Part shown: one piece after another, positions 1-64,000 of the stretch | Position numbering within the stretch: the stretch's first letter is position 1 | Layout of the letters: every line of letters begins with the position of its first letter | IMG/VR virus record: IMGVR_UViG_3300045988_147571 | Length of the DNA stretch: 64,000 nt | Source of the DNA: a virus | Reading direction: 5' to 3' (one strand) | Translations under genes and position numbers: made by a program | Notes under the pieces: model-generated | What the model saw: the letters and a program-made list of their open reading frames with translations, nothing else | The model's database searches: none | What the model was told of the DNA's origin: nothing

Positions 1-2127
1 ATTTACAATAAGGATCTGAACCGCTGCTAATAGAGCAGAACCACCAGAAATAATTGGAAATACCATACTTAAGATCAACAATGAAATGTTGATAGGCAAC
101 TGGAATTCAAGGAACATCATAATGTTATGCATAAATGTTCTACCAAGTTCCACTGCTTTTACTACACTTGCAAAGTTATTGTCTGTCAAAACAATATCTG
201 CTGCTTCTTTTGCTACATCAGATCCATCCTGCATTCCAAAGCCTACATCTGCTTTCTTTAATGCGGGAGCATCGTTCACACCGTCACCTGTCATTGCTAC
301 AGACATTCCAATTTCTTGTGCTAATGTTACAAGGCGAAGCTTCGTATTCGGTGAACATCTGGAAATTACCCTTAACTGTGGAATAATTTCTTTTACTTTT
401 ACATCTGACATTGCCTCAAACTCATCATTGGTAACTGCTAAGTCTCCGGGCTTATAAATGCCAGCTTCCATAGCAACAGCCTTAGCAGTCTCCATGCAAT
501 CGCCAGTAATTTCAATTACCTGAATTCCAGCTTTATGAGCAATTTTTACTGCTTCTGGAACTTCATTTCTAACCGGGTCAACAACTCCAATGACTCCAAG
601 GAAATTCATTTCATCAGGGAGGCCATCATCAGTTTTATCTGAGATAGTCAATGCAATACACCTCATTGCTTTCTCTGTTAATCCCTTAATATGGCTCTTT
701 AAAGCTTTTCGTTTCTCTTCTGTCAGCTCAACTACATTGCCATCATTATCAAGATAAGATTTGCATTTCTCAATTAATTTCTCCGGCGCACCTTTATAGG
801 CAGTAAAATCATTTGCTCCATTATTTAAAGTAACTGCAGAAAATTTATTTTCACTGCTAAATGGAACACGCTTCTTCATAGCAACTTTGTTTTGAATTGT
901 CAGTGCGTTTTCAGGAGAAAGCATATCAAGTACTGCTCGATCAATTGAGTTACCGCCAGTGATATTCCCATTAGAGTCAAACACTGCACTATTGTTCATG
1001 CAAATATTCAAATTGATTAACTCGTTGAGTGAACTTTCCTTATTAAAAATATCCTGACAATTACCGTTAATCATAACTGTAGAAGTCATTTCACCTGTTG
1101 TGAGAGTTCCTGTCTTATCTGTGCAAATTAAATTAACATATGCTAATTCAGGGATTTTACCAGTATTCTTCGCAAGGATATTGAATTTTTCCATTGTTGA
1201 TACATTCTGTTTAGTGACAAGCTTTACAATGAGTGGTAAGCCTTCTGGTACAGCCGCAACAATAATTGTTAATGCATTTGAGATATTCTGTGCTACTTTC
1301 TGAATATTTTCAAGAATGTTTCCTGAGAAATACTGACTTAAACCACCAGCATTTAAGATACCTGTAATTGTCATAACTACAAATGCCAATACTGCCGCAA
1401 TTGTTCCCCATTTTGAAATGAAATCACATAAATGATCTAAAGCCATGTCGAGCGCTGTCTTAGGTGGCTCTAAAGTCTGCATTTTAACTAAAGTGTCACC
1501 ATTAACTGTATTAGTTCCAACATCTGTAACAATCATTTTCCCTTCACCAGACATAATAACTGTTCCTGCAAAGAGAGAACACTGATCCGTATATGCAGCA
1601 GTAGATGTTGTTTTAACATGTTTATAATTAGCACTAGGAATTTTTCTACATTCTTTTGTCTCTCCATTGATAGCGGCATTATTAACAGAAATTTCTCCTT
1701 CAACAATAAAACCATCTGCAAAAATCTCTTGTCCAGTTCTCAATAGAACTAAATCACCTACTACCAGATCATCTTTATTAATTGTCTGTATGCTTCCATC
1801 TCGGACAACATCACAATATCTAACTGCCGTTTTTGCTCTTAACTCTGCTGCAGATTTCTGTATGCCTAGACCTGTCTTAATAGCAATTTCAGTAACAATA
1901 GCTAAAACTACTATAATCATTATAGGTTCAGAAAGAGACATTACTCCCATAGCTCCTAAAACTAACTGGAATAAAGCAATTATTATTAGAATCATAGTAA
2001 TTGGTTCAGTTAATGCTTCCTTAGCAAAATGATACCATTTTTTCAATTCAGGTTCCGGAAGTTTATTACTTCCATATGTAGTCCTACTAACCTCTACTTC
2101 GCTACTTTTTAATCCATTAAAATTCAT
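1..2127 (-). CDS. P-type cation-transporting ATPase (P2/Ca2+-type), C-terminal end cut by window edge
   Basis: Minus-strand frame is open from ATG (rc) at 2125-2127 to nt 1, so it is absent from the ORF track. My translation contains ICTDKTGTLT (rc of ~1100-1130), AAVPEGLPL (rc of ~1231-1257) and MTGDGVNDAPALKKADVGF (rc of ~240-300). The plus-strand ORFs 86-457, 135-386, 1100-1303 and 1667-2032 are antisense shadows. Confidence 0.93.
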   Translation of the reverse strand, partial: MNFNGLKSSEVEVSRTTYGSNKLPEPELKKWYHFAKEALTEPITMILIIIALFQLVLGAMGVMSLSEPIMIIVVLAIVTEIAIKTGLGIQKSAAELRAKTAVRYCDVVRDGSIQTINKDDLVVGDLVLLRTGQEIFADGFIVEGEISVNNAAINGETKECRKIPSANYKHVKTTSTAAYTDQCSLFAGTVIMSGEGKMIVTDVGTNTVNGDTLVKMQTLEPPKTALDMALDHLCDFISKWGTIAAVLAFVVMTITGILNAGGLSQYFSGNILENIQKVAQNISNALTIIVAAVPEGLPLIVKLVTKQNVSTMEKFNILAKNTGKIPELAYVNLICTDKTGTLTTGEMTSTVMINGNCQDIFNKESSLNELINLNICMNNSAVFDSNGNITGGNSIDRAVLDMLSPENALTIQNKVAMKKRVPFSSENKFSAVTLNNGANDFTAYKGAPEKLIEKCKSYLDNDGNVVELTEEKRKALKSHIKGLTEKAMRCIALTISDKTDDGLPDEMNFLGVIGVVDPVRNEVPEAVKIAHKAGIQVIEITGDCMETAKAVAMEAGIYKPGDLAVTNDEFEAMSDVKVKEIIPQLRVISRCSPNTKLRLVTLAQEIGMSVAMTGDGVNDAPALKKADVGFGMQDGSDVAKEAADIVLTDNNFASVVKAVELGRTFMHNIMMFLEFQLPINISLLILSMVFPIISGGSALLAAVQILIVN

Positions 2128-2129
2128 TC

Positions 2130-3164
2130 TTAAATCTCTCCTAATACAATTCTTTCATTGACAGACATTACAAATTCTTCTATAGCTTTATAATTTGGTT
2201 TATCAGGCAATGAGGTATTCTTTGAATCATACTCAAGTCTTTTCTCTAACTCGTTTACCATTTCAAAAAATTCTGGGATAGGCTGACTGTTTGCATCCAA
2301 ATATTCACCATTACGTAGAGCCATAAGAAGCTCATGATCATCTTCTCTATATGTAATAATTTTGCCTTTTTCAAGGATATCAAAGCACATAAGATACAAT
2401 CTCACTAAATGGCACATATGCTTTCCTAACTTGTTATGTTCTATGGCATGCTTATTTCTCTTCCCAATTTTGGAATAATCCCTAACAATGTTTTTCATTT
2501 CGGCCCACATCCCCTGATAATCATTCAAAGGATAGTGCTTCAACTGGATATCCATAAATACTTCTGTTTCATAATCTTCCTGACTACCTTTATCTACATA
2601 AAGCTTTATTGCATCTTCTGGAAAATTGAAATACTTTTCAGGGAAAGTATAAAAAGCATTCATAATACTATTAAGAACATGCTGCATTCTTTCTTCTTGC
2701 CCTAGCTTTCTAGCAGCTTTATTATCGAGCCTTCTTGATTGGTTTGTAGCATAGCCTCCAAAAGAATAGATCGCTTTCTTAGATAAAAACATTTCAGCAT
2801 TATCAAGAAGTTCTTGACCAATTGGATGAATATAAAGATAATGTTCTGGTTTCAATCCTATCAGCTCAATTGTGTTTGGGTTGCAGTTTGACAATAGAGT
2901 TATCAATTTATTAAAAGAATAGATTGTTGTATCTGTTGTCTCTTCCGTTACTTGCTCAAAATTGTGTGTAGAGATTAAAATTTCTTCTTTTTTATTTAAA
3001 GCACAACCTCTAATATCCAAATCAGAGTTTTCTGTATCTGTACCATAGGCATGAGACCCACCTAAACCTAATAGAATTATGTTACTCCCCAGGTGCTCAT
3101 TCACTCTTAAGAAATCATAGTGTTTACTTTTCAATAACTTTTTGATTTTCTCTATTTTCATCAA
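2130..3164 (-). CDS. pol-beta-fold nucleotidyltransferase (RNA-ligase-associated RlaP-like, from memory)
   Basis: 344-aa ORF. GLGGSHAYGTDTENSDLDIRG matches the G-S ... D-x-D minimal nucleotidyltransferase signature. Confidence 0.7.
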   Translation of the reverse strand: MMKIEKIKKLLKSKHYDFLRVNEHLGSNIILLGLGGSHAYGTDTENSDLDIRGCALNKKEEILISTHNFEQVTEETTDTTIYSFNKLITLLSNCNPNTIELIGLKPEHYLYIHPIGQELLDNAEMFLSKKAIYSFGGYATNQSRRLDNKAARKLGQEERMQHVLNSIMNAFYTFPEKYFNFPEDAIKLYVDKGSQEDYETEVFMDIQLKHYPLNDYQGMWAEMKNIVRDYSKIGKRNKHAIEHNKLGKHMCHLVRLYLMCFDILEKGKIITYREDDHELLMALRNGEYLDANSQPIPEFFEMVNELEKRLEYDSKNTSLPDKPNYKAIEEFVMSVNERIVLGEI

Positions 3165-3642
3165 TTTCTCCTGTTGAATAATAATAATTTACTATATCGT
3201 CTAAGTTCCTTATCTCTTTTTCTAACTCTGCACACTTTTTCTTGCTATCACATGCCCATAACTGTTTTCGTAGCTTCGTTGCAACCTCAGATACCTTTTC
3301 TGCTTCTTCTGTTTTATCAATGGTTTCTATGACATCAACTTCAATTGGTTCTCCGCAAAATGGACAGAATTTAAGAGGGTAATAATAGTCTTCAGGCCAT
3401 GTATCTTCCCAGTCTTGAACTTCTTCGCTTACATAAAAGAAAATTCCAAAAGTTTCATCAGTTTTATAGTCACAACCATGGCATTCTATAGTTTCACAAG
3501 TTCTACATAAATAGTTATCAGGATATTCATTAGAAATAACTATCCTAGGATTCTCTTCCAATGCTTTGCAACAGAATTTAGGTTTATAATATTTATAAGA
3601 TGTGTTTCCATCTACAATTATTTCCTTTGCTTTTATTTCCAT
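3124..3642 (-). CDS. hypothetical Cys-rich protein (zinc-ribbon-like)
   Basis: 172-aa ORF with CRTCETIECHGC and CPFCG clusters. Overlaps the downstream gene by 41 nt. Confidence 0.6.
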   Translation of the reverse strand: MEIKAKEIIVDGNTSYKYYKPKFCCKALEENPRIVISNEYPDNYLCRTCETIECHGCDYKTDETFGIFFYVSEEVQDWEDTWPEDYYYPLKFCPFCGEPIEVDVIETIDKTEEAEKVSEVATKLRKQLWACDSKKKCAELEKEIRNLDDIVNYYYSTGEIDENRENQKVIEK

Positions 3643-3651
3643 GTTTACACC

Positions 3652-4035
3652 TCAGATAATCTGTAAGTTGTTATCACCAATAAGCCATGCAGAATCTAAA
3701 ATAAAATTTTCATATGAGTCACCGTTTTCACTCCAGAATTCATCTGATCCAACAGTCCAATCACCCAATGTTCCATCATTAAAACTATTATATAAATAAT
3801 CTGCTACATCTTCTAAAAACGCATCTACAGCCTTATCATAATCTCCTTTTCTTATTGACTCTTCTACATCCGGCTCAAGATCAATCCATTTATGCTGTTC
3901 AATCAAAAAAGATTTAGCGTTGTCTTTTACTTTCAGCAGTGAGTTTTTAATGTCTGTCAATGTTGCATCTTTCTTTTTTGCAATAATATAACTTGAAGAC
4001 GAACTATTAGTGACAAATCCTCTTCTTATTTTCAT
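3652..4035 (-). CDS. GFVTNSSSSS-motif family protein, copy 1
   Basis: N-terminus MKIRRGFVTNSSSSSYII. Paralogous N-terminus shared with 4035-4430, 26825-27592, 28410-28868 and 28865-29137. Confidence 0.7.
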   Translation of the reverse strand: MKIRRGFVTNSSSSSYIIAKKKDATLTDIKNSLLKVKDNAKSFLIEQHKWIDLEPDVEESIRKGDYDKAVDAFLEDVADYLYNSFNDGTLGDWTVGSDEFWSENGDSYENFILDSAWLIGDNNLQII

Positions 4036-4430
4036 TAACCATCTCTCCCTTCTCCTTCGGCAACTTTTATATCAGCAAATCCATTTACTTTCGTAATAGC
4101 ATTTATCGCTTCACTCATAGAGAAATCATAATCATATATAGCATCACCCCATTCATCATAATAGGCATCATTACGGTCCTCAATTACGATATATTCTCCA
4201 TCAGGGTGCTTTTCTAAAATGTCATCAACCCCATAAATGACCGCTCCGCACCAACTAGCACCAAGCTCACCGGACCAGTTTCTTTCATCATTCACACCAG
4301 TAACATCTAATACATCAAGATTGAACTGATCAATTATCTTCTGAGCTTTTTCTTTGTCAGCAATTCTTGCAAAGCAGATAATAAAACTACTAGAACTTGA
4401 ATTGGTAACAAATCCTTTTCGTATTTTCAT
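4035..4430 (-). CDS. GFVTNSSSSS-motif family protein, copy 2
   Basis: N-terminus MKIRKGFVTNSSSSSFII. TAATG stop/start overlap with copy 1. Confidence 0.7.
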   Translation of the reverse strand: MKIRKGFVTNSSSSSFIICFARIADKEKAQKIIDQFNLDVLDVTGVNDERNWSGELGASWCGAVIYGVDDILEKHPDGEYIVIEDRNDAYYDEWGDAIYDYDFSMSEAINAITKVNGFADIKVAEGEGRDG

Positions 4431-4442
4431 ATACCCTCCTTC

Positions 4443-4631
4443 CTAGTGGCTTTCGCCACTAGACTTCTTATTCCACTTAGGTTTATCGATTTTCATTTTA
4501 TTTACATGTTTAGAAAAAGCAAGTGACTTCTTAGACTGCTTCATCCCATGTTTAACCATTCTAGTATGTTTTTTCCCGTTTTTGTCTACTTTTGTCTCAT
4601 ACTCTTTGTTCCAGGAATTCTTTGATCTCAT
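4443..4631 (-). CDS. small Lys-rich basic protein
   Basis: 62-aa ORF, very basic (many K/H), packed tightly between its neighbours. Confidence 0.45.
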   Translation of the reverse strand: MRSKNSWNKEYETKVDKNGKKHTRMVKHGMKQSKKSLAFSKHVNKMKIDKPKWNKKSSGESH

Positions 4632-4632
4632 A

Positions 4633-5778
4633 TTACATGTCCTCCATTGAATAAATCACTTTTTCTAAGCTTCTTTTTGATTTGAAACACTTCTTAAGTA
4701 AACACCACATAATTGCTTTTTCAGTGTCATCTTCATCTTCCCACTCATTTAAAACCACAGAAGTCTGTGTCCCATCTTTGAATCCTACAGTAGTTCTAAT
4801 TTTCCCTGTAGCAATATCTTTTGTTCTTCCTACAAATGAAACATCTTCTTTTGACAGGGTTTTATAAACCTGTTTATCAAATTCATCTTTAGGTGCAATA
4901 TATACATCAACACCTAAACCGTCTTTAATCTGACGTTCACAGCTTCTAAGCTCTTTATATAATGTGTGTCTACGATTGATAGTTTCTTGAGCTTTCTCTA
5001 AGGCTATAGCGATATCTTCTGGTGAGCAACATGTCATATAGTTATCCTCCTTGTAATTGAAATATGGCATTGGTTTCATTTTAAACTTATTTTTTGTATG
5101 TAAACGATCAATCCGTCTTTTAATTTCCGGATCATCGCAAATACCTGTACGAATATATCTATCTAATACTGCATAGGTAAATCCGAAGTTATCTTCATCT
5201 GATTTACCGCATAACCCATCTGATGGTGTTTTCTCTACATATTTTTTAGGCAGTCCTAAGTAATAACCAATTCTTTTTACTTCACTCTTTGTGAACTGTG
5301 CCAATGGAGCAAAGTCTCCTGCCGAGTCCCCATATCTGGTGGCGTATCCGATGTAATCCTCACTAAGGTTACAAGTATTAACTACTCTTCCATTATGTGA
5401 CTGTGATACTCCATACAGAGTGGCCATTCTTAGTCTAGGAGCGAGATTAATTAATGTCTGATCTGTTACATTAAATGCAGCATCAATTTGATCAATAATA
5501 TCATCATAAGCTGATCCAATATTAATAGTAAGATAATCAATGTTTAATACATGCTGGCAAATATCATAAGCCACACAAATATCATCCTGTTTATAATTTG
5601 GCATAATTACTCCAAGAACTTTGTCAGCTCCAACAGCTTCCACACATAACTTAGCAGCTACTAAAGAATCAACGCCACCGGAAATACCTACTATGAGATT
5701 ACATCCAGGACCATTCTCTTCTCTCCAATCTCTAATCCACTGAATACAATCATTTGTTGCTTTTTCTACATTAAACAT
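4633..5778 (-). CDS. nadE: NH3-dependent NAD+ synthetase with ~130-aa C-terminal extension
   Basis: GISGGVDSLVAAKL PP-loop (SGGxDS). Also YGDSAGDFAPL and EKTPSDGL motifs typical of NadE. At 381 aa it is longer than the ~270 aa usual for NadE. Confidence 0.85.
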   Translation of the reverse strand: MFNVEKATNDCIQWIRDWREENGPGCNLIVGISGGVDSLVAAKLCVEAVGADKVLGVIMPNYKQDDICVAYDICQHVLNIDYLTINIGSAYDDIIDQIDAAFNVTDQTLINLAPRLRMATLYGVSQSHNGRVVNTCNLSEDYIGYATRYGDSAGDFAPLAQFTKSEVKRIGYYLGLPKKYVEKTPSDGLCGKSDEDNFGFTYAVLDRYIRTGICDDPEIKRRIDRLHTKNKFKMKPMPYFNYKEDNYMTCCSPEDIAIALEKAQETINRRHTLYKELRSCERQIKDGLGVDVYIAPKDEFDKQVYKTLSKEDVSFVGRTKDIATGKIRTTVGFKDGTQTSVVLNEWEDEDDTEKAIMWCLLKKCFKSKRSLEKVIYSMEDM

Positions 5779-6271
5779 TCTGCTCCTCCAATTTCCACAG
5801 TTCTACTTTAAAACTACTTAATTCTTCTTCTATAATCTTATAAACCACTTCCCAGTCTGCTCCTCCTCTTCCGCAGCCTATTTTGTATGGGAGTGCAATG
5901 GTTGTCTTGTAAGGCCTGTTATCAGCATCAAACCAATAAACAGGTATTTGTTGTCGAATAAAATTTAATCCTTCTCGAAAAGCTTTAACATCAGTATATT
6001 GTTTCCCATCATATCCATACATGTCTTGTGCAAATAAGGATAATATTCCTTGATTTTTCCTTCTGATAAAGTACTCGTCATATGTTCCAAGAAGTAATTC
6101 TGGATTAAACTCACGTAATTTACAGACGTTTCTATAATGTATATAAATACCTTCGTCATAATCTCTTAATGCTTTAGCAACTCCAGTATTCATTTCTCCT
6201 TGGCAATTAACTTGATGAATTATATAGTCGGTCTGTGCATCTACAATGTTACCTTCAATAATTTTAATCAT
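5771..6271 (-). CDS. macro domain protein (ADP-ribose binding/hydrolase family)
   Basis: MIKIIEGNIVDAQTDYIIHQVNCQGEMNTGVAKAL resembles the macro-domain N-terminus (GDIT..DAIVN.AN....GGV..AI). I prefer the internal ATG at 6269-6271 because upstream codons would overlap gene 6282-6689. Its 3' end overlaps the nadE start by 8 nt. Confidence 0.75.
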   Translation of the reverse strand: MIKIIEGNIVDAQTDYIIHQVNCQGEMNTGVAKALRDYDEGIYIHYRNVCKLREFNPELLLGTYDEYFIRRKNQGILSLFAQDMYGYDGKQYTDVKAFREGLNFIRQQIPVYWFDADNRPYKTTIALPYKIGCGRGGADWEVVYKIIEEELSSFKVELWKLEEQNV

Positions 6272-6281
6272 AAATCTTTTC

Positions 6282-6689
6282 CTATAAATCCTGAAATGTA
6301 AACTTCTCGCCACAGGAGCAAATCACTTCTCCAATAGTTCCTATTGATGTTGGTGTAAAGCACCATGTAAGAGAACCGCCTATGCAACCATGTCCCATTG
6401 CTCTCTGTTTAGAAGTTTTCAGACCATGTTTCTCAGCATCATGTTTTAATTCCCACTCTGTGATTTTCTCTTGTTCTTTTTCTGAAATTGGAAATCCTCT
6501 ATATAAATCATCTTTTGCTTTTTTCAGTTCTGCTTCCATTCTCTGCATTTCTGAGTCTTTATAATGCTCATCTTTGAGCTTCTTGTTTTCTTCTCCTAAG
6601 TATTTAATTCGTTTTTCATAAGTATCTACTTTATCAATAATCCCCTGACAAAGATCTGAAACTGAATCCGTAAAATATGTTTTTCCCAT
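6282..6689 (-). CDS. hypothetical protein (coiled-coil N-half, Cys/His-rich C-half)
   Basis: 135-aa ORF. No motif recognised. Confidence 0.55.
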   Translation of the reverse strand: MGKTYFTDSVSDLCQGIIDKVDTYEKRIKYLGEENKKLKDEHYKDSEMQRMEAELKKAKDDLYRGFPISEKEQEKITEWELKHDAEKHGLKTSKQRAMGHGCIGGSLTWCFTPTSIGTIGEVICSCGEKFTFQDL

Positions 6690-6696
6690 TTTCGTT

Positions 6697-8154
6697 TCAC
6701 CTATTTAACCTTTCTCTAATGTCCTCAAATGTTTCTTTATTACAAACTTTCCCATCTACAAATACAGTTCTTAATGCTCCGTCACGAAATACATCATTAT
6801 ATCCATCTTTACACTGTAATTCTCCATTATCATCGTAATATATACGACAACACCCCTTATGAGATTTTTTCAAATGGCTCGTATCGGTTTTTGGATCTTT
6901 ATAAATCATAATTGGCTCGCCATTAACAATTCCATATGTAGCTTTCATAGCAATACCAAACATATCCCTAGTCACAACAACCATATATCCATCAGACTCT
7001 ACAACTGCTGAGAAGCAAAATGCTCCGACTCCGAATACGATATTGTTTGCAGCAAATCCTTTTCCTTTAAGTTCTTCCCATACCTGTTCTACATTATTAA
7101 GAGTACATCCATCTCCATAGATAATTCCAATGTGCGGGTCAAGCACTTTATATCCCTTGCTATTTACTGTTCCGCCAAATGTATTCCAAAGCTTTTCAAT
7201 TGTCTGTACAGCAATTTCTACCATATCTCCGGAATCTGGACGGACCAGAAGTTTGCCATTATGCTGCATGATTTCTTTTTTACAAGCTGGAAGAATATTA
7301 TTAATCATATTCCAGTAATCGTAAGTGTCAGACACCATACTAAAAGATGCATTAGGATATAGTTCTGTAAGCAATCTCTTTACAAATGTAATTTCATCAC
7401 CGTCTACTGCATAATTTGAAGCCATGCAGCTATGCTCTGTTGATACAGCACCAATTCCAATCTTTTCAGTCCAGCAACAAGCATCATAATATGTATCTAT
7501 ATAATCAATAGCAGGAATTGTGCTTGTCTTATCAAATGATAATAACCAAGCAGATGAACATCTTACGGCCTCTTCCATACAAGACATTCCTCTCATACCA
7601 AAGTCTGAGCAGGCCATTTCAGGTCTTAAAAAGTCATCACAGGTCATTTTATAGTAGTCATTTGCAAGTTCTCTATACATATGACCAATTGTTGCATGAG
7701 CACATGGTTTCCAGAGTTCAACCTGCAGGATACATTCGATCCACTGTACTACCCAAGCAAAATCTGGATGTGTGTTTGTAATTTCGATACATGGGATACC
7801 CATTGGTACTAATGTTCCCTCCGGGATAGCACGTATCTGAATTGGAAGATAACCTAATTTATGAAGTTTCATAATAGGCCCTAGGTCATAACTGTTTCCT
7901 AACTGTATATCCATACTGTATTTATATGTATGTTCAACTTCTGCTGCTGTTAATTCAAAAAAGTTTTTATTAAAATAATCAATTAGATATTCTTCAATAA
8001 ATGCCTGTAGACCAAAGAATACCATTTTGTTCTGATTCTTAAGCATTGATCTTCGTGGGGTCCAGTAAGATACTAATTTCGTCAGTCCTTTCGGATAGAT
8101 TTTATTATGGATCTGTTTATATGTGTCTGAGAGCAAAATTGCCATTGTATTCAT
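6697..8154 (-). CDS. nicotinamide phosphoribosyltransferase-like enzyme (NadV/NAMPT family; candidate Namat of NARP1)
   Basis: 485 aa. N-terminal LLSDTYKQIHNKIYPKG parallels the NAMPT TDSYK..H motif. Length and overall pattern are typical of type II PRTases. Confidence 0.85.
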   Translation of the reverse strand: MNTMAILLSDTYKQIHNKIYPKGLTKLVSYWTPRRSMLKNQNKMVFFGLQAFIEEYLIDYFNKNFFELTAAEVEHTYKYSMDIQLGNSYDLGPIMKLHKLGYLPIQIRAIPEGTLVPMGIPCIEITNTHPDFAWVVQWIECILQVELWKPCAHATIGHMYRELANDYYKMTCDDFLRPEMACSDFGMRGMSCMEEAVRCSSAWLLSFDKTSTIPAIDYIDTYYDACCWTEKIGIGAVSTEHSCMASNYAVDGDEITFVKRLLTELYPNASFSMVSDTYDYWNMINNILPACKKEIMQHNGKLLVRPDSGDMVEIAVQTIEKLWNTFGGTVNSKGYKVLDPHIGIIYGDGCTLNNVEQVWEELKGKGFAANNIVFGVGAFCFSAVVESDGYMVVVTRDMFGIAMKATYGIVNGEPIMIYKDPKTDTSHLKKSHKGCCRIYYDDNGELQCKDGYNDVFRDGALRTVFVDGKVCNKETFEDIRERLNR

Positions 8155-8522
8155 TATTTTTTATTCTCCTCTTTGTCGTTTACAACTTTGTCAATCTGGT
8201 CAGTAATGTAATCCACTACATCTTTTCCAGTTTTGCCAATTGTTTGAATATTATCTGGTGTGATTTCATTTACAACTGCCATCGTATATATTGTTTCTGT
8301 ATTAGGTGTCATGATTGTAATGATAGTCATTACAACACATCCGATAATTAATTTGCTAATAGTTTTTCTAAACTTAAATGGTTCGTTATATCCGGCTAAT
8401 CCGGCAAAGAAAGCACATATAGCAATAGATCCACATATTCCTGCGATCACTCCAAAAAATGTCGTTAAATTATCTGCTCTACTAGCGAAATAAATCAACC
8501 AAGGACTAATAATCGGTTTCAT
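8154..8522 (-). CDS. small membrane protein
   Basis: 122 aa with hydrophobic spans (FFGVIAGICGSIAICAFFAGLAG, LIIGCVVMTIITIM). Stop/start abuts the NAMPT-like gene at 8154. Confidence 0.6.
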   Translation of the reverse strand: MKPIISPWLIYFASRADNLTTFFGVIAGICGSIAICAFFAGLAGYNEPFKFRKTISKLIIGCVVMTIITIMTPNTETIYTMAVVNEITPDNIQTIGKTGKDVVDYITDQIDKVVNDKEENKK

Positions 8523-8535
8523 ATTTTTATCTCCC

Positions 8536-8925
8536 TTATAACTTTCCTATCAAACAACTCCAAGTAAAAGCAATCTGAAACATATGAGTTATCTGATCTT
8601 GAATTAGATTAATTTTCTTTTTATTGGCTTTCATATCATCTACTAACATATGTATCAATAAATTCATAACCAATAATAAAGGATTCCATTTACCGCCAAT
8701 AATCATAAGCGCAATTGTTGGTGGTAACATAATCATAAATGACCAACTAAAGCTATGCATAAACAACGCTGCTAAATAATCATATTTATATAATTTTCCT
8801 GGTGAATTCTTTTCCCACCATGATTTTTGTTTTGCAGATGCCAACCATCCTTGTAAATAATAATCGTCTACAATGTGGCAGAAAATCATTGTAAATAAGA
8901 TAAATATTTTATATCCAATATTCAT
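8536..8925 (-). CDS. membrane protein (DUF3307-like, from memory)
   Basis: 129 aa and multi-span hydrophobic. HIVDDYYLQ resembles the H..DF.LQ motif of DUF3307. Confidence 0.5.
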   Translation of the reverse strand: MNIGYKIFILFTMIFCHIVDDYYLQGWLASAKQKSWWEKNSPGKLYKYDYLAALFMHSFSWSFMIMLPPTIALMIIGGKWNPLLLVMNLLIHMLVDDMKANKKKINLIQDQITHMFQIAFTWSCLIGKL

Positions 8926-8958
8926 ATTTCACCTCCATGAAATCGAGAATTTATCGGA

Positions 8959-9141
8959 TTAAACTACATCATCTACTTCCAGGTCTGTTGTTTCGATAGC
9001 AATTTTAATAGTTGGCTTGTCTATTGCTTCACTGTTTGTTATTCTACTATACGATACAGTAATAAGATCTGATTCAGTATTAAATCTTTCAGCTACAACA
9101 CTTACAATATCTTTCTCATTTAATTCGTAAATTGTTTTCAT
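8959..9141 (-). CDS. hypothetical protein
   Basis: 60-aa ORF on the coding strand. Confidence 0.45.
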   Translation of the reverse strand: MKTIYELNEKDIVSVVAERFNTESDLITVSYSRITNSEAIDKPTIKIAIETTDLEVDDVV

Positions 9142-9241
9142 TTTTTATGTTCTCCTTTTATAATCATATCTCCAAGCTACAATATCTATATCGCTGCGCC
9201 ATTCGTCACATGAGTTAGGTTCTTCTATAAGTAACATAACT

Positions 9242-9541
9242 TTACTCATTATTATTTTCTCCTGTAATTTCTCTCAAACAATCATTCCAACCGATATCAT
9301 AACTTGGTGACTTTCCATTTCTTTCAAAGTGAAAACAACCCAACTTCTCTGGCAAGGGCTTCAGCAGGCGCAGTAGGCACCATCCTGGCCTCTCTTTAAG
9401 CTCTTTGATTTCATGTCTATTCAGCCTGCAATGCGATGTGGCATACTTTTTATTTATGCCTTCACCGATGTATTCACTTTCGCAAAACTGACAGCCGGCA
9501 CATATTCTTGGCTCGTTTATTAGTAATACTAATTTATTCAT
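9242..9541 (-). CDS. Cys-rich small protein (CxxC...RPxWC family)
   Basis: CAGCQFCE ... HCRL ... ERPGWCLL. Same pattern as 36370-36621 (CGKCKF ... WCRA ... IPNWCPL). Confidence 0.55.
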   Translation of the reverse strand: MNKLVLLINEPRICAGCQFCESEYIGEGINKKYATSHCRLNRHEIKELKERPGWCLLRLLKPLPEKLGCFHFERNGKSPSYDIGWNDCLREITGENNNE

Positions 9542-9556
9542 TTTCTCCTACTTCTT

Positions 9557-10363
9557 TTATCTAAACCTCTCAACAAGTTCAATCTTAGGACTTTCCAGAT
9601 TTGTCAAGATCGTATCTGTCGTATAAATCTTCTCAATCAGTCCATTGTTTTTCAGAAGCTCTCCATCATAAACAGTATTCTCACAATGAGTTACATAGAG
9701 ATAAATCTTACCTACACCGGCCTCTTTCAACTTTTTAGCACTATAATAAAAAGTACCTCCTTTGCTGCAGATATCATCTACAATAAGGATATCTTTACCT
9801 GGCAGTTGATTGATTTCTCCAGATAAATCTAAACCTTTAATTTCTCCGGTCTCCCAATCTCTATTCTTGATACCAAAAGTATATGGAAGATGTACTGCTG
9901 AAGAATATCTTTTCATAGCTCCAGCATCCGGATAAAACATCATAAGATTATTACTAGCAATCTTCTTAACAGCAGATTCAATCATTCGATTCGGGGATTC
10001 TACATGTACTTTATTAAATAATGCGGCAGATACATCAGAGTGAGGATCTAAAACTTCTACCTTATCAAAATGCAATGAATTAATAGTCTGAGCGAAGTAT
10101 TTTAAAGTGAATATCTCATTTTCTTTTTTAACTCGATCCATACGAGCATCTGGGACATAAGGCATGTATAAGTAAGGCATTACTTTATGATCCCAACAGT
10201 ATCGTGCAATATAAACTACTGCTGCGAATTCTTCCATTGAATCAAAAAACCATTCAATAATACTGCTATGCCATCCTCCAATAGATGATGGAATATTCTT
10301 AAATAAAAATGTTCCATCCGGATATTTATCAAGTTTGATTTCTACACCGTTTAATTTAATCAT
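9557..10363 (-). CDS. ribose-phosphate pyrophosphokinase-like protein (Prs family; candidate ADPR-pyrophosphokinase Adps of NARP1)
   Basis: 268 aa. ILIVDDICSKGGTFYYSAKKLKEAG is a PRPP-binding loop. VLDPHSDV and FYPDAGAMKRY parallel the Prs motifs DLH and SPD.G. Shorter than canonical Prs. Confidence 0.75.
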   Translation of the reverse strand: MIKLNGVEIKLDKYPDGTFLFKNIPSSIGGWHSSIIEWFFDSMEEFAAVVYIARYCWDHKVMPYLYMPYVPDARMDRVKKENEIFTLKYFAQTINSLHFDKVEVLDPHSDVSAALFNKVHVESPNRMIESAVKKIASNNLMMFYPDAGAMKRYSSAVHLPYTFGIKNRDWETGEIKGLDLSGEINQLPGKDILIVDDICSKGGTFYYSAKKLKEAGVGKIYLYVTHCENTVYDGELLKNNGLIEKIYTTDTILTNLESPKIELVERFR

Positions 10364-10718
10364 TCCAAATCTCCTTATAGTTTATTTTTCGCTGATCAAT
10401 GATGTTATCTCTTGTAAAAACAATCTCAAAATCTGAAATCTGCTTTGTACCAACAAGTTGAAACTCATAAACTTTATATCCAAGTTTCTGAAGTTCAAGA
10501 ACATCAGTAAGACTGAACCAGTGCTTTAATGTTTCTTTTGATGGTGCTGCTGAAAACCACCGTTTTCCATCTTCTCTGTATAGCTCATTGTCTTCCATTG
10601 GCAAATTTCTGCTTAATCCTTCTGAGAGCTGATCGAATACAGGATTCCAAGTTCCATCAAAGTTTCGCCACAGTCCATGTTTTTCAGCCTGATCTTCTAC
10701 TCTATATCCGAAAATCAT
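10356..10718 (-). CDS. hypothetical protein, translationally coupled between pncA and prs-like
   Basis: 120-aa ORF. Overlaps the prs-like start by 8 nt and begins 1 nt after the pncA stop. No motif recognised. Confidence 0.6.
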   Translation of the reverse strand: MIFGYRVEDQAEKHGLWRNFDGTWNPVFDQLSEGLSRNLPMEDNELYREDGKRWFSAAPSKETLKHWFSLTDVLELQKLGYKVYEFQLVGTKQISDFEIVFTRDNIIDQRKINYKEIWND

Positions 10719-10719
10719 T

Positions 10720-11253
10720 TTATTCTCCTTCTACTACATTGATCTGGCAACTTTTCATTACTTCCAGGGCAGCTTTATGCTTTTCCGGTGTAACTCCTGC
10801 ACAGCAGTTTGCGTATACTGTAATTTCTGTATTTGGATATAACATTCGTAGAACCAGAGCGTTTGACACCACACAAATATCTGTACAAACTCCCATTAAC
10901 TCAATTTCTTCCACTTCGTCATTTCTAAATACCATATTGAACATTTTGTCCCACGCATTATATCCAAATGTATACTTTCTTAAATAGAAACCTGCAATAT
11001 TTCTAAGTTCTGGGATAATCTGCCATCCATCTGAGTTGTCAATGCAATGTTTTACTGGAAGATATTTTCCTTCAAATGTTTCCATATAGTCTTCATCATG
11101 TGTATCTCTTGTAAAAAATGCAATATATCCTTCCGCTATAAGTTTTTCTGCACGTTCTTTTACATTGTCCACAATAGCAACTGCTTCTTTTGAACCAAGT
11201 GCGCCACGGATGAAATCATTTTGCATATCCACAATAATCAATGCTTTTGCCAT
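10720..11253 (-). CDS. pncA: nicotinamidase / isochorismatase-family hydrolase
   Basis: ALIIVDMQNDFIRGALG (catalytic Asp region) and GVCTDICVVSNA (catalytic Cys region). Confidence 0.85.
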   Translation of the reverse strand: MAKALIIVDMQNDFIRGALGSKEAVAIVDNVKERAEKLIAEGYIAFFTRDTHDEDYMETFEGKYLPVKHCIDNSDGWQIIPELRNIAGFYLRKYTFGYNAWDKMFNMVFRNDEVEEIELMGVCTDICVVSNALVLRMLYPNTEITVYANCCAGVTPEKHKAALEVMKSCQINVVEGE

Positions 11254-11272
11254 TTTATACTTCCTCTTGTTT

Positions 11273-11470
11273 TTATTTTTCTCTATTCATTATTTCTTTT
11301 ACTTTACTTTGTGTATCATAATTCAGCATTTTAATTGCATGTTTTACATCGTTTAAAGCCTTATGCCTAAATGTGTTTTTCTGTTGGTCGTTCATACCTC
11401 TTTCTATTCTATTACCCACAATTTCTAAAAGATCTGTATTGCTAAATATATCAATATCAATCATTTTCAT
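11273..11470 (-). CDS. hypothetical protein
   Basis: 65-aa ORF on the coding strand. Confidence 0.45.
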   Translation of the reverse strand: MKMIDIDIFSNTDLLEIVGNRIERGMNDQQKNTFRHKALNDVKHAIKMLNYDTQSKVKEIMNREK

Positions 11471-11490
11471 ATAGATTTCCTCATATTAAC

Positions 11491-11637
11491 TTAACAGGTA
11501 TATACTTTCCTCTCACATTCCGGACATACAGAATAAAAACGGTTTATGGAAAAGTATGGGTCAATTTCATATTCATTTGTTTTATATACACATTCGCAAT
11601 AATCACAACGGAATTTTTTAGTCGGCTTATATTTCAT
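11491..11637 (-). CDS. small zinc-ribbon protein (below ORF-track cutoff)
   Basis: My translation: MKYKPTKKFRCDYCECVYKTNEYEIDPYFSINRFYSVCPECERKVYTC (CxxC...CxxC). An in-frame ATG at 11662-11664 would add 9 aa. Confidence 0.4.
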   Translation of the reverse strand: MKYKPTKKFRCDYCECVYKTNEYEIDPYFSINRFYSVCPECERKVYTC

Positions 11638-11656
11638 ATAACCGCTTGATAATATT

Positions 11657-11740
11657 TTAATCATTCGGTGTACCTAGCGAACCTGTTACAAAATCATTCT
11701 GCACATCAATAACAATTAAAATTTTCTTTTTATTTTCCAC
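11657..11740 (-). pseudogene. 27-codon remnant of a second isochorismatase/nicotinamidase N-terminus
   Basis: Minus-strand translation VENKKKILIVIDVQNDFVTGSLGTPND* matches the N-terminus of the intact PncA (ALIIVDMQNDFIRGALGS) and then stops. Confidence 0.6.
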
Positions 11741-12356
11741 AAGTACTACCTCCAACCGTCATTCTCCCGAATGGATACTCTACAACTCTATAGCTACAAA
11801 GAATCTCCATTTCTTTAACAACGTCTCCTTTGCACATCTCTAATAAGACACCAACTTCTTCTGCTACTTTTTTAATTTCAACTTTTTTCTCTTCTGCTGA
11901 ACTTAAAGTAATAGTTCTCATTCCTCTGGTATAATCAGAAGTCATATCATAAATATTATTTGGTATTTCAACTTTAAACCCGGCATCTTTTAGATCATTC
12001 ATATGTAAAATTAAATCATGAGTATATTCATCTTCTGCAAGCAATTCCATTAATTTAATTTCAGTTTCCTTATCAATCTTTTCAATACTTCTTTTCTCCC
12101 AAAGCTTTACAACTGATGTAGAATTACCCACTGTTTTCACTTCCTCCTGTTCTGTCTGTAAAATATTTGATAAATTTTCTTCTTCTAAATAAAAATACCC
12201 AAAACTGGATTTTTCATTGTGTTTTCCAGGTACCTCTACCGCAACGCGGCCATTACCACATATGCCTTTAATGGTTCCACTTAAATGTAATAAATTACAG
12301 CATTGATATTTTTGGGGAACCGATATTATAAAGACTTTACTCCCTACTTGAAACAT
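11730..12356 (-). CDS. hypothetical protein
   Basis: ORF 11730-12386, but its first 10 codons overlap tRNA-Leu. The internal start MFQVGSKVFII at 12356 is preceded by GGGGTGA. Confidence 0.55.
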   Translation of the reverse strand: MFQVGSKVFIISVPQKYQCCNLLHLSGTIKGICGNGRVAVEVPGKHNEKSSFGYFYLEEENLSNILQTEQEEVKTVGNSTSVVKLWEKRSIEKIDKETEIKLMELLAEDEYTHDLILHMNDLKDAGFKVEIPNNIYDMTSDYTRGMRTITLSSAEEKKVEIKKVAEEVGVLLEMCKGDVVKEMEILCSYRVVEYPFGRMTVGGSTCGK

Positions 12357-12381
12357 ATTCTCACCCCTTTCACTTTTTAAA

Positions 12382-12463
12382 TCCACCCAGAGAGACTCGA
12401 ACTCTCACGCTATTAAGCATTAGAACCTAAATCTAACGTGTCTGCCAATTCCACCATGAGTGG
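12382..12463 (-). tRNA. tRNA-Leu (anticodon UAG), long variable arm
   Basis: Folded by hand (rc): CCACTCA TG GTG GAATTGGCAGA CAC G TTAGA TTTAGGT TCTAA [variable arm] GAGAG TTCGAGT CTCTC TGGGTGG A. No encoded CCA. Confidence 0.85.
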
Positions 12464-12651
12464 ATGTTGCTGACAGATTTTCATCTGCCAGCTTACTTAT
12501 GAAAAAAACGATTATATCTACATTTATTCACTACTTACCAGCCTTGTACAAACTAAGAGCCAAGTATAATCATGCTCATAAACTTTTACCAAGGATTTGA
12601 TAAATCTTTATTCTTTATGCTTTATTCTTTAATCTTTAAACTGGGATAAAC

Positions 12652-12700
12652 TTTGAATTTTGAATTTTAAGATTTGATATTTGAACTTTGAACTTTACAG
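12652..12700. repeat. seven tandem heptamers TTTGAAN
   Basis: TTTGAAT TTTGAAT TTTAAGA TTTGATA TTTGAAC TTTGAAC TTTACAG. Preceded by 2x CTTTATTCTTTA (12605-12630). Lies in the spacer between gene 12901-13539 and tRNA-Leu. Confidence 0.8.
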
Positions 12701-12900
12701 CAGGCTATCTGCCTCATCCAATAATATATATTAAGCTTACAGGTCCTATACGACCACGTAACCCTAATCCATTTTGTATTTTATACTATTATCTACTGTA
12801 TAAGTAATGCTGTGGTTTCTTTATTATTTTATATATGTCTAACCCAGCGAAAAGACATATAGATTATAGTTTAAAGTTTTCGATAAGCAGTGAATATGTA

Positions 12901-13539
12901 TTAATATGTAATTTCGATTTCTGTCAGAGAGTTACTTACTGAAAGTGCTGCATCTACTTCAGCAGTAAACTCTGCAATTTCTGTTTCTAAATCCTCCATT
13001 TCTTTAAGAACACCAATTGGATCAACAAGTTCCATTGTCTGAGCTTCTATGTAAGCTTCTCTAGTTTTTGTGAACTCTTCAGTAGAAGTTTTTCCCTCTT
13101 TACTACCATAGAGTCCAACAACATAATTTTCAGCCTTATCTTCCAATTTGCCATTCTCAGTTATGATCTGAGCCATGGCAGCATCATACTGTTTTTTGAT
13201 CTTCTGTTTTAAAAGCTTCTTGAAGTCCATTCCATGATTTTTCATTTCAATAGCTTCAGCTACTGTATACTCTTTATCAGCAACAGTGACCTTAGTTACT
13301 GCATTTGAAAGAACTACAGCTCTTTTAATAGCTTCTCTTCTCTTGATTAAGTCGGTTGCCTTATCATAAGAAGATTTCATAACCCCTGTGTAAACTTTAA
13401 TGTCCACACCTTTGACCTTAGTGTTAGAATGCTTATTTGAGATACAAGCCTCCACACTATTAATTGCTTTTACAATGCGGTCATCTAAGATTTTCAATTC
13501 CGCTAATGCTTTGTGTACATTCATTTTTTCTGTTGTCAT
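12901..13539 (-). CDS. hypothetical coiled-coil protein
   Basis: 212-aa ORF isolated inside the tRNA region. The N-terminal HKALAELKILDDRI pattern is vaguely DIP1984-like (weak, from memory). Confidence 0.6.
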   Translation of the reverse strand: MTTEKMNVHKALAELKILDDRIVKAINSVEACISNKHSNTKVKGVDIKVYTGVMKSSYDKATDLIKRREAIKRAVVLSNAVTKVTVADKEYTVAEAIEMKNHGMDFKKLLKQKIKKQYDAAMAQIITENGKLEDKAENYVVGLYGSKEGKTSTEEFTKTREAYIEAQTMELVDPIGVLKEMEDLETEIAEFTAEVDAALSVSNSLTEIEITY

Positions 13540-13783
13540 AATAAAGACCTCCTGAATTTTAAATTTTAATAGTTACTATTTTCTTTTGTTCAACAGTAAA
13601 CGCTACTTTACTGTCAGTTCTCTTATGAACTTCTTATCATTCATTTCTGATAAGATCATCCCTCATAACTGATGAATCAGTTGCTTTCGCAGTACAATCG
13701 CTTTACTACTATTCACGTTTTTTATATGTTTCTGGGATCATTGGGATTTAAACCAATTTTGTTACCATCTCAGGATCACAAAT

Positions 13784-13857
13784 ATGATAAGGATGGACTC
13801 GAACCACCGACCTCCGCCGTGACAGGGCGGCGCTCTAACCAACTGAGCTACTTATCA
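13784..13857 (-). tRNA. tRNA-Asp (anticodon GUC)
   Basis: rc: TGATAAG TA GCTC AGTTGGTTA GAGC G CCGCC CTGTCAC GGCGG AGGTC GGTGG TTCGAGT CCATC CTTATCA. Confidence 0.88.
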
Positions 13858-14078
13858 CTTTTCATGCATGACCTGTCATGCTGCAGTCATAACAGGATTA
13901 TGTGTTCTTTGATCAGCTCAATTCCCTACATTTTCTCTAAAGCTAGTACGTTTCTACTTTGGAAACAATCTCAAAATGTCACTGTCTTTCCAGTGCCATC
14001 TGATTTTACGTCCTAATCAGCAACGGCTCTTTCATATTGAAAATGGAGCTATAAAAGTCACTCCTTCGTCAGGAGAAA

Positions 14079-14152
14079 TGGAAACTCTGGGACTCGAACC
14101 CAGGACCGACCGGTTATGAGCCGGTTGCTCTAACCAACTGAGCTAAGTTTCC
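14079..14152 (-). tRNA. tRNA with CAU anticodon (elongator Met or Ile-lysidine type; not initiator-like)
   Basis: rc: GGAAACT TA GCTC AGTTGGTTA GAGC A ACCGG CTCATAA CCGGT CGGTC CTGGG TTCGAGT CCCAG AGTTTCC A. Lacks the three consecutive G-C pairs of initiator tRNAs. Confidence 0.88.
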
Positions 14153-14568
14153 ATAGTGGGTGAACTTTGAAAACACCCACATATAAAAACGTAACAACTA
14201 TAATGATTGATTTGTAATCTCACAACTACACGAACAATCGTCACCGTTCCTACACCCTCCAAGCTCTTATCGGAACCTCTGCATCCTCATCGTGGATTAC
14301 ATTTGCTCTTCACTAACTACACTCATGCATCACATGACTATTACCTTGCCTCAAACCTACACCTCGTCAGCTTAAGCACATCTATATAAATGTTTCGTAC
14401 ATCCAAACCATTACTACCAATGTACTGTGTTCCCTTCTTCGAACAGGTTCCAGTTATTAAACCATCCAAATTTTCACTTAAGTTTTATCTATGTTCGCCA
14501 TGAACATAAGTAGGTATACCTTAGTTCTAACAGTTACCTCTTTGGCCTTCAGAGTTAACTTAGAACTA

Positions 14569-14640
14569 CGGGGTAGATGGGGTTCGAACCCATGAATGCT
14601 GGAGTCAAATTCCAGAGCCTTACCGCTTGGCTACTACCCT
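14569..14640 (-). tRNA. tRNA-Gln (anticodon UUG)
   Basis: rc: AGGGTAG TA GCCAAGCGGTAAGGCT CTGGA ATTTGAC TCCAG CATTC ATGGG TTCGAAC CCCAT CTACCCC G. Closely parallels the E. coli tRNA-Gln layout, including an unpaired 1-72 position. Confidence 0.85.
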
Positions 14641-14677
14641 CTATAGATACCTATAAAGGTACCTATATATAGATTAT

Positions 14678-15778
14678 TTACACTGTATAATGCAATTCTC
14701 TACTTTTTGTTCTTACAAAAGTCATATATGCTGGTTTCATTGCTTCGATAATCTTTTTATCTTCATCATCATTGTAGTAATTATCACTTTCTAATTTAAT
14801 ATCATTGCCAGATACATAAATGATGCCTTTCTTATGATCAAACTCGCAATCAAGAACCTTACAAGAAGCATCTACATAAGTTCCTTTAAAGCAGAATTCC
14901 GGTTCAATCCTTGCACTTTTATCAAAGAAATCAATGGCCAATTTTGTGGTTGCCTCAGAACCATCTTCAAGATGTAGAGTGACTTCATACATAATACTGT
15001 TTAAATTAATAATATTTAGATCTTTGATTGCTGTTTCAAAAGGTTCTCCAAAGTTTAATTCAAATGCAATTGCTCTTAAGCAGTCATAGTTTAAATCTAC
15101 TTTGTGAGCAAAAGAAATTACTTTTTCAATTTCGCTGTAATACTGTTTATCCAACTTATCTTCTAAATACTCTGTAATTTCAGCATCTGACGGATACTCA
15201 AATCTAAAGTGATAGTGGAACCTTCCAGGTCTGTTTACTAAATAACTATTTAACGAGTTGAGGTCGTTACAAGTAATCACAAACATTTTCTTCCCTTGGG
15301 ACAATCCATCAAACAATGTAAGCATTTCTGTTTGAGGATCTGCCATGCCATCAGCAGCTTTAATACTACCAAATGTTTTATCAAATTCATCAAACAGTAT
15401 CATTACTTCCTGTTCAATTTCTTCTATGAAACTTGCAATTCCAGGAATATACGTGTCTACAATGATAACTGGTAAACCAACTTTTGTCGCTTCCACAGCC
15501 AATGTCTTTGCAAACAATGATTTGCCGATTCCTTTATTGCCTGACAGGATAACGCCAAGGTTCTTTTCTGCTTTTGGGAAAGCTTTAAGAACTTTTGCAA
15601 CCTTACTCATATGTACTCCGTAGGTTTTTTCTTTGATTTCTATGTCTGCATATTTTTCTAAAAAGAAACCAGAATTCTTTTGAAACCTCACAACATAATT
15701 CTGAGCCGGAAGCTTGTCAAAAGTTTCTAATGAATCGTCGTAAGTTCTAAATGTGTTTCCTACCTTAATAATTCTCAT
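14678..15778 (-). CDS. AAA+ ATPase
   Basis: Walker A GVILSGNKGIGKSLFAKT, Walker B VMILFDEFDK. 366 aa. Confidence 0.8.
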   Translation of the reverse strand: MRIIKVGNTFRTYDDSLETFDKLPAQNYVVRFQKNSGFFLEKYADIEIKEKTYGVHMSKVAKVLKAFPKAEKNLGVILSGNKGIGKSLFAKTLAVEATKVGLPVIIVDTYIPGIASFIEEIEQEVMILFDEFDKTFGSIKAADGMADPQTEMLTLFDGLSQGKKMFVITCNDLNSLNSYLVNRPGRFHYHFRFEYPSDAEITEYLEDKLDKQYYSEIEKVISFAHKVDLNYDCLRAIAFELNFGEPFETAIKDLNIINLNSIMYEVTLHLEDGSEATTKLAIDFFDKSARIEPEFCFKGTYVDASCKVLDCEFDHKKGIIYVSGNDIKLESDNYYNDDEDKKIIEAMKPAYMTFVRTKSRELHYTV

Positions 15779-15818
15779 TTTTTATTCTCCTGTTTTATAT
15801 CATTGTTTATATCGAAAA

Positions 15819-16721
15819 TCAATGCCCTTTAACATCTGCTTCATGTAATAGCATCACATCTGAAAACATCTGTTTTCCAATTAAATACTTATCTTTATTC
15901 TTTGCCTTGTTTGATTGCGACCATGATAAATAGGGATGCATATGATAATAAATCAAATTTGCTGTATAAAAAGCATCATATATATCTTTTCCTGTAACCA
16001 CACCGGAAAAATCAAAACATGTTAAATATTCATAAGCTCCAACACAATGATGCTGATAATAGTGACAGTAATCATCCTCTTCACCTTTTCCATTAATTCT
16101 TGATTTAGTGAAAAGCTTTCCAATATCATGGAGACTGGCTGCCACCCATAAGTTTTCTTCTCTAGGTACCCCATCTGAAACCTTTTTCAGATGTTCATAA
16201 AGAGTCAAAGAGTGATGTGGATTCTCTTGATCGAAGTCACGAGCCATATCTATTAATTCTTTTATATCTTTATGATCATCTTGTATAACTCTAATTTCAT
16301 TGAACCCTTCATGGTACATTGGTGGAGAAAATACTTTTCTCATTCTGGTAATCACTTCGTCTGGAACTGAATTTTCCCTTTTTGAGTTATCCTCTAAACA
16401 TTTTTCATATGTTTTCAAAAATACAACGCATGTTTTATAAACATGTTTAGGAACTGTTTTTAAAAAATGCACTCTTCTTTTCTTTACCAAATTAGTAGCA
16501 TCATAAATAACCGAATGCATTTTCAAATCTTCCAGTATTCTACGATGCAGTTCTTCAAATACTTTACTGTTGTCTGCGTCATCATAATTATCTCCATACA
16601 TTTCTTCTCTGAGCTTATCAGAAGAGTGCACTATATAATCAGGATGAGTTTCTGAATACTCTTTAGCCCATGTACTTTTACCGGAAGCAGGTAAACCTAC
16701 CAGCATAATTAATTCATTCAT
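15819..16721 (-). CDS. P-loop kinase fused to HD phosphohydrolase domain (polynucleotide end-healing type)
   Basis: MNELIMLVGLPASGKSTWA (P-loop) then HHSL...ASLHDIGK...HEADVKGH (HD domain). I chose the start at 16721 (TAATG overlap with the upstream stop). Confidence 0.75.
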   Translation of the reverse strand: MNELIMLVGLPASGKSTWAKEYSETHPDYIVHSSDKLREEMYGDNYDDADNSKVFEELHRRILEDLKMHSVIYDATNLVKKRRVHFLKTVPKHVYKTCVVFLKTYEKCLEDNSKRENSVPDEVITRMRKVFSPPMYHEGFNEIRVIQDDHKDIKELIDMARDFDQENPHHSLTLYEHLKKVSDGVPREENLWVAASLHDIGKLFTKSRINGKGEEDDYCHYYQHHCVGAYEYLTCFDFSGVVTGKDIYDAFYTANLIYYHMHPYLSWSQSNKAKNKDKYLIGKQMFSDVMLLHEADVKGH

Positions 16722-17356
16722 TATGTAATCTCCTCTATTTCTTTGCAAATCTTCTCTGCTATTTCTTTAGATATGTACTTCTGATTAAAAAACTCTTGTC
16801 CAATATCTGATCTAATTTGATATTTTTGATTATCTGGATTAGGCTTCCCTTCTCCGTTTACAATTTGAGGCAACGAAGCAGTCTGAAGATAATCTATATA
16901 GTATAAATCCTCTTTTATGCTTCTTCGTTTCTCTCTAATCACTTTCCTAATTTTATATGCCCAATATCCAGAAGTAACATTCAGTTTATTAAATTCTATA
17001 TAGTGATCAAGATCCTGAGATATAAGCTCCAGTTCCTTTAGCTGTTTTTCTAAAGGTTTTCTATTACCTAATATTTCTTTAATAGGCAATATGCTGTCAT
17101 CTATTTTCTTTTTATAATCACCAATCTCTACAAGAGATTTATTCTGCTGTACAAAACCAACTCTCTCATCAACTGATGTTACTTTCCAAGGGGCGTATAT
17201 GCTTAAATTTTTAGGAATTGTTGATATCCTGTTTAAAGCTTTCGGTACATTGTCAAACTTCTGAGCAGATTTTAAATCCACTACATGAGGAGGATTTCCA
17301 TGTTTAAATACCAAATAATTTCCAGGATATTTTTCACTTTCTAAAACATATCTCAT
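16721..17356 (-). CDS. hypothetical protein
   Basis: 211-aa ORF. First gene downstream of the tandem promoters at 17383-17527. Confidence 0.6.
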   Translation of the reverse strand: MRYVLESEKYPGNYLVFKHGNPPHVVDLKSAQKFDNVPKALNRISTIPKNLSIYAPWKVTSVDERVGFVQQNKSLVEIGDYKKKIDDSILPIKEILGNRKPLEKQLKELELISQDLDHYIEFNKLNVTSGYWAYKIRKVIREKRRSIKEDLYYIDYLQTASLPQIVNGEGKPNPDNQKYQIRSDIGQEFFNQKYISKEIAEKICKEIEEIT

Positions 17357-17382
17357 TTTCCTCTTCCTTTTGTGATATATGT

Positions 17383-17435
17383 ATTATAACATACTTCGTA
17401 TTCTGTGTCAACAAGTTTTTTTACAAACTTGTTTA
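17383..17435 (-). promoter_or_regulatory. consensus sigma70-type promoter with upstream AAACAAGTTTGTAAA element
   Basis: rc reads AAACAAGTTTGTAAAAAAACTTG TTGACA (17406-17411) cagaatacgaagtatgt (17 nt) TATAAT (17383-17388), ~25 nt upstream of the ATG at 17356. Confidence 0.75.
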
Positions 17436-17473
17436 TCGGTTGAAACTATTCTCCTTTCTCTTAACTTGTTCTA

Positions 17474-17527
17474 AGTATACCATAGTCATTTCACCTTGTC
17501 AACACTTTTTTTACAAACTTGTTTATA
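17474..17527 (-). promoter_or_regulatory. second tandem promoter with the same upstream element, embedded in the ligA 3' end
   Basis: rc reads AAACAAGTTTGTAAAAAAAGTG TTGACA (17497-17502) aggtgaaatgactatgg (17 nt) TATACT (17474-17479). Confidence 0.65.
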
Positions 17528-19536
17528 AATTCTTTTTCTGAAATAATCGGGATACCAAGCTGCATAGCTTTCACATTCTTGCTACTCTTTGACAATGTAT
17601 CATTATTAATAAGGTAGTTAGTTTTTTTAGTTACTGATCCTGTGACTTTACCTCCAAGAGACTCTATTTTTTCTACTAGAGCTGCTCTATTGGCAAACTC
17701 GGTGAGTGTCCCAGTAATACAGAATATTGCCCCATTCAAACCATCTTTTACAGTCTCCTGAGAAATTTCTTCAAACTGGAATTCCGCAGCAAGCTCAGTT
17801 ATGTATCTTTGATTTTCTTCAAAATAATTTTTCAAAGAAGAAGCTTTCGCAAAACCAAAGTCTTCCAAACATGTAAAATCATACTGAGAATCCATATCTT
17901 CAATGAAACTATCAAAAGCTGTCTTTAATCCTTTTTCTCTTGCTCTCTTCTCTTCAACAGTGTTTAGCTGCTTACTAACACTTCGACCGATTAAATGTAT
18001 GGACAGCCCATAAAGGAATTTAGGCAGAGTTGTCTTGCGGCATTTTTCTATTGATTCCAGGATTTTATCAACTTTTTTTGCTCCTAGCCCTTGTAATGTC
18101 ACTAACATTCCCCGGCAGTCTTTTAGATAAAATAAGTCTAAAGGCCCTTTAATAAATTCTTTCTCTATTAATAGACTCAGAGTAGATTTAGAAAGCCCTG
18201 TAATATCATGTGCTTCTTTGCTTACAAAAGTACATAATTCACCAAGAAGTTTCCCTTTACATTCAAGGTTCATGCACTGAAGCTCTTCTGTCTCATTTTC
18301 ACCTGTAATTTTTACATGACCACCACAAATAGGGCACTTGTCAGGCACAGTAAACAATTTGTCACCGTTTCTGGTCAAATTCTCTGCAATCTGCGGAATG
18401 ATCATGTTTGCCTTATATACCGTAATCGTATCTCCTACTGACAGTTCATAACTTTTGAAAATACTCACATTATGTAAGCTAGCTCTTTCAACAATAGTAT
18501 CATCTATTTCAACCGGATCAAAAACTGCCACAGGTGTCAACTGTCCAGTCTTTCCCATGCTCCATTCCACATCTCTAATTACTGTTTCAAACTTATCATC
18601 TGCAAATTTATACGCCAATTGTGATCGAACATGATGTGATGTGTTTCCTAAGCTTTCACTATAATCAATGTCATCATATGAAAATACGATTCCATCAATA
18701 GGAACATCTTTTTCTCTTGCGATTTCTCTAAGTTTTTTAATATTCTCTTCAATATTATCAACTTTTACCCAAGGGACCACTTCAAATCCTAGCAGATCTA
18801 ATATCTGTAATCTTTTCATGAAACTATTTCCATCTATTCCACGAACGGCCTTCCAAGCAACGAACTTGATTTTTCTTTCTTTTGTAACGGAGTTATCAAG
18901 CTGTCTAACAGAGCCAGCAGTTAAATTTCTGATATTCTTAATACCATTATCTTTAATATATTTTTCTAATTCTTCACCAAAAAGTCCCTTTCTTTCTCCA
19001 TCTTTTTTCAGATCAATATCTTTTAGCTCTTTAAGATGAGTATAATGATGGATCTCCATGACAGCTTCCCCATCAATTACCACTTCATCTCTATAAGGAA
19101 TTTTCTTTGGAACATTTACAAAACTGTTTACTGTATGTAAAACATTTTCTCCGATGATTCCATTCCCCCTAGTTTCTGCAGCAACCAATTTACCATCTAT
19201 ATACTTTACTGAAATAGTAAGTCCATCCATTTTTAACATAGCCAATCCTGGCAAACCATTCATAAAACTTTCAACTTCATTTATATCTTTTGTTTTGTCT
19301 AAGGACAACATTGGATGATCATGTTCGACTTTTTCTAACTCACTAACTGTTTCTGAGCCAACATTGATAGTGGGACTGTTGGCTAAAATAATACCTGTAA
19401 CTTTCTCAAGTTCTTTAAGTCGATCATATTTTTTATCATATTCATAATCAGAAATTAGAGAAGTATCTTCCATATAATACGCATGAGCATATATGTTTAA
19501 TTCTTCCACTAATTCACGCATTTCTTTTAAAAGCAC
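17491..19536 (-). CDS. ligA: NAD+-dependent DNA ligase
   Basis: 681 aa. Adenylation motif LKMDGLTISV (KxDG), Zn finger CPICGGHV...C.NLEC, C-terminal BRCT-like GAIFCITGTL. Confidence 0.92.
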   Translation of the reverse strand: MLLKEMRELVEELNIYAHAYYMEDTSLISDYEYDKKYDRLKELEKVTGIILANSPTINVGSETVSELEKVEHDHPMLSLDKTKDINEVESFMNGLPGLAMLKMDGLTISVKYIDGKLVAAETRGNGIIGENVLHTVNSFVNVPKKIPYRDEVVIDGEAVMEIHHYTHLKELKDIDLKKDGERKGLFGEELEKYIKDNGIKNIRNLTAGSVRQLDNSVTKERKIKFVAWKAVRGIDGNSFMKRLQILDLLGFEVVPWVKVDNIEENIKKLREIAREKDVPIDGIVFSYDDIDYSESLGNTSHHVRSQLAYKFADDKFETVIRDVEWSMGKTGQLTPVAVFDPVEIDDTIVERASLHNVSIFKSYELSVGDTITVYKANMIIPQIAENLTRNGDKLFTVPDKCPICGGHVKITGENETEELQCMNLECKGKLLGELCTFVSKEAHDITGLSKSTLSLLIEKEFIKGPLDLFYLKDCRGMLVTLQGLGAKKVDKILESIEKCRKTTLPKFLYGLSIHLIGRSVSKQLNTVEEKRAREKGLKTAFDSFIEDMDSQYDFTCLEDFGFAKASSLKNYFEENQRYITELAAEFQFEEISQETVKDGLNGAIFCITGTLTEFANRAALVEKIESLGGKVTGSVTKKTNYLINNDTLSKSSKNVKAMQLGIPIISEKEFINKFVKKVLTR

Positions 19537-19793
19537 TCTTCTTCCTCCATTTTATACAATATAATATAATCTTTACCATGAACAAATTTTTCCCCTTCTC
19601 CAACCGGAACCTCTTCATATAGCTTCGGTTCCAATCTTATGTAGGAATCTCCGGTTTCTACTCTTACAACATCTCCCTCTTCATATATATTTTCAATTAC
19701 AAAGTTCATCCACCCCATTTCCATGCCATTTATGTGACAAATTAATCCAATTCTCTCCTCAGTTCCAAAACATTCATAAAGTCTCTCTAACAC
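19527..19793 (-). CDS. hypothetical protein (GTG start)
   Basis: 88-aa ORF. GGAGGG lies 7 nt upstream of the GTG. Overlaps the ligA start by 10 nt. Confidence 0.55.
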   Translation of the reverse strand: MLERLYECFGTEERIGLICHINGMEMGWMNFVIENIYEEGDVVRVETGDSYIRLEPKLYEEVPVGEGEKFVHGKDYIILYKMEEEECF

Positions 19794-19888
19794 TGCAATC
19801 CCTCCAATGTTCGAACGTTTGTTCGTTTGTTATGTTTAAATATTACCACACACAGCAAATTAAGTCAATCTATGTGTGGTATTATCTA

Positions 19889-20800
19889 TTATAAATAACT
19901 ATAAAATTTATTTTTAAGAGTTCCTTTGCCATAAGAACTTATATTATAATTTGAACTAACCATTTCAACATACTGGCTTTCAAAGATATCTTCCTTAGAA
20001 ACATTATATTTCTTCATTATTTCTCTAAACTGCTCTACAATTCCGGCTGTATAGAGTCGAGGAATAGTCAGATACGGAATATTAAGCTCTTTTCTAAGCG
20101 CAATTAACCTATTTGTCAGTCTTAGATTTAAAGCTTCTAATGAATCACTACGTGTATTATTCCTGGAGTTAACAATATTCCCCTTCATACTTAATAAAGA
20201 AGCAGTTCCAGTAAAAGATATATACTCCTCCTCTTGTGAACTAACTTTAGCCAAGTCTACCAGCGTCTCTGACAAAGTTTTTTCCTCTCCGTTTTCGAAA
20301 GTAAGGATATTACCATTCAACTTACTTATTTTAGCTCTTAAAAGCTCACCGGGGGCTTCTGTTCTTACTCCTTCAAACAAAGCCAGAATTAAAAATTTAT
20401 CAGAATAGTTTCTAATTTTAGAAATATCCTTTAAAACCTGTTCTCTGCTGGGACACACCGCTCTCTCCTTATTAAGATATTTCTGTAGACTTTCAATTTC
20501 CATATTTATTTCATCATAGTGATTTATGTTGTCTATAGATATGTTGCAGGAACAACACCAGTCAGCATATTTCCGTAAAACACTTATATTTTTCCTTAAG
20601 GCATTTATTGATGAGGCTGCAAATGTAGACAACAATTTATCTATTTCAGGAAAAGTAAAATCACATAAGTCCTTGTTAAGTAAGTCCTCATAGTCTTCCG
20701 TTTTGTTAAAAAGAGCTTTCGCACTTTGTGGAGTTTGTCCAAGATCTTCTACTACATGTCGCAGATATTCTTTCTTCCGTTCTTCATTATACATAATCAC
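19889..20800 (-). CDS. tyrosine-recombinase-like protein without obvious catalytic H-x-x-R / Tyr (possible regulator)
   Basis: 303 aa. LILALFEGVRTEAPGELL resembles the recombinase Arg-I box. I could not find the later catalytic boxes. Confidence 0.4.
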   Translation of the reverse strand: MIMYNEERKKEYLRHVVEDLGQTPQSAKALFNKTEDYEDLLNKDLCDFTFPEIDKLLSTFAASSINALRKNISVLRKYADWCCSCNISIDNINHYDEINMEIESLQKYLNKERAVCPSREQVLKDISKIRNYSDKFLILALFEGVRTEAPGELLRAKISKLNGNILTFENGEEKTLSETLVDLAKVSSQEEEYISFTGTASLLSMKGNIVNSRNNTRSDSLEALNLRLTNRLIALRKELNIPYLTIPRLYTAGIVEQFREIMKKYNVSKEDIFESQYVEMVSSNYNISSYGKGTLKNKFYSYL

Positions 20801-22005
20801 ACCTCCTCAAATAAAGCTTTTATTTTATTTACTTTCATGTTTGTAACACTATTAATAATCGGCACATCTTTTCCTAATGCACTTTCTATTTTTTCTGCAC
20901 ATTCATATACATCCTTTGAGATAGATGAACCATATAACACTACTGGCATAGTGGTGTCATCAAATACAACATCTGGATTATTCTCTTGAACTATCTTCAA
21001 AATATTTATGATAAATACCGCAGTTTTGATACACTGACTCCGGTTCATATTTTTAGTTTTAAGAATAAACTCCAATAATGAAAACAAAGTAGCTCTGTCT
21101 ATTTCTCCTCTATGTGCTCTTTCAATTTTACTTCTTACTGGACTATCCAATGTGTTGTTTAGCTTGTCAATAATTATATTAGTAGGAGACGACTTATCCA
21201 TAGAAGCTAAGTAACTTTTAGAAATCTTATTTCTCTTATCTTCCTGCTCAATATACTGACATGCTTTGTCTTCTGTAAAATTCATGATATTCAGGATAAA
21301 ATTAAACTGAAAATCAGGATTCTTAATTTTCGTGTTTATTGCAGCTCTAAACCGGTGAAAACCATCAATGATATCAAATTTACCAGAATTAAGTATCAAT
21401 TCTGATCCAACAATATCAAAATCTACCTCTGGATCATCAACATTGAGATTAAGAGTTAAAGCATTAGGTACAAATTCTCCCTTGCTCATTAAACCTTCAA
21501 TAGCTTTTACTGATGAAGAAACTATATCAATTGTATATGATACATCTTGTCCTCTACGTCTCTGTTTAAGTTGACGCTGAGTCCTTGGATTGTATATTAT
21601 AAGCTGGTTATCGTAAAACTCTTTTAGTAAATCAATACTTATTTTTGTCACCCATTGATCTTCAGCTATCTCTATCACTGGACTTATTCTTATTGGATAA
21701 ATATCTGTTTTTAAATAATCTGCCTTTAGGCTCGAAAATCTTACTATTTCCTTATCAGAAAAATATGTTTTCATTTCCGTATTTGCCTTAAAAACATTAT
21801 TAAATGCATCAATAAGCCAATACATTTCATTGTCTGAGATCTCATCTTTACTTTTCGCTCCAATGATATACTGCATATATTCAATATCTGAATATTCATA
21901 TTTTTTCATAAGAAATTTTTGTACTTCTCTCTTGTAATATGAATTTTTCTGGATCTGAGAAAAATACTTATCCAGTATCTCATACAGGTTTTCACTTCTT
22001 AACAT
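20797..22005 (-). CDS. ParB/Srx-fold DGQHR-type domain protein (DndB-like)
   Basis: 402 aa. FDIIDGFHRFRAAI resembles the DGQHR / ParB-box motif. ATGA-type overlap with the downstream gene. Confidence 0.55.
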   Translation of the reverse strand: MLRSENLYEILDKYFSQIQKNSYYKREVQKFLMKKYEYSDIEYMQYIIGAKSKDEISDNEMYWLIDAFNNVFKANTEMKTYFSDKEIVRFSSLKADYLKTDIYPIRISPVIEIAEDQWVTKISIDLLKEFYDNQLIIYNPRTQRQLKQRRRGQDVSYTIDIVSSSVKAIEGLMSKGEFVPNALTLNLNVDDPEVDFDIVGSELILNSGKFDIIDGFHRFRAAINTKIKNPDFQFNFILNIMNFTEDKACQYIEQEDKRNKISKSYLASMDKSSPTNIIIDKLNNTLDSPVRSKIERAHRGEIDRATLFSLLEFILKTKNMNRSQCIKTAVFIINILKIVQENNPDVVFDDTTMPVVLYGSSISKDVYECAEKIESALGKDVPIINSVTNMKVNKIKALFEEV

Positions 22006-22045
22006 TTTGCAACCTCCTTTCTTGTATTATATCATTGTTTAGAAC

Positions 22046-23053
22046 TTATTTCAATAAACTATTTACATATTTAGCAGCTTCAGCATTAATGGGCTTTCGA
22101 ACGATGTATCTTTGTGTCGTGTCAGGTCGAGAATGATTCATTAATTGCTGTACATATGCAATGTCTCCTGTCTGATCATATAATAATGTAGCAAAAGTAC
22201 TTCTAAATTTATGAGGAGTAATATGTTTTTCAAAATCTGCGGTATATGCCTTAACTAAATCTCTCACTGATTTGTCAGTGATTCTTGTTCGTCTGTTAGA
22301 AATAAAAAGAGCATTACAATCTCTTTTATTCAAAAGTTCTGCACGTTTTATTACCCAATTTCTTAAAATATCCATACTATCATCATCAAGTTCACATTCA
22401 TAAGTGTTTCTGCGCTTATCAGTAACCCTAATAATCTTCTGATCCCAGAATATATCTTCCATATTAAGTTCTGTAAGCGCAGTAACACGAATACCAGTTA
22501 CCATAAGAAGAGTAAATATAGCAAGGTTTCTTTCCTTCCATGCTTCTCTTCTTGCGTTGGCCCTTTTTGTACCAATAGAATTATCATTTATTCTTTCAAC
22601 AACTTTTTTCAACTCTGCGGCTGTCATTGCAACCTGTTTAAGCGGATCTTTTACAGAAACTCTTTTTATGCCACAATCAAAAGGGCTCTCTGAAATCATT
22701 TTTCTGCTTAACAAATAATCAGCAAATGATTTTAATGCCGTATAAGTAGTTGCTTTAGCACTATCTGAACTATATCCTCCATCTCTTCCTCTTAAGCAAG
22801 AGAGATAAGAGTTTACATTGTCAATAGTCATTGCTCCATTACAATCTTCTATTGACTCTATAAACCCGTTTTCTTTCAAATAGTTCATAAACCTAACAGC
22901 CGTCATAGTATAATTTTGCGCAGTAAGATATTCGCATGAATTGAATAGACCATTATAATAACCAGTGAAATATTGTGGCTTATCCCTAAGCAATGTTCTC
23001 ATCTTGCTTTCTGATTTATATTTATGTTCTTCTCTTCCTTTCATGCTATTCAC
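22046..23053 (-). CDS. tyrosine recombinase / integrase
   Basis: LMVTGIRVTALTEL (Arg I), ITPHKFRSTFATLL (H-x-x-R), LMNHSRPDTTQRYI (His...Tyr). Confidence 0.88.
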   Translation of the reverse strand: MNSMKGREEHKYKSESKMRTLLRDKPQYFTGYYNGLFNSCEYLTAQNYTMTAVRFMNYLKENGFIESIEDCNGAMTIDNVNSYLSCLRGRDGGYSSDSAKATTYTALKSFADYLLSRKMISESPFDCGIKRVSVKDPLKQVAMTAAELKKVVERINDNSIGTKRANARREAWKERNLAIFTLLMVTGIRVTALTELNMEDIFWDQKIIRVTDKRRNTYECELDDDSMDILRNWVIKRAELLNKRDCNALFISNRRTRITDKSVRDLVKAYTADFEKHITPHKFRSTFATLLYDQTGDIAYVQQLMNHSRPDTTQRYIVRKPINAEAAKYVNSLLK

Positions 23054-23054
23054 C

Positions 23055-23756
23055 TCACCATCTAAATTTGTGATCTAATCCATCTCCACGAATTCCATGT
23101 TTCTCTCTTTCTTCAAGAACTTCCCTTCTAATCTTATTGTGTTTTGAACGAAAATATACCATTGCAAATAACCAAATCATTATTATCATACTCCAACCAG
23201 ACGGACCGGCTAATAAGAATATGAATGATATTATCCCTAATACAATTAAAGTTTTAATATCAGATTCATCCCATACACTGACATAATTATCTGATTTAGA
23301 TGCAGTTTCACTTTGTGCTTTTTGCCACGTCCATGGATTAGGAAGTGGTATTGGTGCATAGTCATCCCTCACTATCGCAACTGGAAAAGGATGAGCCTCT
23401 TCCATTTCAAAATCCAATGAATCTACTTTCACCCAGATGTGATAATTCGGATGATATGACCAAATTTTATTTCCAGTTCTTACTACTTGAAAGGTTCCTT
23501 GTTGCCCAGGTCTCAATGGTTTTTCTGTTAATTCATTTGCTTCTTGTACTAAATAGAGATGAAAACCATATGTATCATCATATGTATCATGATTAATTTT
23601 TGAAGTTAAAAATAGTCCTGTATTAGGAACCATATTTTCAAGATTTGCTGAAATGTTATGCTGCTCTTTATATAACTCTTCTATAGTTTTATCAGACATA
23701 GTATATGTCCAGCCTCGTTGCATATCTTTTACTTTAACTTTCTTTCCCAAATTCAC
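23055..23756 (-). CDS. hypothetical protein with C-terminal transmembrane segments
   Basis: 233 aa. LIVLGIISFIFLLAGPSGWSMIIMIWLFAMVYF near the C-terminus. Confidence 0.6.
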   Translation of the reverse strand: MNLGKKVKVKDMQRGWTYTMSDKTIEELYKEQHNISANLENMVPNTGLFLTSKINHDTYDDTYGFHLYLVQEANELTEKPLRPGQQGTFQVVRTGNKIWSYHPNYHIWVKVDSLDFEMEEAHPFPVAIVRDDYAPIPLPNPWTWQKAQSETASKSDNYVSVWDESDIKTLIVLGIISFIFLLAGPSGWSMIIMIWLFAMVYFRSKHNKIRREVLEEREKHGIRGDGLDHKFRW

Positions 23757-23825
23757 CTTACCTTTCCTTGGTACAAAAAGATGGCTATTTACAGTTTATA
23801 GCGTATCTACATGCTTTTCAATATA

Positions 23826-24221
23826 TCATGAGATTTCTTCTGTATAGCAGCCACTATCATAACAGTTGTTTGGAGCATCTCTTTTCCCTTCAAAAATATC
23901 ATTTCTTACAATTTCTTCCGCTTCTTCTTTGTTAGCTGCCTCTACTTCATACCCCTTACTATATGCTTCATAGTAAGTAACTATGTATTTTTTTAGCCCC
24001 ATCTGTTGTTCTTCTTTACATTCTTTGTACAGATCATCAACAATATTATAATTTTTATTGCTTTTCCCATTGATTTCTATTAATTTGTCATCTAACATAG
24101 GAATATGTTCGTTGCTACTTTCTATATCTAACACAAATTCTCTTTTTGAATTCCATTCATAGTTTATATATCTTCCATCACAATTAATTACAGTTATTTT
24201 TAACATAGTGATTTCCTCCAA
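23826..24221 (-). CDS. hypothetical protein
   Basis: 131-aa ORF on the coding strand. Confidence 0.55.
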   Translation of the reverse strand: MEEITMLKITVINCDGRYINYEWNSKREFVLDIESSNEHIPMLDDKLIEINGKSNKNYNIVDDLYKECKEEQQMGLKKYIVTYYEAYSKGYEVEAANKEEAEEIVRNDIFEGKRDAPNNCYDSGCYTEEIS

Positions 24222-24242
24222 TTATACTCGCAATAGTATCTC

Positions 24243-24431
24243 TTATGTAACTAACCCAAATTCTTTAATTAGTCTCTGAAAGACCATCCGGTTACATTTC
24301 TTATAGGCAATAGATAATGTCTTCTTTACACCTTCTTTCTTATAAATTGAATGCCCACCAGTACAATGGTCTAATTCCCAGCCATTCTTTAGAATAATTC
24401 TCTCAACCTCTCTTCTGTTATAAGTTTTCAT
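24243..24431 (-). CDS. hicA: HicA-family mRNA interferase toxin
   Basis: 62 aa. RREVERIILKNGWELDHCTGGHSIYKK matches the HicA pattern (..GW......GSH....). Confidence 0.75.
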   Translation of the reverse strand: MKTYNRREVERIILKNGWELDHCTGGHSIYKKEGVKKTLSIAYKKCNRMVFQRLIKEFGLVT

Positions 24432-24586
24432 TTATTCACCACCTTGTTGTCTATCTCTACAATAATTTTCTCAGCGCCTTGTCTTAATGCTGCAGCAAAA
24501 GCATCTCTGAATATTTTTGTTTCATATTCTTCCAATGTACAGCTGATTGTCACTGTTTTTTCTGATGGAGTAGTTTTATATACCAC
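24428..24586 (-). CDS. 52-aa protein coupled to hicA (putative antitoxin; below ORF-track cutoff)
   Basis: GTG start 7 nt after GAGGAGG. My translation: VVYKTTPSEKTVTISCTLEEYETKIFRDAFAAALRQGAEKIIVEIDNKVVNK. Its stop overlaps the hicA ATG (ATGA). Confidence 0.55.
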   Translation of the reverse strand: MVYKTTPSEKTVTISCTLEEYETKIFRDAFAAALRQGAEKIIVEIDNKVVNK

Positions 24587-24711
24587 TAATCAACCTCCTC
24601 TGGTATGTCCCACTCAAAATTATCTCTAACCTGTTCTAAAATATCTTTATCAGCTGCCATAGCGGAGCAGCAAAGACAAATCTGGATAGTTTTCTGAACC
24701 CGTTTTCCCAT
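24586..24711 (-). CDS. small Cys-rich ORF coupled to the hicA operon (minimal ATG version)
   Basis: MGKRVQKTIQICLCCSAMAADKDILEQVRDNFEWDIPEEVD. Its stop overlaps the downstream GTG (TAGTG). The frame stays open upstream to 24780 and there encodes a first CxxC (SCWYCG), but has no ATG/GTG/TTG. Confidence 0.35.
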   Translation of the reverse strand: MGKRVQKTIQICLCCSAMAADKDILEQVRDNFEWDIPEEVD

Positions 24712-24782
24712 TTTCTTTCCATAATATGTGCACTTTTCAAGAGGTACTCCATCATTGATAGTACCGCAATACCAACAACTTC

Positions 24783-25268
24783 CTATATAACATCACCTGC
24801 CTTGAACTGAATAATATCGTGCATATGCCACTGACAACCATCATCAACACACGAATCAAATAAATTAACTTCAAATACATAATCATCAGTTATATCAATG
24901 TCATAGTCATTTGCTATTCTGGCTGTAGAGTCTAACATTTGGTTTCTACACTCTTCTAAAGTACCAATTTTTTCTACATAGAATCCGACACCATCATAAG
25001 CATGATGATAAATACAGAGATGATCTCCGTCTTCTATTTCGATTTCATGAATAGTATGGACATAGAATTCTCCGTTACTGCATGAGTAGTCAATACGCAT
25101 AATCTGATCTTTAGAACCATCTACATTTCTGCAATCTTGCTTGCCATTCATCCCATAAGATAAATTATTTACAATCCATTCCTGAGCCCTATGAACAGTT
25201 TCAAAAAAGTAAAAGTATGGTTCCCTGTAATGTTCACTATCTAATGTACATAGTAAATATATCTTCAT
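24783..25268 (-). CDS. hypothetical protein
   Basis: ORF 24783-25289. The internal ATG at 25268 forms an ATGA overlap with the upstream stop and follows GAAGGTGA. Confidence 0.55.
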   Translation of the reverse strand: MKIYLLCTLDSEHYREPYFYFFETVHRAQEWIVNNLSYGMNGKQDCRNVDGSKDQIMRIDYSCSNGEFYVHTIHEIEIEDGDHLCIYHHAYDGVGFYVEKIGTLEECRNQMLDSTARIANDYDIDITDDYVFEVNLFDSCVDDGCQWHMHDIIQFKAGDVI

Positions 25269-25846
25269 TTTTTCACCTTCGTCTTCCACTGTTTTCTTCT
25301 CTTACTCTGCATCTTCCAACCAGAAATTTTATTACATTTATAATCCCATGAGTCTATTTTTCTTTTTGGTTTTATAGGTTTGAGAGTAATACCATATTCA
25401 TCTTTTATATCTCTTATTTCTTCCGGTGTAATGCTTTTTCGCTGATCAGATGTTAATTTCACCCAATGTTCATTCCAGCCTCCTCCACGATGACTATAAA
25501 TCCATGTTGCTGGTCTTTTCTTTTTATATTGATCTGTAAGCTCACGAAAATTCCTTACATTACCATCATCATCTACAATCAGATATCTATGATGTTTTTT
25601 TGCCATCATAAATTCAAATCTGTCGTATATGTATTCATCTTCAAAGTAATTAAATTTATTATAAAATTGTTTATCATATTTTCTTTTGAAATATATAAAC
25701 ACTTCTTTGGTGCCTGTCAGACATCCGAGGTATTCCCATGGCAGCCATCTATGTTTAGCCCATCTACAATGATATTCAACCATTTTTGTTCTCTGTACGT
25801 AAATATGGTATTTTCTCATAATCATTCTCCTATTAGCCCCTCTCAA
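25265..25846 (-). CDS. hypothetical basic protein
   Basis: 193-aa ORF on the coding strand. Confidence 0.55.
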   Translation of the reverse strand: MRGANRRMIMRKYHIYVQRTKMVEYHCRWAKHRWLPWEYLGCLTGTKEVFIYFKRKYDKQFYNKFNYFEDEYIYDRFEFMMAKKHHRYLIVDDDGNVRNFRELTDQYKKKRPATWIYSHRGGGWNEHWVKLTSDQRKSITPEEIRDIKDEYGITLKPIKPKRKIDSWDYKCNKISGWKMQSKRRKQWKTKVKK

Positions 25847-25864
25847 GAAGAGAGAGGCTATTTT

Positions 25865-26806
25865 TTATATAACGCAAAGAAATTTATGAGTATCTTTTTC
25901 ATACTTATATATTTTCTTTGTAAGAAAATTTTTTCTAGGTGTAGCTTCCTCCAATGTATCCTGCAAGATTATTGATAAATCTACTGCATCAACATCATCA
26001 GCCTTATGAATCATCACCTCATGTACACTGGTAAACACTAAATACAAATCTGAATCCAATACATTAGCAAAGCGTTCAGCCACGCCGGGATAAAATATAG
26101 CTACGGCACCGTTTATTTTCTTTGCTGTAGTTAAACAATTTCCAATAAAATCTTGGCTAATTGCTTCTTCTGTACCGGGACTCATAAACTCTTCTCCTTC
26201 ATATTCCGGATTAAAGATCATCTGCTCCCATCTGTAAATTCTCGGTGGATACATACGTTCTGTATTTCTTAATGCTTCTTCCAGAATATTGCCTTCACTT
26301 AAGGTCAAACCATCTTCTTTCCATTTCTCTACTACACATTTAAAAATCTTAGTGCTCATAATGTTTCCATCATTTTCAGATACCTTCATATATAATACCT
26401 GAACAATGTCACCAATTCTTTTATAAATAGCATTACTCAATTCTTTAGAATTATCATCATAATTAAGCAGCCTTATAAAAAGAGAATCTTTAACAGTTTC
26501 GTAGTTCCAAATTTTCTTTGTTTTTTCATAAGAATTTTGTCCTTGTAACTGTCTAATGTCTCTTACAGTACTATCAAGAATGGTGTCAAACGATGTTCCA
26601 TTTAAGAATTCTCTAAAAAGCTCTTTTGTATGTATTCCACAGACCTCCCAGGCATCATCATGCTCTGCAAACTTCACCAGCAGTCTGTCTCCTGTCGGAG
26701 AAAATCTATCTCCATCTTTTGAAAATTCTATATTCTCAATAGGAATGTTGATAGCTGCACTTATTTTATTTTTAAGTTCTTCCACAAACATTTCATAGTT
26801 CATCAT
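25865..26806 (-). CDS. hypothetical protein (DUF5688-like, from memory); paralog of 48761-49255
   Basis: 313 aa. The C-terminal GAVAIFYPGVAERFANVLDSDLYLVFTSVHEVMIHK aligns with GAIALFYPGAMERFAQFIGSFFVIPSSTEEVILMP of 48761-49255. Confidence 0.6.
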   Translation of the reverse strand: MMNYEMFVEELKNKISAAINIPIENIEFSKDGDRFSPTGDRLLVKFAEHDDAWEVCGIHTKELFREFLNGTSFDTILDSTVRDIRQLQGQNSYEKTKKIWNYETVKDSLFIRLLNYDDNSKELSNAIYKRIGDIVQVLYMKVSENDGNIMSTKIFKCVVEKWKEDGLTLSEGNILEEALRNTERMYPPRIYRWEQMIFNPEYEGEEFMSPGTEEAISQDFIGNCLTTAKKINGAVAIFYPGVAERFANVLDSDLYLVFTSVHEVMIHKADDVDAVDLSIILQDTLEEATPRKNFLTKKIYKYEKDTHKFLCVI

Positions 26807-26824
26807 AACTAATCCCTCTTTTTC

Positions 26825-27592
26825 TTAACCCATATGATTACATGAATATTCTGATATTCCTTCTAATCTTTCAACTACATAGTCAGGCAAATATCCACAT
26901 TCTGAACATACACAAATTTTACCAAGAACATATAGGCATACCTTATCTTCTGGGATGTCTTTCCCTTTGAACAATTCAGCCATAGAATCACATTCTTCGC
27001 TTCTATCTTTCTCACAATAGTATTGTGCAGGACATCTGTTACATCCATAAACAACACCTTCAAAATTGGGAAAATACCAATTTAATATATCTGACTCAAT
27101 TCCATTACCGTTATCTCCTGAGCACTCTATCATTTGTGTACTGAAATCAAGAGGGACATACGGATCATTGCAGGAAAAGTCTCTTATATAAAAAGGTGCA
27201 TGAACTCCGATTTCCATTTTAGAAATCCAAAAATTGACATAGTCTTTGTATGTCTCACAGTTGATCCAATCAATTACTCCCGGTAATTCTTCATAATGGT
27301 CAAGGCCAAACATCAATCTCAACTGAGTGTCAGCAATTTTTGTACAGTCCCACGATTTCTTTGAGTGTAAATATTTACCTCTTTTTTCAGTAACAACTTC
27401 AAACACATCAGGATAATATTCTTCTACATAGCTATACATTTCAGAGCAAGATTTATAATATTGTTTATAAAATTCTTTTATTTCTTGATATGCCGAATCA
27501 ATAGTTACTGTGTTGTCGTTTGCTTTGCCAATAATAAAACTTGAAGAACTACTATTGGTTACAAACCCGTTACGAATCTTCAATGGTATCAC
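26825..27592 (-). CDS. GFVTNSSSSS-motif family protein, copy 3 (long, Cys-rich C-terminus)
   Basis: MIPLKIRNGFVTNSSSSSFIIGK. The C-terminal part has several CxxC pairs. Confidence 0.7.
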   Translation of the reverse strand: MIPLKIRNGFVTNSSSSSFIIGKANDNTVTIDSAYQEIKEFYKQYYKSCSEMYSYVEEYYPDVFEVVTEKRGKYLHSKKSWDCTKIADTQLRLMFGLDHYEELPGVIDWINCETYKDYVNFWISKMEIGVHAPFYIRDFSCNDPYVPLDFSTQMIECSGDNGNGIESDILNWYFPNFEGVVYGCNRCPAQYYCEKDRSEECDSMAELFKGKDIPEDKVCLYVLGKICVCSECGYLPDYVVERLEGISEYSCNHMG

Positions 27593-28130
27593 CTCTTCCT
27601 ATATCATATGCTCTTTTACAGTACTTCCAATCATCACACAACGATCCATCCATTTTCTTGTAGCAGCCTTTACACAGGTACTCTCTACTTTCTATGATTT
27701 TATTAAACTGCTCATAGTTCGCATAAAATTCTTTCCGGTAAGTTCCATCTTCATCTTCAATAGTACCTAAATAACCACCATCTACTTCATCAAGAATACT
27801 AGAATCAAAATATGGATACAGAAAATCATAAATATCTTGTCCTAAGTCTTCACCTAAATACATATACCCTTTCATACAGAAGCTAGCAGTTAGGAACCAC
27901 ATTCCTTCTGAAAATTCTAATGTGTAAGTTGGATATAAAACTCTATAATGATTCATCCACTTGGACTCTTTTAGTTCTTTATGTTGTAACAATGGTTTTA
28001 TATCTCTATCACGGCTCCGCTCACTTGTAATAATTGACAAATCATGTAATAACTCATCTGGAAGACTCCTTTTCAAGGCAAAAATCAGTCTTCCCTCATA
28101 ATAATTTCCCATCTTCCTGCACCCTTTCAA
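27570..28130 (-). CDS. hypothetical protein
   Basis: 186-aa ORF on the coding strand. Confidence 0.55.
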   Translation of the reverse strand: MKGCRKMGNYYEGRLIFALKRSLPDELLHDLSIITSERSRDRDIKPLLQHKELKESKWMNHYRVLYPTYTLEFSEGMWFLTASFCMKGYMYLGEDLGQDIYDFLYPYFDSSILDEVDGGYLGTIEDEDGTYRKEFYANYEQFNKIIESREYLCKGCYKKMDGSLCDDWKYCKRAYDIGRGDTIEDS

Positions 28131-28401
28131 ATATATAAATAGAGTTTAAAGTTGTCACCTTCAATTTGTTTATATTTTCACTTATTGAAATAATATAGCT
28201 CGTAAACAGATATAATCCTTCGATAGGTGTCCCATCTGATTCCCGAACATACCTAATAACCATAGATCTATCTACTTGGAGCTTATTCGAATCAATTTCA
28301 ACAACTCGGCCAATTCGTTTAGGATAGCGTCCATCTGTTCTTTCCGTTCCAAAATCTCCACAAGTACCAGTATGTAGAATCTGTTTTATTTTATATAACA
28401 T
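28096..28401 (-). CDS. hypothetical protein
   Basis: 101-aa ORF on the coding strand. Confidence 0.5.
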   Translation of the reverse strand: MLYKIKQILHTGTCGDFGTERTDGRYPKRIGRVVEIDSNKLQVDRSMVIRYVRESDGTPIEGLYLFTSYIISISENINKLKVTTLNSIYIFERVQEDGKLL

Positions 28402-28409
28402 AGCGCCTC

Positions 28410-28868
28410 CTAATGATGACTAATAGCAGCAAGACAACAATTCATATTCGGTGCAACATGATGTTCAAGGGTTGAATACCTAAAACCATCCTCGTCTGAA
28501 TAATTAATCTCTACAAATACAGAGTACCCTTGCATATCTTCCTCTAACTCAGACACCCTATCTGTTATTGCTTTATTGAGCTTATTCTGGAACTCTTTCG
28601 TTTCTCGTATTTCGAACTTCTTATCATAAGGTACATCAAGTCTATACTCTAAATCCCAGAGAGTATCATAATAAATTTCTTTTGAGTACCCTTTCAAAAC
28701 TTCATCTTTAGTCAATTTTGTAGCTCTCATTACATCTTCCAGGACTTCATCAAAATATTCTTTGAGATCCTCTGCTTCCAGTTCTTTTTTGATATTCTCT
28801 TCGCTTGTAAAACCAAGAATGAAACTACTACTGCTGCTATTAGTTACGAATCCTTTTCTAATTTTCAT
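28410..28868 (-). CDS. GFVTNSSSSS-motif family protein, copy 4
   Basis: I prefer the start MKIRKGFVTNSSSSSFILGF at 28868, which forms an ATGA overlap with the upstream stop. Confidence 0.7.
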   Translation of the reverse strand: MKIRKGFVTNSSSSSFILGFTSEENIKKELEAEDLKEYFDEVLEDVMRATKLTKDEVLKGYSKEIYYDTLWDLEYRLDVPYDKKFEIRETKEFQNKLNKAITDRVSELEEDMQGYSVFVEINYSDEDGFRYSTLEHHVAPNMNCCLAAISHH

Positions 28869-29137
28869 GACCAGTCCTCCCATTCAACAATATCTCTGTT
28901 AATACCAATTAGCCTTAAAAACTTATTCATATCTCCATTGTCCATACATGTGAAGCCTCTAATTTCAAAATTTGTTTCATTAATATCCCAACAGTCGTCA
29001 AATTCATTCATTCCAACCTCTTTGGCAGCTTCAAAGTAATTTTTAATCTTTTCAATCTGATTGTCTGTTAAATCACTTCTAGCAATAGTAAAACTGGATG
29101 AAGAACTATTGGTTACAAAGCCTATTCTTAATTTCAT
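28865..29137 (-). CDS. GFVTNSSSSS-motif family protein, copy 5 (short)
   Basis: MKLRIGFVTNSSSSSFTIAR. 90 aa. Confidence 0.7.
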   Translation of the reverse strand: MKLRIGFVTNSSSSSFTIARSDLTDNQIEKIKNYFEAAKEVGMNEFDDCWDINETNFEIRGFTCMDNGDMNKFLRLIGINRDIVEWEDWS

Positions 29138-29240
29138 ACGTCCTCCTCTATAATTTTGTAATTGTGTTCTTGTGCATAAGTTTTTGTATGAGTGTCACAT
29201 GTAGCACAAGTATAGACTTCTTTATTCATTCCATTAAAAT

Positions 29241-29552
29241 TTATCTGGCAAAATCTCTCGCTTTTGCTTCGGCTTCAAAATGATTCTGTGCTTTTATGGC
29301 TACATATTCTTTGAAATAAGTATCTATACACACCAGATAGTACTCTTTAGGCTCTTCTGAAACCTCTTCATACATAGCACTAAGGTCATCAGTGTCAAAA
29401 TCTATTGTTTTACTCTCTGGATCACAATGAATATATCCATTCTTTTCCCCTTCGAAATGGACAATACCATCCTGAGGCAACCGCTGCAGAGCTTCAATCA
29501 TCTCTGCAACAGTTGTTTCCTCACACCTCACTCTCTTGTTAATATCTAACAT
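29241..29552 (-). CDS. hypothetical protein
   Basis: 103-aa ORF on the coding strand. Confidence 0.5.
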   Translation of the reverse strand: MLDINKRVRCEETTVAEMIEALQRLPQDGIVHFEGEKNGYIHCDPESKTIDFDTDDLSAMYEEVSEEPKEYYLVCIDTYFKEYVAIKAQNHFEAEAKARDFAR

Positions 29553-29563
29553 ATGGCTCCTTT

Positions 29564-29830
29564 CTACTCTGTCACTTTAATGACGTAGATTTTATTTCCA
29601 CGTTTAGCGTATTTGATAACTTCTTTTTCGCCTTCTTCATTGAGTCTCTTGCAGCAATTCATTACTGCAGAAGCTCTTCTCTTAGCTTCAGCCTCATCAT
29701 CATACTCAAAGCACATGTTAGCTCTACTTGTTTTCATAAACTCAACAATAGCTCTTCCTTCTTCTGAAGTAACAAGACCTCTTCTGTTTGCTCCTAACTC
29801 CTCAACCTGTACATCATAGCTCATTTTCAT
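29564..29830 (-). CDS. hypothetical protein
   Basis: 88-aa ORF on the coding strand. Confidence 0.5.
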   Translation of the reverse strand: MKMSYDVQVEELGANRRGLVTSEEGRAIVEFMKTSRANMCFEYDDEAEAKRRASAVMNCCKRLNEEGEKEVIKYAKRGNKIYVIKVTE

Positions 29831-29834
29831 AATT

Positions 29835-30056
29835 TTAGTTCTCCTTTTCTTGTTTATTTAAAATTAATAATTTTAACGAATTTAGCGGCACCATAAAGCA
29901 TCTATTGACAGGACGATCATTCTCCATTACTGGATAGTAGATATTCCCCCAACCATTTGTTTGTTTTTCTCCAGTTAATGTAAAAATTCTATTTTCCCAT
30001 CCTGGAGTACAAGTGTTTTTCATAATAACTTGCAAACCTTTTTTGTTCGGAATCAT
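29835..30056 (-). CDS. hypothetical protein
   Basis: ORF 29835-30119. The internal ATG at 30056 lies just after the upstream stop at 30058. Confidence 0.45.
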   Translation of the reverse strand: MIPNKKGLQVIMKNTCTPGWENRIFTLTGEKQTNGWGNIYYPVMENDRPVNRCFMVPLNSLKLLILNKQEKEN

Positions 30057-30057
30057 A

Positions 30058-30870
30058 TTATATACCTGTTTGCTTTCCAACAAAGTTAATTGGTTTACCA
30101 GTAACCTTGTTAATGCCATGTCCTACTACTTCCAAAACATAATATTCCCAGTATTCACCTTTCTTCCAGTAGTCGGTATCTTCCTCATAATAACCTTCAA
30201 TGTGTTTAACAGCAAATTCTACTGTTCCTTTGAAGTCTTTAATCACTGTTGCAGTAAAAGGTTTTGTTATATGCCAATCGTAGTCTGGATTATATTTCAG
30301 GACTTCATCCAATAAAAATACTGAAACTAATCCAGCATCTGCACAAAACTCACCAATAGCTTCTTTTGTATCAGTGTCAAAAGTAGTACAACTCCAATCT
30401 CCATAGAGAGTATCTCTTGTCATATAGTGAATTATTCCAAGTGCTTCCATATCGTCCCCATAATTACATGTTACCCAATCATCATCTTCTCTCATAATAT
30501 AACAAGGATCTGTAATGATAATATCTCCGTCAAATTCCATTGACATATCAAGATAGTCTTCCCAAGAATCTTTCGATTTATATTTGGCAATTAAATCTTC
30601 TAATTTTGAATTTTTTATAAACTTTGTAAAATTTTCATAGTCACTATCAAAATCCTCATCTTCACCATTGCCACAATAAGACATATACTTCAATCCTAAA
30701 AATGGTATAATACCTCCAGTTGAGCTATACTTGCTTTCTATTGAGTCAATAAAATCATTATAATCTTTATCTGACATGTTCAATGATTTCACAAGTTTTT
30801 CAATCTCTGGTCTCACTGCCTCGCATTCTTCCTGCTTTGCCTTAACCCATTTTTCATCCATAAATTGCAC
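30058..30870 (-). CDS. hypothetical acidic protein
   Basis: 270-aa ORF on the coding strand. Confidence 0.6.
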   Translation of the reverse strand: MQFMDEKWVKAKQEECEAVRPEIEKLVKSLNMSDKDYNDFIDSIESKYSSTGGIIPFLGLKYMSYCGNGEDEDFDSDYENFTKFIKNSKLEDLIAKYKSKDSWEDYLDMSMEFDGDIIITDPCYIMREDDDWVTCNYGDDMEALGIIHYMTRDTLYGDWSCTTFDTDTKEAIGEFCADAGLVSVFLLDEVLKYNPDYDWHITKPFTATVIKDFKGTVEFAVKHIEGYYEEDTDYWKKGEYWEYYVLEVVGHGINKVTGKPINFVGKQTGI

Positions 30871-30907
30871 CTCCTATAAGAATAACCTGTATTATTTACT
30901 TCAAATG

Positions 30908-31351
30908 TCACTTCGAATACAATTCAATCTCTATATGGATATATTTACCCATGTTCCCTTCTAAGATCTTTAACAAGTCATGACCACCACATTTGAATTC
31001 TTCTTCAGTCCAAAGATAACCAGTATAATCACTATACCGATGATAATATTCAGACTCTGTGATTCCTTCCATTGATACAATCTTTGTTTCATCAATGTGA
31101 TCCATATCAATAGGTGTGTCTCCCGTGAGCATTTGAATACTTGCGTATCTGTCAAGCCACCCACATCGGCTTTCCATTTCTTTTGAAAAAGCAAATCCAT
31201 CATTAGATACAACAATTTCTTCACCAGAAAATCTTTTTACTTTCTGGATATTCTGTATTCCAATAATACTATCGGCATCATCTCCTGTATTTACCCATCC
31301 TACTTTTCCATTAAGGATGATAGTATCCTCTAATTTATAACCATCTTTCAT
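30908..31351 (-). CDS. hypothetical protein
   Basis: 147-aa ORF on the coding strand. Confidence 0.55.
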   Translation of the reverse strand: MKDGYKLEDTIILNGKVGWVNTGDDADSIIGIQNIQKVKRFSGEEIVVSNDGFAFSKEMESRCGWLDRYASIQMLTGDTPIDMDHIDETKIVSMEGITESEYYHRYSDYTGYLWTEEEFKCGGHDLLKILEGNMGKYIHIEIELYSK

Positions 31352-31353
31352 AT

Positions 31354-31584
31354 TTATGTTCTCCTTTTCTTTTTCTCTATAAGTGTTCTCAGATTCTGTT
31401 TACCATATATAATAATAGAATAATACTTCAATGCTTCTGGTAATGGTACCGGATTTGCATTTAAAAAGTATCCATAACCATTGCCACATTTATGTTTGGA
31501 ATTTATGGAACTTATTGGACAATTAATATATAAACGCCCATTGCAGAATCCTCTTAACTTGGAGTATATTACATTTTTATTCAT
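31354..31584 (-). CDS. hypothetical protein
   Basis: 76-aa ORF. Its start overlaps the stop of family copy A. Confidence 0.5.
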   Translation of the reverse strand: MNKNVIYSKLRGFCNGRLYINCPISSINSKHKCGNGYGYFLNANPVPLPEALKYYSIIIYGKQNLRTLIEKKKRRT

Positions 31585-31870
31585 GTTTCCTCCTATGGAT
31601 CAAACCCTCTAAAGGACTAATTTCTAACATTTGACTTGTCCAGGCCCACCTATAATTATCTTCTTTTATAGAATATATATCATGAGAATATGAAAAATGT
31701 CCACTTTCTATAGTAACAACACATCCACATAATTTTTTCATGTCACTATTAAATCCTAGCATGACATTAGGCATTTCTCTGTCGGTTTTGCCATACTCTT
31801 TAATAAGTCTTTCAAATGATTTTACTCGGTATTTCCTTCCTATTTTTAATTTTCTAAGCTTTTCCATCAT
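31577..31870 (-). CDS. small tandem-paralog family protein (K-x-G ... L-I-x-R-R), copy A
   Basis: LKIGRKYRVKSF ... MKKLCG ... WAWTSQMLEISPLEGLIHRRKHE. Confidence 0.7.
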   Translation of the reverse strand: MMEKLRKLKIGRKYRVKSFERLIKEYGKTDREMPNVMLGFNSDMKKLCGCVVTIESGHFSYSHDIYSIKEDNYRWAWTSQMLEISPLEGLIHRRKHE

Positions 31871-32187
31871 TTCATCCTTTCATATAGTTTTCTAAACTTT
31901 ACAAAATCTTCTTGTTTACCTCCATTGTCAGGATGAGCTTTAACCATTGCGTAATGAACAGCTTCTTCTATTTCTAAAGATGATGTAATAATTTGGGGCT
32001 TTTTAAGTTTTATTGCAAGTCTTTTATTTTCTTCACATACACATATGATATCGGAGAGTAAAGAGTCATTCTTTATTTTTAATTTATCCACTTCCATTTT
32101 CAAATTTATGTTTTCACCTATACAAGCAAACAAAATTATTAATGTTGCTACCAATACAACACTCAACCCTACTATTTGTACTAACAT
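31867..32187 (-). CDS. membrane-anchored J-domain-like protein
   Basis: N-terminal hydrophobic LVQIVGLSVVLVATLIILFACI. C-terminal VKAHPDNGGKQEDFVKFRKLYE carries the HPD motif. Start at 32187 follows GAGGAGAAAG. Confidence 0.5.
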   Translation of the reverse strand: MLVQIVGLSVVLVATLIILFACIGENINLKMEVDKLKIKNDSLLSDIICVCEENKRLAIKLKKPQIITSSLEIEEAVHYAMVKAHPDNGGKQEDFVKFRKLYERMK

Positions 32188-33245
32188 AAATCTTTCTCCT
32201 CTTTTGTGCACAAGACAATTTCTCTTCTAATCGGGCATCCACCTAAGCAATCACATTGACGACTACAACATTTACAAGAATTCCTGAAATGGCTTCTGAA
32301 ATCATCGAACACATCTGAATCCCATGCTTCCTGAATAGTGTGTTCATTAAGATCAACTGCCCACTTAAGTTCCTGATTGTCAAAGCTACATGGCAGCATT
32401 TTCATATCTGACGTAATATAACCAGAAAATCTTGCTCCTTCACATGGTTCCAGAGTAGAGTTTAAAATCTCTTTTGTAAAATTCAGCAGTCCTGGCACTG
32501 AACATGAATCAAATCCAATCTGAAATTTATAATCATGTTTATCTATCAGAGAGAAAAATTCTTTGACTCTTTCGTCATCAGGAGACAACACATTTGCCTG
32601 AGTGCCTAAACCTACTGGCTTATGAAGTAAAAAGATTACTGCGTTGATGCCATTTGGAAAATCTTCCTGCTGCAAATGTTGAATAGCTTCATCAATAGAA
32701 TTCCGTCCAAGTACATAATGAATATTGGTAGTAACTCCTGCAGATATTAACATGTTAATTGCTTTCTCTGTATATTCGCTTCTATACCAAGAAATAGCTA
32801 CGGCTCCACAGTATTTTTTACAAAGAGATACAATCTCATCTGTAAACCCTAAGCCAGAACTTGTAAAGTTTGGTACAATTCCTTGTGATCTACAATACTT
32901 AAGGATTTCTTCAAAGTCTTCATGCTGATCCACATCCCCTCTACCACCAAGAGCAAATTGAAATGTTTTCCCTTTGCATTCATCTACTATTCTTTTGAAA
33001 TTCTCAAGAGACATATTAGGCTCCTGTGTATGCAGCCCATTCTGATAACACTGAACTCCTGACTGAATGCATAAACCAGATGCTCCATGGACACAATGCC
33101 CCATAACACCGATGTCCAACAAAGCAGGAAAATCTCTCATAAATGGTTCCTTTCCTGTTGTAAGATCATCAGACCGGATATACAATCCTGTCTCCGGATC
33201 AAATGTTTCTACAAAGTTGTTTTTCTTGTCGTGATATTTATACAT
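32181..33245 (-). CDS. radical-SAM/SPASM-like enzyme with non-canonical N-terminal Cys triad
   Basis: LLDIGVMGHCVHGASGLCIQSGVQCY (C-x8-C-x6-C instead of CxxxCxxC), ALGGRGD (GGEP-like), C-terminal CEGARFSGYITSDMKMLPC ... CKCCSRQCDCLGGC (SPASM-like). Start at 33245 lies 8 nt after AGGAG. Confidence 0.5.
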   Translation of the reverse strand: MYKYHDKKNNFVETFDPETGLYIRSDDLTTGKEPFMRDFPALLDIGVMGHCVHGASGLCIQSGVQCYQNGLHTQEPNMSLENFKRIVDECKGKTFQFALGGRGDVDQHEDFEEILKYCRSQGIVPNFTSSGLGFTDEIVSLCKKYCGAVAISWYRSEYTEKAINMLISAGVTTNIHYVLGRNSIDEAIQHLQQEDFPNGINAVIFLLHKPVGLGTQANVLSPDDERVKEFFSLIDKHDYKFQIGFDSCSVPGLLNFTKEILNSTLEPCEGARFSGYITSDMKMLPCSFDNQELKWAVDLNEHTIQEAWDSDVFDDFRSHFRNSCKCCSRQCDCLGGCPIRREIVLCTKEEKDLC

Positions 33246-33513
33246 GAATTTTTCTCCTCTCAATTAATTTTCTTATCCCTGTGGACTCAATCATTTCATT
33301 ATCCCATGACCAACCCTTTGTCTCGTCCTCAAAAAAAGCTAAGGTTTCTCCATGATTAAAAACGGATTTAATTGTATATGTATTCCCACAAAATACAATC
33401 ATTTTTCTTGTAAAAACTGAAGGTGTTGGTATGTTTCCCCGGCGATTAAGCCCATATTCTTTTTTCATTCGTTCCCAAGATTTAATTCTTACTTTCTGTC
33501 CTACTTTATACAT
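33238..33513 (-). CDS. small tandem-paralog family protein, copy B
   Basis: MYKVGQKVRIKSW ... MIVFCG ... WSWDNEMIESTGIRKLIERRKIHV. Confidence 0.75.
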   Translation of the reverse strand: MYKVGQKVRIKSWERMKKEYGLNRRGNIPTPSVFTRKMIVFCGNTYTIKSVFNHGETLAFFEDETKGWSWDNEMIESTGIRKLIERRKIHV

Positions 33514-33782
33514 GCCTGTCTCCTTGTGATTAACATTGATAAGTCTCCTTTTTCAAACATTTCACTTGTAAAAGTCCAATAGTTTCCAGTATTCAAATAA
33601 TAAGCATCATTAAAATTTCGTATATCAATTATCCGTAACTTTTTACCACAATACTTTTTCATTTCTTTTACAAAATACCAAGTCCTGCATGCAATAGAAC
33701 CATGAATAGTGGTGCCAAACTCCTCGGCCATATCATCCCATTGGCGAATCTGGACAATGTCTCCTATTTTGTATTGCCTCAT
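33501..33782 (-). CDS. small tandem-paralog family protein, copy C
   Basis: YKIGDIVQIRQW ... MKKYCG ... WTFTSEMFEKGDLSMLITRRQ. Confidence 0.75.
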   Translation of the reverse strand: MRQYKIGDIVQIRQWDDMAEEFGTTIHGSIACRTWYFVKEMKKYCGKKLRIIDIRNFNDAYYLNTGNYWTFTSEMFEKGDLSMLITRRQACIK

Positions 33783-34029
33783 ACAAACCTCCTATTGGCT
33801 TAACCATATCCATACTCCATATAAACTTTCCTTCATCTTCTTGGACTCTAAAGAGATTATACCAGCCTGTTGTACTAACAACTGTAACAATAGTGCCACA
33901 GTACTTTTTCATACTTAACATAAAGTCGCCCACACATAATATATATGTTTCGGCTACCCCTTCAGCAATTCCGAATTCTCTAACCATATCATCCCAAGAA
34001 CGAACTTTATACTTTTGTCCTACTTTCAT
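33733..34029 (-). CDS. small tandem-paralog family protein, copy D
   Basis: MKVGQKYKVRSW ... MKKYCG ... WSMDMVKPIGGLYEAIQNRR. Its 50-nt tail overlaps the start of copy C. Confidence 0.7.
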   Translation of the reverse strand: MKVGQKYKVRSWDDMVREFGIAEGVAETYILCVGDFMLSMKKYCGTIVTVVSTTGWYNLFRVQEDEGKFIWSMDMVKPIGGLYEAIQNRRHCPDSPMG

Positions 34030-34300
34030 TTCTCACCTCAATCATTCTTTTCAAGCTAGGTACGACCAACATATTCTCAGTAAACAAAAATTGTTCTGAA
34101 GTGTTTATACTTTTTCCTTGGTATACTCCTTCATAAAGAGGATCTTTTCCAATTATACGTATCTTGTCTCCACATAAAACCTTCATCCTAGATAAAAATA
34201 GTATGTCTCCAAAATCTAAAGCTCCAAGATAATCACCATTAGAAGCCTTTTTAAGTTCTTCCCAAGTTTTTAAATAATATGTTTTCCCTATTTTTAACAT
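34007..34300 (-). CDS. small tandem-paralog family protein, copy E
   Basis: MLKIGKTYYLKTW ... MKVLCG ... FTENMLVVPSLKRMIEVR. Confidence 0.7.
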   Translation of the reverse strand: MLKIGKTYYLKTWEELKKASNGDYLGALDFGDILFLSRMKVLCGDKIRIIGKDPLYEGVYQGKSINTSEQFLFTENMLVVPSLKRMIEVRNESRTKV

Positions 34301-34305
34301 AGTCT

Positions 34306-35382
34306 TTACCCAACCATCATGACATCAACTGCATTTTTAAATTTTCTCAGCATTTCCGGATTAGAAGAAATGATTTTCTTTCTTCTTGCTCTTGCCTTTC
34401 CATGCTTATTAATATAACGAGTTTCTAAGTTGTGCCAATTAATTGGAGTCATTTCTCCCATCTTTTTGTATACTTTTCTATATGTAACCATTCCTCCATT
34501 GCTCTTATCTCCATATTTTTCTACAAGAGGCGCAATAATAGAATCTGTTGCATCCTGATTACAGATTGATTCATATTTCTCATACAGATCCCCTAATGCA
34601 GCACTAAAGATAGACCTCAGAGTATCGTTGGCGTAGACAACATCATAAGTACTAAATTTACTTACTGGATTATGCTTCTCTTTATAATCTTTCACTTCCT
34701 GATCCCAACAAATACCATAGTTTTTATTCATATACTTATATACGGTTTTCATTACAGAACCACGATCAGAAAATTTATCACAAGTAGTGAGAGCATCAAT
34801 CATCTGATACATATCATTTTTCCATTTTTTGCCTGGATCCTCTACTTTCTTTACAGGAAGAGGTGTCGTAACAGCTTTCTCCTGAACCATCATAGAAGCT
34901 AAACGTCCCATATCTTCAAAGATTTTATCTACTTTTCTTTCTAATACTTCAATTTTGTTATTGAAATCTGGCAACTGTAACTGGATAACATTCGAGTTAG
35001 TGACTTTCTTCTCAAGGAAAGCTGCTGCCAATACATCTTTTGCCTTGAGCTGATATGTTATAAGTTTTTCTGCTATCCCTGGTTGTTCCTTTCTCATAGT
35101 TGGAGTTACTGAGATTTTAGCCAACCATAATGGTAAATAATCTAACTGTAAGCACATAACATTCTGATTCCCGCCATTAGTAAGGAGGGTAAAATTTTGT
35201 ACCCCCTTTGAAATTACTGAATCCGTCTGCATTTTTCTTCTTTCATATTTAATCCGGTTATCATCTAAACCGATAGCTTCACACACCCAACAAGCACCAA
35301 CCCAAATATTTCCATCAGGATCCTGTGCTGCTTTAAGAATATCTCCGTTAAATTCTACTTCTTTTGCTGTTAATCTATCCAT
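34306..35382 (-). CDS. phage antirepressor-like protein (P22 Ant N-terminal-like, from memory)
   Basis: 358 aa. The pattern NIWVGACWVCEAIGL ... LQLDYLPLWLAKISV resembles antirepressor N-terminal domains. Confidence 0.5.
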   Translation of the reverse strand: MDRLTAKEVEFNGDILKAAQDPDGNIWVGACWVCEAIGLDDNRIKYERRKMQTDSVISKGVQNFTLLTNGGNQNVMCLQLDYLPLWLAKISVTPTMRKEQPGIAEKLITYQLKAKDVLAAAFLEKKVTNSNVIQLQLPDFNNKIEVLERKVDKIFEDMGRLASMMVQEKAVTTPLPVKKVEDPGKKWKNDMYQMIDALTTCDKFSDRGSVMKTVYKYMNKNYGICWDQEVKDYKEKHNPVSKFSTYDVVYANDTLRSIFSAALGDLYEKYESICNQDATDSIIAPLVEKYGDKSNGGMVTYRKVYKKMGEMTPINWHNLETRYINKHGKARARRKKIISSNPEMLRKFKNAVDVMMVG

Positions 35383-35399
35383 AATACTGTTCCTTTCAT

Positions 35400-35825
35400 T
35401 TAAAATTTATGACACTGCATTTTACTTAATCTTTGAGCACTATAGTAAATCTGGTAATAAGAGAATGTATTATACGCATTTAAAGCGTATAGCTCACCGT
35501 TATGAATTTCTTCTTCTATTTTGGAAATATCGTAAGTACCAGAATAAAACTCTTTTTCGTCTTCAGTAACGTCGTTATAAACTAAATCTATAAGAATCTG
35601 CTTAATCTGATCAACAGTGCCAGATACACGCATGAATCTAATGCCATTAACTATTGAACATGAAATAGCAATAATCCATTCTTCTGCGTCTTCGTAGTCA
35701 GCAAGTGCATTCATTACATCATATTCTCTTTCTCCCTCGAAACAAACATCTGGGAAATCACTTCCGTCATGTATTGCAATAGCTTTTTCGCCATCATTAT
35801 TAAATCTTTCAGTCCATCTATTCAT
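35400..35825 (-). CDS. hypothetical protein
   Basis: 141-aa ORF on the coding strand. Confidence 0.55.
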   Translation of the reverse strand: MNRWTERFNNDGEKAIAIHDGSDFPDVCFEGEREYDVMNALADYEDAEEWIIAISCSIVNGIRFMRVSGTVDQIKQILIDLVYNDVTEDEKEFYSGTYDISKIEEEIHNGELYALNAYNTFSYYQIYYSAQRLSKMQCHKF

Positions 35826-36377
35826 TTACTCCACCTCTTTCAACTTCTCCACTGCAAGCTTCAATGACTCTACAAATTCATCATTCAACGCTGTACGGTC
35901 TGGATTTTCGATAAATTTTTCAATATCTTCAATTGCTTTTTCTTCAGGTGTAGAAACTGTCACTTTTCCTGTTTTCACAATTTCAATAAGTTCATCAATG
36001 CCATCTTTCCAGTTGCATGTATTACACAAACTACAGTTACACTTAGTGTTCGTGTAGTGCAATACGCATTCTGAACAACCTCCGTTGCAATCGCTTATAT
36101 CTGCAATACGATTAGCAAACTCTCTTGCCGTCATTTCTTTCGTCCCGAGAAGTTCTGAGGCTTCGTAGAAAGCATCACACTCTACTCCGATACGTACGCT
36201 GTGCACCACATCTTTGTTATTACAAAATTTTAAAATATCTGGAAAATGTTGTCCTGGCAATGGCTTACAATTGCCTTTCGAATACCAATGAAATCCCTGT
36301 TTCTCAGCTTCTTTGAGAAGCATTTCATTTTCTTCTTCTGTCTTAACCAAGATACATGTATTTCTTAAATCAACCAT
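35826..36377 (-). CDS. hypothetical protein; N-terminal domain paralogous to 37737-38012 and 37975-38283
   Basis: Start MVDLRNTCILVKTEEENEMLLKEAEKQGFHW at 36377 follows AAAGGAGGAAAC. The C-terminal part is Cys-rich. Confidence 0.6.
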   Translation of the reverse strand: MVDLRNTCILVKTEEENEMLLKEAEKQGFHWYSKGNCKPLPGQHFPDILKFCNNKDVVHSVRIGVECDAFYEASELLGTKEMTAREFANRIADISDCNGGCSECVLHYTNTKCNCSLCNTCNWKDGIDELIEIVKTGKVTVSTPEEKAIEDIEKFIENPDRTALNDEFVESLKLAVEKLKEVE

Positions 36378-36621
36378 CTGCGTTTCCTCCTTTAATTTTG
36401 CTAATACAAGTGTTCCAACCTCGAATCCATGCAAGACTAAGTTTACTTCTCCAATATTCCTCTTCTTTCTCCTCCAGCAATGGCTTCAATGGACACCAAT
36501 TAGGGATTACATCATTGTTCGGAACTCTCCTATCATTCATTGCTCTGCACCAAAATCCGCTTATAAATTTACATTTTCCGCAATTCTCTGGTGTGTCAAT
36601 CACTAATACTGATTTACTCAT
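36370..36621 (-). CDS. Cys-rich small protein (CxxC...PxWCPL family)
   Basis: PENCGKCKFISGFWCRAMNDRRVPNNDVIPNWCPL. Paralogous pattern to 9242-9541. Confidence 0.55.
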   Translation of the reverse strand: MSKSVLVIDTPENCGKCKFISGFWCRAMNDRRVPNNDVIPNWCPLKPLLEEKEEEYWRSKLSLAWIRGWNTCISKIKGGNADG

Positions 36622-36863
36622 TCAACTCCACCACATTTCACGATTTCAATAACCGTCTGATATAGCGCAGCATTTCTTCCAACCAGTTTTGTTATGTATG
36701 TATCCAACTGCTCCACAACTGCTTCCACATCATAGGCGGTCGGCTGCGCATCAATCATTTTAAACGCACTTTCTGCCGTAATTAAACTGTCTTTTCCTCC
36801 AACTTGCTTGTAAAATAACTCTTCATTCATTGCATCCGCATCAATCAGTCTCATATTCCTCAC
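36618..36863 (-). CDS. hypothetical protein
   Basis: 81-aa ORF (MRLIDADA...QPTAYDV pattern common in small phage proteins, from memory). Confidence 0.5.
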   Translation of the reverse strand: MRNMRLIDADAMNEELFYKQVGGKDSLITAESAFKMIDAQPTAYDVEAVVEQLDTYITKLVGRNAALYQTVIEIVKCGGVE

Positions 36864-37323
36864 ACTCCAGTTTTTTCAAATCCTCAATTAACCAGGGTTC
36901 TTCATCTTCCCATTTGATAAAGTCAAACATATTACCATACATATTGCTTGATACATAATAATAACGATCATTATCCTCATCATCAGGTATCCAATAATTA
37001 TCCATAGAATTACGTTTTGGCTTATTATAATAAATACAAAGGTTATCATTGAAGTCTCTTGCAATATATTTAAAATTAGGTAAAATGGCATCAAGGAAGT
37101 TCTTTTCTCTTGATGTAATTGTAGGTTTCTCTATGTATTCTGATTCTGACCATTCATATCGTTTAGTTCTACAACTTTTTTCACCAGTAGAATCATTAAA
37201 TTTACACATATCACATTTAAAACGATCACAAAAAGTAATTTCACTTGACTTTGTAACTGAAAATGAATCTCCTTTGCAAGCAATATCTATAATTTCTTTG
37301 GCAAATTTCTCTCTATTTTTCAT
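36841..37323 (-). CDS. hypothetical protein
   Basis: 160-aa ORF on the coding strand. Confidence 0.55.
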   Translation of the reverse strand: MKNREKFAKEIIDIACKGDSFSVTKSSEITFCDRFKCDMCKFNDSTGEKSCRTKRYEWSESEYIEKPTITSREKNFLDAILPNFKYIARDFNDNLCIYYNKPKRNSMDNYWIPDDEDNDRYYYVSSNMYGNMFDFIKWEDEEPWLIEDLKKLECEEYETD

Positions 37324-37332
37324 AAAATCACC

Positions 37333-37743
37333 TCAATAAATCTCTTTAACAGCTCCCCAAAACATAATTGAATTATCAATATCAATGCCCCATTGCTCCT
37401 CATGCGAAGAGCATGTACTTTCATACTCATACTGTGGAAAACCAACTGTAACATCTTCTGTTTCAATAACTTTTCCTACTGATGTAGGTTCTTTGTCTTC
37501 CTGATGGTAGTAAACTATTCCAGTAAGAAACTCTATTACCATCTCTTTATACTTTGGATCACACCAAACATATACCTTATTTCCTGAGTCATTTTCTATT
37601 CTCCAGATAATGTCTTTATATTCTCTTGCGTTGTTACACAGTCTAAGCCATGCCATTGCATAACTTTCTGTTGTAGGTGCTGTAAAATCAGCAGTAATCA
37701 TTACCGCCTTTTTCCGCTCAATAGATAATTTCTCTTTTAACAT
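37333..37743 (-). CDS. hypothetical protein
   Basis: ORF 37333-37803. The start at 37743 follows AAAGAGGAA and overlaps the upstream stop. Confidence 0.5.
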   Translation of the reverse strand: MLKEKLSIERKKAVMITADFTAPTTESYAMAWLRLCNNAREYKDIIWRIENDSGNKVYVWCDPKYKEMVIEFLTGIVYYHQEDKEPTSVGKVIETEDVTVGFPQYEYESTCSSHEEQWGIDIDNSIMFWGAVKEIY

Positions 37744-38012
37744 AATTGTTCCTCTTTTCTTTTCAGTATTAAATTTCCTAACGTGCTCACTATATCCTTG
37801 CATTGATAATCACGATTATAGAAATCAGCGGAAGAATTATAACGTACTTCATAGTGTTCATCAAAACGTAATCTTGTTGGAAAGTCACAAAGTATATTGG
37901 TTAATTTAATTCCGGTTGCCCATGTGAAACCTTGATTTTGAGCTTCTTTGATTAACGCTATATATTCTGCTTTATTATTCACCAAAACAGTGCACTTTTT
38001 TAAATTTATCAT
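37737..38012 (-). CDS. DLR...QGF(T/H)W paralog family protein
   Basis: MINLKKCTVLVNNKAEYIALIKEAQNQGFTWATG...FPTRLRF. Confidence 0.65.
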   Translation of the reverse strand: MINLKKCTVLVNNKAEYIALIKEAQNQGFTWATGIKLTNILCDFPTRLRFDEHYEVRYNSSADFYNRDYQCKDIVSTLGNLILKRKEEQLC

Positions 38013-38283
38013 TAGCCATTTCCTTTCTAATCATTATGAGCCTTCGCACTCCTTCAATTAAAACCATGCATTCAGGATAATCTCGTGCACGTCTTCCACG
38101 ACTAGAACCATAATATGTATAATAATTTTTTCTAAATTCTAGCCTCGTTGGAAACCTGCAGAAAACTTTATTTAAAGAATCCCCAGATGCCCATGTAAAT
38201 CCTTGCTTCATAGCAATTTTAGTTATAGCCGAATATTCTTTTATATTGTTGACCAATACAGTAGAATCTCTAAGATCAATCAT
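37975..38283 (-). CDS. DLR...QGF(T/H)W paralog family protein
   Basis: MIDLRDSTVLVNNIKEYSAITKIAMKQGFTWASG...FPTRLEF. Ends ...RRLIMIRKE. Confidence 0.65.
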   Translation of the reverse strand: MIDLRDSTVLVNNIKEYSAITKIAMKQGFTWASGDSLNKVFCRFPTRLEFRKNYYTYYGSSRGRRARDYPECMVLIEGVRRLIMIRKEMANDKFKKVHCFGE

Positions 38284-38420
38284 TTCCACCCCCAACCTTT
38301 CCAGACGAGCATTTTCTTCAAGTTTTTACACTTAATGAAACTTGGAGTGTATTCCTTTGTCTGTTCGCAATAGCCGAACCATTTACCTGACACATCCTGA
38401 TGAAGTTCAAATACTTTCAT
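38280..38420 (-). CDS. 46-aa ORF (below track cutoff), translationally coupled
   Basis: MKVFELHQDVSGKWFGYCEQTKEYTPSFIKCKNLKKMLVWKGWGWK. Lies 10 nt after the AGGAGG in the tail of copy F and forms an ATGA overlap with the next gene. Confidence 0.4.
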   Translation of the reverse strand: MKVFELHQDVSGKWFGYCEQTKEYTPSFIKCKNLKKMLVWKGWGWK

Positions 38421-38424
38421 TATA

Positions 38425-38697
38425 TTACTGCCTCCTTGCTATTATTAAATGTTCTAAACTGTTTGCCGGAAGTAGCATTGCATTGTTAAAATACCAAGTT
38501 ATTTCTTCATCATCTATTAATAGATGATATTCATCTAATTCAGGATCTGTAATTTTAGTTATTACACAAACTTTCCCACAAAGTTTATACATGTCTTTGC
38601 TGAACCATAATCTTTCCATTGAATTTTCATAATAGTAATACTGCTCACTATTTAAATCTTTTCTAATTACTACTCTATCTCCGACTTCGTACTTCAT
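38425..38697 (-). CDS. small tandem-paralog family protein, copy F
   Basis: MKYEVGDRVVIRKD ... MYKLCG ... WYFNNAMLLPANSLEHLIIARRQ. Confidence 0.75.
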   Translation of the reverse strand: MKYEVGDRVVIRKDLNSEQYYYYENSMERLWFSKDMYKLCGKVCVITKITDPELDEYHLLIDDEEITWYFNNAMLLPANSLEHLIIARRQ

Positions 38698-38990
38698 AAT
38701 TTTTCCTTTCTAATTTCTATAAGCTTTGCTAAACATTGAACAGGTTCTAACATTGTGTCACTAAAAACCCATTCCCTTGCTTCATCTCCCAGTGCTAGCC
38801 TATAGTTCATACAGTCAAAGTGTCGCGATGGAACCTTATCTATGATTTTATACGCATGGCCACAGAATTTTTGCATGTTAACGTTAAAAAACAAATATGC
38901 ATTATCGGCACCATTATAATAATATTTTGAGCCACCTTCCAAGCCACTTCTAACTCTCACTATATCACCTATTTTATATTTCTCTTGCAT
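38694..38990 (-). CDS. small tandem-paralog family protein, copy G
   Basis: YKIGDIVRVRSG ... MQKFCG ... WVFSDTMLEPVQCLAKLIEIRK. Confidence 0.75.
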   Translation of the reverse strand: MQEKYKIGDIVRVRSGLEGGSKYYYNGADNAYLFFNVNMQKFCGHAYKIIDKVPSRHFDCMNYRLALGDEAREWVFSDTMLEPVQCLAKLIEIRKEKL

Positions 38991-39247
38991 ATCAAACTCC
39001 TTAACCCATCAACAGGTATCAGCATTGCATCATTAAATACCCATCTATATTCCTCTTTTCCCAGAGATAATCTATAAGTTATTTGATCACAACCAATTGC
39101 TACTATTTCATACTCTCTTCCACGAAATTTTTCCATTGCCTGAGCAAAATACAACTCCTCTTCATAGAATGGATCTGAAAATGGATAACATCGTCCACCA
39201 ATTAAGTCTGTTCGGACGATTACTCTATCCCCAACTTTATATTTCAT
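38969..39247 (-). CDS. small tandem-paralog family protein, copy H
   Basis: Start MKYKVGDRVIVRTD at 39247 (after AGGAGG in the tail of copy I) ... MEKFRG ... WVFNDAMLIPVDGLRSLICKR. Confidence 0.75.
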   Translation of the reverse strand: MKYKVGDRVIVRTDLIGGRCYPFSDPFYEEELYFAQAMEKFRGREYEIVAIGCDQITYRLSLGKEEYRWVFNDAMLIPVDGLRSLICKRNIK

Positions 39248-39473
39248 GTTTCCTCCTCTTATCAATTAGTACAGTTAGTCCTTTGTAAGGAATGAATTCC
39301 TCTGCAGGAAACCAATAATTACTAGCTTCTTCCAGTTCATAAGCTTTTCTTCCAGAAGTTAGTTTTATAATTGATTTTATAGTACATATATTTCCTAATA
39401 GATAATTTATATCTACGCCCCATAGAATACGAGATATATTAGATCTGAGAATCACTTTATCCCCTTTTTCCAT
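39237..39473 (-). CDS. small tandem-paralog family protein, copy I
   Basis: MEKGDKVILRSN ... YWFPAEEFIPYKGLTVLIDKRRK. Confidence 0.7.
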   Translation of the reverse strand: MEKGDKVILRSNISRILWGVDINYLLGNICTIKSIIKLTSGRKAYELEEASNYWFPAEEFIPYKGLTVLIDKRRKHEI

Positions 39474-39705
39474 ACTGTCTCCTTTTGTGAATTGCTAAAA
39501 ATAAAGTACCTTCTGCAGGAATAAATATGCTACAAGGGAAAACATATATTTCTTCCTCTACATAACAATAAGATGTGCTATCATCATCACCTATACGTTT
39601 TATAGTCATAATTTTACCTTTAATTTGTTCCATAGGGATTCCCCATATGAAGTCATATGACCTAAGTAGAATAGGATCAACTATTACTTTATCTCCAACT
39701 TTCAT
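39457..39705 (-). CDS. small tandem-paralog family protein, copy J
   Basis: Start MKVGDKVIVDP at 39705 ... VFPCSIFIPAEGTLFLAIHKRRQ. Confidence 0.7.
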   Translation of the reverse strand: MKVGDKVIVDPILLRSYDFIWGIPMEQIKGKIMTIKRIGDDDSTSYCYVEEEIYVFPCSIFIPAEGTLFLAIHKRRQYGKRG

Positions 39706-39706
39706 C

Positions 39707-39862
39707 TTATTCCTCCAGTATAAAACCAAGTACTTCCGCAATGCTCATACCTGATATGTCTAATAGTTTCATTTCCTTTGAGGCATATTGCACAATGCAA
39801 ATCCCGTCCTTGATTGTGCAACTTATTATGTCTCTCTTTTTAAATAACTTACTCAATTCCAT
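39707..39862 (-). CDS. 51-aa ORF (below track cutoff)
   Basis: AAGGAG lies 5 nt upstream of the ATG. MELSKLFKKRDIISCTIKDGICIVQYASKEMKLLDISGMSIAEVLGFILEE. Its last codons (CTGGAGGAATAA) supply the SD for copy J. Confidence 0.5.
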   Translation of the reverse strand: MELSKLFKKRDIISCTIKDGICIVQYASKEMKLLDISGMSIAEVLGFILEE

Positions 39863-39923
39863 AATGGCTCCTTAAGATTCTCTTGGGGAGTCGAACCCCA
39901 AGAGAACTGTTTTATTTTATTGT

Positions 39924-40448
39924 TTACTCAGCATCTGGAAGATAGAACTTTTTGATTCTATCCTCTCCTACAGCTTCGACAGCAGCCATTGCTACCTCAT
40001 GAGAGCTGAAGTAAATACCATCTGTGATTTTTCTTCTGCTCCATGTGGAATCAACTTTCTCTGTCTCTCTGTTCCAGCAGAGTTTGTATTTTCTCTGAGA
40101 GTGATCGTCCCAGTCAATCTCTGCATTGTGATCAATAGCGAAGCGTTTCAGCTCTGCTACAATCATCAGATATTCAGCGGCTGCATCTCTCTCTTCCTCA
40201 GTCTTAAAGCAGTTGCCTACTGCAAGTCTCATCACGTCTTTCTGGTTCTCAGTTGTGAATACTCCACCATCTTTCTTGCCTGTACCCCACAGGTAGAAAT
40301 ACTGCTCACCCTCTGTTGGCTCCCAATGTTTCTGTGCTGTCTCTGGTGCATCAACCATTCCCTGAAGTGCTCCGATGAGTTCTTTAAGCTCGTCCTGTCC
40401 AAGTGCTGCCATAATGTTTGTAATAATAGTTGTGTTCATCATAATCAT
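39924..40448 (-). CDS. hypothetical protein
   Basis: 174-aa ORF, visibly less AT-rich than its neighbours. Confidence 0.6.
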   Translation of the reverse strand: MIMMNTTIITNIMAALGQDELKELIGALQGMVDAPETAQKHWEPTEGEQYFYLWGTGKKDGGVFTTENQKDVMRLAVGNCFKTEEERDAAAEYLMIVAELKRFAIDHNAEIDWDDHSQRKYKLCWNRETEKVDSTWSRRKITDGIYFSSHEVAMAAVEAVGEDRIKKFYLPDAE

Positions 40449-40508
40449 AATCTCCTATTCTTGTTTAAAATTTGTTTTTTTGTTTGTTTCAATCTTTACC
40501 CATAATCC

Positions 40509-40546
40509 ATATTCAGTTGTAATTTTTCTATATTCAGTTGTAATTT
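40509..40546. repeat. two perfect 17-bp direct repeats ATATTCAGTTGTAATTT, 21-bp period
   Basis: Copies at 40509-40525 and 40530-40546, between a terminator-like hairpin and the start of gene 39924-40448. Confidence 0.85.
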
Positions 40547-40550
40547 ATAT

Positions 40551-40575
40551 GAAAACCTCTTAGTGGGCTAGAGGT
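40551..40575 (-). terminator. terminator-like hairpin after the peptidase gene
   Basis: rc: ACCTCT agcccacta AGAGGT followed by TTTTCATATAAATT. Confidence 0.45.
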
Positions 40576-40607
40576 CAATCATATACTTTGGCATAAACAT
40601 TCCTCCC

Positions 40608-41588
40608 TTACTGTGTTCTTATATCAATAATGTCACAAGCAGAATAGTACTGGTAGTGACTTAATAACATACCAATTGCTTCCATTTCATTTACTGCAAG
40701 GATTTCACAACAGATTTCATCTCCATTGGTCTGAAGATAAATATGGAAGAATTTCTTTGCTTTTTCCTCTTTCGAGAAGATATAAGTACAATCATCTGTA
40801 TAAGCTGTTATGTAATCAGTGCTAATAGGTGATGCTTCTTCATCATCATAATCTCTCCACCAATTTCCATATCTACCGTACCCACCATAAGCAGCTTCAA
40901 TATACTCAAAAGGTTCTTCACATGGCAAAGCAAGGATCTTTTTCGCTTCTTCAATTGTAGAAAGCAATGCTTCTACATTGATTGTTTCTCCTAAGGTGTG
41001 CTCATTGAAATATCCAGAAGATAAATTAACTGCTGCTACTCTAAGTGCCGGAGCAATTGTTGAAATATCTGAAAGAGAACCCCATTGCGTTTTAAAGTAA
41101 CCAGTAGATTCAATAAACTCTTTAAAATCTGGATTATCACAAGAGTAGAACACACAATCGTTTGTTCCTCTCCTATCAATTTCTATGATGTAATTTATAT
41201 CATTGTTTACTATGTAGTCACTTACAGCAAACTTCTCAGCTCCTACGCATCCAATTTCTTCGTCCTCTGTAAATAATACAGAACACTTGAAATCTTTAAT
41301 AATCTGTAAGATAGCGTAGATGCCACACCGGTCGTCTCCCCCAATCCCTTGAGGAGAAGACATGATTGCTCCAGTATACTTAATTTTCTGGACACATTCT
41401 TTATGTACTGTATCCATATGAGCTACTAAAAGTACTGGGAAAGTTCCCTTGGCATAGAGGAATCCATCTTCTGATTTAGGTTCATAACCAGCTGCTTCCA
41501 ACTTATCTTCCAGATGTCTCTTAAGAGTCATCTGTTTCATTCTTAAAATTTCTTCAAATTCTGTGATTTTATATTTGTTTTTACTCAT
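40608..41588 (-). CDS. Zn-dependent peptidase (M20/M28/M42 superfamily)
   Basis: VLLVAHMDTVH, GGDDRCG and FTEDEEIGCVGA are the metal-ligand motifs of this clan. Confidence 0.7.
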   Translation of the reverse strand: MSKNKYKITEFEEILRMKQMTLKRHLEDKLEAAGYEPKSEDGFLYAKGTFPVLLVAHMDTVHKECVQKIKYTGAIMSSPQGIGGDDRCGIYAILQIIKDFKCSVLFTEDEEIGCVGAEKFAVSDYIVNNDINYIIEIDRRGTNDCVFYSCDNPDFKEFIESTGYFKTQWGSLSDISTIAPALRVAAVNLSSGYFNEHTLGETINVEALLSTIEEAKKILALPCEEPFEYIEAAYGGYGRYGNWWRDYDDEEASPISTDYITAYTDDCTYIFSKEEKAKKFFHIYLQTNGDEICCEILAVNEMEAIGMLLSHYQYYSACDIIDIRTQ

Positions 41589-43116
41589 CGCTGGCCTCCT
41601 CTTCTACACAATCTGGACAAAGCAGCCCTTTGTCACCTTCTTTAATTACATAGTATTTTCCACAGTGGATGCATTCTTTAACTTTTCTATCGGGGAAAAA
41701 ATCATCCTCACTTTCAATATATGTATATTTCTCTTCTAAGCAATGACTACATACTTCCTCATCTGTTGATGCTACATAAGTAATATCATCATTGTTTCGA
41801 AGTCTTCCACAACAATCACATTCTGTGAAATCTTCTTCCCTGCAACTATTACAGATATCCATATCTAACTCTCTGTAATACTGAATTTCTGAATTAGGAA
41901 CTCTTTCATTGCAGCAGTCACAATAAGTAGAACAGTCACAGCAATACCAGTTTCCGTTGATACAATACATCTCATCTTCGTCATAGCGATCACCGCAATC
42001 ACAACATCTATGAGATCCACTATCACCATAGTTATCATAACAATCCTCACAAAGAAGAGTGCTTTCCATGGTGTGATAATCTCCACACTTTACACAGTAG
42101 ATGTCATGTCCTACTGTCATACGTCTATCATCAACTCTTCCCTTGGGAATCATCTTGACGATTTTACTGACTGAGCATTCGCTCTGGCAGCTATAGTCTC
42201 TGTAATGAGTACCTTCAGAATTGATGACTGAACAACATGCAGATATACCACCTTTCTTTTTCCAAAGATTAGGAGCAACCAAACAGTCAGCAATAATCTT
42301 CTGAATCTGTGCTCTGATTGGAGTATATAGTGAATTTTTTCCATCGTTACACTGAGGATATAACCTTCCTTGTACAAGGATTCCATCCTTATAATGAAAC
42401 AACTGACGGATGATTTTAGGTTCGAACTCTAAGTCATTGCCATCATATTCTTTGTCCACCTGATAGTAAACCATTGTAGTTCCATCAAGTAAGTAACTCA
42501 TAGTTCCAGAACAGTGGCAACCAGAGTACCCATTAGGGTTATTCTTATCCAATGTATGACAGGATGACCAGCTATTTCCATTAGAGGACAACAGATAATC
42601 AACCGGATTAACTGACAAAATAGTATGTCTAATCTGATCCAGTGGATTAATTGCATCTGAGTATTTTGCATACGCTCTCTCAAAGTTACTATAATTTTCA
42701 GGTGTAATACTTACCAAATTACAGATTTTCTTTACTGCTCTTGAAGTTTTCTGTCCTTCAGCAATTCCTTTAATATCAGGATAAGATTCCTTAATGCAAT
42801 CAGCCATTTCCTTTGTAAGAAGCTGTTCTTTATATCTTCTTAACTTATCAAGAGCACATGTAGTATAAGTTCTATCTATAACCCATTCAATAAAGTTATA
42901 GATTTTATCTTCATCAGGCTGTCCCTTGATATTCTGGTCAAATGCTACATAACACTTGTCCTCATTCCAATTCGGATGATGTTTTAACACCTCCATCAGA
43001 GGTGCCTTGTTGTCTGCCCAGATATTGATAATTTTATCAATGGCTGAATCTCCCCAAGGAATGCTATATGTATCAAGAACTTTAATCATACCCTGTTTCA
43101 TTGTTTCTTTATTCAT
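41581..43116 (-). CDS. hypothetical protein with C-terminal array of CxxC zinc-ribbon repeats
   Basis: 511 aa. The last ~170 aa contain at least 8 CxxC pairs (CVKCGDYH, CEDC, CCDCGD, CCDC, CDCC, CNSC, CDCCG, CSHC, CIHCG, CPDC). Confidence 0.65.
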   Translation of the reverse strand: MNKETMKQGMIKVLDTYSIPWGDSAIDKIINIWADNKAPLMEVLKHHPNWNEDKCYVAFDQNIKGQPDEDKIYNFIEWVIDRTYTTCALDKLRRYKEQLLTKEMADCIKESYPDIKGIAEGQKTSRAVKKICNLVSITPENYSNFERAYAKYSDAINPLDQIRHTILSVNPVDYLLSSNGNSWSSCHTLDKNNPNGYSGCHCSGTMSYLLDGTTMVYYQVDKEYDGNDLEFEPKIIRQLFHYKDGILVQGRLYPQCNDGKNSLYTPIRAQIQKIIADCLVAPNLWKKKGGISACCSVINSEGTHYRDYSCQSECSVSKIVKMIPKGRVDDRRMTVGHDIYCVKCGDYHTMESTLLCEDCYDNYGDSGSHRCCDCGDRYDEDEMYCINGNWYCCDCSTYCDCCNERVPNSEIQYYRELDMDICNSCREEDFTECDCCGRLRNNDDITYVASTDEEVCSHCLEEKYTYIESEDDFFPDRKVKECIHCGKYYVIKEGDKGLLCPDCVEEEASDE

Positions 43117-43772
43117 GCTACAAATCCTCCTAAAATCTGTTCGTACAGCTCCTGTGGAATCTGTTCTTTTCCAAGAAGCTCTTCGCTGAGTTCCTTTGCT
43201 TTAGCCACTGCTGCAGTGCCCTTATCTTTGATTCTGTCATAAAAGACCTCAATTATGTTCATGACTTTAGAAACCGCTTCGTATTCTGTGTAGAGCTCTT
43301 TGTCGTCTGACTGGATCTGCTCGAACACTTCCTGTACTCCATAGGTTACGAAGCATTCTGGACAATAATCATTGACTAAAGGTCCGGAAATAATCTTTCC
43401 GCAGTGCTTACAGATGGAGAGTTTATAATCTCTCTCATCCAAATCTTTATAGTCACCGTTTTCAAACTTGAATACCTCATACTGGTCAAAGATATAAGCT
43501 GCTTCGTATTCCTTGGCGAGCTCCTCAAACTGAATCAGAACCTCTACAGAATCCTCTTTTTCTTGCGTAAACTTTTTTATTTTCTTGTTTAGAGGTTTCA
43601 TTTTAAACTTGCTGTCCTCAATGTAGAGAAACTTTGAGTCAAAGTTTTCTGTGATATCTTCTCCTAAGACATAATTCTTGAAGAGGAATCCAAGGACAAT
43701 ATCAATGTCCTTGGATTCTACCTCTGATGAGGTAATTTTATTATCTTTATAAAAACTAATAAGTGTTGCCAT
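43113..43772 (-). CDS. hypothetical protein with one zinc ribbon
   Basis: 219 aa. CKHCGKIISGPLVNDYCPEC. Confidence 0.6.
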   Translation of the reverse strand: MATLISFYKDNKITSSEVESKDIDIVLGFLFKNYVLGEDITENFDSKFLYIEDSKFKMKPLNKKIKKFTQEKEDSVEVLIQFEELAKEYEAAYIFDQYEVFKFENGDYKDLDERDYKLSICKHCGKIISGPLVNDYCPECFVTYGVQEVFEQIQSDDKELYTEYEAVSKVMNIIEVFYDRIKDKGTAAVAKAKELSEELLGKEQIPQELYEQILGGFVA

Positions 43773-43802
43773 TTGTTCTTCTCCTTTCTTAACTGTAACT
43801 GC

Positions 43803-43851
43803 ATTATAAACCAGTTTGTAAAACTTGTCAATACTTTTTACAAACTGGTTT
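43803..43851 (-). promoter_or_regulatory. consensus promoter whose -35 is bracketed by a perfect 16-bp inverted repeat
   Basis: rc: AAACCAGTTTGTAAAA agta TTGACA (43826-43831) ag TTTTACAAACTGGTT (17-nt spacer) TATAAT (43803-43808). IR arms at 43808-43823 and 43836-43851. Confidence 0.75.
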
Positions 43852-44692
43852 AAGAAATTTTCTTTCCTCTTTCATTGAACTGTTTTGGCTCACCGAGAGA
43901 TACGAGATAGTCCTGCATATAGAGAGCTAAACTCAATCCAACTCTTTTTGGATAAGCAGCTATCCCTTCAGCTTTAAGCGTGCTTGGTGGAGTTTCTCTC
44001 ATAATAGGTAATACTTTTGCTAATCCAATATCTCCGTAGAAGCTATAAATTTTATACAAGCTCATAATTATCTTATCACACAATCCATCTCCTGATAAGT
44101 TATAGCCAGCTTTACAACAAGTAGATATAATACTTTCATAAGCCGTCTTACCTTTTGCTTTAATTATCTTGTAAGCGGATGAATAGCTACCAATAGTTCC
44201 TGGTTTCCTTGCTCCTTTATCCTCTGCAATGCTCAACTTATGCCTGTCAAGCACTGCCTGCAGTGCTGTAGCATTTGGCTCTCCTAAGATAAGGTTTGCC
44301 TTATGCATCTGTAAAGGCGTAACTTTTTCAGTATATAAACTCTGTCTTGTAAAGATACTTGCTTCGAAACATCTTCTCTCATCCGGATCAGATGGGGCTG
44401 AAGTAATAACAACACATTCGAGTTTATCTAAAATACCTTCTGATGCAATGAAACGACCATAACCGTCTACAATAGAAAAAGTGCACTCTTCTGGATGTGG
44501 CACCACTAATAATGCATCCATAATCATATGATCAAAATTGTCATGCATTGCTTTAATTTTTCTATGATTTCGTGTTTCCAGCCGCTGATAAGCAGGATCG
44601 ACAGACATCAGTTCCCTTGGAATTACTGCGCATGCCTTTGTACCAGAGATTAATAAGTTGCTCATAACTGTGTTGTAAACGATGTTTTCCAT
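43850..44692 (-). CDS. ParB N-terminal-domain-like protein
   Basis: 280 aa. MSVDPAYQR and FSIVDGYGRFIASE resemble ParB/Srx motifs. Confidence 0.5.
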   Translation of the reverse strand: MENIVYNTVMSNLLISGTKACAVIPRELMSVDPAYQRLETRNHRKIKAMHDNFDHMIMDALLVVPHPEECTFSIVDGYGRFIASEGILDKLECVVITSAPSDPDERRCFEASIFTRQSLYTEKVTPLQMHKANLILGEPNATALQAVLDRHKLSIAEDKGARKPGTIGSYSSAYKIIKAKGKTAYESIISTCCKAGYNLSGDGLCDKIIMSLYKIYSFYGDIGLAKVLPIMRETPPSTLKAEGIAAYPKRVGLSLALYMQDYLVSLGEPKQFNERGKKIS

Positions 44693-44719
44693 TTTGTTTT
44701 CCTCTTTTCTTTTATATAA

Positions 44720-44745
44720 TAAAAAAGAGCTGTTTTCACAGCTCT
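44720..44745 (-). terminator. rho-independent terminator
   Basis: rc: AGAGCTG tgaaaa CAGCTCT followed by TTTTTTATTAT. Lies directly after the stop of 44762-44995. Confidence 0.65.
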
Positions 44746-44761
44746 AGTTTTATTTCATTGT

Positions 44762-44995
44762 TTAATAATTAGTTTCTACTAAGTTGGTGAGATACTCAAT
44801 CCCGTGACCACATAAAGCAGTCAGAACTTCATCTAAGATGTCAAGTTCTCCGTCTGTTTCACATGATTCAAGGGCCTGAATAATCCCGTACCCCTTTTCA
44901 TATTCGCTTGTATTCACAAGCTCTTTTGTTATTGTGTCGCCGAGCTTTTCCTCGGCATAGTCGACTCCGTAGAGTCTTTCCTTTGCTGTCTTCAT
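44762..44995 (-). CDS. hypothetical acidic protein
   Basis: 77-aa ORF on the coding strand. Confidence 0.5.
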   Translation of the reverse strand: MKTAKERLYGVDYAEEKLGDTITKELVNTSEYEKGYGIIQALESCETDGELDILDEVLTALCGHGIEYLTNLVETNY

Positions 44996-45309
44996 TTTGA
45001 AAACCTCCTTGATATAATTAATTCTTTAAGATTTTTGGGGTACCTTGTCCAAATTAAATCTTTATCTTCATAGGTCATACTGTATGTAAGGCCATCTACA
45101 GTTGGTTTATATAGAGCATTTATAGAATACCTTTTACTATGATTTAAATTTTCATCATAGCCACTACCCGTCATAAACCCTGTAGCGTTAATAAAACATA
45201 TATTTTGACTGCCGTAATGCTTTGTTTCACAATCGGTAAGGATAATGTAAGTTCCCGCATACATAACAGCTATCATTCCAGACCGGAGCTTCTTCCTTAA
45301 ATCAACCAT
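44992..45309 (-). CDS. small protein sharing only the family C-terminus (copy K, divergent)
   Basis: The body is unlike the other copies, but it ends NLKELIISRRFSK with an embedded AGGAGG. Confidence 0.55.
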   Translation of the reverse strand: MVDLRKKLRSGMIAVMYAGTYIILTDCETKHYGSQNICFINATGFMTGSGYDENLNHSKRYSINALYKPTVDGLTYSMTYEDKDLIWTRYPKNLKELIISRRFSK

Positions 45310-45547
45310 GCTGCCTCCTTATTATTAAAAAGCGAAGTGGCGAAATAGATATCAGATCCTCTATCCAAGACCACCAATAGTGATAATTTGAGCCACCATT
45401 TCCATTGTGTAATGAAATGTTTTCTTTATAGTAATAAACTAAATATTGGAATGGTTCAAAACTTTTGTCAATATCTTCTATCTGTCCTATACCGTAATAT
45501 TTATGATAAACTATGTCACCTATATTTAATTCTTTAGGATGTTGCAT
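45302..45547 (-). CDS. small tandem-paralog family protein, copy L (GxGxV / YFFK..LH.G subfamily)
   Basis: LNIGDIVYHKYYGIGQIEDID ... LVYYYKENISLHNGNG ... HYWWSW ... LRFLIIRRQ. Confidence 0.75.
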   Translation of the reverse strand: MQHPKELNIGDIVYHKYYGIGQIEDIDKSFEPFQYLVYYYKENISLHNGNGGSNYHYWWSWIEDLISISPLRFLIIRRQHG

Positions 45548-45770
45548 TTCTTCTCCTTTCTATTAGCTTGCACAAAGACACTGAACGGACAAGAGTAAGT
45601 GAGTTTTCCATACATAACCAATAATGACAATCTGGGCCTCTACCGTTGCCATTATGTAAACATTTATTTTCTTTGTAGAAATAAACCAAACATGGTGCTA
45701 AGCAATGTTCAAACCCTACTACCCTCCCCATCCCATAGTCACTTCGCCATACTATATCACCTATTTTCAT
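45534..45770 (-). CDS. small tandem-paralog family protein, copy M
   Basis: Start MKIGDIVWRSDYGMGRVVGFE at 45770 (ATGA overlap, after AGGAGG) ... LVYFYKENKCLHNGNG ... LCKLIERRR. Confidence 0.75.
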   Translation of the reverse strand: MKIGDIVWRSDYGMGRVVGFEHCLAPCLVYFYKENKCLHNGNGRGPDCHYWLCMENSLTLVRSVSLCKLIERRRNATS

Positions 45771-45988
45771 TGTTGCCTCCTTCCTATTATCCAACGTAAT
45801 GATTGGCACTTGGCAACTTCTTCTGGCCAGAACCACCAGCAATGATTATATAGTCCACAACCTCCATCATGAAGCTGATGACTCTCTTTGAAAAAGTATA
45901 TCAAATAAAGACCATCTAAGCCTTCAACAATTACTATACCTTCTCCAAAGTGCTCATGAAACACTTTTTCTCCTATTTCTAATGACAT
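45767..45988 (-). CDS. small tandem-paralog family protein, copy N
   Basis: LEIGEKVFHEHFGEGIVIVEG ... LIYFFKESHQLHDGG ... HCWWFW ... LRWIIGRRQ. Confidence 0.75.
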   Translation of the reverse strand: MSLEIGEKVFHEHFGEGIVIVEGLDGLYLIYFFKESHQLHDGGCGLYNHCWWFWPEEVAKCQSLRWIIGRRQQ

Positions 45989-46194
45989 TACCTAGGCTCC
46001 TTTCTGGTATAAGCATATAATCTGGTGCTATCCAGTAGTCTGTATAGTAAATATTTATTCCCATGCTTTTACCATTTTTTTTTTACAGTCATCACAGGAG
46101 GCGTTCTGTCTTCGACGATACAATAATCGTAGGTTTTTGTTGTAGATTTCCTCCAGAAACGATTAAGTTTCACTTTATCACCTACACAATACAT
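45954..46194 (-). pseudogene. family copy interrupted by a frameshift in an A10 run (T10 on + strand, 46075-46084)
   Basis: ATG at 46192-46194 follows AGGAGG in the tail of copy O. MYCVGDKVKLNRFW...VMTVKKKW* terminates right after the homopolymer. The other frame continues NGKSMGINIYYTDYWIAPDYMLIPERSLGNVIRNRRK. The 241-nt span equals 80 codons plus 1 nt. Confidence 0.7.
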
Positions 46195-46420
46195 GTTGCC
46201 TCCTTTTTATCAAAGATGCCAGTGGTGGAACATATTTCATATCTTGGATTTCGTCATTACTGAACCACCAGCCATGGTTATCTTTACAGGATCTTGGCTC
46301 TATTGCACCATCATGTAGAGCATCATTTGCCTTGAAAAAGTATACAAGCTCACTTCCGGGACGGAGTTTTATTACTTTTCCTAGCCCATAAAACGGGTCT
46401 TTAACATAGGTTCCTATCAT
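46178..46420 (-). CDS. small tandem-paralog family protein, copy O
   Basis: MIGTYVKDPFYGLGKVIKL ... LVYFFKANDALHDG ... HGWWFS ... LASLIKRRQ. Confidence 0.75.
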   Translation of the reverse strand: MIGTYVKDPFYGLGKVIKLRPGSELVYFFKANDALHDGAIEPRSCKDNHGWWFSNDEIQDMKYVPPLASLIKRRQHVLCR

Positions 46421-46640
46421 TTTGTCTCCTTTCTATGAGTAACCTTAACGTAGAAAGATATTCCATATCTGCAATTTCTCTATAACTGAACCACCAACCG
46501 TGATGATCTCCACATGAACCATCCCCTCCATCGTGCAATTCTTTATTTGCCTCGAAGAAAAAGACGAGTCCACTAATACTATCTATTTTGATAACTTTCC
46601 CTAATCCATATACTGGGTGTTTAATATAAGTTCCGATCAT
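46401..46640 (-). CDS. small tandem-paralog family protein, copy P
   Basis: MIGTYIKHPVYGLGKVIKI ... LVFFFEANKELHDGG ... HGWWFS ... LRLLIERRQ. Confidence 0.75.
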   Translation of the reverse strand: MIGTYIKHPVYGLGKVIKIDSISGLVFFFEANKELHDGGDGSCGDHHGWWFSYREIADMEYLSTLRLLIERRQNDRNLC

Positions 46641-46853
46641 TTGCCTTGCCTCTTTTCTATAAAATGTCTCAATGGTTTCTTATGCAAGAGCTTTATTTCA
46701 TCTTTTCTATAAGCCATACAGTCTACAACAATTCTATCATCAATTAAGCCGCTATATAAAAACATTCTATTGTAGGGATGACTATAAGTGACTACATAAG
46801 GATAAAGGACTATACCCTATACCATATCAATTTCCCTACTTTCCCGTAAGGGT
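46637..46853 (-). pseudogene. decayed family copy (only a 42-codon C-terminal ORF survives, 46637-46765)
   Basis: The surviving ORF MFLYSGLIDDRIVVDCMAYRKDEIKLLHKKPLRHFIEKRQGK ends with the family motif and an ATGA overlap. Upstream frames read GKVGKLIWYRV* and contain several stops. Confidence 0.5.
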
Positions 46854-47110
46854 CATATACATATATGTTCTGCATTGACACATTCCTTTCTCTTGGTGAT
46901 CAGATCAATCAGCGGTCTCTTCTTGAGAAACTTGATATGTTTTTTGCCATAGCAGGATGCGTTAGTTATATATCTTCCTTCATAGTATCCAGAGTAAAAG
47001 TTTGGATTATGTTTATAATGGTCTACTATGTAGTGAGAGAACCATAATGATCCATCATAAAAATTTAATTTACCTAAACCATCAGGTGTCTTTACATAAA
47101 TATGTCTCAC
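46853..47110 (-). CDS. small tandem-paralog family protein, copy Q (divergent, GTG start)
   Basis: MRHIYVKTPDGLGKLNFYDG ... RPLIDLITKRKE. AGGAGA lies upstream of the GTG. Confidence 0.6.
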   Translation of the reverse strand: MRHIYVKTPDGLGKLNFYDGSLWFSHYIVDHYKHNPNFYSGYYEGRYITNASCYGKKHIKFLKKRPLIDLITKRKECVNAEHICI

Positions 47111-47144
47111 CGTTATTCTCCTTTTCGATTTTATTTACGTGTTT

Positions 47145-47173
47145 ATAATAGCAAACATCTGTTCTCTTGTCAA
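47145..47173 (-). promoter_or_regulatory. near-consensus sigma70-type promoter in front of the third paralog array
   Basis: rc: TTGACA (47168-47173) agagaacagatgtttgc (17 nt) TATTAT (47145-47150). Confidence 0.7.
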
Positions 47174-47391
47174 GCATCTATATAACAGAAACTTCCGGTT
47201 CCTGTATCTAATGTGCAACAGGTATGCTCATACTTCATTATCAGTCGATTAAATTTCTCTTCTGACATTTTTGTTGTGACCTTAAACGGGTGCGCCCAAG
47301 GTGAGTCCACTTGCATTTTATTAGGAAGTAAATATACCGGATTTCCTGCAACAAGCTCTTTATGAGCTTCTCTTCTAGTTACTTTTTTCAT
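47170..47391 (-). CDS. hypothetical protein
   Basis: 73-aa ORF on the coding strand. Confidence 0.5.
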   Translation of the reverse strand: MKKVTRREAHKELVAGNPVYLLPNKMQVDSPWAHPFKVTTKMSEEKFNRLIMKYEHTCCTLDTGTGSFCYIDA

Positions 47392-47439
47392 AATAGTTCC
47401 TTTCTTTAAGCAGCATACTTAAATATCTTGGAGGAAAAC

Positions 47440-47465
47440 GGGTAGCCCTAGATTTCATGCTACCC
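47440..47465. terminator. bidirectional terminator-like hairpin
   Basis: GGGTAGC cctagatttcat GCTACCC, with TTTTG on the + strand and GTTTTCC on the - strand after the stem. Confidence 0.45.
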
Positions 47466-47490
47466 TTTTGAGCAATACAAGATACTTAAA

Positions 47491-47510
47491 TATACTGCCT
47501 AAGCAGTATA
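47491..47510 (-). terminator. terminator-like hairpin after 47515-47856
   Basis: TATACTGC ctaa GCAGTATA (8-bp stem, tetraloop) flanked by T/A runs. A 13-nt repeat ATACTTAAATAT occurs at ~47415 and ~47482. Confidence 0.5.
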
Positions 47511-47514
47511 TTTT

Positions 47515-47856
47515 TTAAATTACATAGAGTTTTCTACCATTGACGCATGCACAACTCTCGATTAAGCCGTAGCTTCTTAAGGCTTCCAACCCGTTGATGC
47601 CACAGATAGATACAATAGTATCTTCGTAAAGTGCTTCTGCTTTCGGAAAAACAAACAGAAGTTTTTCATAGTAGAGTTTTGCCTTGTACCCCTCCAATTC
47701 TTTAATTCTGTTAAAACACACTTTTCCTAAGCTGGTGTCCAATAATTCCTTTAATGTAGCAATTCTCTTGTCAACACAAGCAATACTTATATCTGTTGAT
47801 ACAAGTGCCTTTACCTCTTCTTCTGTGCAGTTTGTGTATTTTCTTAAAATTATCAT
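47515..47856 (-). CDS. hypothetical protein
   Basis: 113-aa ORF on the coding strand. Confidence 0.55.
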   Translation of the reverse strand: MIILRKYTNCTEEEVKALVSTDISIACVDKRIATLKELLDTSLGKVCFNRIKELEGYKAKLYYEKLLFVFPKAEALYEDTIVSICGINGLEALRSYGLIESCACVNGRKLYVI

Positions 47857-47866
47857 AATGTCCTCC

Positions 47867-48052
47867 TTAAAACATTCTTACCCACGCATCTCCTACTAAT
47901 TCCCATGTTGTAGGATTTAAAGCATAGTCTTTAGGGTTAAACAGTTGCTCATATCTTTCCCGCATTAGTTCCTTTGTAGGAAAGAACTCCTCCTTGTGCA
48001 GGTTTCCTTTGTTATATCCAGTCTTAAAATAGATTCTAAGTTTATATCTCAT
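47867..48052 (-). CDS. hypothetical protein
   Basis: ORF 47867-48100. The start MRYKLRIYF at 48052 follows AGGGAGGAC. Confidence 0.5.
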   Translation of the reverse strand: MRYKLRIYFKTGYNKGNLHKEEFFPTKELMRERYEQLFNPKDYALNPTTWELVGDAWVRMF

Positions 48053-48053
48053 G

Positions 48054-48452
48054 TTAGTCCTCCCTTGCATACTGTGCGAAGTGTTTAAGTCCACCTGCAT
48101 AATGAGCTAATACAACTTCGTCGTCGTACACACGCTTGGTTCCATTGGCATACATGATACATGAAGCAAGATCATACAGCTCCCAACAATCGCTAGAATC
48201 TGCATACCATGAGAATCGATTTCCGTTGGCACATGTAATAGTAATCAAATCTGTTTCTGAATCAACAGACTCTACTTCTGTTACGATTCCTGTTAGAGGA
48301 TAGTAACCATTCATTGTCTGTAATCCAGGAATGTCTATGTGATACTGCCAATGGATTTCGCTTTCTGTTCCATCTGTGAACTCTTCGGCTGCTGCTACAG
48401 GTGTTGCTACTACTAATGCTAATGCTACTAAGATAGATAATAATTTCTTCAT
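48054..48452 (-). CDS. secreted protein (signal peptide)
   Basis: MKKLLSILVALALVVATPVAAAEE is a classical Sec signal peptide. Confidence 0.65.
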   Translation of the reverse strand: MKKLLSILVALALVVATPVAAAEEFTDGTESEIHWQYHIDIPGLQTMNGYYPLTGIVTEVESVDSETDLITITCANGNRFSWYADSSDCWELYDLASCIMYANGTKRVYDDEVVLAHYAGGLKHFAQYARED

Positions 48453-48530
48453 AATGATTTCCCTTTCTATATAACAATGATAAATTTATAGATATCTACA
48501 TATTGATCTAATTGATAGACAGGTGCCTTG

Positions 48531-48764
48531 TCAAATGAAGTTGACTATCTCCCTTGCAAGATAGCTATACATAACAGACACTGAAATTCTGTGCCAGTTT
48601 CCATTCTGAAACATTAACACAGGAATGTTCATAGGATCCTTTGGACGTTCAGTGCAGATAAACTGAAGTCCATTGCCTCTAATAAATAAGGCTCCTTTAG
48701 GTATTGTGTAACCCAAAAGAGCCTCTTTCCGTTGTATTCTGACAGTTGTGTATTTGTATGTCAT
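48531..48764 (-). CDS. hypothetical protein
   Basis: 77-aa ORF on the coding strand. Confidence 0.5.
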   Translation of the reverse strand: MTYKYTTVRIQRKEALLGYTIPKGALFIRGNGLQFICTERPKDPMNIPVLMFQNGNWHRISVSVMYSYLAREIVNFI

Positions 48765-49255
48765 GCTGACCTCCTCTCTGCTATAGAATCACTCAGAGAT
48801 ACTACAGGTTTCAGTGTGCTAGTTGCCTTGTCAAAGAAGTAGGCATGACTATCTAAAACTAAACCATCTTCTACACATTGAGCATTTACATCTCTGATCA
48901 TCTCATTGATGCCTGAAGGGTCAGTTCCAGGCATGAGAATCACTTCTTCTGTTGAAGACGGGATGACAAAGAAACTTCCAATAAATTGAGCGAAGCGTTC
49001 CATTGCTCCTGGATAAAACAGAGCTATTGCCCCGCAAGAAGTTTTATTGGTTACAATGTAGCCTATAGGAGACTGTGACACCAAAGACGTATAGAATCCT
49101 TCATCATTAAAGGATCCAAAAAGAGCATTTTCCATTGTGCAGAAAATCCCTGGGTAATCTGCCTCCAGTTTATCAAGATAGATTGACTGTCTATCTTCTG
49201 GAGTTTCAAAACTATCATTTCCTGAGAACTGTTTGTAAAATATATTAAGAGTCAT
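48761..49255 (-). CDS. hypothetical protein, paralog of the C-terminal half of 25865-26806
   Basis: GAIALFYPGAMERFAQFIGSFFVIPSSTEEVILMP ... DVNAQCVEDGL aligns with the 25865-26806 protein. Confidence 0.6.
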   Translation of the reverse strand: MTLNIFYKQFSGNDSFETPEDRQSIYLDKLEADYPGIFCTMENALFGSFNDEGFYTSLVSQSPIGYIVTNKTSCGAIALFYPGAMERFAQFIGSFFVIPSSTEEVILMPGTDPSGINEMIRDVNAQCVEDGLVLDSHAYFFDKATSTLKPVVSLSDSIAERRSA

Positions 49256-49256
49256 A

Positions 49257-49661
49257 TCAATACCTTCTTTCTAAATAATACGTTTCGCTTGCAAAACGAA
49301 CTAAAGCACCTTCTTCAGCTGCACATATGCTGACAGGAGATGTATTTGTGACAACAGCAGACTTAATATAATCGTCCACTGTCTTTGAGGTTCCGTTGTT
49401 AGAAACCACACAAGATACTGTATCTCCTACTGTGAAGCCTTTTCCTTTGTAGCTCCAGGTGCATTTATCTGGAGATACAATAGATACAGAACGTCCAGAA
49501 ACAAAATAGACAGTGCCCGTCATTGGACGAGTACTGTCTTCGTTTGCTTTGGTCGGCTTAACTACTGCTAATAGGAACAGCAGAGCTATGAATAGCCCTA
49601 ACAGTGATGGGATAATGATTTCCCTTATGAGTTTTCGTTTGATTCTATCTGCCTTATTCAT
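49257..49661 (-). CDS. membrane-anchored protein
   Basis: 134 aa with the N-terminal hydrophobic span IIIPSLLGLFIALLFLLAVV. Confidence 0.55.
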   Translation of the reverse strand: MNKADRIKRKLIREIIIPSLLGLFIALLFLLAVVKPTKANEDSTRPMTGTVYFVSGRSVSIVSPDKCTWSYKGKGFTVGDTVSCVVSNNGTSKTVDDYIKSAVVTNTSPVSICAAEEGALVRFASETYYLERRY

Positions 49662-49819
49662 AACGATTTCCTCCTAGCTACAATTTCAGCAGAACGTTTT
49701 TCATACATTTCCTTGCTGATTGTCTTTTTATTCCAATATGCATTGCGCACTTCTTCCCAGATACAGGAAAGTTCAAAACTTGTTTTCGCTTGTGCGATTC
49801 TGGTTTTATAATTCTGCAT
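49658..49819 (-). CDS. 53-aa ORF (below track cutoff)
   Basis: GGAGGG lies 5 nt upstream of the ATG. MQNYKTRIAQAKTSFELSCIWEEVRNAYWNKKTISKEMYEKRSAEIVARRKSL. Forms an ATGA overlap with the next gene. Confidence 0.5.
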   Translation of the reverse strand: MQNYKTRIAQAKTSFELSCIWEEVRNAYWNKKTISKEMYEKRSAEIVARRKSL

Positions 49820-49829
49820 GATTTCCCTC

Positions 49830-50393
49830 CTAGAAATTTCCTTCTATAATGTCCATGTCTGCATAGCTTACTACTTCGCCTGTGAACATGTTTACAGTGA
49901 GTTCATAATCCGGTCCCTTGACAGGAACGAACAGACATTTTTTAAGCTTCTTATTTCCTTTCCAGAGAAGAGAGAGTTCGTTTGTGCTTGGGTACATTAC
50001 TGGAATACATCCATAGTTAAACAATTCACTGTGACTGAGAATCAGTACAGCTGCTTTCTTTTCCTTTGCGGAAAGAGTTTTGTAGAACTTAGGGAAAAAA
50101 CTATAATCATACTCGCTAAAGAATTCTGTCAGTTTCTCTTTAACAAGGTTGATGATTTCCCTGTGCTTTGCTTTGCCTTCTGTAATGTCTAACCAAGTGT
50201 TGTTGTATTCTGCCCATTCCACAAGGTCAGAGATATACTGACAGAACTGTTCTGATGTGTAGCTGAAAGAAAATTCATTGAGTACATCTGTCCAGTTTCC
50301 ATTGTTACAGATGTAGAGTTCTCTGCCTAAAACAGATTTCAGCTCTACTGATGTGGTTTTCTTGTTGATGATTCTTGTAATAGTCTTTGTCAT
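49830..50393 (-). CDS. hypothetical protein
   Basis: ORF 49830-50429. The start MTKTITR at 50393 follows AGGAGGAAAATT. Confidence 0.55.
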   Translation of the reverse strand: MTKTITRIINKKTTSVELKSVLGRELYICNNGNWTDVLNEFSFSYTSEQFCQYISDLVEWAEYNNTWLDITEGKAKHREIINLVKEKLTEFFSEYDYSFFPKFYKTLSAKEKKAAVLILSHSELFNYGCIPVMYPSTNELSLLWKGNKKLKKCLFVPVKGPDYELTVNMFTGEVVSYADMDIIEGNF

Positions 50394-50493
50394 AATTTTC
50401 CTCCTGCCTTTTAAAGTGGCATAACTCATAGATTAATGCTCTATCAAGGTTTGACCTTGCCTTGTCTACTCCTCGTAGAAATAGAGCATCTGC

Positions 50494-50889
50494 TTAGATA
50501 TACATTACTCTCCGGAAATCGTGAAGCGGTTCCTTTGTACATTCATAATCAGTAGTATATGAACTGCTACCTAAACGACTGCCGCCAGAAGCACGTTTCT
50601 TTTTTCTGGAGTGACTCATCAGTGCAGCATAATTCTTATGGGATTTCTTCTGCTGAACTGACTTCCTATAGTAAGCCCACATGATTTCAGTGAGCTGATT
50701 CTTCTCGTAGGTGCGCACCCATCCCTGTTTAGGGAGATGCACGTATATCTCAATCTTCTTACTGCGAGAATGATTGAAGTCACTACATACTAGACATGCG
50801 CCATTGTCTAATGTCAGTACAACCGAGTTCATAGAAAAAGCTCTCCCGTAAACAAAGTCACGGGAGAGCAGATGATACACTCTATACAT
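50494..50889 (-). CDS. hypothetical protein
   Basis: 131-aa ORF on the coding strand. Confidence 0.5.
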   Translation of the reverse strand: MYRVYHLLSRDFVYGRAFSMNSVVLTLDNGACLVCSDFNHSRSKKIEIYVHLPKQGWVRTYEKNQLTEIMWAYYRKSVQQKKSHKNYAALMSHSRKKKRASGGSRLGSSSYTTDYECTKEPLHDFRRVMYI

Positions 50890-50898
50890 GATAACCTC

Positions 50899-51723
50899 CT
50901 ATGCAAAGTAGTGCTTAATTACAATGTTAGAGATGGTGGTAGCAAGGCCTGAATAGTCATACTGCATCTCTCCGGTCTTTTTGTCCTTCTTCTCCTTGAC
51001 TAATTTAGTCAACTGTCTGGAAGAGAATGACACTTTGCCAGAATCATCCTGTGAGAACTTATTCTTGAAACCTTTAATGTAGCAATCATTCAAGAGTTTC
51101 TTATCCTCTGCTGTCATCTTCACACGGGTCTTAGAGGTATAAGGTGTTTCAAAAGGTAGAGAGAATGTCACCTTGATAATTCGCTCCAATTCCTGTGAAG
51201 CTGTTTTATAAGCCTGTTTAACCTCTTTAGACATTACAAGATTACCATCTTCGCCAGCTTTAGAGGTTACGTGGATGGTTTCCAGTGCTTCATAGAGTTC
51301 AGGACTTTTGAAAGCTGGAATAATGGCATACTTCACCAGCTTAGAGTTGTCCCATGTGCCGAGCACACGAAGTACTGTACGCACTACGTCCTTGTCATTG
51401 CCAAAATGGTCAGCATTCTTCTGAGACATTGTGTCTACTACAAGTGTGTGGACTTCTTCTGTCTCAGCAGCAGACTCCTCCTGTGCAGCTTTTTCGTCCT
51501 TTAAGGACTGAAGCTGGACTTTCAGAGCTTCCAATTCTTCTGGCGTAGTGGTAGACTCAGCCTCTTCGCCTTTTTCAATCTTCTTCTCAAGAGAAACAAT
51601 CTGTCTGTCAAGTTCTTGAATGTTCATAAGTGCTGTCTCATGGGAAATAGCAGTCATAAACTCAGACCGCTGTTCTTCTGTGATATTCTCTGCCCAAAAA
51701 TTAATTGATAATGTAGTTGTCAT
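50899..51723 (-). CDS. hypothetical protein, first gene of the leftward block
   Basis: 274-aa ORF preceded by AGGAGGAAAATACT. Central acidic coiled-coil. Confidence 0.6.
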   Translation of the reverse strand: MTTTLSINFWAENITEEQRSEFMTAISHETALMNIQELDRQIVSLEKKIEKGEEAESTTTPEELEALKVQLQSLKDEKAAQEESAAETEEVHTLVVDTMSQKNADHFGNDKDVVRTVLRVLGTWDNSKLVKYAIIPAFKSPELYEALETIHVTSKAGEDGNLVMSKEVKQAYKTASQELERIIKVTFSLPFETPYTSKTRVKMTAEDKKLLNDCYIKGFKNKFSQDDSGKVSFSSRQLTKLVKEKKDKKTGEMQYDYSGLATTISNIVIKHYFA

Positions 51724-52419
51724 AGTATTTTCCTCCTAGTGCTTTTAAGGGAAAAGCATAACCATGATTTATAAACGTGTTTAGTGTGTAAAAAAATATG
51801 CACACTTTACAAGCCCATAGAATGAGCCTGTGAACTATGCATAAAAATTATAGCTGTCAGAGGTTATCGGTCATGCTGGCAGGCATTACCCTACACAAAG
51901 AACAACAGGTGTTACCCTGTCTGTCTGCCTCTATAACTTAACAGCTATCTCATATGTATTTCTCGCCCCTTGAAGTGTGGTTATGAATCGGGGGCAAGCA
52001 CCTTTTTTTTAGTAGGTGAATTATTTATTTTTAAGAACCTTTTACGGTTCGCCGTTCTTTCAAACTTCTGGAAGCTTACCACTGCCTAGAATATGGACAG
52101 AAGTTTGAAAGCCGTTCGCATAAGGGAATCACCCTCTTCTCTAGGCTTATGCCTAGAGGTCGCATACAAGTAATAAACTGATATGCTGGAGACTTTTCGG
52201 GACAGTCTCTTAAAATCCGCATATGAAATTTGTATAGGGAAAAACCGTAAAGGAAAAATTTTTTAATGGACAGAACATCCCCCTAGCACCTTCCCACCTG
52301 TTACCGCAGCTTTTGTATCTATCTAGGATAGCAACTACTTACTACGCAAGTGGTACAATGTTTTTTTATGAAATTGTCAAACCTGTAATCTTCTCAACTC
52401 CTCTCCTGTTGATGTACCT

Positions 52420-52448
52420 ATCATACTACGCAATAGGTAGTATGTCAA
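52420..52448 (-). promoter_or_regulatory. leftward promoter PL-1
   Basis: rc: ttttcaaaaaagtac TTGACA (52443-52448) tactacctattgcgtag (17 nt) TATGAT (52420-52425). Confidence 0.7.
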
Positions 52449-52550
52449 GTACTTTTTTGAAAAAGTTTTATTTGCTGCTTTAGGAATTTTTCTGTGGATT
52501 CCAGAACCACCGCTTGAACTTGCCGACCGCTTTTCCTTATCGACACGTTT

Positions 52551-52579
52551 ATACTACTACGCCATAGGTATTTTGTCAA
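52551..52579 (-). promoter_or_regulatory. leftward promoter PL-2 (paralogous to PL-1)
   Basis: rc: ttttcaaaaaactg TTGACA (52574-52579) aaatacctatggcgtag (17 nt) TAGTAT (52551-52556). Shares the ACCTAT(T/G)GCGTAGTA spacer and the A-rich upstream tract with PL-1. Confidence 0.6.
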
Positions 52580-52896
52580 CAGTTTTTTGAAAATATTTTT
52601 ATTTACACGTTTACAAAAGTCTGCAAACCCGCATAAATACAGGCTTTTTGGCATGAAAAAAAGTTTTTTCTGAAATAATTCCTTCCTATTAAAGCGAAAA
52701 AATGAGTTAGGGTGGATCTCCTGTTGCTATACAAGGTGTAGTATGTATTACACAATGTATAAATATACAGTATGTCAGACGTATGACAAGATGTGATTAT
52801 ATACGGATTGTAAGACGTATTAACAGAAGTAGTATAGATGAACTATACAAAGTAATACGTCTTATAAAAGATAATATGTCAGATAATATATATAGT

Positions 52897-53073
52897 TTAT
52901 TCAATTATGTCTGCAATTCGTGATTTAATGAAAGTTGACACTGCAATGTTGTTAGAATCACAATATTTTTTGAGTTTTTCGTATTGTTCAATTCGCAAAC
53001 TGACAGTTGCGGATTTCATATTCTTTTTATCCCACTCTTTAGCATATTTCTTGTTATATTCATAATTCGACAT
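52897..53073 (-). CDS. ribbon-helix-helix (Arc/CopG-type) DNA-binding protein, 58 aa (below track cutoff)
   Basis: AAGAGGTG lies upstream of the ATG at 53071-53073. MSNYEYNKKYAKEWDKKNMKSATVSLRIEQYEKLKKYCDSNNIAVSTFIKSRIADIIE. The strand (VSLRI) then helix then helix pattern is typical of RHH. Confidence 0.6.
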   Translation of the reverse strand: MSNYEYNKKYAKEWDKKNMKSATVSLRIEQYEKLKKYCDSNNIAVSTFIKSRIADIIE

Positions 53074-53105
53074 AAATATACACCTCTTTTCTATTCAATT
53101 TGTTG

Positions 53106-53121
53106 AATTGTAAATACAATT
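53106..53121. promoter_or_regulatory. palindromic operator candidate AATTGTA-AA-TACAATT
   Basis: Perfect 7-bp arms, ~35 nt upstream of the RHH gene start. The same half-site recurs at 53257-53275 (TACAAT n7 ATTGTA). Confidence 0.5.
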
Positions 53122-53299
53122 AAACATCTAGTAAGAATTATTAGATAATTTACTACAAAAGAAAACAATTGTCAGAAACATTGAGTTTTAAAGTAAAATT
53201 GTATTCATAATCTTAAAAACACTATGCTTCGATCAGAGAAACCAGACACAATTCAATACAATTCGCTATATTGTACGAATATTCTAATTACTTTAGTAC

Positions 53300-53364
53300 T
53301 GTAAAATTCTGTAGTATTATCACTGCAAAATTTTTCAATTGTAAAATTTCAATACTATAAAATT
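53300..53364. repeat. four direct iteron-like repeats (A)CTGTAAAATT
   Basis: TGTAAAATT 53300-53308, TGCAAAATT 53324-53332, TGTAAAATT 53340-53348, TATAAAATT 53356-53364. Spacing is 24/16/16 nt. Confidence 0.7.
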
Positions 53365-53803
53365 TTGCTACGGTACGAATGCTACGCACTGATTTATTAA
53401 AGTATACTAGGGCTATCCACTTTTACGCTTTAAAGTCCCAAAAACAGGGTTTGTGTATTACGATAGTTTTTACCATTGCACTATCCCCACCTTTCCTAGT
53501 ACTTAACTAGGTTTAGTTGAACGCATGTTCTTTTCGCTCTATTTTGCGCCCATTCTGTACCAAACCAGCTCTAAAATGTTAGAAAATAAGCATTTTCGAA
53601 CCTTTTACAGGAGGGGGTACTTATGCCCAGCGAGCCGTTCAGGTCCTGGATTTCCGCCCTATGCTGGTGTTTTTAGACACCAAGTCCAAATTTCGGATCA
53701 TGTTCCCAGATTCTCTGATCATCACATCTCTCTCACTCGTTTTTCAGATCAGAGTTTCTTCCTTATTTATATACGTTTCTCCGCTACACCTATTTTTATT
53801 TTT

Positions 53804-53877
53804 CTAAACAAGTTTGTAAATCACATGTTGACTTTTGGTCTAAACAATGTTATAATACACTTATCCCGAAAGGGATA
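53804..53877 (+). promoter_or_regulatory. rightward consensus promoter with AAACAAGTTTGTAAA element and 5' hairpin
   Basis: AAACAAGTTTGTAAA tcacatg TTGACT (53828-53833), 17 nt, TGt TATAAT (53851-56; extended -10). Followed by TATCCC GAAA GGGATA (53862-53877) and AGGAGG-ATG at 53898. Confidence 0.8.
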
Positions 53878-53897
53878 GAAAATCACAGGAGGCACAT

Positions 53898-54167
53898 ATG
53901 AACGACATTACTCTTATTGGAGTCAACATTACCTAAGAACTCCAAAAACAGCTAGATTCCCACAAATCAGCTATTTTATCTACTGCACCTCCAGAGGCAG
54001 TAAAAGGCTACGACCTAGGCGTACAAAACACTCTTCTACTCTTAGAATCACTTCTCTCATCTCTTGAACCCAACGAGTTCCTGATCAATACCACAGATTC
54101 CCACTTAAATGAGTATGACTATGATGAGCTTGAAGCTTTAGTCCGTAAACAAGTTTATAAATCATAA
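53898..54167 (+). pseudogene. 90-codon frame with strong SD, interrupted by an in-frame TAA at codon 13
   Basis: ACAGGAGGcacatATG. MNDITLIGVNIT * ELQKQLDSHKSAILSTAPPEAVKGYDLGVQNTLLLLESLLSSLEPNEFLINTTDSHLNEYDYDELEALVRKQVYKS *. There is no ATG/GTG/TTG in the 76 codons after the TAA (53934-53936). Confidence 0.5.
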
Positions 54168-54178
54168 GGAGCATTTAT

Positions 54179-55252
54179 ATGAAAACTTTTACTAATATCC
54201 ACACATTACTATACCACATTAATAATTCAATTTCAATCCCTCTTAGATACTCTATGATTGAAGGTACCACATGGTTCATCGGCAAAGATGTTGCAGCCAT
54301 CTGTGGGTACAAAGACACATGGCGAGCTATAAAATACCATGTTTCACCTGAGAATACTGATTATACCATTTTTAATTCCCGTAAACTTATCATCATCAAT
54401 TATGCAGGATTCAAAGAAATAGACCCTACTGAAGGACATCTAAACTGGTTTCTGAAAGAAACTAAGTCAGACTCGCCCACTGTGTTCAATCATCCAGAAT
54501 TTGGCACTGTCAGAATAATAGAGGTTTCCGGAAAACCCTGGTTCGTAGGTAAGGATGTAGCTACCGCCTTGGGATATGCAAATCCTACAAAGGCTGCTAG
54601 AGAGAAAGTTTTCCAAGAGGATCGAGGGATGTCCAAAATAGACACCCCCTCTGGAGCACAACAAATGACTATTATTAACGAATCCGGACTTTACTCCCTT
54701 ATCCTCAGCAGCAAGCTTCCATCAGCAAAAGAGTTCAAGCACTGGGTTACAGCAGAGGTACTCCCTTCTATCCGTAAGACAGGGGGCTATGTTAACCCAT
54801 CACAATCCGATCTTTTCCTAGATACCTATCTCCCATTTGCAGATCAGAACACTCGACTTCTTTTTAAGACTACTCTTGATACTATCCAGCAACAGAACAA
54901 TACTATCCAGCAACAGAATCACACTATTTCACATCAAGAAGACATCATTCGTAATCTTACATCAGACATTCCATTAGCAGATAAACGTCAGATCCTCAAT
55001 AGAATTGTACGCTTCGGAGGAAGTCCTCAAACACGTTGGCCATTCCTCTACAGAGAGTTCGACAATAAGTTCCATATGAATACTAAAGTACAGCTTGAAC
55101 ATTACAATGAGACGCATAAACCTAAGCTGCAGAACCGTTTAGATTACATAGAGCACATTGGTATGTTCAATGATTTAGCTGAAATAGCATGTGTAATCTT
55201 CGGTCCAGACATCGAGAAATTGTCTGCTCAGTATTATGAAATCTGTAAGTAA
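54179..55252 (+). CDS. Bro-N domain protein (two Bro-N-like segments) / prophage antirepressor family
   Basis: TTWFIGKDVAAICGY and FGTVRIIEVSGKPWFVGKDVATALGYANPTKAA ... GLYSLILSSKLPSAKEFKHWVTAEVLPSIRKTGGY. Confidence 0.85.
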   Translation: MKTFTNIHTLLYHINNSISIPLRYSMIEGTTWFIGKDVAAICGYKDTWRAIKYHVSPENTDYTIFNSRKLIIINYAGFKEIDPTEGHLNWFLKETKSDSPTVFNHPEFGTVRIIEVSGKPWFVGKDVATALGYANPTKAAREKVFQEDRGMSKIDTPSGAQQMTIINESGLYSLILSSKLPSAKEFKHWVTAEVLPSIRKTGGYVNPSQSDLFLDTYLPFADQNTRLLFKTTLDTIQQQNNTIQQQNHTISHQEDIIRNLTSDIPLADKRQILNRIVRFGGSPQTRWPFLYREFDNKFHMNTKVQLEHYNETHKPKLQNRLDYIEHIGMFNDLAEIACVIFGPDIEKLSAQYYEICK

Positions 55253-55356
55253 ATTTTGATTCTACAGTGAGAGGCTTACAACTTTACAGTGAGCCTCTTA
55301 CAAAAGAAATTTGATCCATATACTCAAATAAAATCATTATATAGGGGGTAAGAAAG

Positions 55357-56223
55357 TTGATTGACACCACAAAAATTTTACCGGGTCAAGAATTTAAAAA
55401 TATGCAGGAACTGTCAGTAGCACTTACTGGTCAGAAGATGCCAGCCGGTAAAGGTTATGTTCTACAGCAGGAGAAATTTAAACTGTATTTCTCATGGAAA
55501 AAAGTTACAGGATCTCATAAATTGATCATTGATGAAGTATATAAAGAACCAAAGACTAAAACTAAACGCAAACAGAAAGAGTATTGTCCACATGGAAAGT
55601 ATAATGCAGCAATCTATGCAAATTTACAGCAATTAGAACTCAATAAAAAATATTCTGTGACAGATCTCTATGAACTCTTAGGGTTTACGAGTGACAGATT
55701 TACGAGACCAAAATATTTTTTAGATTGTGTGAATGCAACAGAACTCTCTCTTTCTTCTTATAGATATTTTCATAAAAAAATAAATTGTATCATTGCACAA
55801 ATATTATATATAAATTTGAGGAAGTTTGAAGAAAAAGGCTGTATCTCATATCATATGGACTATGCCTATACATTCAGAGAAGGGCATAAGCCAGTAGACA
55901 TTCCAATAGACTATATGGAAGATATAAAAGCTCAAGCTTTAGCACAAACTTCATATAAAGATGAGTGGTCTGTCTTACATAGTTCCAAAGCAAAAGAATA
56001 CACTGATTTTATTCTTAAAAGATTGGAGCCGCTAGGAGTAAAAAGATATACAAAATGTTACGTATTTACTGAAATTAAGCAGTTTAATACTCTTCCGTTA
56101 TCAGACCCTCATATTCTAAACAATTTAATAATACAAAAGTTGAAAGATGCAAGTTCCAAATATGATGTGCTGAATAACAAAAAAATGAATTCAATAATTG
56201 ACACCGCTGTCAGGTTGCAATAG
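55357..56223 (+). CDS. hypothetical protein (TTG start)
   Basis: 288-aa ORF with GGGGGT upstream. No motif recognised. Confidence 0.55.
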   Translation: MIDTTKILPGQEFKNMQELSVALTGQKMPAGKGYVLQQEKFKLYFSWKKVTGSHKLIIDEVYKEPKTKTKRKQKEYCPHGKYNAAIYANLQQLELNKKYSVTDLYELLGFTSDRFTRPKYFLDCVNATELSLSSYRYFHKKINCIIAQILYINLRKFEEKGCISYHMDYAYTFREGHKPVDIPIDYMEDIKAQALAQTSYKDEWSVLHSSKAKEYTDFILKRLEPLGVKRYTKCYVFTEIKQFNTLPLSDPHILNNLIIQKLKDASSKYDVLNNKKMNSIIDTAVRLQ

Positions 56224-56511
56224 AGCGAAAGGCGAAGCCTGAGGTCTGAACACATGAAAGTTTTTTCAGCGCTACTTTCTACACTCGGCGGTTAAGCGCC
56301 TCGCCTAAAGCAGCTGCTTCTGAAAAAATTTTGCGTTCAGACGGTGATTGTTTTTTGTTACACCAAAAAAATATAGTAATTATTTTTTATATAAATAATA
56401 ATTATTGTTTTTTACAGGTGTAATAAATCCAACTCGAACTGATTGAACGAATGAGTGAAGCGAATGAGAGAAAGAAAGTAAGACCCTCATAGCTCGCTAC
56501 CAAAGAAAGGA

Positions 56512-58158
56512 ATGATTACAATAGCAAAGCAGAAAAAATGTAAAAGATACTTATTCAAGCTCCACAGTGAACGTCTTCGTAGATCACGCTGGAAGCTAGA
56601 ATATCCATTAGAGGAAGCTCTAAACACAGAAGACATTATTTCTCTGTCTGATAGCCAGATTCTTAGATTCATTGATGAACTCAACGGAGACACCAGTGAA
56701 GCCAGAGAAGAAGAAGCTTCTTATATAAAGAAAGAAATCAAGCGTCTCAAAAAATCTGATTCTTCTAAGAAAGATACTCTCATAGCAAATCTCTATAAAA
56801 GATTCTATAATCTTCAATTTGTTCCAGATTACATGTGCCTGATCATTGATAAAATGTCTGATTATGACAGAGCCAACAAAGGTTTCTCTATCAATGGAGT
56901 CAAATATCATAGGTTCCTAGGTACCAACGGGGGTATAAAAAATTCTACTATTGTTTATGTCTCTGAAAGACTATATCCCCAGCTCTATGAGCGTCTCTGC
57001 TGTGGCAGGAACCTAGAACAAAAATTTGTACCAGCTAAACTTGAAGCATATCAGGCTCTGATCTGTTCTGGCAGCATTCCAGTGAGTATGCCAAAAGGGG
57101 TTATAGTTGTCCCTGACTGCGTTACTCATTTTAAAGAAGACATTATTCGTGTGGATGATTCCCAGTCTGATGAACCAATAGTAGAATTCCTCAAGGACCA
57201 AGAAATAGAGCTTACAGAATCAGACGGTTACGGAATCATGCTTCCATCACTCTCTTACCGCTGGGCTAGAGAACTTGACGAAGAAGAAGATTTTTTATCT
57301 GGCTGTAATCTCAGAGGGCTTCCATGGACAAAGGGCATGGTTTTCACAATGGACTACTTAGCTTTTGGGGAATCTATAGCGAAAAACTTCTATATAAAAG
57401 ATGCCTGGGGAGATATGAGAGACATCAGAGAATCTGAATTGATTATTACTACTTCTATGCTTAAACTATGGGACTCCTACTCTTCTTTCGAAGATTACTG
57501 GTCCAACATAGAAAAATATCATTATCAGATATCTATAGCCAAGACTGCTCCTGCTAAATTGGATGAGTACAGAAGCACTAATTACCAGTTCCTGCAGAAT
57601 TACCATCTTACACCGGAAGAAGTAACTGAATTGGTCCGTCCTACAATAGAAGAAATTCAAGAAATCCTTGGATTAGATTACAGGAAGTCACTCCTATTCC
57701 TGAGAGGAACCAATCTAACAGAAGATTCCTACATTGATGAAGAGCCATATATCAACGCTCTCATGATTGAGCCGCAGATGATTCATGATCCCTACATCAG
57801 AGACAGAATCTACAATATGATAAAGAAAAAAATCAGGCAAGCCAAGATAGGCGTACTCAAAGTGAGAGGTAACTTTGCCATCATTGGTGGTGATCCGTAT
57901 AGCCTGATGCAGAGTATCTTTGGTTTGCCTGTTACAGGACTACTCCACTCTGGAGAATGTTGGCATAAACATTGGCTTGATCGAGGAGTCAGCGAGGTCT
58001 GCTGCTTCAGAGCACCTATGACAAGCAAATACAATGTGCGTAAGCTTAAGATAGTAGGGACTCCTGATATGACTTATTGGTACAGATATATAAATACATG
58101 TATGCTGCTGAATTCCTGGGATTCTACTGCGGAAGCCCTCAACGGCAGCGACAAGGAT
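56512..58158 (+). CDS. YonO/RdRP-like single-subunit RNA polymerase, exon 1 (549 codons)
   Basis: Ends ...AEALNGSDKD at the proposed 5' splice site (U at 58158). Joined to exon 2 it gives GSDKDGDLYF, i.e. a D-x-D-G-D metal-binding loop. Confidence 0.6.
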
Positions 58159-59149
58159 GAACAATCTCTGTCCTTGTAAAACTGGGTGAACTCGTACATG
58201 CGAGGTGTTTGGCATCAGCCAAGCTAACGGGGGACACTTATGAGTTTTGGTTGGCTTTTAAGCAATCCCGTGCTAAAAGTTATGGAATCTTTCTATATGG
58301 GAAGGAGAACCGAAATGAATGAATTAGTAAATACCACAGAACAGACACCAATAGAGATAGCTCTTGGTGTAGATGCAGATGGAATGACAACTGCTAAACA
58401 ACTTTATAAGTTTTTAGAATTAAATTCTACGAACTATAAACGCTGGACTACAAAGAATATAGTACAAAATCCTTACGGAGAAGAAAATGTTGATTATTTC
58501 CCATTCGTCCTTCATGACGAATGCGGTGGACAAGCTACTACTGATTACAAAATCACAGCAAACTTTGCTAAAAAGCTTTCCATGATGACTTCTTCTCCAA
58601 AAGGAGAAATTGCCAGAGAATATTTTCTTTCCTGTGAAAAAGTCATAAAAGAAAATATTGCTGCGCTAAAGAAGGAAAATCAGAAATTAAAACTGCTCAC
58701 TGTCAGTAAATCCCAGAAATTCTCTGCAATGTATCCTAAATTTGACTTACTGACAAAATCGCTACATATATCTATGAAAGAACTGTACAAGAAAATCTTC
58801 GACACAATGCAGTCTGAGCGTGGCATCGACTTAACAAGCAAGACACTTCAATACTGCTATGAGCATAATCTTTCAAACTGCTACACAATGACAGTTATAC
58901 AGGAAGATCCGCAGCTCTTCATATGTATGTACGAAATAGTTGATGATATGATTGCAAACTTAAAGTGATTTTTTACAAAGGGTTCCATAGCTTATGTGTA
59001 ACGACTATCGAAAGCATAGCTTAAGAGAAAGACTTAAGTGAAGAAGCAAGTAGAGTACTTTATAAGTGTAACTCTTATAGAGGAAGCGCCCAGTAGTATT
59101 ACTTTGGTAATAGAGGTATTACTAATGAGATAGTCTAGTATATAAATTG
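58159..59149 (+). mobile_element. group I intron (991 nt) carrying an ORF
   Basis: P1: exon ACAAGGAU (58151-58158) pairs with the internal guide GUCCUUGU (58170-58177), with the splice-site U opposite G. P7-like pairing GACTAT (59003-59008) / ATAGTC (59130-59135). The context TAACGACTATC ... GAGATAGTCT matches what I recall of the T4 td intron core. The last intron nt (59149) is G. Confidence 0.8.
58315..58968 (+). CDS. intron-encoded AntA/AntB-type (antirepressor-like DNA-binding) protein
   Basis: GGAAGGAGAA lies 5 nt before the ATG at 58315. TTDYKITANFAKKLSMMTSSPKGEIAREYFLSCEK resembles the AntA domain. No GIY-YIG/HNH/LAGLIDADG motif seen. Confidence 0.6.
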   Translation: MNELVNTTEQTPIEIALGVDADGMTTAKQLYKFLELNSTNYKRWTTKNIVQNPYGEENVDYFPFVLHDECGGQATTDYKITANFAKKLSMMTSSPKGEIAREYFLSCEKVIKENIAALKKENQKLKLLTVSKSQKFSAMYPKFDLLTKSLHISMKELYKKIFDTMQSERGIDLTSKTLQYCYEHNLSNCYTMTVIQEDPQLFICMYEIVDDMIANLK

Positions 59150-60235
59150 GGAGATTTATATTTTACAACCAACAATGAAATACTTTTGAAACATACAGAA
59201 AACTTACCACCAATCTACTGCATTCAGCGCAAAGGAAATAAGGTTGTCCCAACTGAAGCAGATATGATACAAGCTAACAAAGGATCTTTCGGTGATGCCA
59301 TTGGTTCTATTACTAATGTTATTACTTCACAGATATGTCTACAGGCAAGGTTCCCAAAAGACAGTGAGGAATATAAGGTCTTAGACTATAGGATACTGTG
59401 TGGACAAATGTTCCAGCAGAATGCTATTGATCGTGCTAAGGGAATTATTGCCAAACCTATGCCTAAGCACTGGTATGATAACAATTATAATCGCATAGAA
59501 GAATCAGATACACCGGAAGAAATAGCTAAAAAAGAATTCAATCAAAGGATCTGTGCAGATAAGAAGCCATACTTCTTCATCTATAACTACCCTACTCTCA
59601 TGAAGGAATACAAAGACTACATCAAAACTTCAGATGCCGTGAGTAGGTCCAGATTTAATATTCCTCTGGAAACATTGTTAGCTGCTGAAGAATTAACTGA
59701 AGAACAGGCAGAGTTTCTCAAATTCTATAAAGAGTTCTACCCAGTCAATGCAGAAACCTGTGTAGTTAATGAACTCTGTTGGGAAATTGAAAAGCAGCTT
59801 GCAGACGTAAAAGAAAGTAAGGTACCGTTTGACAGCTCTATTCTGAAGTCGGATGCCTCTTATACTGAAAATGAAAAGATGTTCATAGGATATATTTATG
59901 ACAAGTATAACAAAACCTATGCAAACAGAATGAGCCGCCACAGCTCTGTATATGAAGATACTTCTTTAACACCCATTGGGATGACTTTTGAATCAGAGTG
60001 TGCTGAATATGTGCCAAATGCAGAAAAGCTTTGCAACATTCTGGTTGACTTAGGATATAACACAAAAAAGGGTAAGACTTTCGTCTGGGAAATGTCCGGG
60101 GATACCATTATTGATAATCTTCTCTCTCGAACAGATGGTTATGCTCAGTTTCCTGTAAAGGATCCAGACGGTGATATAGAGTTTTGCGGTGAACACTTCT
60201 CAATGAAAAAAGTAAAAATGAAAGGCGAAGAATAA
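59150..60235 (+). CDS. YonO/RdRP-like single-subunit RNA polymerase, exon 2 (361 aa)
   Basis: Begins GDLYFTTNNE. The track ORF 59147-60235 only has a TTG one codon upstream and no SD. Confidence 0.6.
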   Translation, partial: GDLYFTTNNEILLKHTENLPPIYCIQRKGNKVVPTEADMIQANKGSFGDAIGSITNVITSQICLQARFPKDSEEYKVLDYRILCGQMFQQNAIDRAKGIIAKPMPKHWYDNNYNRIEESDTPEEIAKKEFNQRICADKKPYFFIYNYPTLMKEYKDYIKTSDAVSRSRFNIPLETLLAAEELTEEQAEFLKFYKEFYPVNAETCVVNELCWEIEKQLADVKESKVPFDSSILKSDASYTENEKMFIGYIYDKYNKTYANRMSRHSSVYEDTSLTPIGMTFESECAEYVPNAEKLCNILVDLGYNTKKGKTFVWEMSGDTIIDNLLSRTDGYAQFPVKDPDGDIEFCGEHFSMKKVKMKGEE

Positions 60236-61098
60236 TGGATTTAATACTCAATGAAAAACAATATGTAGAAAAAATGTTAGAACTTGGTGATTGCAGCCCT
60301 AAAGATTTAGGAGCAAACATAGCTCTTCTAACCAGATATATGTATCAGGAAAAATATACTCAGAAAGAAATTTATAATGGTATAGAAGAATTTGCTTCAA
60401 AAGTAGATTCTGATTTTGATATCAATAACTGGTACTCATTCATAGACAAATGTATCAGTAAAGCTAAGAAGAGAGATCTGTTGAACATTGACTATATACC
60501 TATTACGCAGAAAGAATTAGATACTATCAAGGAAATCAAGAATCCTGCCAGGGAAAGACTTGCATTCACTCTTTTAGTCATTGCCAAGTTTAATAATCTA
60601 AAATCAGAAACCAACAATAACTGGATCAATTATTCTATGGACGTATATTTCAACCTTGCCAGAGTAACTTGTAAAGTAGATGATCGTCCGTACATGATTT
60701 ATGACTTAAAGGAATTGGGGTTAGTTGAAGTGAGTAAAAAAATAACTCGCTTCAATATAAGAATCACATTTGTTGATAATGAGTCTGATCCGGTACTTAA
60801 AATTACAGATATGCGTGAATTGGGCTATCAATATCAGAACTTGGGTCCGAAGTCTAAAATAAAATTGTGTAAGCGCTGCGGGAAGCCTTATAAAGTAAAG
60901 AATTCCAAAGCAAGAAGTGCTTTCTGTTCCGACTGTCAGAGCCAAGTAGAATCAAAACCAAAAGTCATCAAATGTGAATGTTGCGGGAAAGATTTTTTAA
61001 CTTCTCCTTATAACACTCGTGCAACATTGTGTATACAGTGTCATACACTTCAAAGGAATGAATTAAATAAACTTGCCATGCGTAAAAGACGACAGTAA
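60235..61098 (+). CDS. hypothetical protein with C-terminal zinc fingers
   Basis: 287 aa. CKRCGKPY...CSDCQ...CECCGKDF...CIQCH. ATGA-type overlap with the polymerase stop. Confidence 0.6.
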   Translation: MDLILNEKQYVEKMLELGDCSPKDLGANIALLTRYMYQEKYTQKEIYNGIEEFASKVDSDFDINNWYSFIDKCISKAKKRDLLNIDYIPITQKELDTIKEIKNPARERLAFTLLVIAKFNNLKSETNNNWINYSMDVYFNLARVTCKVDDRPYMIYDLKELGLVEVSKKITRFNIRITFVDNESDPVLKITDMRELGYQYQNLGPKSKIKLCKRCGKPYKVKNSKARSAFCSDCQSQVESKPKVIKCECCGKDFLTSPYNTRATLCIQCHTLQRNELNKLAMRKRRQ

Positions 61099-61186
61099 AA
61101 GACCAACGGTGGGTAGTAGAGGGTTCTTTGTAGGTGTTTGAGGGCGTTTTAGGGGATTTGTGTACAGACCCTCAAAAGTTCAGTCT

Positions 61187-61217
61187 TCGCAAATGCGCTC
61201 TACAGGCGCGTTTGCGA
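61187..61217 (+). terminator. GC-rich terminator-like hairpin
   Basis: TCGCAAATGCGC tctacag GCGCGTTTGCGA (12-bp stem, one G-U) followed by GATTTCGTTGATT. Confidence 0.6.
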
Positions 61218-61258
61218 GATTTCGTTGATTGAGTATATATGAAAGGGAAGATATAAGG

Positions 61259-61489
61259 ATGAAAAACAATAATAGACTTTATTTTGCCAGACAGAAATTT
61301 TTAGGAAAATGTCCTGTCTGTGGGAAAACATTGAAAAAAGTAGATGGAGTAAATATCCTCCGCTGTAACAACGCAGCCTGTGCCGGAGTGACTGTGAGAA
61401 GAAATGGGGAGTCTTCTCAGGAACCTTACTACAGGATGCTGAATGACAGGGGTATGGAAATCTACGAACATCTATTTAATAAAAAATAA
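61259..61489 (+). CDS. small zinc-ribbon protein
   Basis: MKNNNRLYFARQKFLGKCPVCGKTL...CNNAAC. I prefer the ATG at 61259 over the TTG at 61229. Confidence 0.55.
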   Translation: MKNNNRLYFARQKFLGKCPVCGKTLKKVDGVNILRCNNAACAGVTVRRNGESSQEPYYRMLNDRGMEIYEHLFNKK

Positions 61490-61502
61490 ATTATAGAAAG
61501 AG

Positions 61503-61682
61503 TTGATTATTATTAAACCGATTTCTAAGAAAGAAATTGAAAAACTAATGGACAAAGGTATCATTAGAAACACACACAAAGGCTACATTAACAAAAAAGG
61601 ATATCATGTAGGATATTACAAGACCTCAGGCAATAACAGATATATTGAGGACTATTATGCTGATAAAGCAAAATCACTGTAA
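61503..61682 (+). CDS. 59-aa ORF (TTG start; below track cutoff)
   Basis: LIIIKPISKKEIEKLMDKGIIRNTHKGYINKKGYHVGYYKTSGNNRYIEDYYADKAKSL. An alternative start is the internal ATG (MDKG...). Confidence 0.4.
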   Translation: MIIIKPISKKEIEKLMDKGIIRNTHKGYINKKGYHVGYYKTSGNNRYIEDYYADKAKSL

Positions 61683-61696
61683 AGGAGTGCCTAACT

Positions 61697-62908
61697 ATTA
61701 CTAAATTTTATGATACGAATGCTCTCCTGAATCTTCAGGAAGAGGCATTCAAAGAAAGATTCTTTATCTCTGATGAAACTCTTAGAGAAATCGAAAATAT
61801 CAAAACATCCTCTCGGAAAGATGAGGATATCAAATACAAAGCTAGACATATAGCTCGTCTTTTAGATCAGAATCATGATCAGTATTCCGTAATAAATTAT
61901 AATTTTGAAATGGAAAAACAGCTGTTAAATTTCGAATTGGATCCAGTTAGACCAGACAATAGAATTGTTTTTAGTGCTTATACTCTATCCAAATCTCAAG
62001 ACATTGTATTCATTTCAGATGATTTGTGCTGCAAAAATATTGCAAGGAAAGTCTTTAACCTGCCAGTGTATGGAATCGTAGAGCCTACTAACGAGATATA
62101 TAAAGGATATAAAGTAATTAAAGGTGATACTAATGCTATCAATCAGGCTATGGCTGAACTAGATTATTCAACTTGGCATATCAATGAATATCTCATTATT
62201 GAAAATACCGATGACGGCACTACTAAAGAAATGCGCTATGACGGTCAGGGGTTTGTGGCATTAAAACTGCCATCTTCCAAATTTATTAAAGCAAAAAACT
62301 CTTTACAACGTTGTGCATTAGATATTTTGAATAACCCAGATATCACTATTGCGGCTATTCTCGGTGGTTACGGCAGCGGAAAAACTTATCTTTCTATGCA
62401 AATGGCATTATACAATGTAAAGGAGAAAGGCAGAAATAGTAAAATCTTAGGTGTACGAGAAGTTTCTGGCGAAGGTAAAGAGATCGGTTTTCTGCCAGGA
62501 GATATGGAAGATAAAGTCGGAAGATTCTTTGAACCACTCTCTCAGTCTCTTAATGGTGGAGAATTTGAATTACAGAGCTTAAAAGTGTCTGGTGTGTTAG
62601 ATACTAATGTACCGTTCTTTATGAAAGGTACTACTTATAATGACACTGTTATCCTCTGTGATGAAGCAGAAGATTTATCAGAAAGTCAAATTAAACTTAT
62701 TGGTACACGACTCGGAGAGAACAGTAAAATTTATCTTGCAGGTGATTATAAACAATCCCTGTTAAGTAAAACGATTAATAATCCTCTCATTAAAATGTGC
62801 AATGAGTTTAAAGGGAATGAAAAATTTGGATGTATCTATCTTGGAGAAGATGTGCGATCAGAAACCAGTAAACTCTTCGCTGATCTTTTCGAAAAGGATC
62901 ACTTCTAA
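61697..62908 (+). CDS. phoH: PIN-domain + PhoH-like ATPase (YlaK-type), probable ATT start
   Basis: Walker A LGGYGSGKTYLS and Walker B VILCDEAEDL. The frame is open upstream of the annotated ATG (61910) and encodes the PIN N-terminus (I)TKFYDTNALLNLQ. AAGGAG (61682-61687) lies 9 nt before the ATT at 61697. There is no ATG/GTG/TTG in that stretch. Confidence 0.8.
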   Translation: MTKFYDTNALLNLQEEAFKERFFISDETLREIENIKTSSRKDEDIKYKARHIARLLDQNHDQYSVINYNFEMEKQLLNFELDPVRPDNRIVFSAYTLSKSQDIVFISDDLCCKNIARKVFNLPVYGIVEPTNEIYKGYKVIKGDTNAINQAMAELDYSTWHINEYLIIENTDDGTTKEMRYDGQGFVALKLPSSKFIKAKNSLQRCALDILNNPDITIAAILGGYGSGKTYLSMQMALYNVKEKGRNSKILGVREVSGEGKEIGFLPGDMEDKVGRFFEPLSQSLNGGEFELQSLKVSGVLDTNVPFFMKGTTYNDTVILCDEAEDLSESQIKLIGTRLGENSKIYLAGDYKQSLLSKTINNPLIKMCNEFKGNEKFGCIYLGEDVRSETSKLFADLFEKDHF

Positions 62909-62935
62909 AAATATAAGGATTACAAGGAGAAACAT

Positions 62936-63553
62936 ATGGAAGAATTATTTGATTTTCCAATTATGAAAAGTGGAGTAGATGAATTAGTTGCTGACATCAT
63001 CAAAAGTAACTATGACAATCGTAGATTAATTATCAATGATAAAATCAATAATAATCTGTTAGAGTCCATCTGTTTATATATTTTGAAATATAATCAGGAA
63101 GATAAAGATGTTCCTGAAGATAAAAGAAAGCCTATTTGGATTATTTTAAATTCAGTAGGTGGAGTCGTAAACTTCGGAATGGGACTCATTGATTGTATTA
63201 AACATAGTATCACACCTGTTTATTGCTTAATAATTGGAATGGCTGCAAGTATGGCAAGTTATATTCCAATGGTCTGTGATAAATCATATATCTTTCCTAA
63301 TAGTACAATTTGTATTCATGACGGACAAACCGGTATTATGCAGACTTCCAGAAAAGCAAATGACATCATGAATTTTTATAATAAATGTGATGAACGATTA
63401 GCTGAACTTGTATATGCCAATACCTCTATTACCAAAGATTTTTTAGACGGTATTGCTGATCGAGAATATTATATGTTCCCAGAAGAAGCTAAAGAATTGG
63501 GAATTGTTGATACTATTGTTGGTGTCGATTGCCCTATTGATGAAATATTATGA
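62936..63553 (+). CDS. ClpP-family serine protease
   Basis: ILNSVGGVVNFGMGLIDCIK and LIIGMAASMASYI parallel ClpP INSPGG...G..IYD and GQAASMG (catalytic Ser). Confidence 0.75.
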   Translation: MEELFDFPIMKSGVDELVADIIKSNYDNRRLIINDKINNNLLESICLYILKYNQEDKDVPEDKRKPIWIILNSVGGVVNFGMGLIDCIKHSITPVYCLIIGMAASMASYIPMVCDKSYIFPNSTICIHDGQTGIMQTSRKANDIMNFYNKCDERLAELVYANTSITKDFLDGIADREYYMFPEEAKELGIVDTIVGVDCPIDEIL

Positions 63554-63894
63554 AATATTCCAAAAAAGAATTGATTGCTAAGGTTTCAGAAAAAACAGGC
63601 TATCAAGAAGAAAATATAGCTGAAATATATGAAGCTTTAGAAGAAACTGTGTATGATTTACTCCTGTCAGCAAATGAACATAAGGATGTAGAAATTCGAC
63701 TGTTCACAGGATTTGGTATGTTTAGTAAATTAGTACCAAGTCATGAGAAAAAGATGCCTGACGGAGAAATTAAATCAATAGAACCCACTTTAAAATTCTC
63801 TGCACGTTATAGTGCTCGTTGGAGAAAAGATAATATCAAAGTGTACAGAGAAGCTTTAAAACTATGGGAAAGAGTGAAAGGAAGAAAAGGATGA
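63550..63894 (+). CDS. HU/IHF-like DNA-binding protein
   Basis: KKELIAKVSEKTGYQEENIAEIYEALEETVYDLL ... FTGFGMF parallels the HU N-terminal helices and beta-arm start. Confidence 0.65.
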   Translation: MKYSKKELIAKVSEKTGYQEENIAEIYEALEETVYDLLLSANEHKDVEIRLFTGFGMFSKLVPSHEKKMPDGEIKSIEPTLKFSARYSARWRKDNIKVYREALKLWERVKGRKG

Positions 63895-64000
63895 ATGGCG
63901 TAGAAATTAAAACAACAACTACTACTCAGATGAAGATCAAAAAAGCTACCATTGATGAACAGGGGGCTGTTTATGTAGATGGCGAGGTAGTTGATCTTAT
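63891..64000 (+). CDS. hypothetical protein, 5' fragment (runs off window)
   Basis: ATGA overlap with the HU-like stop. MNGVEIKTTTTTQMKIKKATIDEQGAVYVDGEVVDL... Confidence 0.4.
   Translation, partial: MNGVEIKTTTTTQMKIKKATIDEQGAVYVDGEVVDL

Follow-up and report, generated by a model that had tools for sequence, protein, structure and literature searches.

Does the region between positions 56,512 and 60,235 of this viral DNA encode one RNA polymerase, or the two separate ORFs that gene callers report? The window (the whole stretch of 64,000 nucleotides analysed, from IMG/VR record IMGVR_UViG_3300045988_147571) contains an upstream ORF (56512..58179, 555 aa) whose C-terminus reads ...ALNGSDKD-EQSLSL*, and a downstream ORF (59147..60235) that starts with TTG and reads (TTG)M-GDLYFTT. 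Joining 56512-58158 to 59150-60235 keeps the frame and gives 910 aa plus a stop, with GSDKDGDLY at residues 545-553. On joining both ORFs, the coordinates, the length and the G-S-D-K-D-G-D-L-Y motif given in a preliminary description of this DNA are reproduced exactly. The parts of the gene are:

56512..58158, plus strand: RNA polymerase exon 1 (aa 1-549), from the ORF list, joined translation and homolog alignments; AAAGGA is the ribosome-binding site ahead of its ATG
58150..58158, plus strand: 5′ half of the DxDGD Mg-binding loop, codons GAC AAG GAT (D547 K548 D549)
59150..60235, plus strand: RNA polymerase exon 2 (aa 550-910 and stop), from the ORF list, joined translation and homolog alignments

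The splice point U58158|G59150 lies between D549 and G550, the second Asp and the Gly of the Mg-binding loop, U58158 being the final base of the D549 codon. Exon 1 holds D238, R268 and K274 of the beta-like barrel, R500-x-P502 and the catalytic D547 and D549. Exon 2 opens with GGA GAT (G550 D551), where D551 is the third catalytic Asp, and also carries the invariant G601, N605, D643 and K646. An intronless homolog (P0001, 900 aa, 92% identity, 99% coverage) is continuous over the junction (...AAT GGA GCC GAC TGC GAT GGA GAT TTA...), while P0003-P0020 are exon-1-only proteins. The spliced protein matches Pfam PF05183 (RdRP) over residues 120-574 with 28.4 bits (E 8.9e-7; gathering cut-off 23.8 bits), and neither the exon 1 half nor the exon 2 half separately matches it. 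The DxDGD motif is therefore not a chance product of joining, because the intronless homolog spans the junction, the Asp triad is invariant and PF05183 is matched only by the joined protein. An intein was considered and rejected, since the reading frame stops six codons past the junction. Megablast of 56000-61000 against deposited phages found no match.

No relatives of the cellular multi-subunit RNA polymerases are known that are smaller than the YonO-type enzymes. To our knowledge, SPbeta YonO is the only one of them to have been studied. The spliced protein finds SPbeta yonO by tblastn (E 7e-19), and hhalign aligns it with YonO over 640 columns (YonO 130-790; probability 99.89%, E 4.3e-33), placing DKDGD on DNDGD, so that the homology takes in nearly the entire protein. 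It also matches PHROG 8308 over its full length (E 3.7e-88) and is 38% identical to an annotated YonO homolog of Clostridium phage c-st. The PF05183 match is precomputed in many of the homologs. Searches of PDB sequences with the single protein and then with a close-homolog profile gave no match; only a broader profile of 111 sequences reached RDR2 and QDE-1 (E 9e-6 to 2e-4), with SDGxG, R..KG and GxDxDGD aligned residue by residue.

The residues that characterise two-barrel polymerases were located in the same alignments. The triad D547, D549 and D551 is unchanged in all of 59 close homologs and in all of 111 diverse family members including YonO, and its loop aligns with DNDGD of YonO and GGDLDGDL of RDR2. 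D238, K274, R500 and P502 are likewise invariant in the 111 family members including YonO, and R268 is conserved in at least 90% of them. D238 lies within SDGYG and K274 within TKG, and HMMER aligns the D238/R268/K274 region with SDGIG...IRYGGYKG of RDR2. In Qde1 the signature residues are D709, R738 and K743 (beta-like barrel) and R962/P964, corresponding to R446/P448 in Rpb1, and the R-x-P of two-barrel polymerases precedes the Asp triad by about 45 residues (PMC2919709). Here R500-A-P502 sits 47 residues before D547 and was assigned by this spacing and by its invariance. The spacings agree closely with those of Qde1 (D-R 30 vs 29, R-K 6 vs 5, R-D 47 vs 45). By these alignments, the protein has the full set of eight residues defining two-barrel polymerases, each of them conserved (R268 at the 90% level or above). 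D106, R134 and K143, candidates for the beta-like barrel residues by spacing in the close-homolog alignment, were rejected as not conserved in the wide alignment and replaced by D238, R268 and K274.

The AlphaFold2 model of the spliced protein (pLDDT 89.6, pTM 0.84) leads to the same family. Foldseek against the PDB returned RDR2 (9e-16) and QDE-1 (1.5e-15), followed by the RNA polymerases of Thermus phages P74 (gp62) and P32 (gp64) at about 1e-5 and crAss-like phi14:2 gp66 at 1.4e-3. Two-barrel polymerases account for 24 of the 24 PDB matches with E<=0.001 and also for rank 25 (phi14:2 gp66), and matches in the BFVD viral library agree. [quoted passage not shown] The earlier proposal of a YonO/QDE-1-like, single-subunit two-barrel polymerase after intron removal is thus upheld by the profiles (PF05183 above its gathering score, YonO at 99.9%), by YonO homology and by a predicted structure matching RDR2, QDE-1 and phage two-barrel polymerases. 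Judged from its sequence, the phage gene is a small single-chain YonO-type RNA polymerase split by an intron, and we consider it very probable that the polymerase can be made only after a group I intron has been spliced from its mRNA.

Which template would such an enzyme use? By analogy with YonO, DNA-dependent transcription of late genes is its most likely role; this preference for DNA we infer from an enzyme only 26% identical, and in both the structural and the Pfam comparison the best match is to RNA-dependent polymerases. A polymerase of RNA or single-stranded templates like QDE-1 and RDR2, working for example in antisense or double-stranded RNA synthesis or in regulatory-RNA amplification, seems improbable to us. 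The Pfam family matched is indeed named 'RdRP', the top structural matches are RDR2 and QDE-1, the PDB sequence matches are RdRPs only, and 'RNA-dependent RNA polymerase' is the GenBank label of the homologs from Enterocloster phage PMBT24 and from Thomasclavelia phages. YonO is nevertheless far closer (E 4e-33, 640 columns) than the eukaryotic enzymes, which share the two-barrel core, the eight residues and near-identical spacing but are 11-14% identical, act in silencing on RNA or ssDNA templates and have no phage context. We know of no other characterised bacterial or phage member of the YonO clade. YonO itself is a processive DNA-dependent RNA polymerase with a strong preference for DNA templates, and mutation of its Asp triad abolishes activity (PMC5467207). 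It transcribes 37 SPbeta late genes, and yonO deletion silences only those (PMC5467207). In addition, the gene order is that of SPbeta, and no RNA-silencing partners were seen near the polymerase gene.

A closer comparison can be drawn with SPbeta YonO (Forrest et al. 2017, PMC5467207). Both are single chains of about 100 kDa with the DxDGD triad, R-x-P and the SDGxG / R..KG motifs, and both genes stand at the head of a rightward block beside a divergent leftward block and are followed by an HU-like gene. They differ in that the N-terminal ~120 residues of this protein and ~130 of YonO stay outside the alignment, and yonO has no intron. A C4 zinc ribbon (aa 798-825) ends YonO, whereas here a weakly similar ribbon is found on a separate, overlapping gene. 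Thermus phage P23-45 gp64, P74 gp62 and P32 gp64 and crAss-like phi14:2 gp66 are single-chain two-barrel DNA-dependent phage polymerases too, detectable by fold, but their similarity is far weaker (E 1e-5 to 1e-3) and their sizes differ. The structure matched for phi14:2 gp66 represents a polymerase packaged in the virion; this window gives no sign that the enzyme here is packaged.

Can the intervening 991 nt remove themselves? The features of the insert are:

58159..59149, plus strand: predicted group I intron, 991 nt, terminal G59149 (omega-G), from its absence in the intronless homolog, a hand-read core, covariation and Moonbeam homology
58164..58175, plus strand: internal guide sequence AUCUCU-GUCCUU, from the P1 and P10 pairings
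58277..58287, plus strand: 5′ strand of P6, AAGUUAUGGAA, read by hand, pairing with 58983-58993
58315..58968, plus strand: intron-encoded ORF of 217 aa with the ribosome-binding site GGAAGGAGA upstream, from Pfam, PHROG and a structure model
58983..58993, plus strand: 3′ strand of P6, UUCCAUAGCUU, read by hand
59003..59008, plus strand: 5′ strand of P7, GACUAU in the R-like element AACGACUAUC, pairing with 59130-59135
59130..59135, plus strand: 3′ strand of P7, AUAGUC in the S-like element GAGAUAGUCUAG, read by hand and part of the covariation set

In P1, GUCCUU (58170-58175) pairs with AAGGAU of exon 1 (58153-58158), with a U58158.G58170 wobble at the splice site, and in P10, AUCUCU (58164-58169) pairs with GGAGAU of exon 2 (59150-59155). 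The borders ...GAU| and G|GGAGA are found in 7/7 related introns, and where relatives have a different exon codon, P1 has changed with it (GUGAU paired with GUCAC). The core helices P3, P4, P6, P7 and P8 were read by hand, the ORF sits in the P6 loop, and only a few bases of P9 are left in this intron. In an alignment of only five sequences, in which P7 is invariant throughout, the four 3′-core helices have 96.7% of cells paired, compared to 33-44% when partners are slid and with 0/500 shuffles reaching that value; 17 of the 30 3′-core pairs have changed on both sides.

The 3′ core (58996-59089) is 72-78% identical to unannotated stretches in 84 phages. One of these was inspected, that of Bacillus phage Moonbeam: it is located between the DNA polymerase halves, after an HNH ORF and inside a stretch that Rfam scores as Intron_gpI. 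Blastn of the 5′ part (58159-58314) against phages and of the 3′ core against E. coli genomes gave no match. A narrow scan of the window intron with RF00028 gave 14.3 bits (E 0.82), below the cut-off of 50. The control, the ORF-containing intron of the Moonbeam DNA polymerase, also falls under this cut-off at 29.1 bits, and the model is therefore insensitive to this class of intron. An Rfam scan of 50000-64000 and three related loci had no hit. Because the Rfam scans were empty or sub-threshold, we relied on hand analysis, covariation and homology, by which the insert is a phage group I intron, predicted to self-splice.

The same evidence makes it very hard to believe in a dead gene, in which a non-splicing mobile insertion would leave two remnants or separate working fragments. 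The sub-threshold Rfam score, the two ORFs reported by gene callers and an intron ORF with no recognisable nuclease, which could mean a decaying element, all fit such a history. Yet both exons are intact and in frame with all invariant residues kept, P1 and P10 match the two exon ends exactly, P1 has changed along with the exon codon in relatives, and compensatory changes are seen in the helices of the ribozyme. Exon 2 lacks its own ribosome-binding site and has only a TTG start. Since the intron divides the catalytic loop itself, separate fragments could form no active site without ligation.

The intron is mobile: in near-identical phages it is missing, or its ribozyme is present but surrounds another ORF, sister introns having HNH_3 ORFs in place of the one found here. 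In the 217-aa protein an AntA domain at the N-terminus is followed by a long helix and, at the C-terminus, by a helical bundle. Pfam finds only PF08346 (AntA), the PHROG label is anti-repressor, and the model (pLDDT 79.8) has its best Foldseek PDB match at E 0.27, among winged-helix DNA binders. No nuclease domain (HNH, GIY-YIG or LAGLIDADG) was recognised by Pfam, PHROG or Foldseek, and a homing nuclease was rejected for lack of support in all three.

The D|G position is used repeatedly. The closest cultured relatives (c-st CST179/CST178 and Enterocloster phages CB457P2, CB473P3 and PMBT24) are 37-38% identical, and in c-st and CB473P3 the polymerase is interrupted at the identical position. 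Their introns at this site (317 and 433 nt) have no ORF, in contrast to the one here, and in the Enterocloster phages the gene is interrupted by a further intron, near residue 641-643, that is absent here. The pieces are recorded as hypothetical proteins or 'YonO homolog N-ter/C-ter' rather than as an intron-split gene. Other phage group I introns (Moonbeam DNA polymerase in Bastillevirinae; T4 td; PhiPA3 with HNH gp210, PMC11620839) are likewise inserted in the most conserved catalytic codons, with U.G at the 5′ splice site, a terminal G, an ORF looped out of a peripheral helix, and presence or absence that varies among close relatives. Unlike those, the intron here interrupts a YonO-type polymerase gene, has an ORF for an AntA-domain protein and is reduced in P9.

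How would the gene be expressed, and with what partners? Two neighbouring features bear on this:

53828..53856, plus strand: candidate sigma-70-like promoter TTGACT-17-TATAAT with extended -10 TG, called from its match to the consensus (11/12)
60235..61098, plus strand: C4 zinc-ribbon protein of 287 aa whose start overlaps the polymerase stop (TAATG)

The promoter sequence stands in front of the rightward block (Bro-N gene, 288-aa gene, polymerase gene), and host RNAP may use it to express the polymerase. The 'GC-rich structured element' that the preliminary description saw upstream (about 56224-56345, 48% GC) did not hold up: its fold is ordinary against shuffled sequence (z = -1.32) and without an Rfam match, and the region has only ordinary inverted repeats and an AT-rich palindrome. 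Host RNA polymerase would transcribe the rightward block from the sigma-70-type promoter, and the intron would self-splice, its AUCUCU-GUCCUU guide aligning both exons. The ligated mRNA would be translated into a DNA-dependent RNA polymerase, which would then transcribe the phage late operon as YonO does in SPbeta. The sigma-independent mode suggested in the preliminary description would, for the late genes, follow from this analogy with SPbeta YonO only. By synteny this operon, with its promoter, would start past the HU-like gene at the right window edge, outside the window. Farther downstream, relatives have a YonG_N gene. A primase-like role in DNA replication instead of late transcription is very unlikely. 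In its favour, the block holds PhoH-like ATPase, ClpP-like and HU-like genes, no structural genes adjoin the polymerase within the window and no target promoter is known. Against it, yonO deletion in SPbeta silences only late genes (PMC5467207), relatives encode separate primases such as PMBT24 ORF106 (PMC11035940), and YonO is highly processive, unlike primases.

The polymerase may work with the translationally coupled 287-aa protein, a candidate accessory subunit. An overlapping downstream zinc-ribbon gene is conserved across the polymerase family, including c-st and CB457P2. The hhalign match of the ribbon to the YonO C-terminus is weak (34%, E 4e-4), and we treat the possible link as a lead rather than a finding. 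We can extend it, speculatively and with little confidence, to a two-part minimal transcription machine with a detached zinc-ribbon subunit, an AntA mobility or maturase protein and a splicing-gated late switch. If so, the 287-aa protein would be a separate subunit matching YonO's in-cis ribbon, possibly the missing promoter-recognition or initiation factor. The AntA protein, which invariably accompanies this intron at the D|G site, would represent a novel type of mobility protein or maturase without a classical nuclease fold, and splicing in the Mg-binding loop would gate the switch to late transcription.

The enzyme family itself is already known, and the gene is a fairly ordinary find with unusual details. 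The conserved overlapping partner offers a concrete candidate for the missing specificity factor. The recurrent intron sites in the catalytic loop illustrate clearly how mobile introns target a polymerase that is essential to a virus; in jumbo phage PhiPA3 an intron-encoded homing endonuclease acts as a weapon against a co-infecting phage (PMC11620839). Once the intron is recognised, such genes can be annotated as one protein instead of two or three fragments. The group is very large (2924 clusters at 50% identity in the profile search), with most database entries unnamed, 'hypothetical' or 'RNA-dependent RNA polymerase', and its cultured relatives infect Clostridium and Enterocloster.

The polymerase gene is interrupted inside its catalytic loop. 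The features at the interruption, in window coordinates, are as follows.

56512-58179, +, exon 1-side ORF of 555 aa, reading ...ALNGSDKD, then six codons and a stop
59147-60235, +, exon 2-side ORF, starting (TTG)M-GDLYFTT
58315-58968, +, ORF within the insert, with an AntA domain (PF08346, E = 1e-13; PHROG: anti-repressor)

Joining 56512-58158 to 59150-60235 gives an in-frame protein of 910 aa with G-S-D-K-D-G-D-L-Y at residues 545-553, so the coordinates, length and motif of the preliminary description are all exact. Among 5.8 billion proteins searched, there is an uninterrupted homolog of 900 aa (P0001; 92% identity, 99% coverage), together with thousands more of about 900-950 aa. The DNA encoding P0001 reads AAT GGA GCC GAC TGC GAT GGA GAT TTA across the junction and is collinear with the window as far as 58158, then from 59150 on. 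L001, a relative at 92% identity, is without the intron and carries the intronless target sequence GGAGCCGACTGCGATGGAGATTTAATG. Conversely, P0003-P0020 and P0022 are exon 1-only calls of 552-560 aa, and their source phages are interrupted at the identical point. These comparisons support the predicted splice at 58158|59150.

The insert, located between D549 and G550 (the D|G site), has the anatomy expected of a group I intron, as judged from predicted pairings and comparison among relatives. The last base of exon 1 is U and that of the insert is G. P1 pairs exon 1 AAGGAU with intron GUCCUU (58170-58175), placing a U.G wobble at the splice site, and the adjoining AUCUCU (58164-58169) pairs with exon 2 GGAGAU as P10. 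P4 is formed by ACGGGGG and UCCCGU, P6 is an 11-bp stem (58277-58287 with 58983-58993) that encloses the ORF, and P7 is built from R- and S-like elements (GACUAU 59003-59008 with AUAGUC 59130-59135). All seven D|G-site introns (window, L014, L012, L013, L008, Clostridium phage c-st and CB473P3) have ...GAU| and G|GGAGA at their borders. Where a related exon has the codon UGU for AAG, the guide reads GUCAC for GUCCUU and P1 is kept. In the five 3' cores that can be aligned, four helices are 96.7% paired compared to 33-44% with slid partners (P7 is invariant), and both sides have changed in 17 of 30 pairs, which 0 of 500 shuffles equalled.

Homology outside the polymerase gene agrees with this assignment. 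Unannotated stretches in 84 phages share 72-78% identity with window 58996-59089. The one in Bacillus phage Moonbeam, situated between the two DNA polymerase halves and directly after an HNH endonuclease gene, belongs to a group I intron of the DNA polymerase gene. The Rfam model RF00028 scored only 14.3 bits on the window intron (cut-off 50). Since the Moonbeam intron is also below the cut-off, at only 29.1 bits, the miss reflects the insensitivity of the model to such introns.

The preliminary description had called the product a candidate YonO/RdRP-like RNA polymerase and had named profile comparison with PF05183 and YonO and structure prediction as checks; both come out positive. The joined protein matches PF05183 (RdRP) at 28.4 bits, above the Pfam cut-off of 23.8, while each half alone has no Pfam match. 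Using tblastn against deposited phages, we found relatives in c-st (38% identity), six Enterocloster phages (36-37%), Bacillus phage BUCT082 (31%) and SPbeta yonO (26%, residues 119-608, E = 7e-19). When 59 homologs are combined in a profile, it matches YonO 130-790 over 640 columns (99.89% probability, E = 4.3e-33), with S-D-K-D-G-D opposite the F-D-N-D-G-D of YonO. At E <= 1e-3 the family numbers 2924 representative clusters; a limit of E <= 1e-30 leaves 980.

The AlphaFold2 model, built from the 59-homolog alignment (pLDDT 89.6, pTM 0.84), finds two-barrel polymerases as its best folds. In a Foldseek search against the PDB, the matches are maize RDR2 (E = 9e-16), QDE-1 (E = 1.5e-15), Arabidopsis RDR2 (E = 4e-12), the RNA polymerases P74 gp62 and P32 gp64 of Thermus phages (E about 1e-5) and crAss-like phi14:2 gp66 (E = 1.4e-3), with bacterial beta' as a weak tail. 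A viral structure library is concordant, returning phage 'RdRP' entries, a P23-45 protein, crAss polymerases and LEF-9. The locus product is a YonO-family polymerase, correctly identified from the start.

Two-barrel polymerases share eight invariant residues, which in Qde1 are D709, R738, K743, R962, P964, D1007, D1009 and D1011 (PMC2919709). Across a wide alignment of 111 diverse family members including YonO, D238, K274, R500, P502, D547, D549 and D551 are among the invariant columns, and R268 is conserved in at least 90%. The profile of this alignment matches RDR2 (E = 9e-6) and QDE-1 (E = 1.6e-4) among PDB sequences, superposing SDGxG, R..KG and GxDxDGD residue for residue. The spacings of 30, 6 and 47 residues are almost equal to the 29, 5 and 45 of Qde1. 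D106, R134 and K143, picked as active-site residues from a narrow alignment, were dropped for D238, R268 and K274 on the strength of the wide one.

Occupancy of the insertion site varies among close relatives. L014, L012 and L013, with polymerases 96%, 72% and 71% identical to that of the window, have an AntA-type ORF at the D|G site (46-100% identity across the ORF family). L008-L011, with exon 1 97% identical, have a homologous ribozyme whose ORF is of the HNH_3 type and lies elsewhere in the RNA, and the D|G-site introns of c-st and CB473P3 are without an ORF. A second site, at about residues 641-643 (QQNAID), is empty in the window and filled in Enterocloster phages and L012.

L004 2073-3194, second-site intron
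L006 3060-3521, second-site intron
L012 2513-2795, second-site intron

This site falls at another invariant motif (D643, K646), and an HNH_3+AP2 ORF sits in one of the Enterocloster copies. Both sites are recurrent split points: of the 150 best family representatives, 12 fragments stop at profile positions 545-550 and 9 at 637-643. Six exon 1-type fragments (P0182, P0190, P0214, P0217, P0227 and P0253) stop precisely at the first catalytic Asp (NGxD), which precedes the window splice site by two codons. These ends may mark a third insertion point in the catalytic loop, or may be merely contig ends.

In the model of the intron ORF (pLDDT 79.8), an alpha/beta domain at the N terminus is followed by a long helix and, at the C terminus, a helical bundle; the best PDB fold match of the model has E = 0.27, to winged-helix DNA binders. 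Domain, PHROG and fold searches gave no recognisable nuclease. Bro-N and Ant-type anti-repressor-like genes also occur elsewhere in the phage (54179-55252, +; 34306-35382, -), so the AntA N-terminal domain is a common phage module, and that of the intron ORF may have been captured locally. In the near-identical phages L008 (13525-13683), L009 (13669-13683) and L010 (13519-13683), the HU-like gene is followed by one for a GIY-YIG / I-HmuI_NUMOD-like homing endonuclease; the lineage appears rich in mobile endonuclease genes.

The polymerase gene overlaps the next gene.

60235-61098, +, 287-aa protein gene, its ATG overlapping the polymerase stop (TAATG)

This overlapping partner is kept in c-st (E = 4e-23) and Enterocloster phage CB457P2 (E = 6e-18), and by gene layout an equivalent is found in the metagenomic relatives L002, L012 and L013. 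The protein carries a zinc ribbon of four invariant cysteines that is weakly similar to the C-terminal ribbon of YonO (798-825; BLASTP E = 0.059; hhalign 34%, E = 4e-4), which lies outside the polymerase-aligned part of YonO. The 287-aa protein may be a detached accessory subunit, which we offer as a lead and not a finding.

Earlier work has described the YonO-like family and how it is related to RdRPs and msRNAPs (PMC2919709, PMC5467207), YonO is biochemically characterised (PMC5467207), and the c-st pieces are annotated in the database record as YonO N-terminal and C-terminal homologs. The PMBT24 genome paper has no discussion of the enzyme (PMC11035940). Mobile introns are also known to be associated with phage RNA polymerase genes (PMC2919709), and an intron-encoded homing endonuclease of PhiPA3 acts against co-infecting phage PhiKZ (PMC11620839). 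We found no paper in the searchable literature joining YonO-type genes with group I introns. The catalytic-loop intron, the AntA-type intron ORF and the conserved zinc-ribbon partner are of moderate secondary interest.

The surrounding genes fall into two blocks. The leftward block (1-54 kb) is not structural; found in it are genes for NAD salvage, an NAD-dependent ligase and an integrase, as well as four tRNAs. The rightward block runs Bro-N, 288-aa gene, polymerase, 287-aa zinc-ribbon gene, PhoH-like, ClpP-like and HU-like.

4633-8154, 17491-19536 and 22046-23053, -, NAD synthetase-like protein, nicotinamide phosphoribosyltransferase, NAD-dependent DNA ligase and tyrosine integrase
12381-14640, -, four tRNA genes (Leu-tag, Asp-gtc, Met-cat, Gln-ttg)
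52448-52420, -, putative near-consensus sigma-70-type promoter (11/12 consensus matches)
53828-53856, +, strong candidate sigma-70-like promoter with extended -10 (11/12 consensus matches), heading the rightward block

The leftward genes suggest an NAD-salvage module and a temperate lifestyle. The two promoters point in opposite directions in a divergent region that resembles an early control region. SPbeta is laid out likewise, with yonR and others leftward and yonP-yonO-yonN(HU)-yonK... rightward, and a YonG_N gene lies further along in a 69%-identical relative. In SPbeta, YonO is made on induction and transcribes 37 late genes from a start upstream of yonK (PMC5467207). By analogy, the split gene would be transcribed by host RNA polymerase, the intron would be removed by splicing, and the polymerase would then drive a late operon starting past the right end of the window.

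A GC-rich structured element had also been proposed immediately upstream of the polymerase. Imperfect inverted repeats (56244-56270 / 56320-56342) flank a 48% GC stretch there, which folds no better than shuffled sequence, and are followed by an AT-rich palindrome (56354-56427) with 37-nt arms, TTTGTTACACC...GGTGTAATAAA, which could be an operator or promoter element.

Follow-up and report, generated by a model that had tools for sequence, protein, structure and literature searches.

In the window (the whole 64,000-nt stretch of DNA that was analyzed; all features described below lie on the + strand), a gene for a YonO-like single-subunit DNA-dependent RNA polymerase is divided by a 991-nt insert, 58159–59149, that sits exactly between codon 549 (GAT) and codon 550 (GGA). 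Exon 1 (56512–58158, codons 1–549) ends in ...SDKD, and exon 2 (59150–60235, codons 550–910 and the stop) starts with GDLYF, its first 6 nt forming one strand of P10 (below). The open reading frames are indeed arranged as in the original prediction. Without splicing, the exon 1 frame terminates at the TAA at 58177–58179, which gives the ORF 56512–58179 ending in ...ALNGSDKD-EQSLSL and a stop, and the downstream frame, 59150–60235 (GDLYFTT...), has a TTG at 59147 as its sole start and no Shine-Dalgarno sequence upstream. Joining 58158 to 59150 does give, as had been proposed, a continuous product of 910 aa that reads ...SDKD/GDLYF... (the slash marks the junction). The predicted spliced junction is GACAAGGAU/GGAGAUUUA (junction 30-mer GCAGCGACAAGGATGGAGATTTATATTTTA).

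The joined protein matches Pfam RdRP (PF05183) over residues 120–574 with 28.4 bits (cut-off 23.8 bits), and the two halves searched separately match nothing in Pfam. BLASTP aligns the spliced protein with YonO of SPbeta (E = 3e-25) and places DKDGD opposite DNDGD; SPbeta YonO has proven RNA polymerase activity, which depends on its Asp triad (PMC5467207). The alignment and the appearance of RdRP upon joining bear out the suggestion that the insert splits the catalytic, metal-binding D-x-D-G-D loop of the polymerase, which it enters after the second Asp codon and before the Gly codon, and they support DKD/GD as the catalytic Asp triad motif of a YonO-like two-barrel enzyme. A PDB sequence search with the spliced polymerase returned chance matches only. 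Gene callers and PHROGs handle the two polymerase halves as separate proteins. Intron-less alleles, namely P0001/L006 (92% identity) and eight IMG/VR loci, are contiguous across 58158/59150; they are 92–96% identical. Intron-less forms of the site would read GCCGACTGCGAT/GGAGATTTAATG and AGCGACAAGGAT/GGAGATTTATAT. Both exons have dN/dS values of about 0.03–0.05 (about 0.03 for exon 1 against relatives).

The ends of the insert carry the splice-site elements of a group I intron. The exon sequence ACAAGGAU (58151–58158) pairs perfectly with the internal guide sequence GUCCUUGU (58170–58177) to form an 8-bp P1, and U58158, the 5′ splice-site U, lies opposite G58170 (U58158·G58170), just as described originally. 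The intron strand AUCUCU (58164–58169) pairs with GGAGAU of exon 2 (59150–59155) in a 6-bp P10, and a P10 of 4–6 bp is found in all relatives. The last base of the insert, 59149, is a G, as had been noted, and all relatives likewise end in this terminal (omega) G. Among relatives the guide covaries with the exon, tracking an exon codon that is AAG or UGU: GUCCUUGU accompanies GACAAGGAU (DKD) in the window and 10 relatives (L010, L050–L054, L011, L079, L081, and L082), and GUCAC accompanies GAUUGUGAU (DCD) in L007, L009, L012, and L037.

The precise insertion, the fold, covariation, and a 3′-core model (below) identify 58159–59149 as a group I (IA2-like) intron. P3 is formed by CUGGGUG (58182–58188) and CGCCCAG (59087–59093); it is 100% paired with double changes in four of seven pairs, and it is confirmed in introns of other genes. 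An 8-bp P3 was discarded because it conflicts with P8, so that P3 is 7 bp long. Two hairpins lie between P3 and P4, hairpin A (CUCGU-ACAU-GCGAG, 58191–58204), which is conserved in the intron class, and hairpin B (UUGGC-AUCA-GCCAA, 58209–58222), each with compensatory changes in four of its five pairs. J3/4 (CUA) and the 5′ strand of P4 (ACGGGG, 58227–58232) together make up a td-matching motif at 58224–58232; P4 is 100% paired with two compensatory pairs, and its 3′ strand, UCCCGU (58266–58271), is inside the td-like sequence AAUCCCGUGCUAAA. The P5 hairpin (58237–58262) is seen in the minimum-energy fold and in pairing across the clade. A 13-bp P6 (58277–58289 and 58981–58993), which surrounds an ORF, is indicated by covariation and by the minimum-energy fold. 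The P7-like helix that had been pointed out between GACTAT and ATAGTC is present at 59003–59008 (GACUAU, with J6/7 GUAAC just before it) and 59130–59135 (AUAGUC, within the J8/7-P7′ sequence GAGAUAGUCU) and matches the Rfam consensus and the td motifs; P7 is invariant and is thus uninformative for covariation, either way. The P7.1 (59020–59038) and P7.2 (59058–59082) hairpins are 98–100% paired across homologous introns, with compensatory changes in three of six and five of nine pairs, respectively, and such hairpins between P7 and P3′ are a hallmark of subgroup IA (PMC3984707). P8 (59094–59124) is a bipartite hairpin in which four of the five outer-stem pairs have compensatory changes.

Across 10 homologous introns, 93.4% of the pair cells of this structure (66 pairs) are paired, versus 36–45% in slid controls, and compensatory double changes occur in 32 of the 66 pairs versus 5–8 in the slid controls. 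None of 500 shuffles matched the observed percentage paired, the number of double-change pairs or cells, or the covariation score; the introns did not outdo the shuffles in further pair types, for which 231 of 500 reach the observed count. Within the window’s own clade, the paired share of cells is 97.9%, with double changes in 19 of 87 pairs. With the ORF deleted, the intron has a minimum-energy fold (z = −4.8) that contains P1, P3, P4, P5, P6, P7.1, and P7.2, and none of 100 shuffles folds equally well. The P2 and P9 hairpins, peripheral elements of many though not all group I introns, are absent from the window and its clade (L010, L050–L052, L053, and L054). L007, L009, L011, and L012 do have P9, and all of these but L011 have P2; the window lineage, having neither hairpin, might for this reason splice inefficiently or depend on a cofactor. 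Group I intron identity, the central claim of the original prediction, is upheld by P1, P10, the terminal G, the td-like IA2 core, covariation, and homology to introns that Rfam recognizes. An intein, a group II intron, and translational bypass were also considered and are ruled out by the in-frame stops, the group I hallmarks, and the 991-nt length.

Lack of a covariance-model hit had been named as evidence against the intron, and this partly applies: the match to Intron_gpI has only 14.3 bits (E = 0.88), below the 50-bit gathering score of that family (RF00028), and none of the 4,227 Rfam families reaches its gathering score there; a scan of the whole window at gathering thresholds likewise gives no Intron_gpI match. 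Missing this threshold is not a valid refutation for this class of introns, because the proven T4 introns td (40.3 bits) and nrdB (35.7 bits), run as positive controls, miss it too. The low score of the window arises because the 0.7-kb ORF in P6 and the extra hairpins disrupt alignment to the model; relatives score 63.4 (L004), 47.9 (L009), 47.7 (L007), and, for the ORF-less L082, 28.7 bits. In a search of 50,697 phage records, the 3′ core was the sole part with nucleotide matches (blastn of the 5′ ribozyme half against the same records gave no useful match). The matched 3′ cores separate the two parts of split nrdA, nrdD, and DNA-polymerase genes, in most cases directly 3′ of an annotated homing-endonuclease ORF, and a 3′-core covariance model built here (R1) scores these split-gene introns at 67–105 bits. 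R1 finds no second such intron in the window (best other match 15 bits, E = 0.27), and neither R1 nor Rfam matches the 317-nt insert of c-st or the first L048 insert.

The P6 loop holds a 217-aa ORF (58315–58968) with its own Shine-Dalgarno sequence, GGAAGGAGAA, at 58300–58309, in agreement with the earlier description. It encodes an AntA-family winged-helix N-domain and a helical C-domain. Pfam AntA (PF08346) matches residues 27–92 with 52.4 bits (cut-off 27 bits), the PHROG anti-repressor Ant matches at 6.9e-18, and the N-domain is 55–65% identical to ordinary prophage AntA proteins. It is thus AntA-like with no recognizable homing endonuclease, as first suggested. Pfam, NCBIfam (which has no match to the ORF), and PHROGs reveal no nuclease motif or domain, a PDB sequence search with the ORF profile gave chance matches only, and Foldseek comparison of the ORF model with the PDB found nothing below E = 0.2. 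The Foldseek neighbors are without exception DNA-binding proteins of the winged-helix, KilA-N, and antirepressor kinds. None of the six known homing-endonuclease families includes the ORF, which has no nuclease-like structural neighbor either, so active mobility would be without an evident mechanism. In a promoter/terminator scan, matches did not exceed those in shuffles, and no internal promoter stood out for the ORF. The ORF has a dN/dS of 0.04–0.08 and is intact in seven diverged introns, and all seven full-length homologs whose genomic context was read (46–100% identical) are in this intron at the same site. ORF and exon divergence are decoupled: the exons of L010 are 98% identical to those of the window and its ORF 71%, and between the window and L050 the dS of the ORF is about three times that of the exons.

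Relatives show four states of the DxD/GD site: empty, occupied by an ORF-less intron, occupied by an intron with an HNH gene in one of two possible loops, or occupied by an AntA intron. Among genes that are 92–97% identical, nine are intron-less and about 19 have an HNH-type intron. The HNH gene is in the P5 loop in L007 and L009 and in the P6 loop in L081 and L049, and the ORF-less introns are those of L082 (295 nt) and L048 (433 nt). L012 is a mosaic with an HNH-type 5′ end and an AntA ORF, and such mosaic ribozyme backbones indicate horizontal exchange. An exact-pattern scan of IMG/VR for the window-type 5′ end gave 0 matches; the AntA-type intron is absent from the IMG/VR scan and present in other datasets. 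The intron-less DKD allele (GACAAGGATGGAGAYTT) had 23 matches in IMG/VR, none of them in a YonO-like gene. A scan of genome contigs yielded, from Clostridia and Ruminococcus MAGs, the siblings L079, L081, and L082, which occupy the same site; L080 from that scan was a chance match.

The insertion is precise, the fold is conserved and covarying, the intron is polymorphic for presence and absence, and the exons and ORF are under purifying selection. We consider it very probable that the locus is a phage IA2-type intron in a YonO-like gene, with predicted splicing and a cargo that is most likely a non-nuclease AntA protein. The main competing view of the ORF makes it a mobility factor, either a seventh, unrecognized kind of homing endonuclease or a DNA-targeting subunit for a nuclease acting in trans, which could be an HNH enzyme from a sibling intron or a free-standing endonuclease. 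The confinement of all seven context-read homologs to this intron and site, the strong purifying selection on the ORF, its decoupling from the exons, the mosaic backbone of L012, and its location in the loop that holds HNH genes in L081 and L049 are all consistent with such a role; nevertheless, the profile databases show no nuclease motif, the PDB holds no sequence relative, every structural neighbor is a DNA-binding protein of the winged-helix, KilA-N, or antirepressor kind, and the N-domain shares 55–65% identity with ordinary prophage AntA proteins; we regard a mobility function as unlikely. Conservation and strict association with the intron would also suit a maturase-like splicing cofactor that stabilizes a ribozyme without peripheral P2 and P9, both missing from the window’s clade, and LAGLIDADG maturases derived from DNA-binding intron proteins are known. 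However, members of this ORF family also occur in L011 and L012, which retain P9 (and L012 also P2), the ORF fold is a DNA-binding winged helix, and phage group I introns are not known to have maturases, which leaves this role quite improbable.

It may also be asked whether the intron splices at all, or whether the gene is permanently divided between two polypeptides or is a pseudogene, broken by an inserted AntA gene with relics of a dead intron on either side. Excision is predicted here from sequence, the Rfam score of the window is weak, P2 and P9 are missing, and gene callers and PHROGs list the halves as separate proteins. Against this, the break falls within the Asp triad, which requires one chain (PMC5467207), exon 2 lacks a Shine-Dalgarno sequence and could start only at a TTG, the ribozyme helices still compensate inside the window’s clade, strong purifying selection acts on the two exons, and P1 and P10 are still matched to the exon sequence. 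Loss of splicing is accordingly very hard to credit, and of all these explanations we give it the least weight.

If the locus is a spliced IA2-type intron with an AntA cargo, the polymerase gene would be transcribed as a single pre-mRNA in which the ribozyme folds around a P3-P8 core, with the 0.7-kb ORF loop closed off by P6. Free guanosine would attack after U58158, presented by P1, and the 3′-OH of exon 1 would then attack after G59149, with P10 aligning exon 2. Splicing out 58159–59149 would re-create ...SDKDGDLYF... and with it a working 910-aa polymerase. The ORF would be translated from its own Shine-Dalgarno sequence to give a putative AntA-family winged-helix DNA-binding protein, most likely a selected non-nuclease cargo, for example an antirepressor-like regulator, rather than a homing endonuclease. 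The intron may spread or persist through recombination in co-infections, perhaps aided by the HNH endonucleases of sibling introns, whose target in intron-less genomes would be this very site.

Spotting the intron would restore the true 910-aa enzyme, and it matters for annotation: databases break YonO-type polymerases up into two or three hypothetical proteins as if these were unrelated, examples being PHROGs 25339 and 35857, CST179/CST178 of c-st, and Enterocloster phages. The four-state DxD/GD series is also well suited to the study of gain, swap, and loss of intron cargo. Intron ORFs are usually expected to be homing endonucleases or else to decay, and an ORF that is not nuclease-like but is strongly selected and strictly tied to its intron runs contrary to that expectation; it is either a new mobility protein or a sign of an intron domesticated as a gene carrier. 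Were the mobility-factor explanation true, the ORF would add a seventh class to the homing proteins encoded by group I introns. On the preferred reading of a non-nuclease cargo, phage introns could be stable carriers of selected non-nuclease regulatory genes.

Among the closest systems for comparison are the sibling introns at the same DxD/GD insertion point (L007/L009 and about 19 IMG/VR loci, L081, L049, L082, and L048). L007, L009, L011, and L012 are 65–72% identical to the window over the ORF-deleted introns, and L081, L049, L082, and L048 are homologous as ribozymes through common core motifs and model matches; the P1/P10 logic is the same as in the window. They differ in cargo, which is HNH in the P5 loop (L007 and L009) or the P6 loop (L081 and L049), or is lacking (L082 and L048), and most keep P9, those with DCD exons keeping P2 too. 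A parallel taken from the published description is gp210 of PhiPA3, in which a putative group I intron lies directly after conserved catalytic-region aspartates of a two-barrel RNA polymerase (PMC11620839). Both insertions are thus beside catalytic aspartates of a phage polymerase, but the PhiPA3 host gene encodes a multi-subunit jumbo-phage beta subunit rather than a YonO-type single-chain enzyme, and its cargo is a proven HNH nicking endonuclease that serves phage-phage competition (PMC11620839).

The introns in DNA-polymerase, nrdA, and nrdD genes of Bacillus (Bastillevirinae), Vibrio, Yersinia, and Fusobacterium phages share 3′-core nucleotide homology with the window, as their R1 scores (67–105 bits) also reflect, and the Moonbeam and phiKSUM introns have the same layout of P3, hairpin A, hairpin B, and P4. 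Splicing has been demonstrated for members of this group, and what they carry are endonucleases of the HNH, GIY-YIG, LAGLIDADG, or VSR type, not AntA (PMC11878797, Table 2); their host genes likewise differ from that of the window. The T4 td intron (group IA2, encoding I-TevI), whose likeness to this core had been pointed out originally, was compared motif by motif on the T4 genome, and the resemblance is real. Its J3/4-P4, P4′-J6, J6/7-P7, and J8/7-P7′ motifs (UAAACGGGG, ACAAUCCCGUGCUAAA, CUAACGACUAUC, and GAGAUAUAGUCU) are near-identical to those of the window (CUAACGGGGG, GCAAUCCCGUGCUAAA, GUAACGACUAUC, and GAGAUAGUCU). Both introns interrupt a phage protein-coding gene, have P7.1 and P7.2 between P7 and P3′, hold in the P6 loop an ORF with its own ribosome-binding site, and are under-scored by RF00028 (40.3 bits for td). 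Unlike the window, td has P2 and an elaborate P9 region, and its cargo is a GIY-YIG nuclease rather than an AntA-family winged-helix protein; the window in turn has two additional hairpins between P3 and J3/4. The relatives of the window’s intron are T4 td and the Bacillus-phage DNA-polymerase introns.

The 991-nt insert at 58159–59149 is very probably a functional td-like group I intron, and its splicing is predicted to rebuild the DKDGD active site of a YonO-like RNA polymerase. The two reading frames around it are as the original prediction described them: the upstream ORF (56512–58179) ends in ...ALNGSDKD followed by EQSLSL and a stop codon, and the downstream frame (59150–60235) begins GDLYFTT, with TTG at 59147 as its sole possible start and no Shine-Dalgarno sequence upstream. 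Joining GAT (58156–58158) to GGA (59150–59152) does give a continuous 910-aa product, reading ...SDKDGDLYF... across the junction. This spliced protein has >4,000 homologs, mostly uninterrupted and 900–950 aa long, many of them with Pfam PF05183. One uninterrupted homolog, P0001, is 92% identical to it, and the corresponding contig (L006) aligns with window 56405–58152 and then runs straight on to 59150–59856; eight IMG/VR loci with 92–96% identity are also uninterrupted, with GCCGACTGCGAT joined directly to GGAGATTTAATG. No Pfam family matched either exon half alone; once joined, the protein clears the Pfam RdRP cut-off (28.4 bits vs 23.8) over residues 120–574, across the junction. SPbeta YonO matches residues 119–656 of the spliced protein (BLASTP, E = 3e-25) with its DNDGD opposite DKDGD; this alignment and the exact junction place the insertion inside the metal-binding loop of an essential-type enzyme. 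Purifying selection is strong on the two exons (dN/dS about 0.03–0.05).

In GenBank annotations and PHROGs (25339 and 35857) each exon half counts as a hypothetical protein of its own; among cultured phages this is so in Clostridium phage c-st (CST179/CST178; L046) and Enterocloster phages CB457P2 (L047) and CB473P3 (L048). Directly 3′ of exon 2 lies a gene (60235–61098, + strand) for a 287-aa protein with many Cys-x-x-Cys zinc-ribbon motifs, which matches PHROG 30716 and, weakly, an HNH-endonuclease PHROG. Its positional equivalent in c-st, CST177, is annotated as the YonO C-terminal part, so the polymerase may extend into this gene.

The ribozyme elements first picked out by eye are present in the insert. 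In P1, ACAAGGAU (58151–58158) is fully paired with GUCCUUGU (58170–58177), U58158 lies opposite G58170, and the last base of the insert is G59149. P10 is formed by AUCUCU (58164–58169) and GGAGAU (59150–59155), and P3 by 58182–58188 and 59087–59093. Two small hairpins, A and B, separate P3 from J3/4, after which come P4 (ACGGGG with UCCCGU), P5 and a 13-bp P6 that encloses the intron ORF; 3′ of P6 the order is J6/7, P7, P7.1, P7.2, P3′, P8 and P7′, with 13 nt between the last of these and the terminal G; the P7 strands are GACTAT (59003–59008) and ATAGTC (59130–59135). The likeness to the T4 td core proposed in the original prediction holds on the T4 genome, where the J3/4-P4, P4′-J6, J6/7-P7 and J8/7-P7′ strings of td are nearly the same. 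Both this likeness and the two hairpins P7.1 and P7.2 assign the intron to subgroup IA. The minimum-energy fold of the ORF-deleted intron includes P1, P3, P4, P5, P6, P7.1 and P7.2 (z = -4.8). P2 and P9 hairpins are absent from the window's clade (the window, L010 and L050–L054); P9 is found in the HNH-carrying siblings L007 and L009 and the AntA-carrying L011 and L012, three of which also have P2. Hairpins A and B are common to the intron class and occur also in the Moonbeam DNA polymerase and phiKSUM nrdD introns. Introns of differing host genes and phage groups share the conserved layout P3, GUGAAC, hairpin A, GGUGU, hairpin B, CUAAC, P4 (window 58189–58226; L002, 1402–1448; phiKSUM L005, 2380–2433). 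T4 td has neither the two hairpins between P3 and J3/4 nor this layout.

Covariation was measured over 66 pairs in 10 ORF-deleted introns, all from the same site, with partners slid by 1–3 columns as control. Cells were paired in 93.4% of cases (36–45% in the slid controls), 32 pairs had changes on both sides (5–8) and the covariation score was 0.391 (0.08–0.09); none of 500 shuffles reached the observed values of these three measures. The count of further pair types showed no excess over shuffles (231/500). P3, which spans about 900 nt of genome, is 100% paired with compensatory changes in four of seven pairs, and it recurs with yet other sequences in introns of other genes. The guide also tracks the exon: GUCCUUGU pairs with GACAAGGAU (DKD) in the window and 10 relatives, and GUCAC with GAUUGUGAU (DCD) in four. 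Inside the window's clade pairing holds in 97.9% of cells, with double changes in 19 of 87 pairs (1–3 in slid controls); since helices there continue to compensate, the ribozyme structure is still under selection. A dead intron in a truly split polymerase gene is very improbable beside a functional one.

Against 50,697 phage records, the only nucleotide matches to window 56400–60300 fall in 58996–59089. In all five records examined the match lies in unannotated DNA flanked by the halves of a split gene, namely nrdA (Vibrio), nrdD (Fusobacterium) or DNA polymerase (Bacillus Moonbeam and NotTheCreek, Yersinia phiR1-37), and in three of them it directly follows an ORF annotated as HNH or homing endonuclease. 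A covariance model of the 142-nt 3′ core scores 67–105 bits on these independent introns. It matches phiKSUM twice within the split nrdD (2501–2633 and 3073–3198), which implies two introns there. The Rfam Intron_gpI search proposed in the original prediction gave a divided answer: the window scored 14.3 bits, below the 50-bit threshold, and the Yersinia relative 63.4, above it. Of the sibling introns at the window's site, two reached 47.9 and 47.7 bits and a third, 295 nt long and without an ORF, 28.7 (E = 7e-5). The window's score is uninformative, since the T4 td and nrdB introns, both proven by experiment, are likewise below threshold (40.3 and 35.7 bits). Similar partial Rfam matches have been reported for Bastillevirinae introns (PMC11878797), and hairpins A and B probably add to the poor alignment. 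Elsewhere in the window, a RAGATH-27 RNA motif (12808–12894, - strand; 87 bits, gathering score 76.1) sits among four tRNA genes, within a tRNA cluster at 12382–14640 (- strand).

The same DxD/GD site is found in several states. About 19 close-relative IMG/VR loci have a 993-nt intron at the identical phosphodiester bond, with a homologous ribozyme and an HNH_3 ORF in the P5 loop; L081 and L049 have HNH-like ORFs in P6, and in L082 (295 nt) and L048 (433 nt) the intron has no ORF. In c-st the polymerase gene has a 317-nt interruption there, which neither Rfam nor the 3′-core model matched. Intron-less alleles (L006, L015–L021, L042) all read GCCGACTGCGAT/GGAGATTTAATG and HNH-intron alleles (L007, L022–L041) GCTGATTGTGAT/GGAGACTTAATG, three synonymous differences within ±9 nt of the site that are consistent with co-conversion, P1/P10 matching or nuclease resistance. 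L045 (IMGVR_UViG_3300029369_000210, 2527–3363) is a deletion variant without the first polymerase exon and the 5′ half of the ribozyme; in it the 3′ end of the intron's HNH ORF forms a fusion with the Bro-N gene upstream. Siblings with the GUCCUUGU guide and a DKD exon (L079, L081, L082) come from Ruminococcus and Clostridia MAGs (rumen, buffalo caecum, rabbit), an indication that this phage group infects Clostridia. Near residue 643 (QQNxxD/xxKG) lies a second intron hot spot of YonO-like genes, occupied in L011 (2513–2795), L048 (2716–3177), L047 (~2023–3144) and L082 (3802–4845) by introns that are ORF-less except for one with a GIY-YIG ORF; the window has no interruption at this point (~59430).

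The predicted AntA-like ORF of 217 aa (58315–58968) is preceded by GGAAGGAGAA and scores 52.4 bits with Pfam AntA (cut-off 27). Over its N-terminal ~130 residues it shares 55–65% identity with the ordinary AntA/AntB proteins of Clostridia prophages. Full-length relatives (46–100% identity) form a distinct group, and all seven with genomic context read lie in the same intron at the same site, between polymerase exons of 70–100% protein identity; the next group (~38% identity) consists of free-standing genes. Seven diverged introns keep the ORF intact, at a dN/dS of 0.04–0.08. Synonymous divergence between the window and L050 is 0.94 in the ORF vs 0.33 in the flanking exons, exon identity is no guide to ORF identity (L010: exons 98%, ORF 71%), and in L012 the 5′ end of the ribozyme is of the HNH type and the ORF is AntA; these mismatches and this mosaic point to recombination between introns.

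The most probable role of the ORF is that of a selected DNA-binding cargo rather than a nuclease. That it is a new kind of homing protein, for all its constant place in one intron, is unlikely by comparison: no nuclease motif or family was detected in it, as had been anticipated, and it is outside all six known homing-endonuclease families (PMC3984707). The suggestion that it is a maturase, serving the intron that encloses it, seems more doubtful still. Its AlphaFold model (pLDDT 79.7) has an N-terminal winged-helix domain, a long helix and, confidently modelled, a helical bundle at the C-terminus; Foldseek found nothing significant in the PDB (best weak matches, forkhead and MarR winged helices) and, among viral models, antirepressor, KilA-N, KilAC and MSV199-type DNA-binding proteins. 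As a DNA-binding cargo, the ORF may have taken the place of a P6-loop HNH gene such as those of L081 and L049. The intron would persist by vertical descent and recombination, and intron-bearing alleles would presumably be immune to sibling-intron HNH enzymes that target the empty site.

We found no paper on introns in YonO-like genes; introns in the multi-subunit polymerase genes of jumbo phages are already known (PMC2919709, PMC11620839). The ribozyme adds a new member to a known class. What is new is its host gene family, the YonO-type polymerases, the multi-state insertion hot spot at the Asp triad and, above all, the conserved non-endonuclease cargo.
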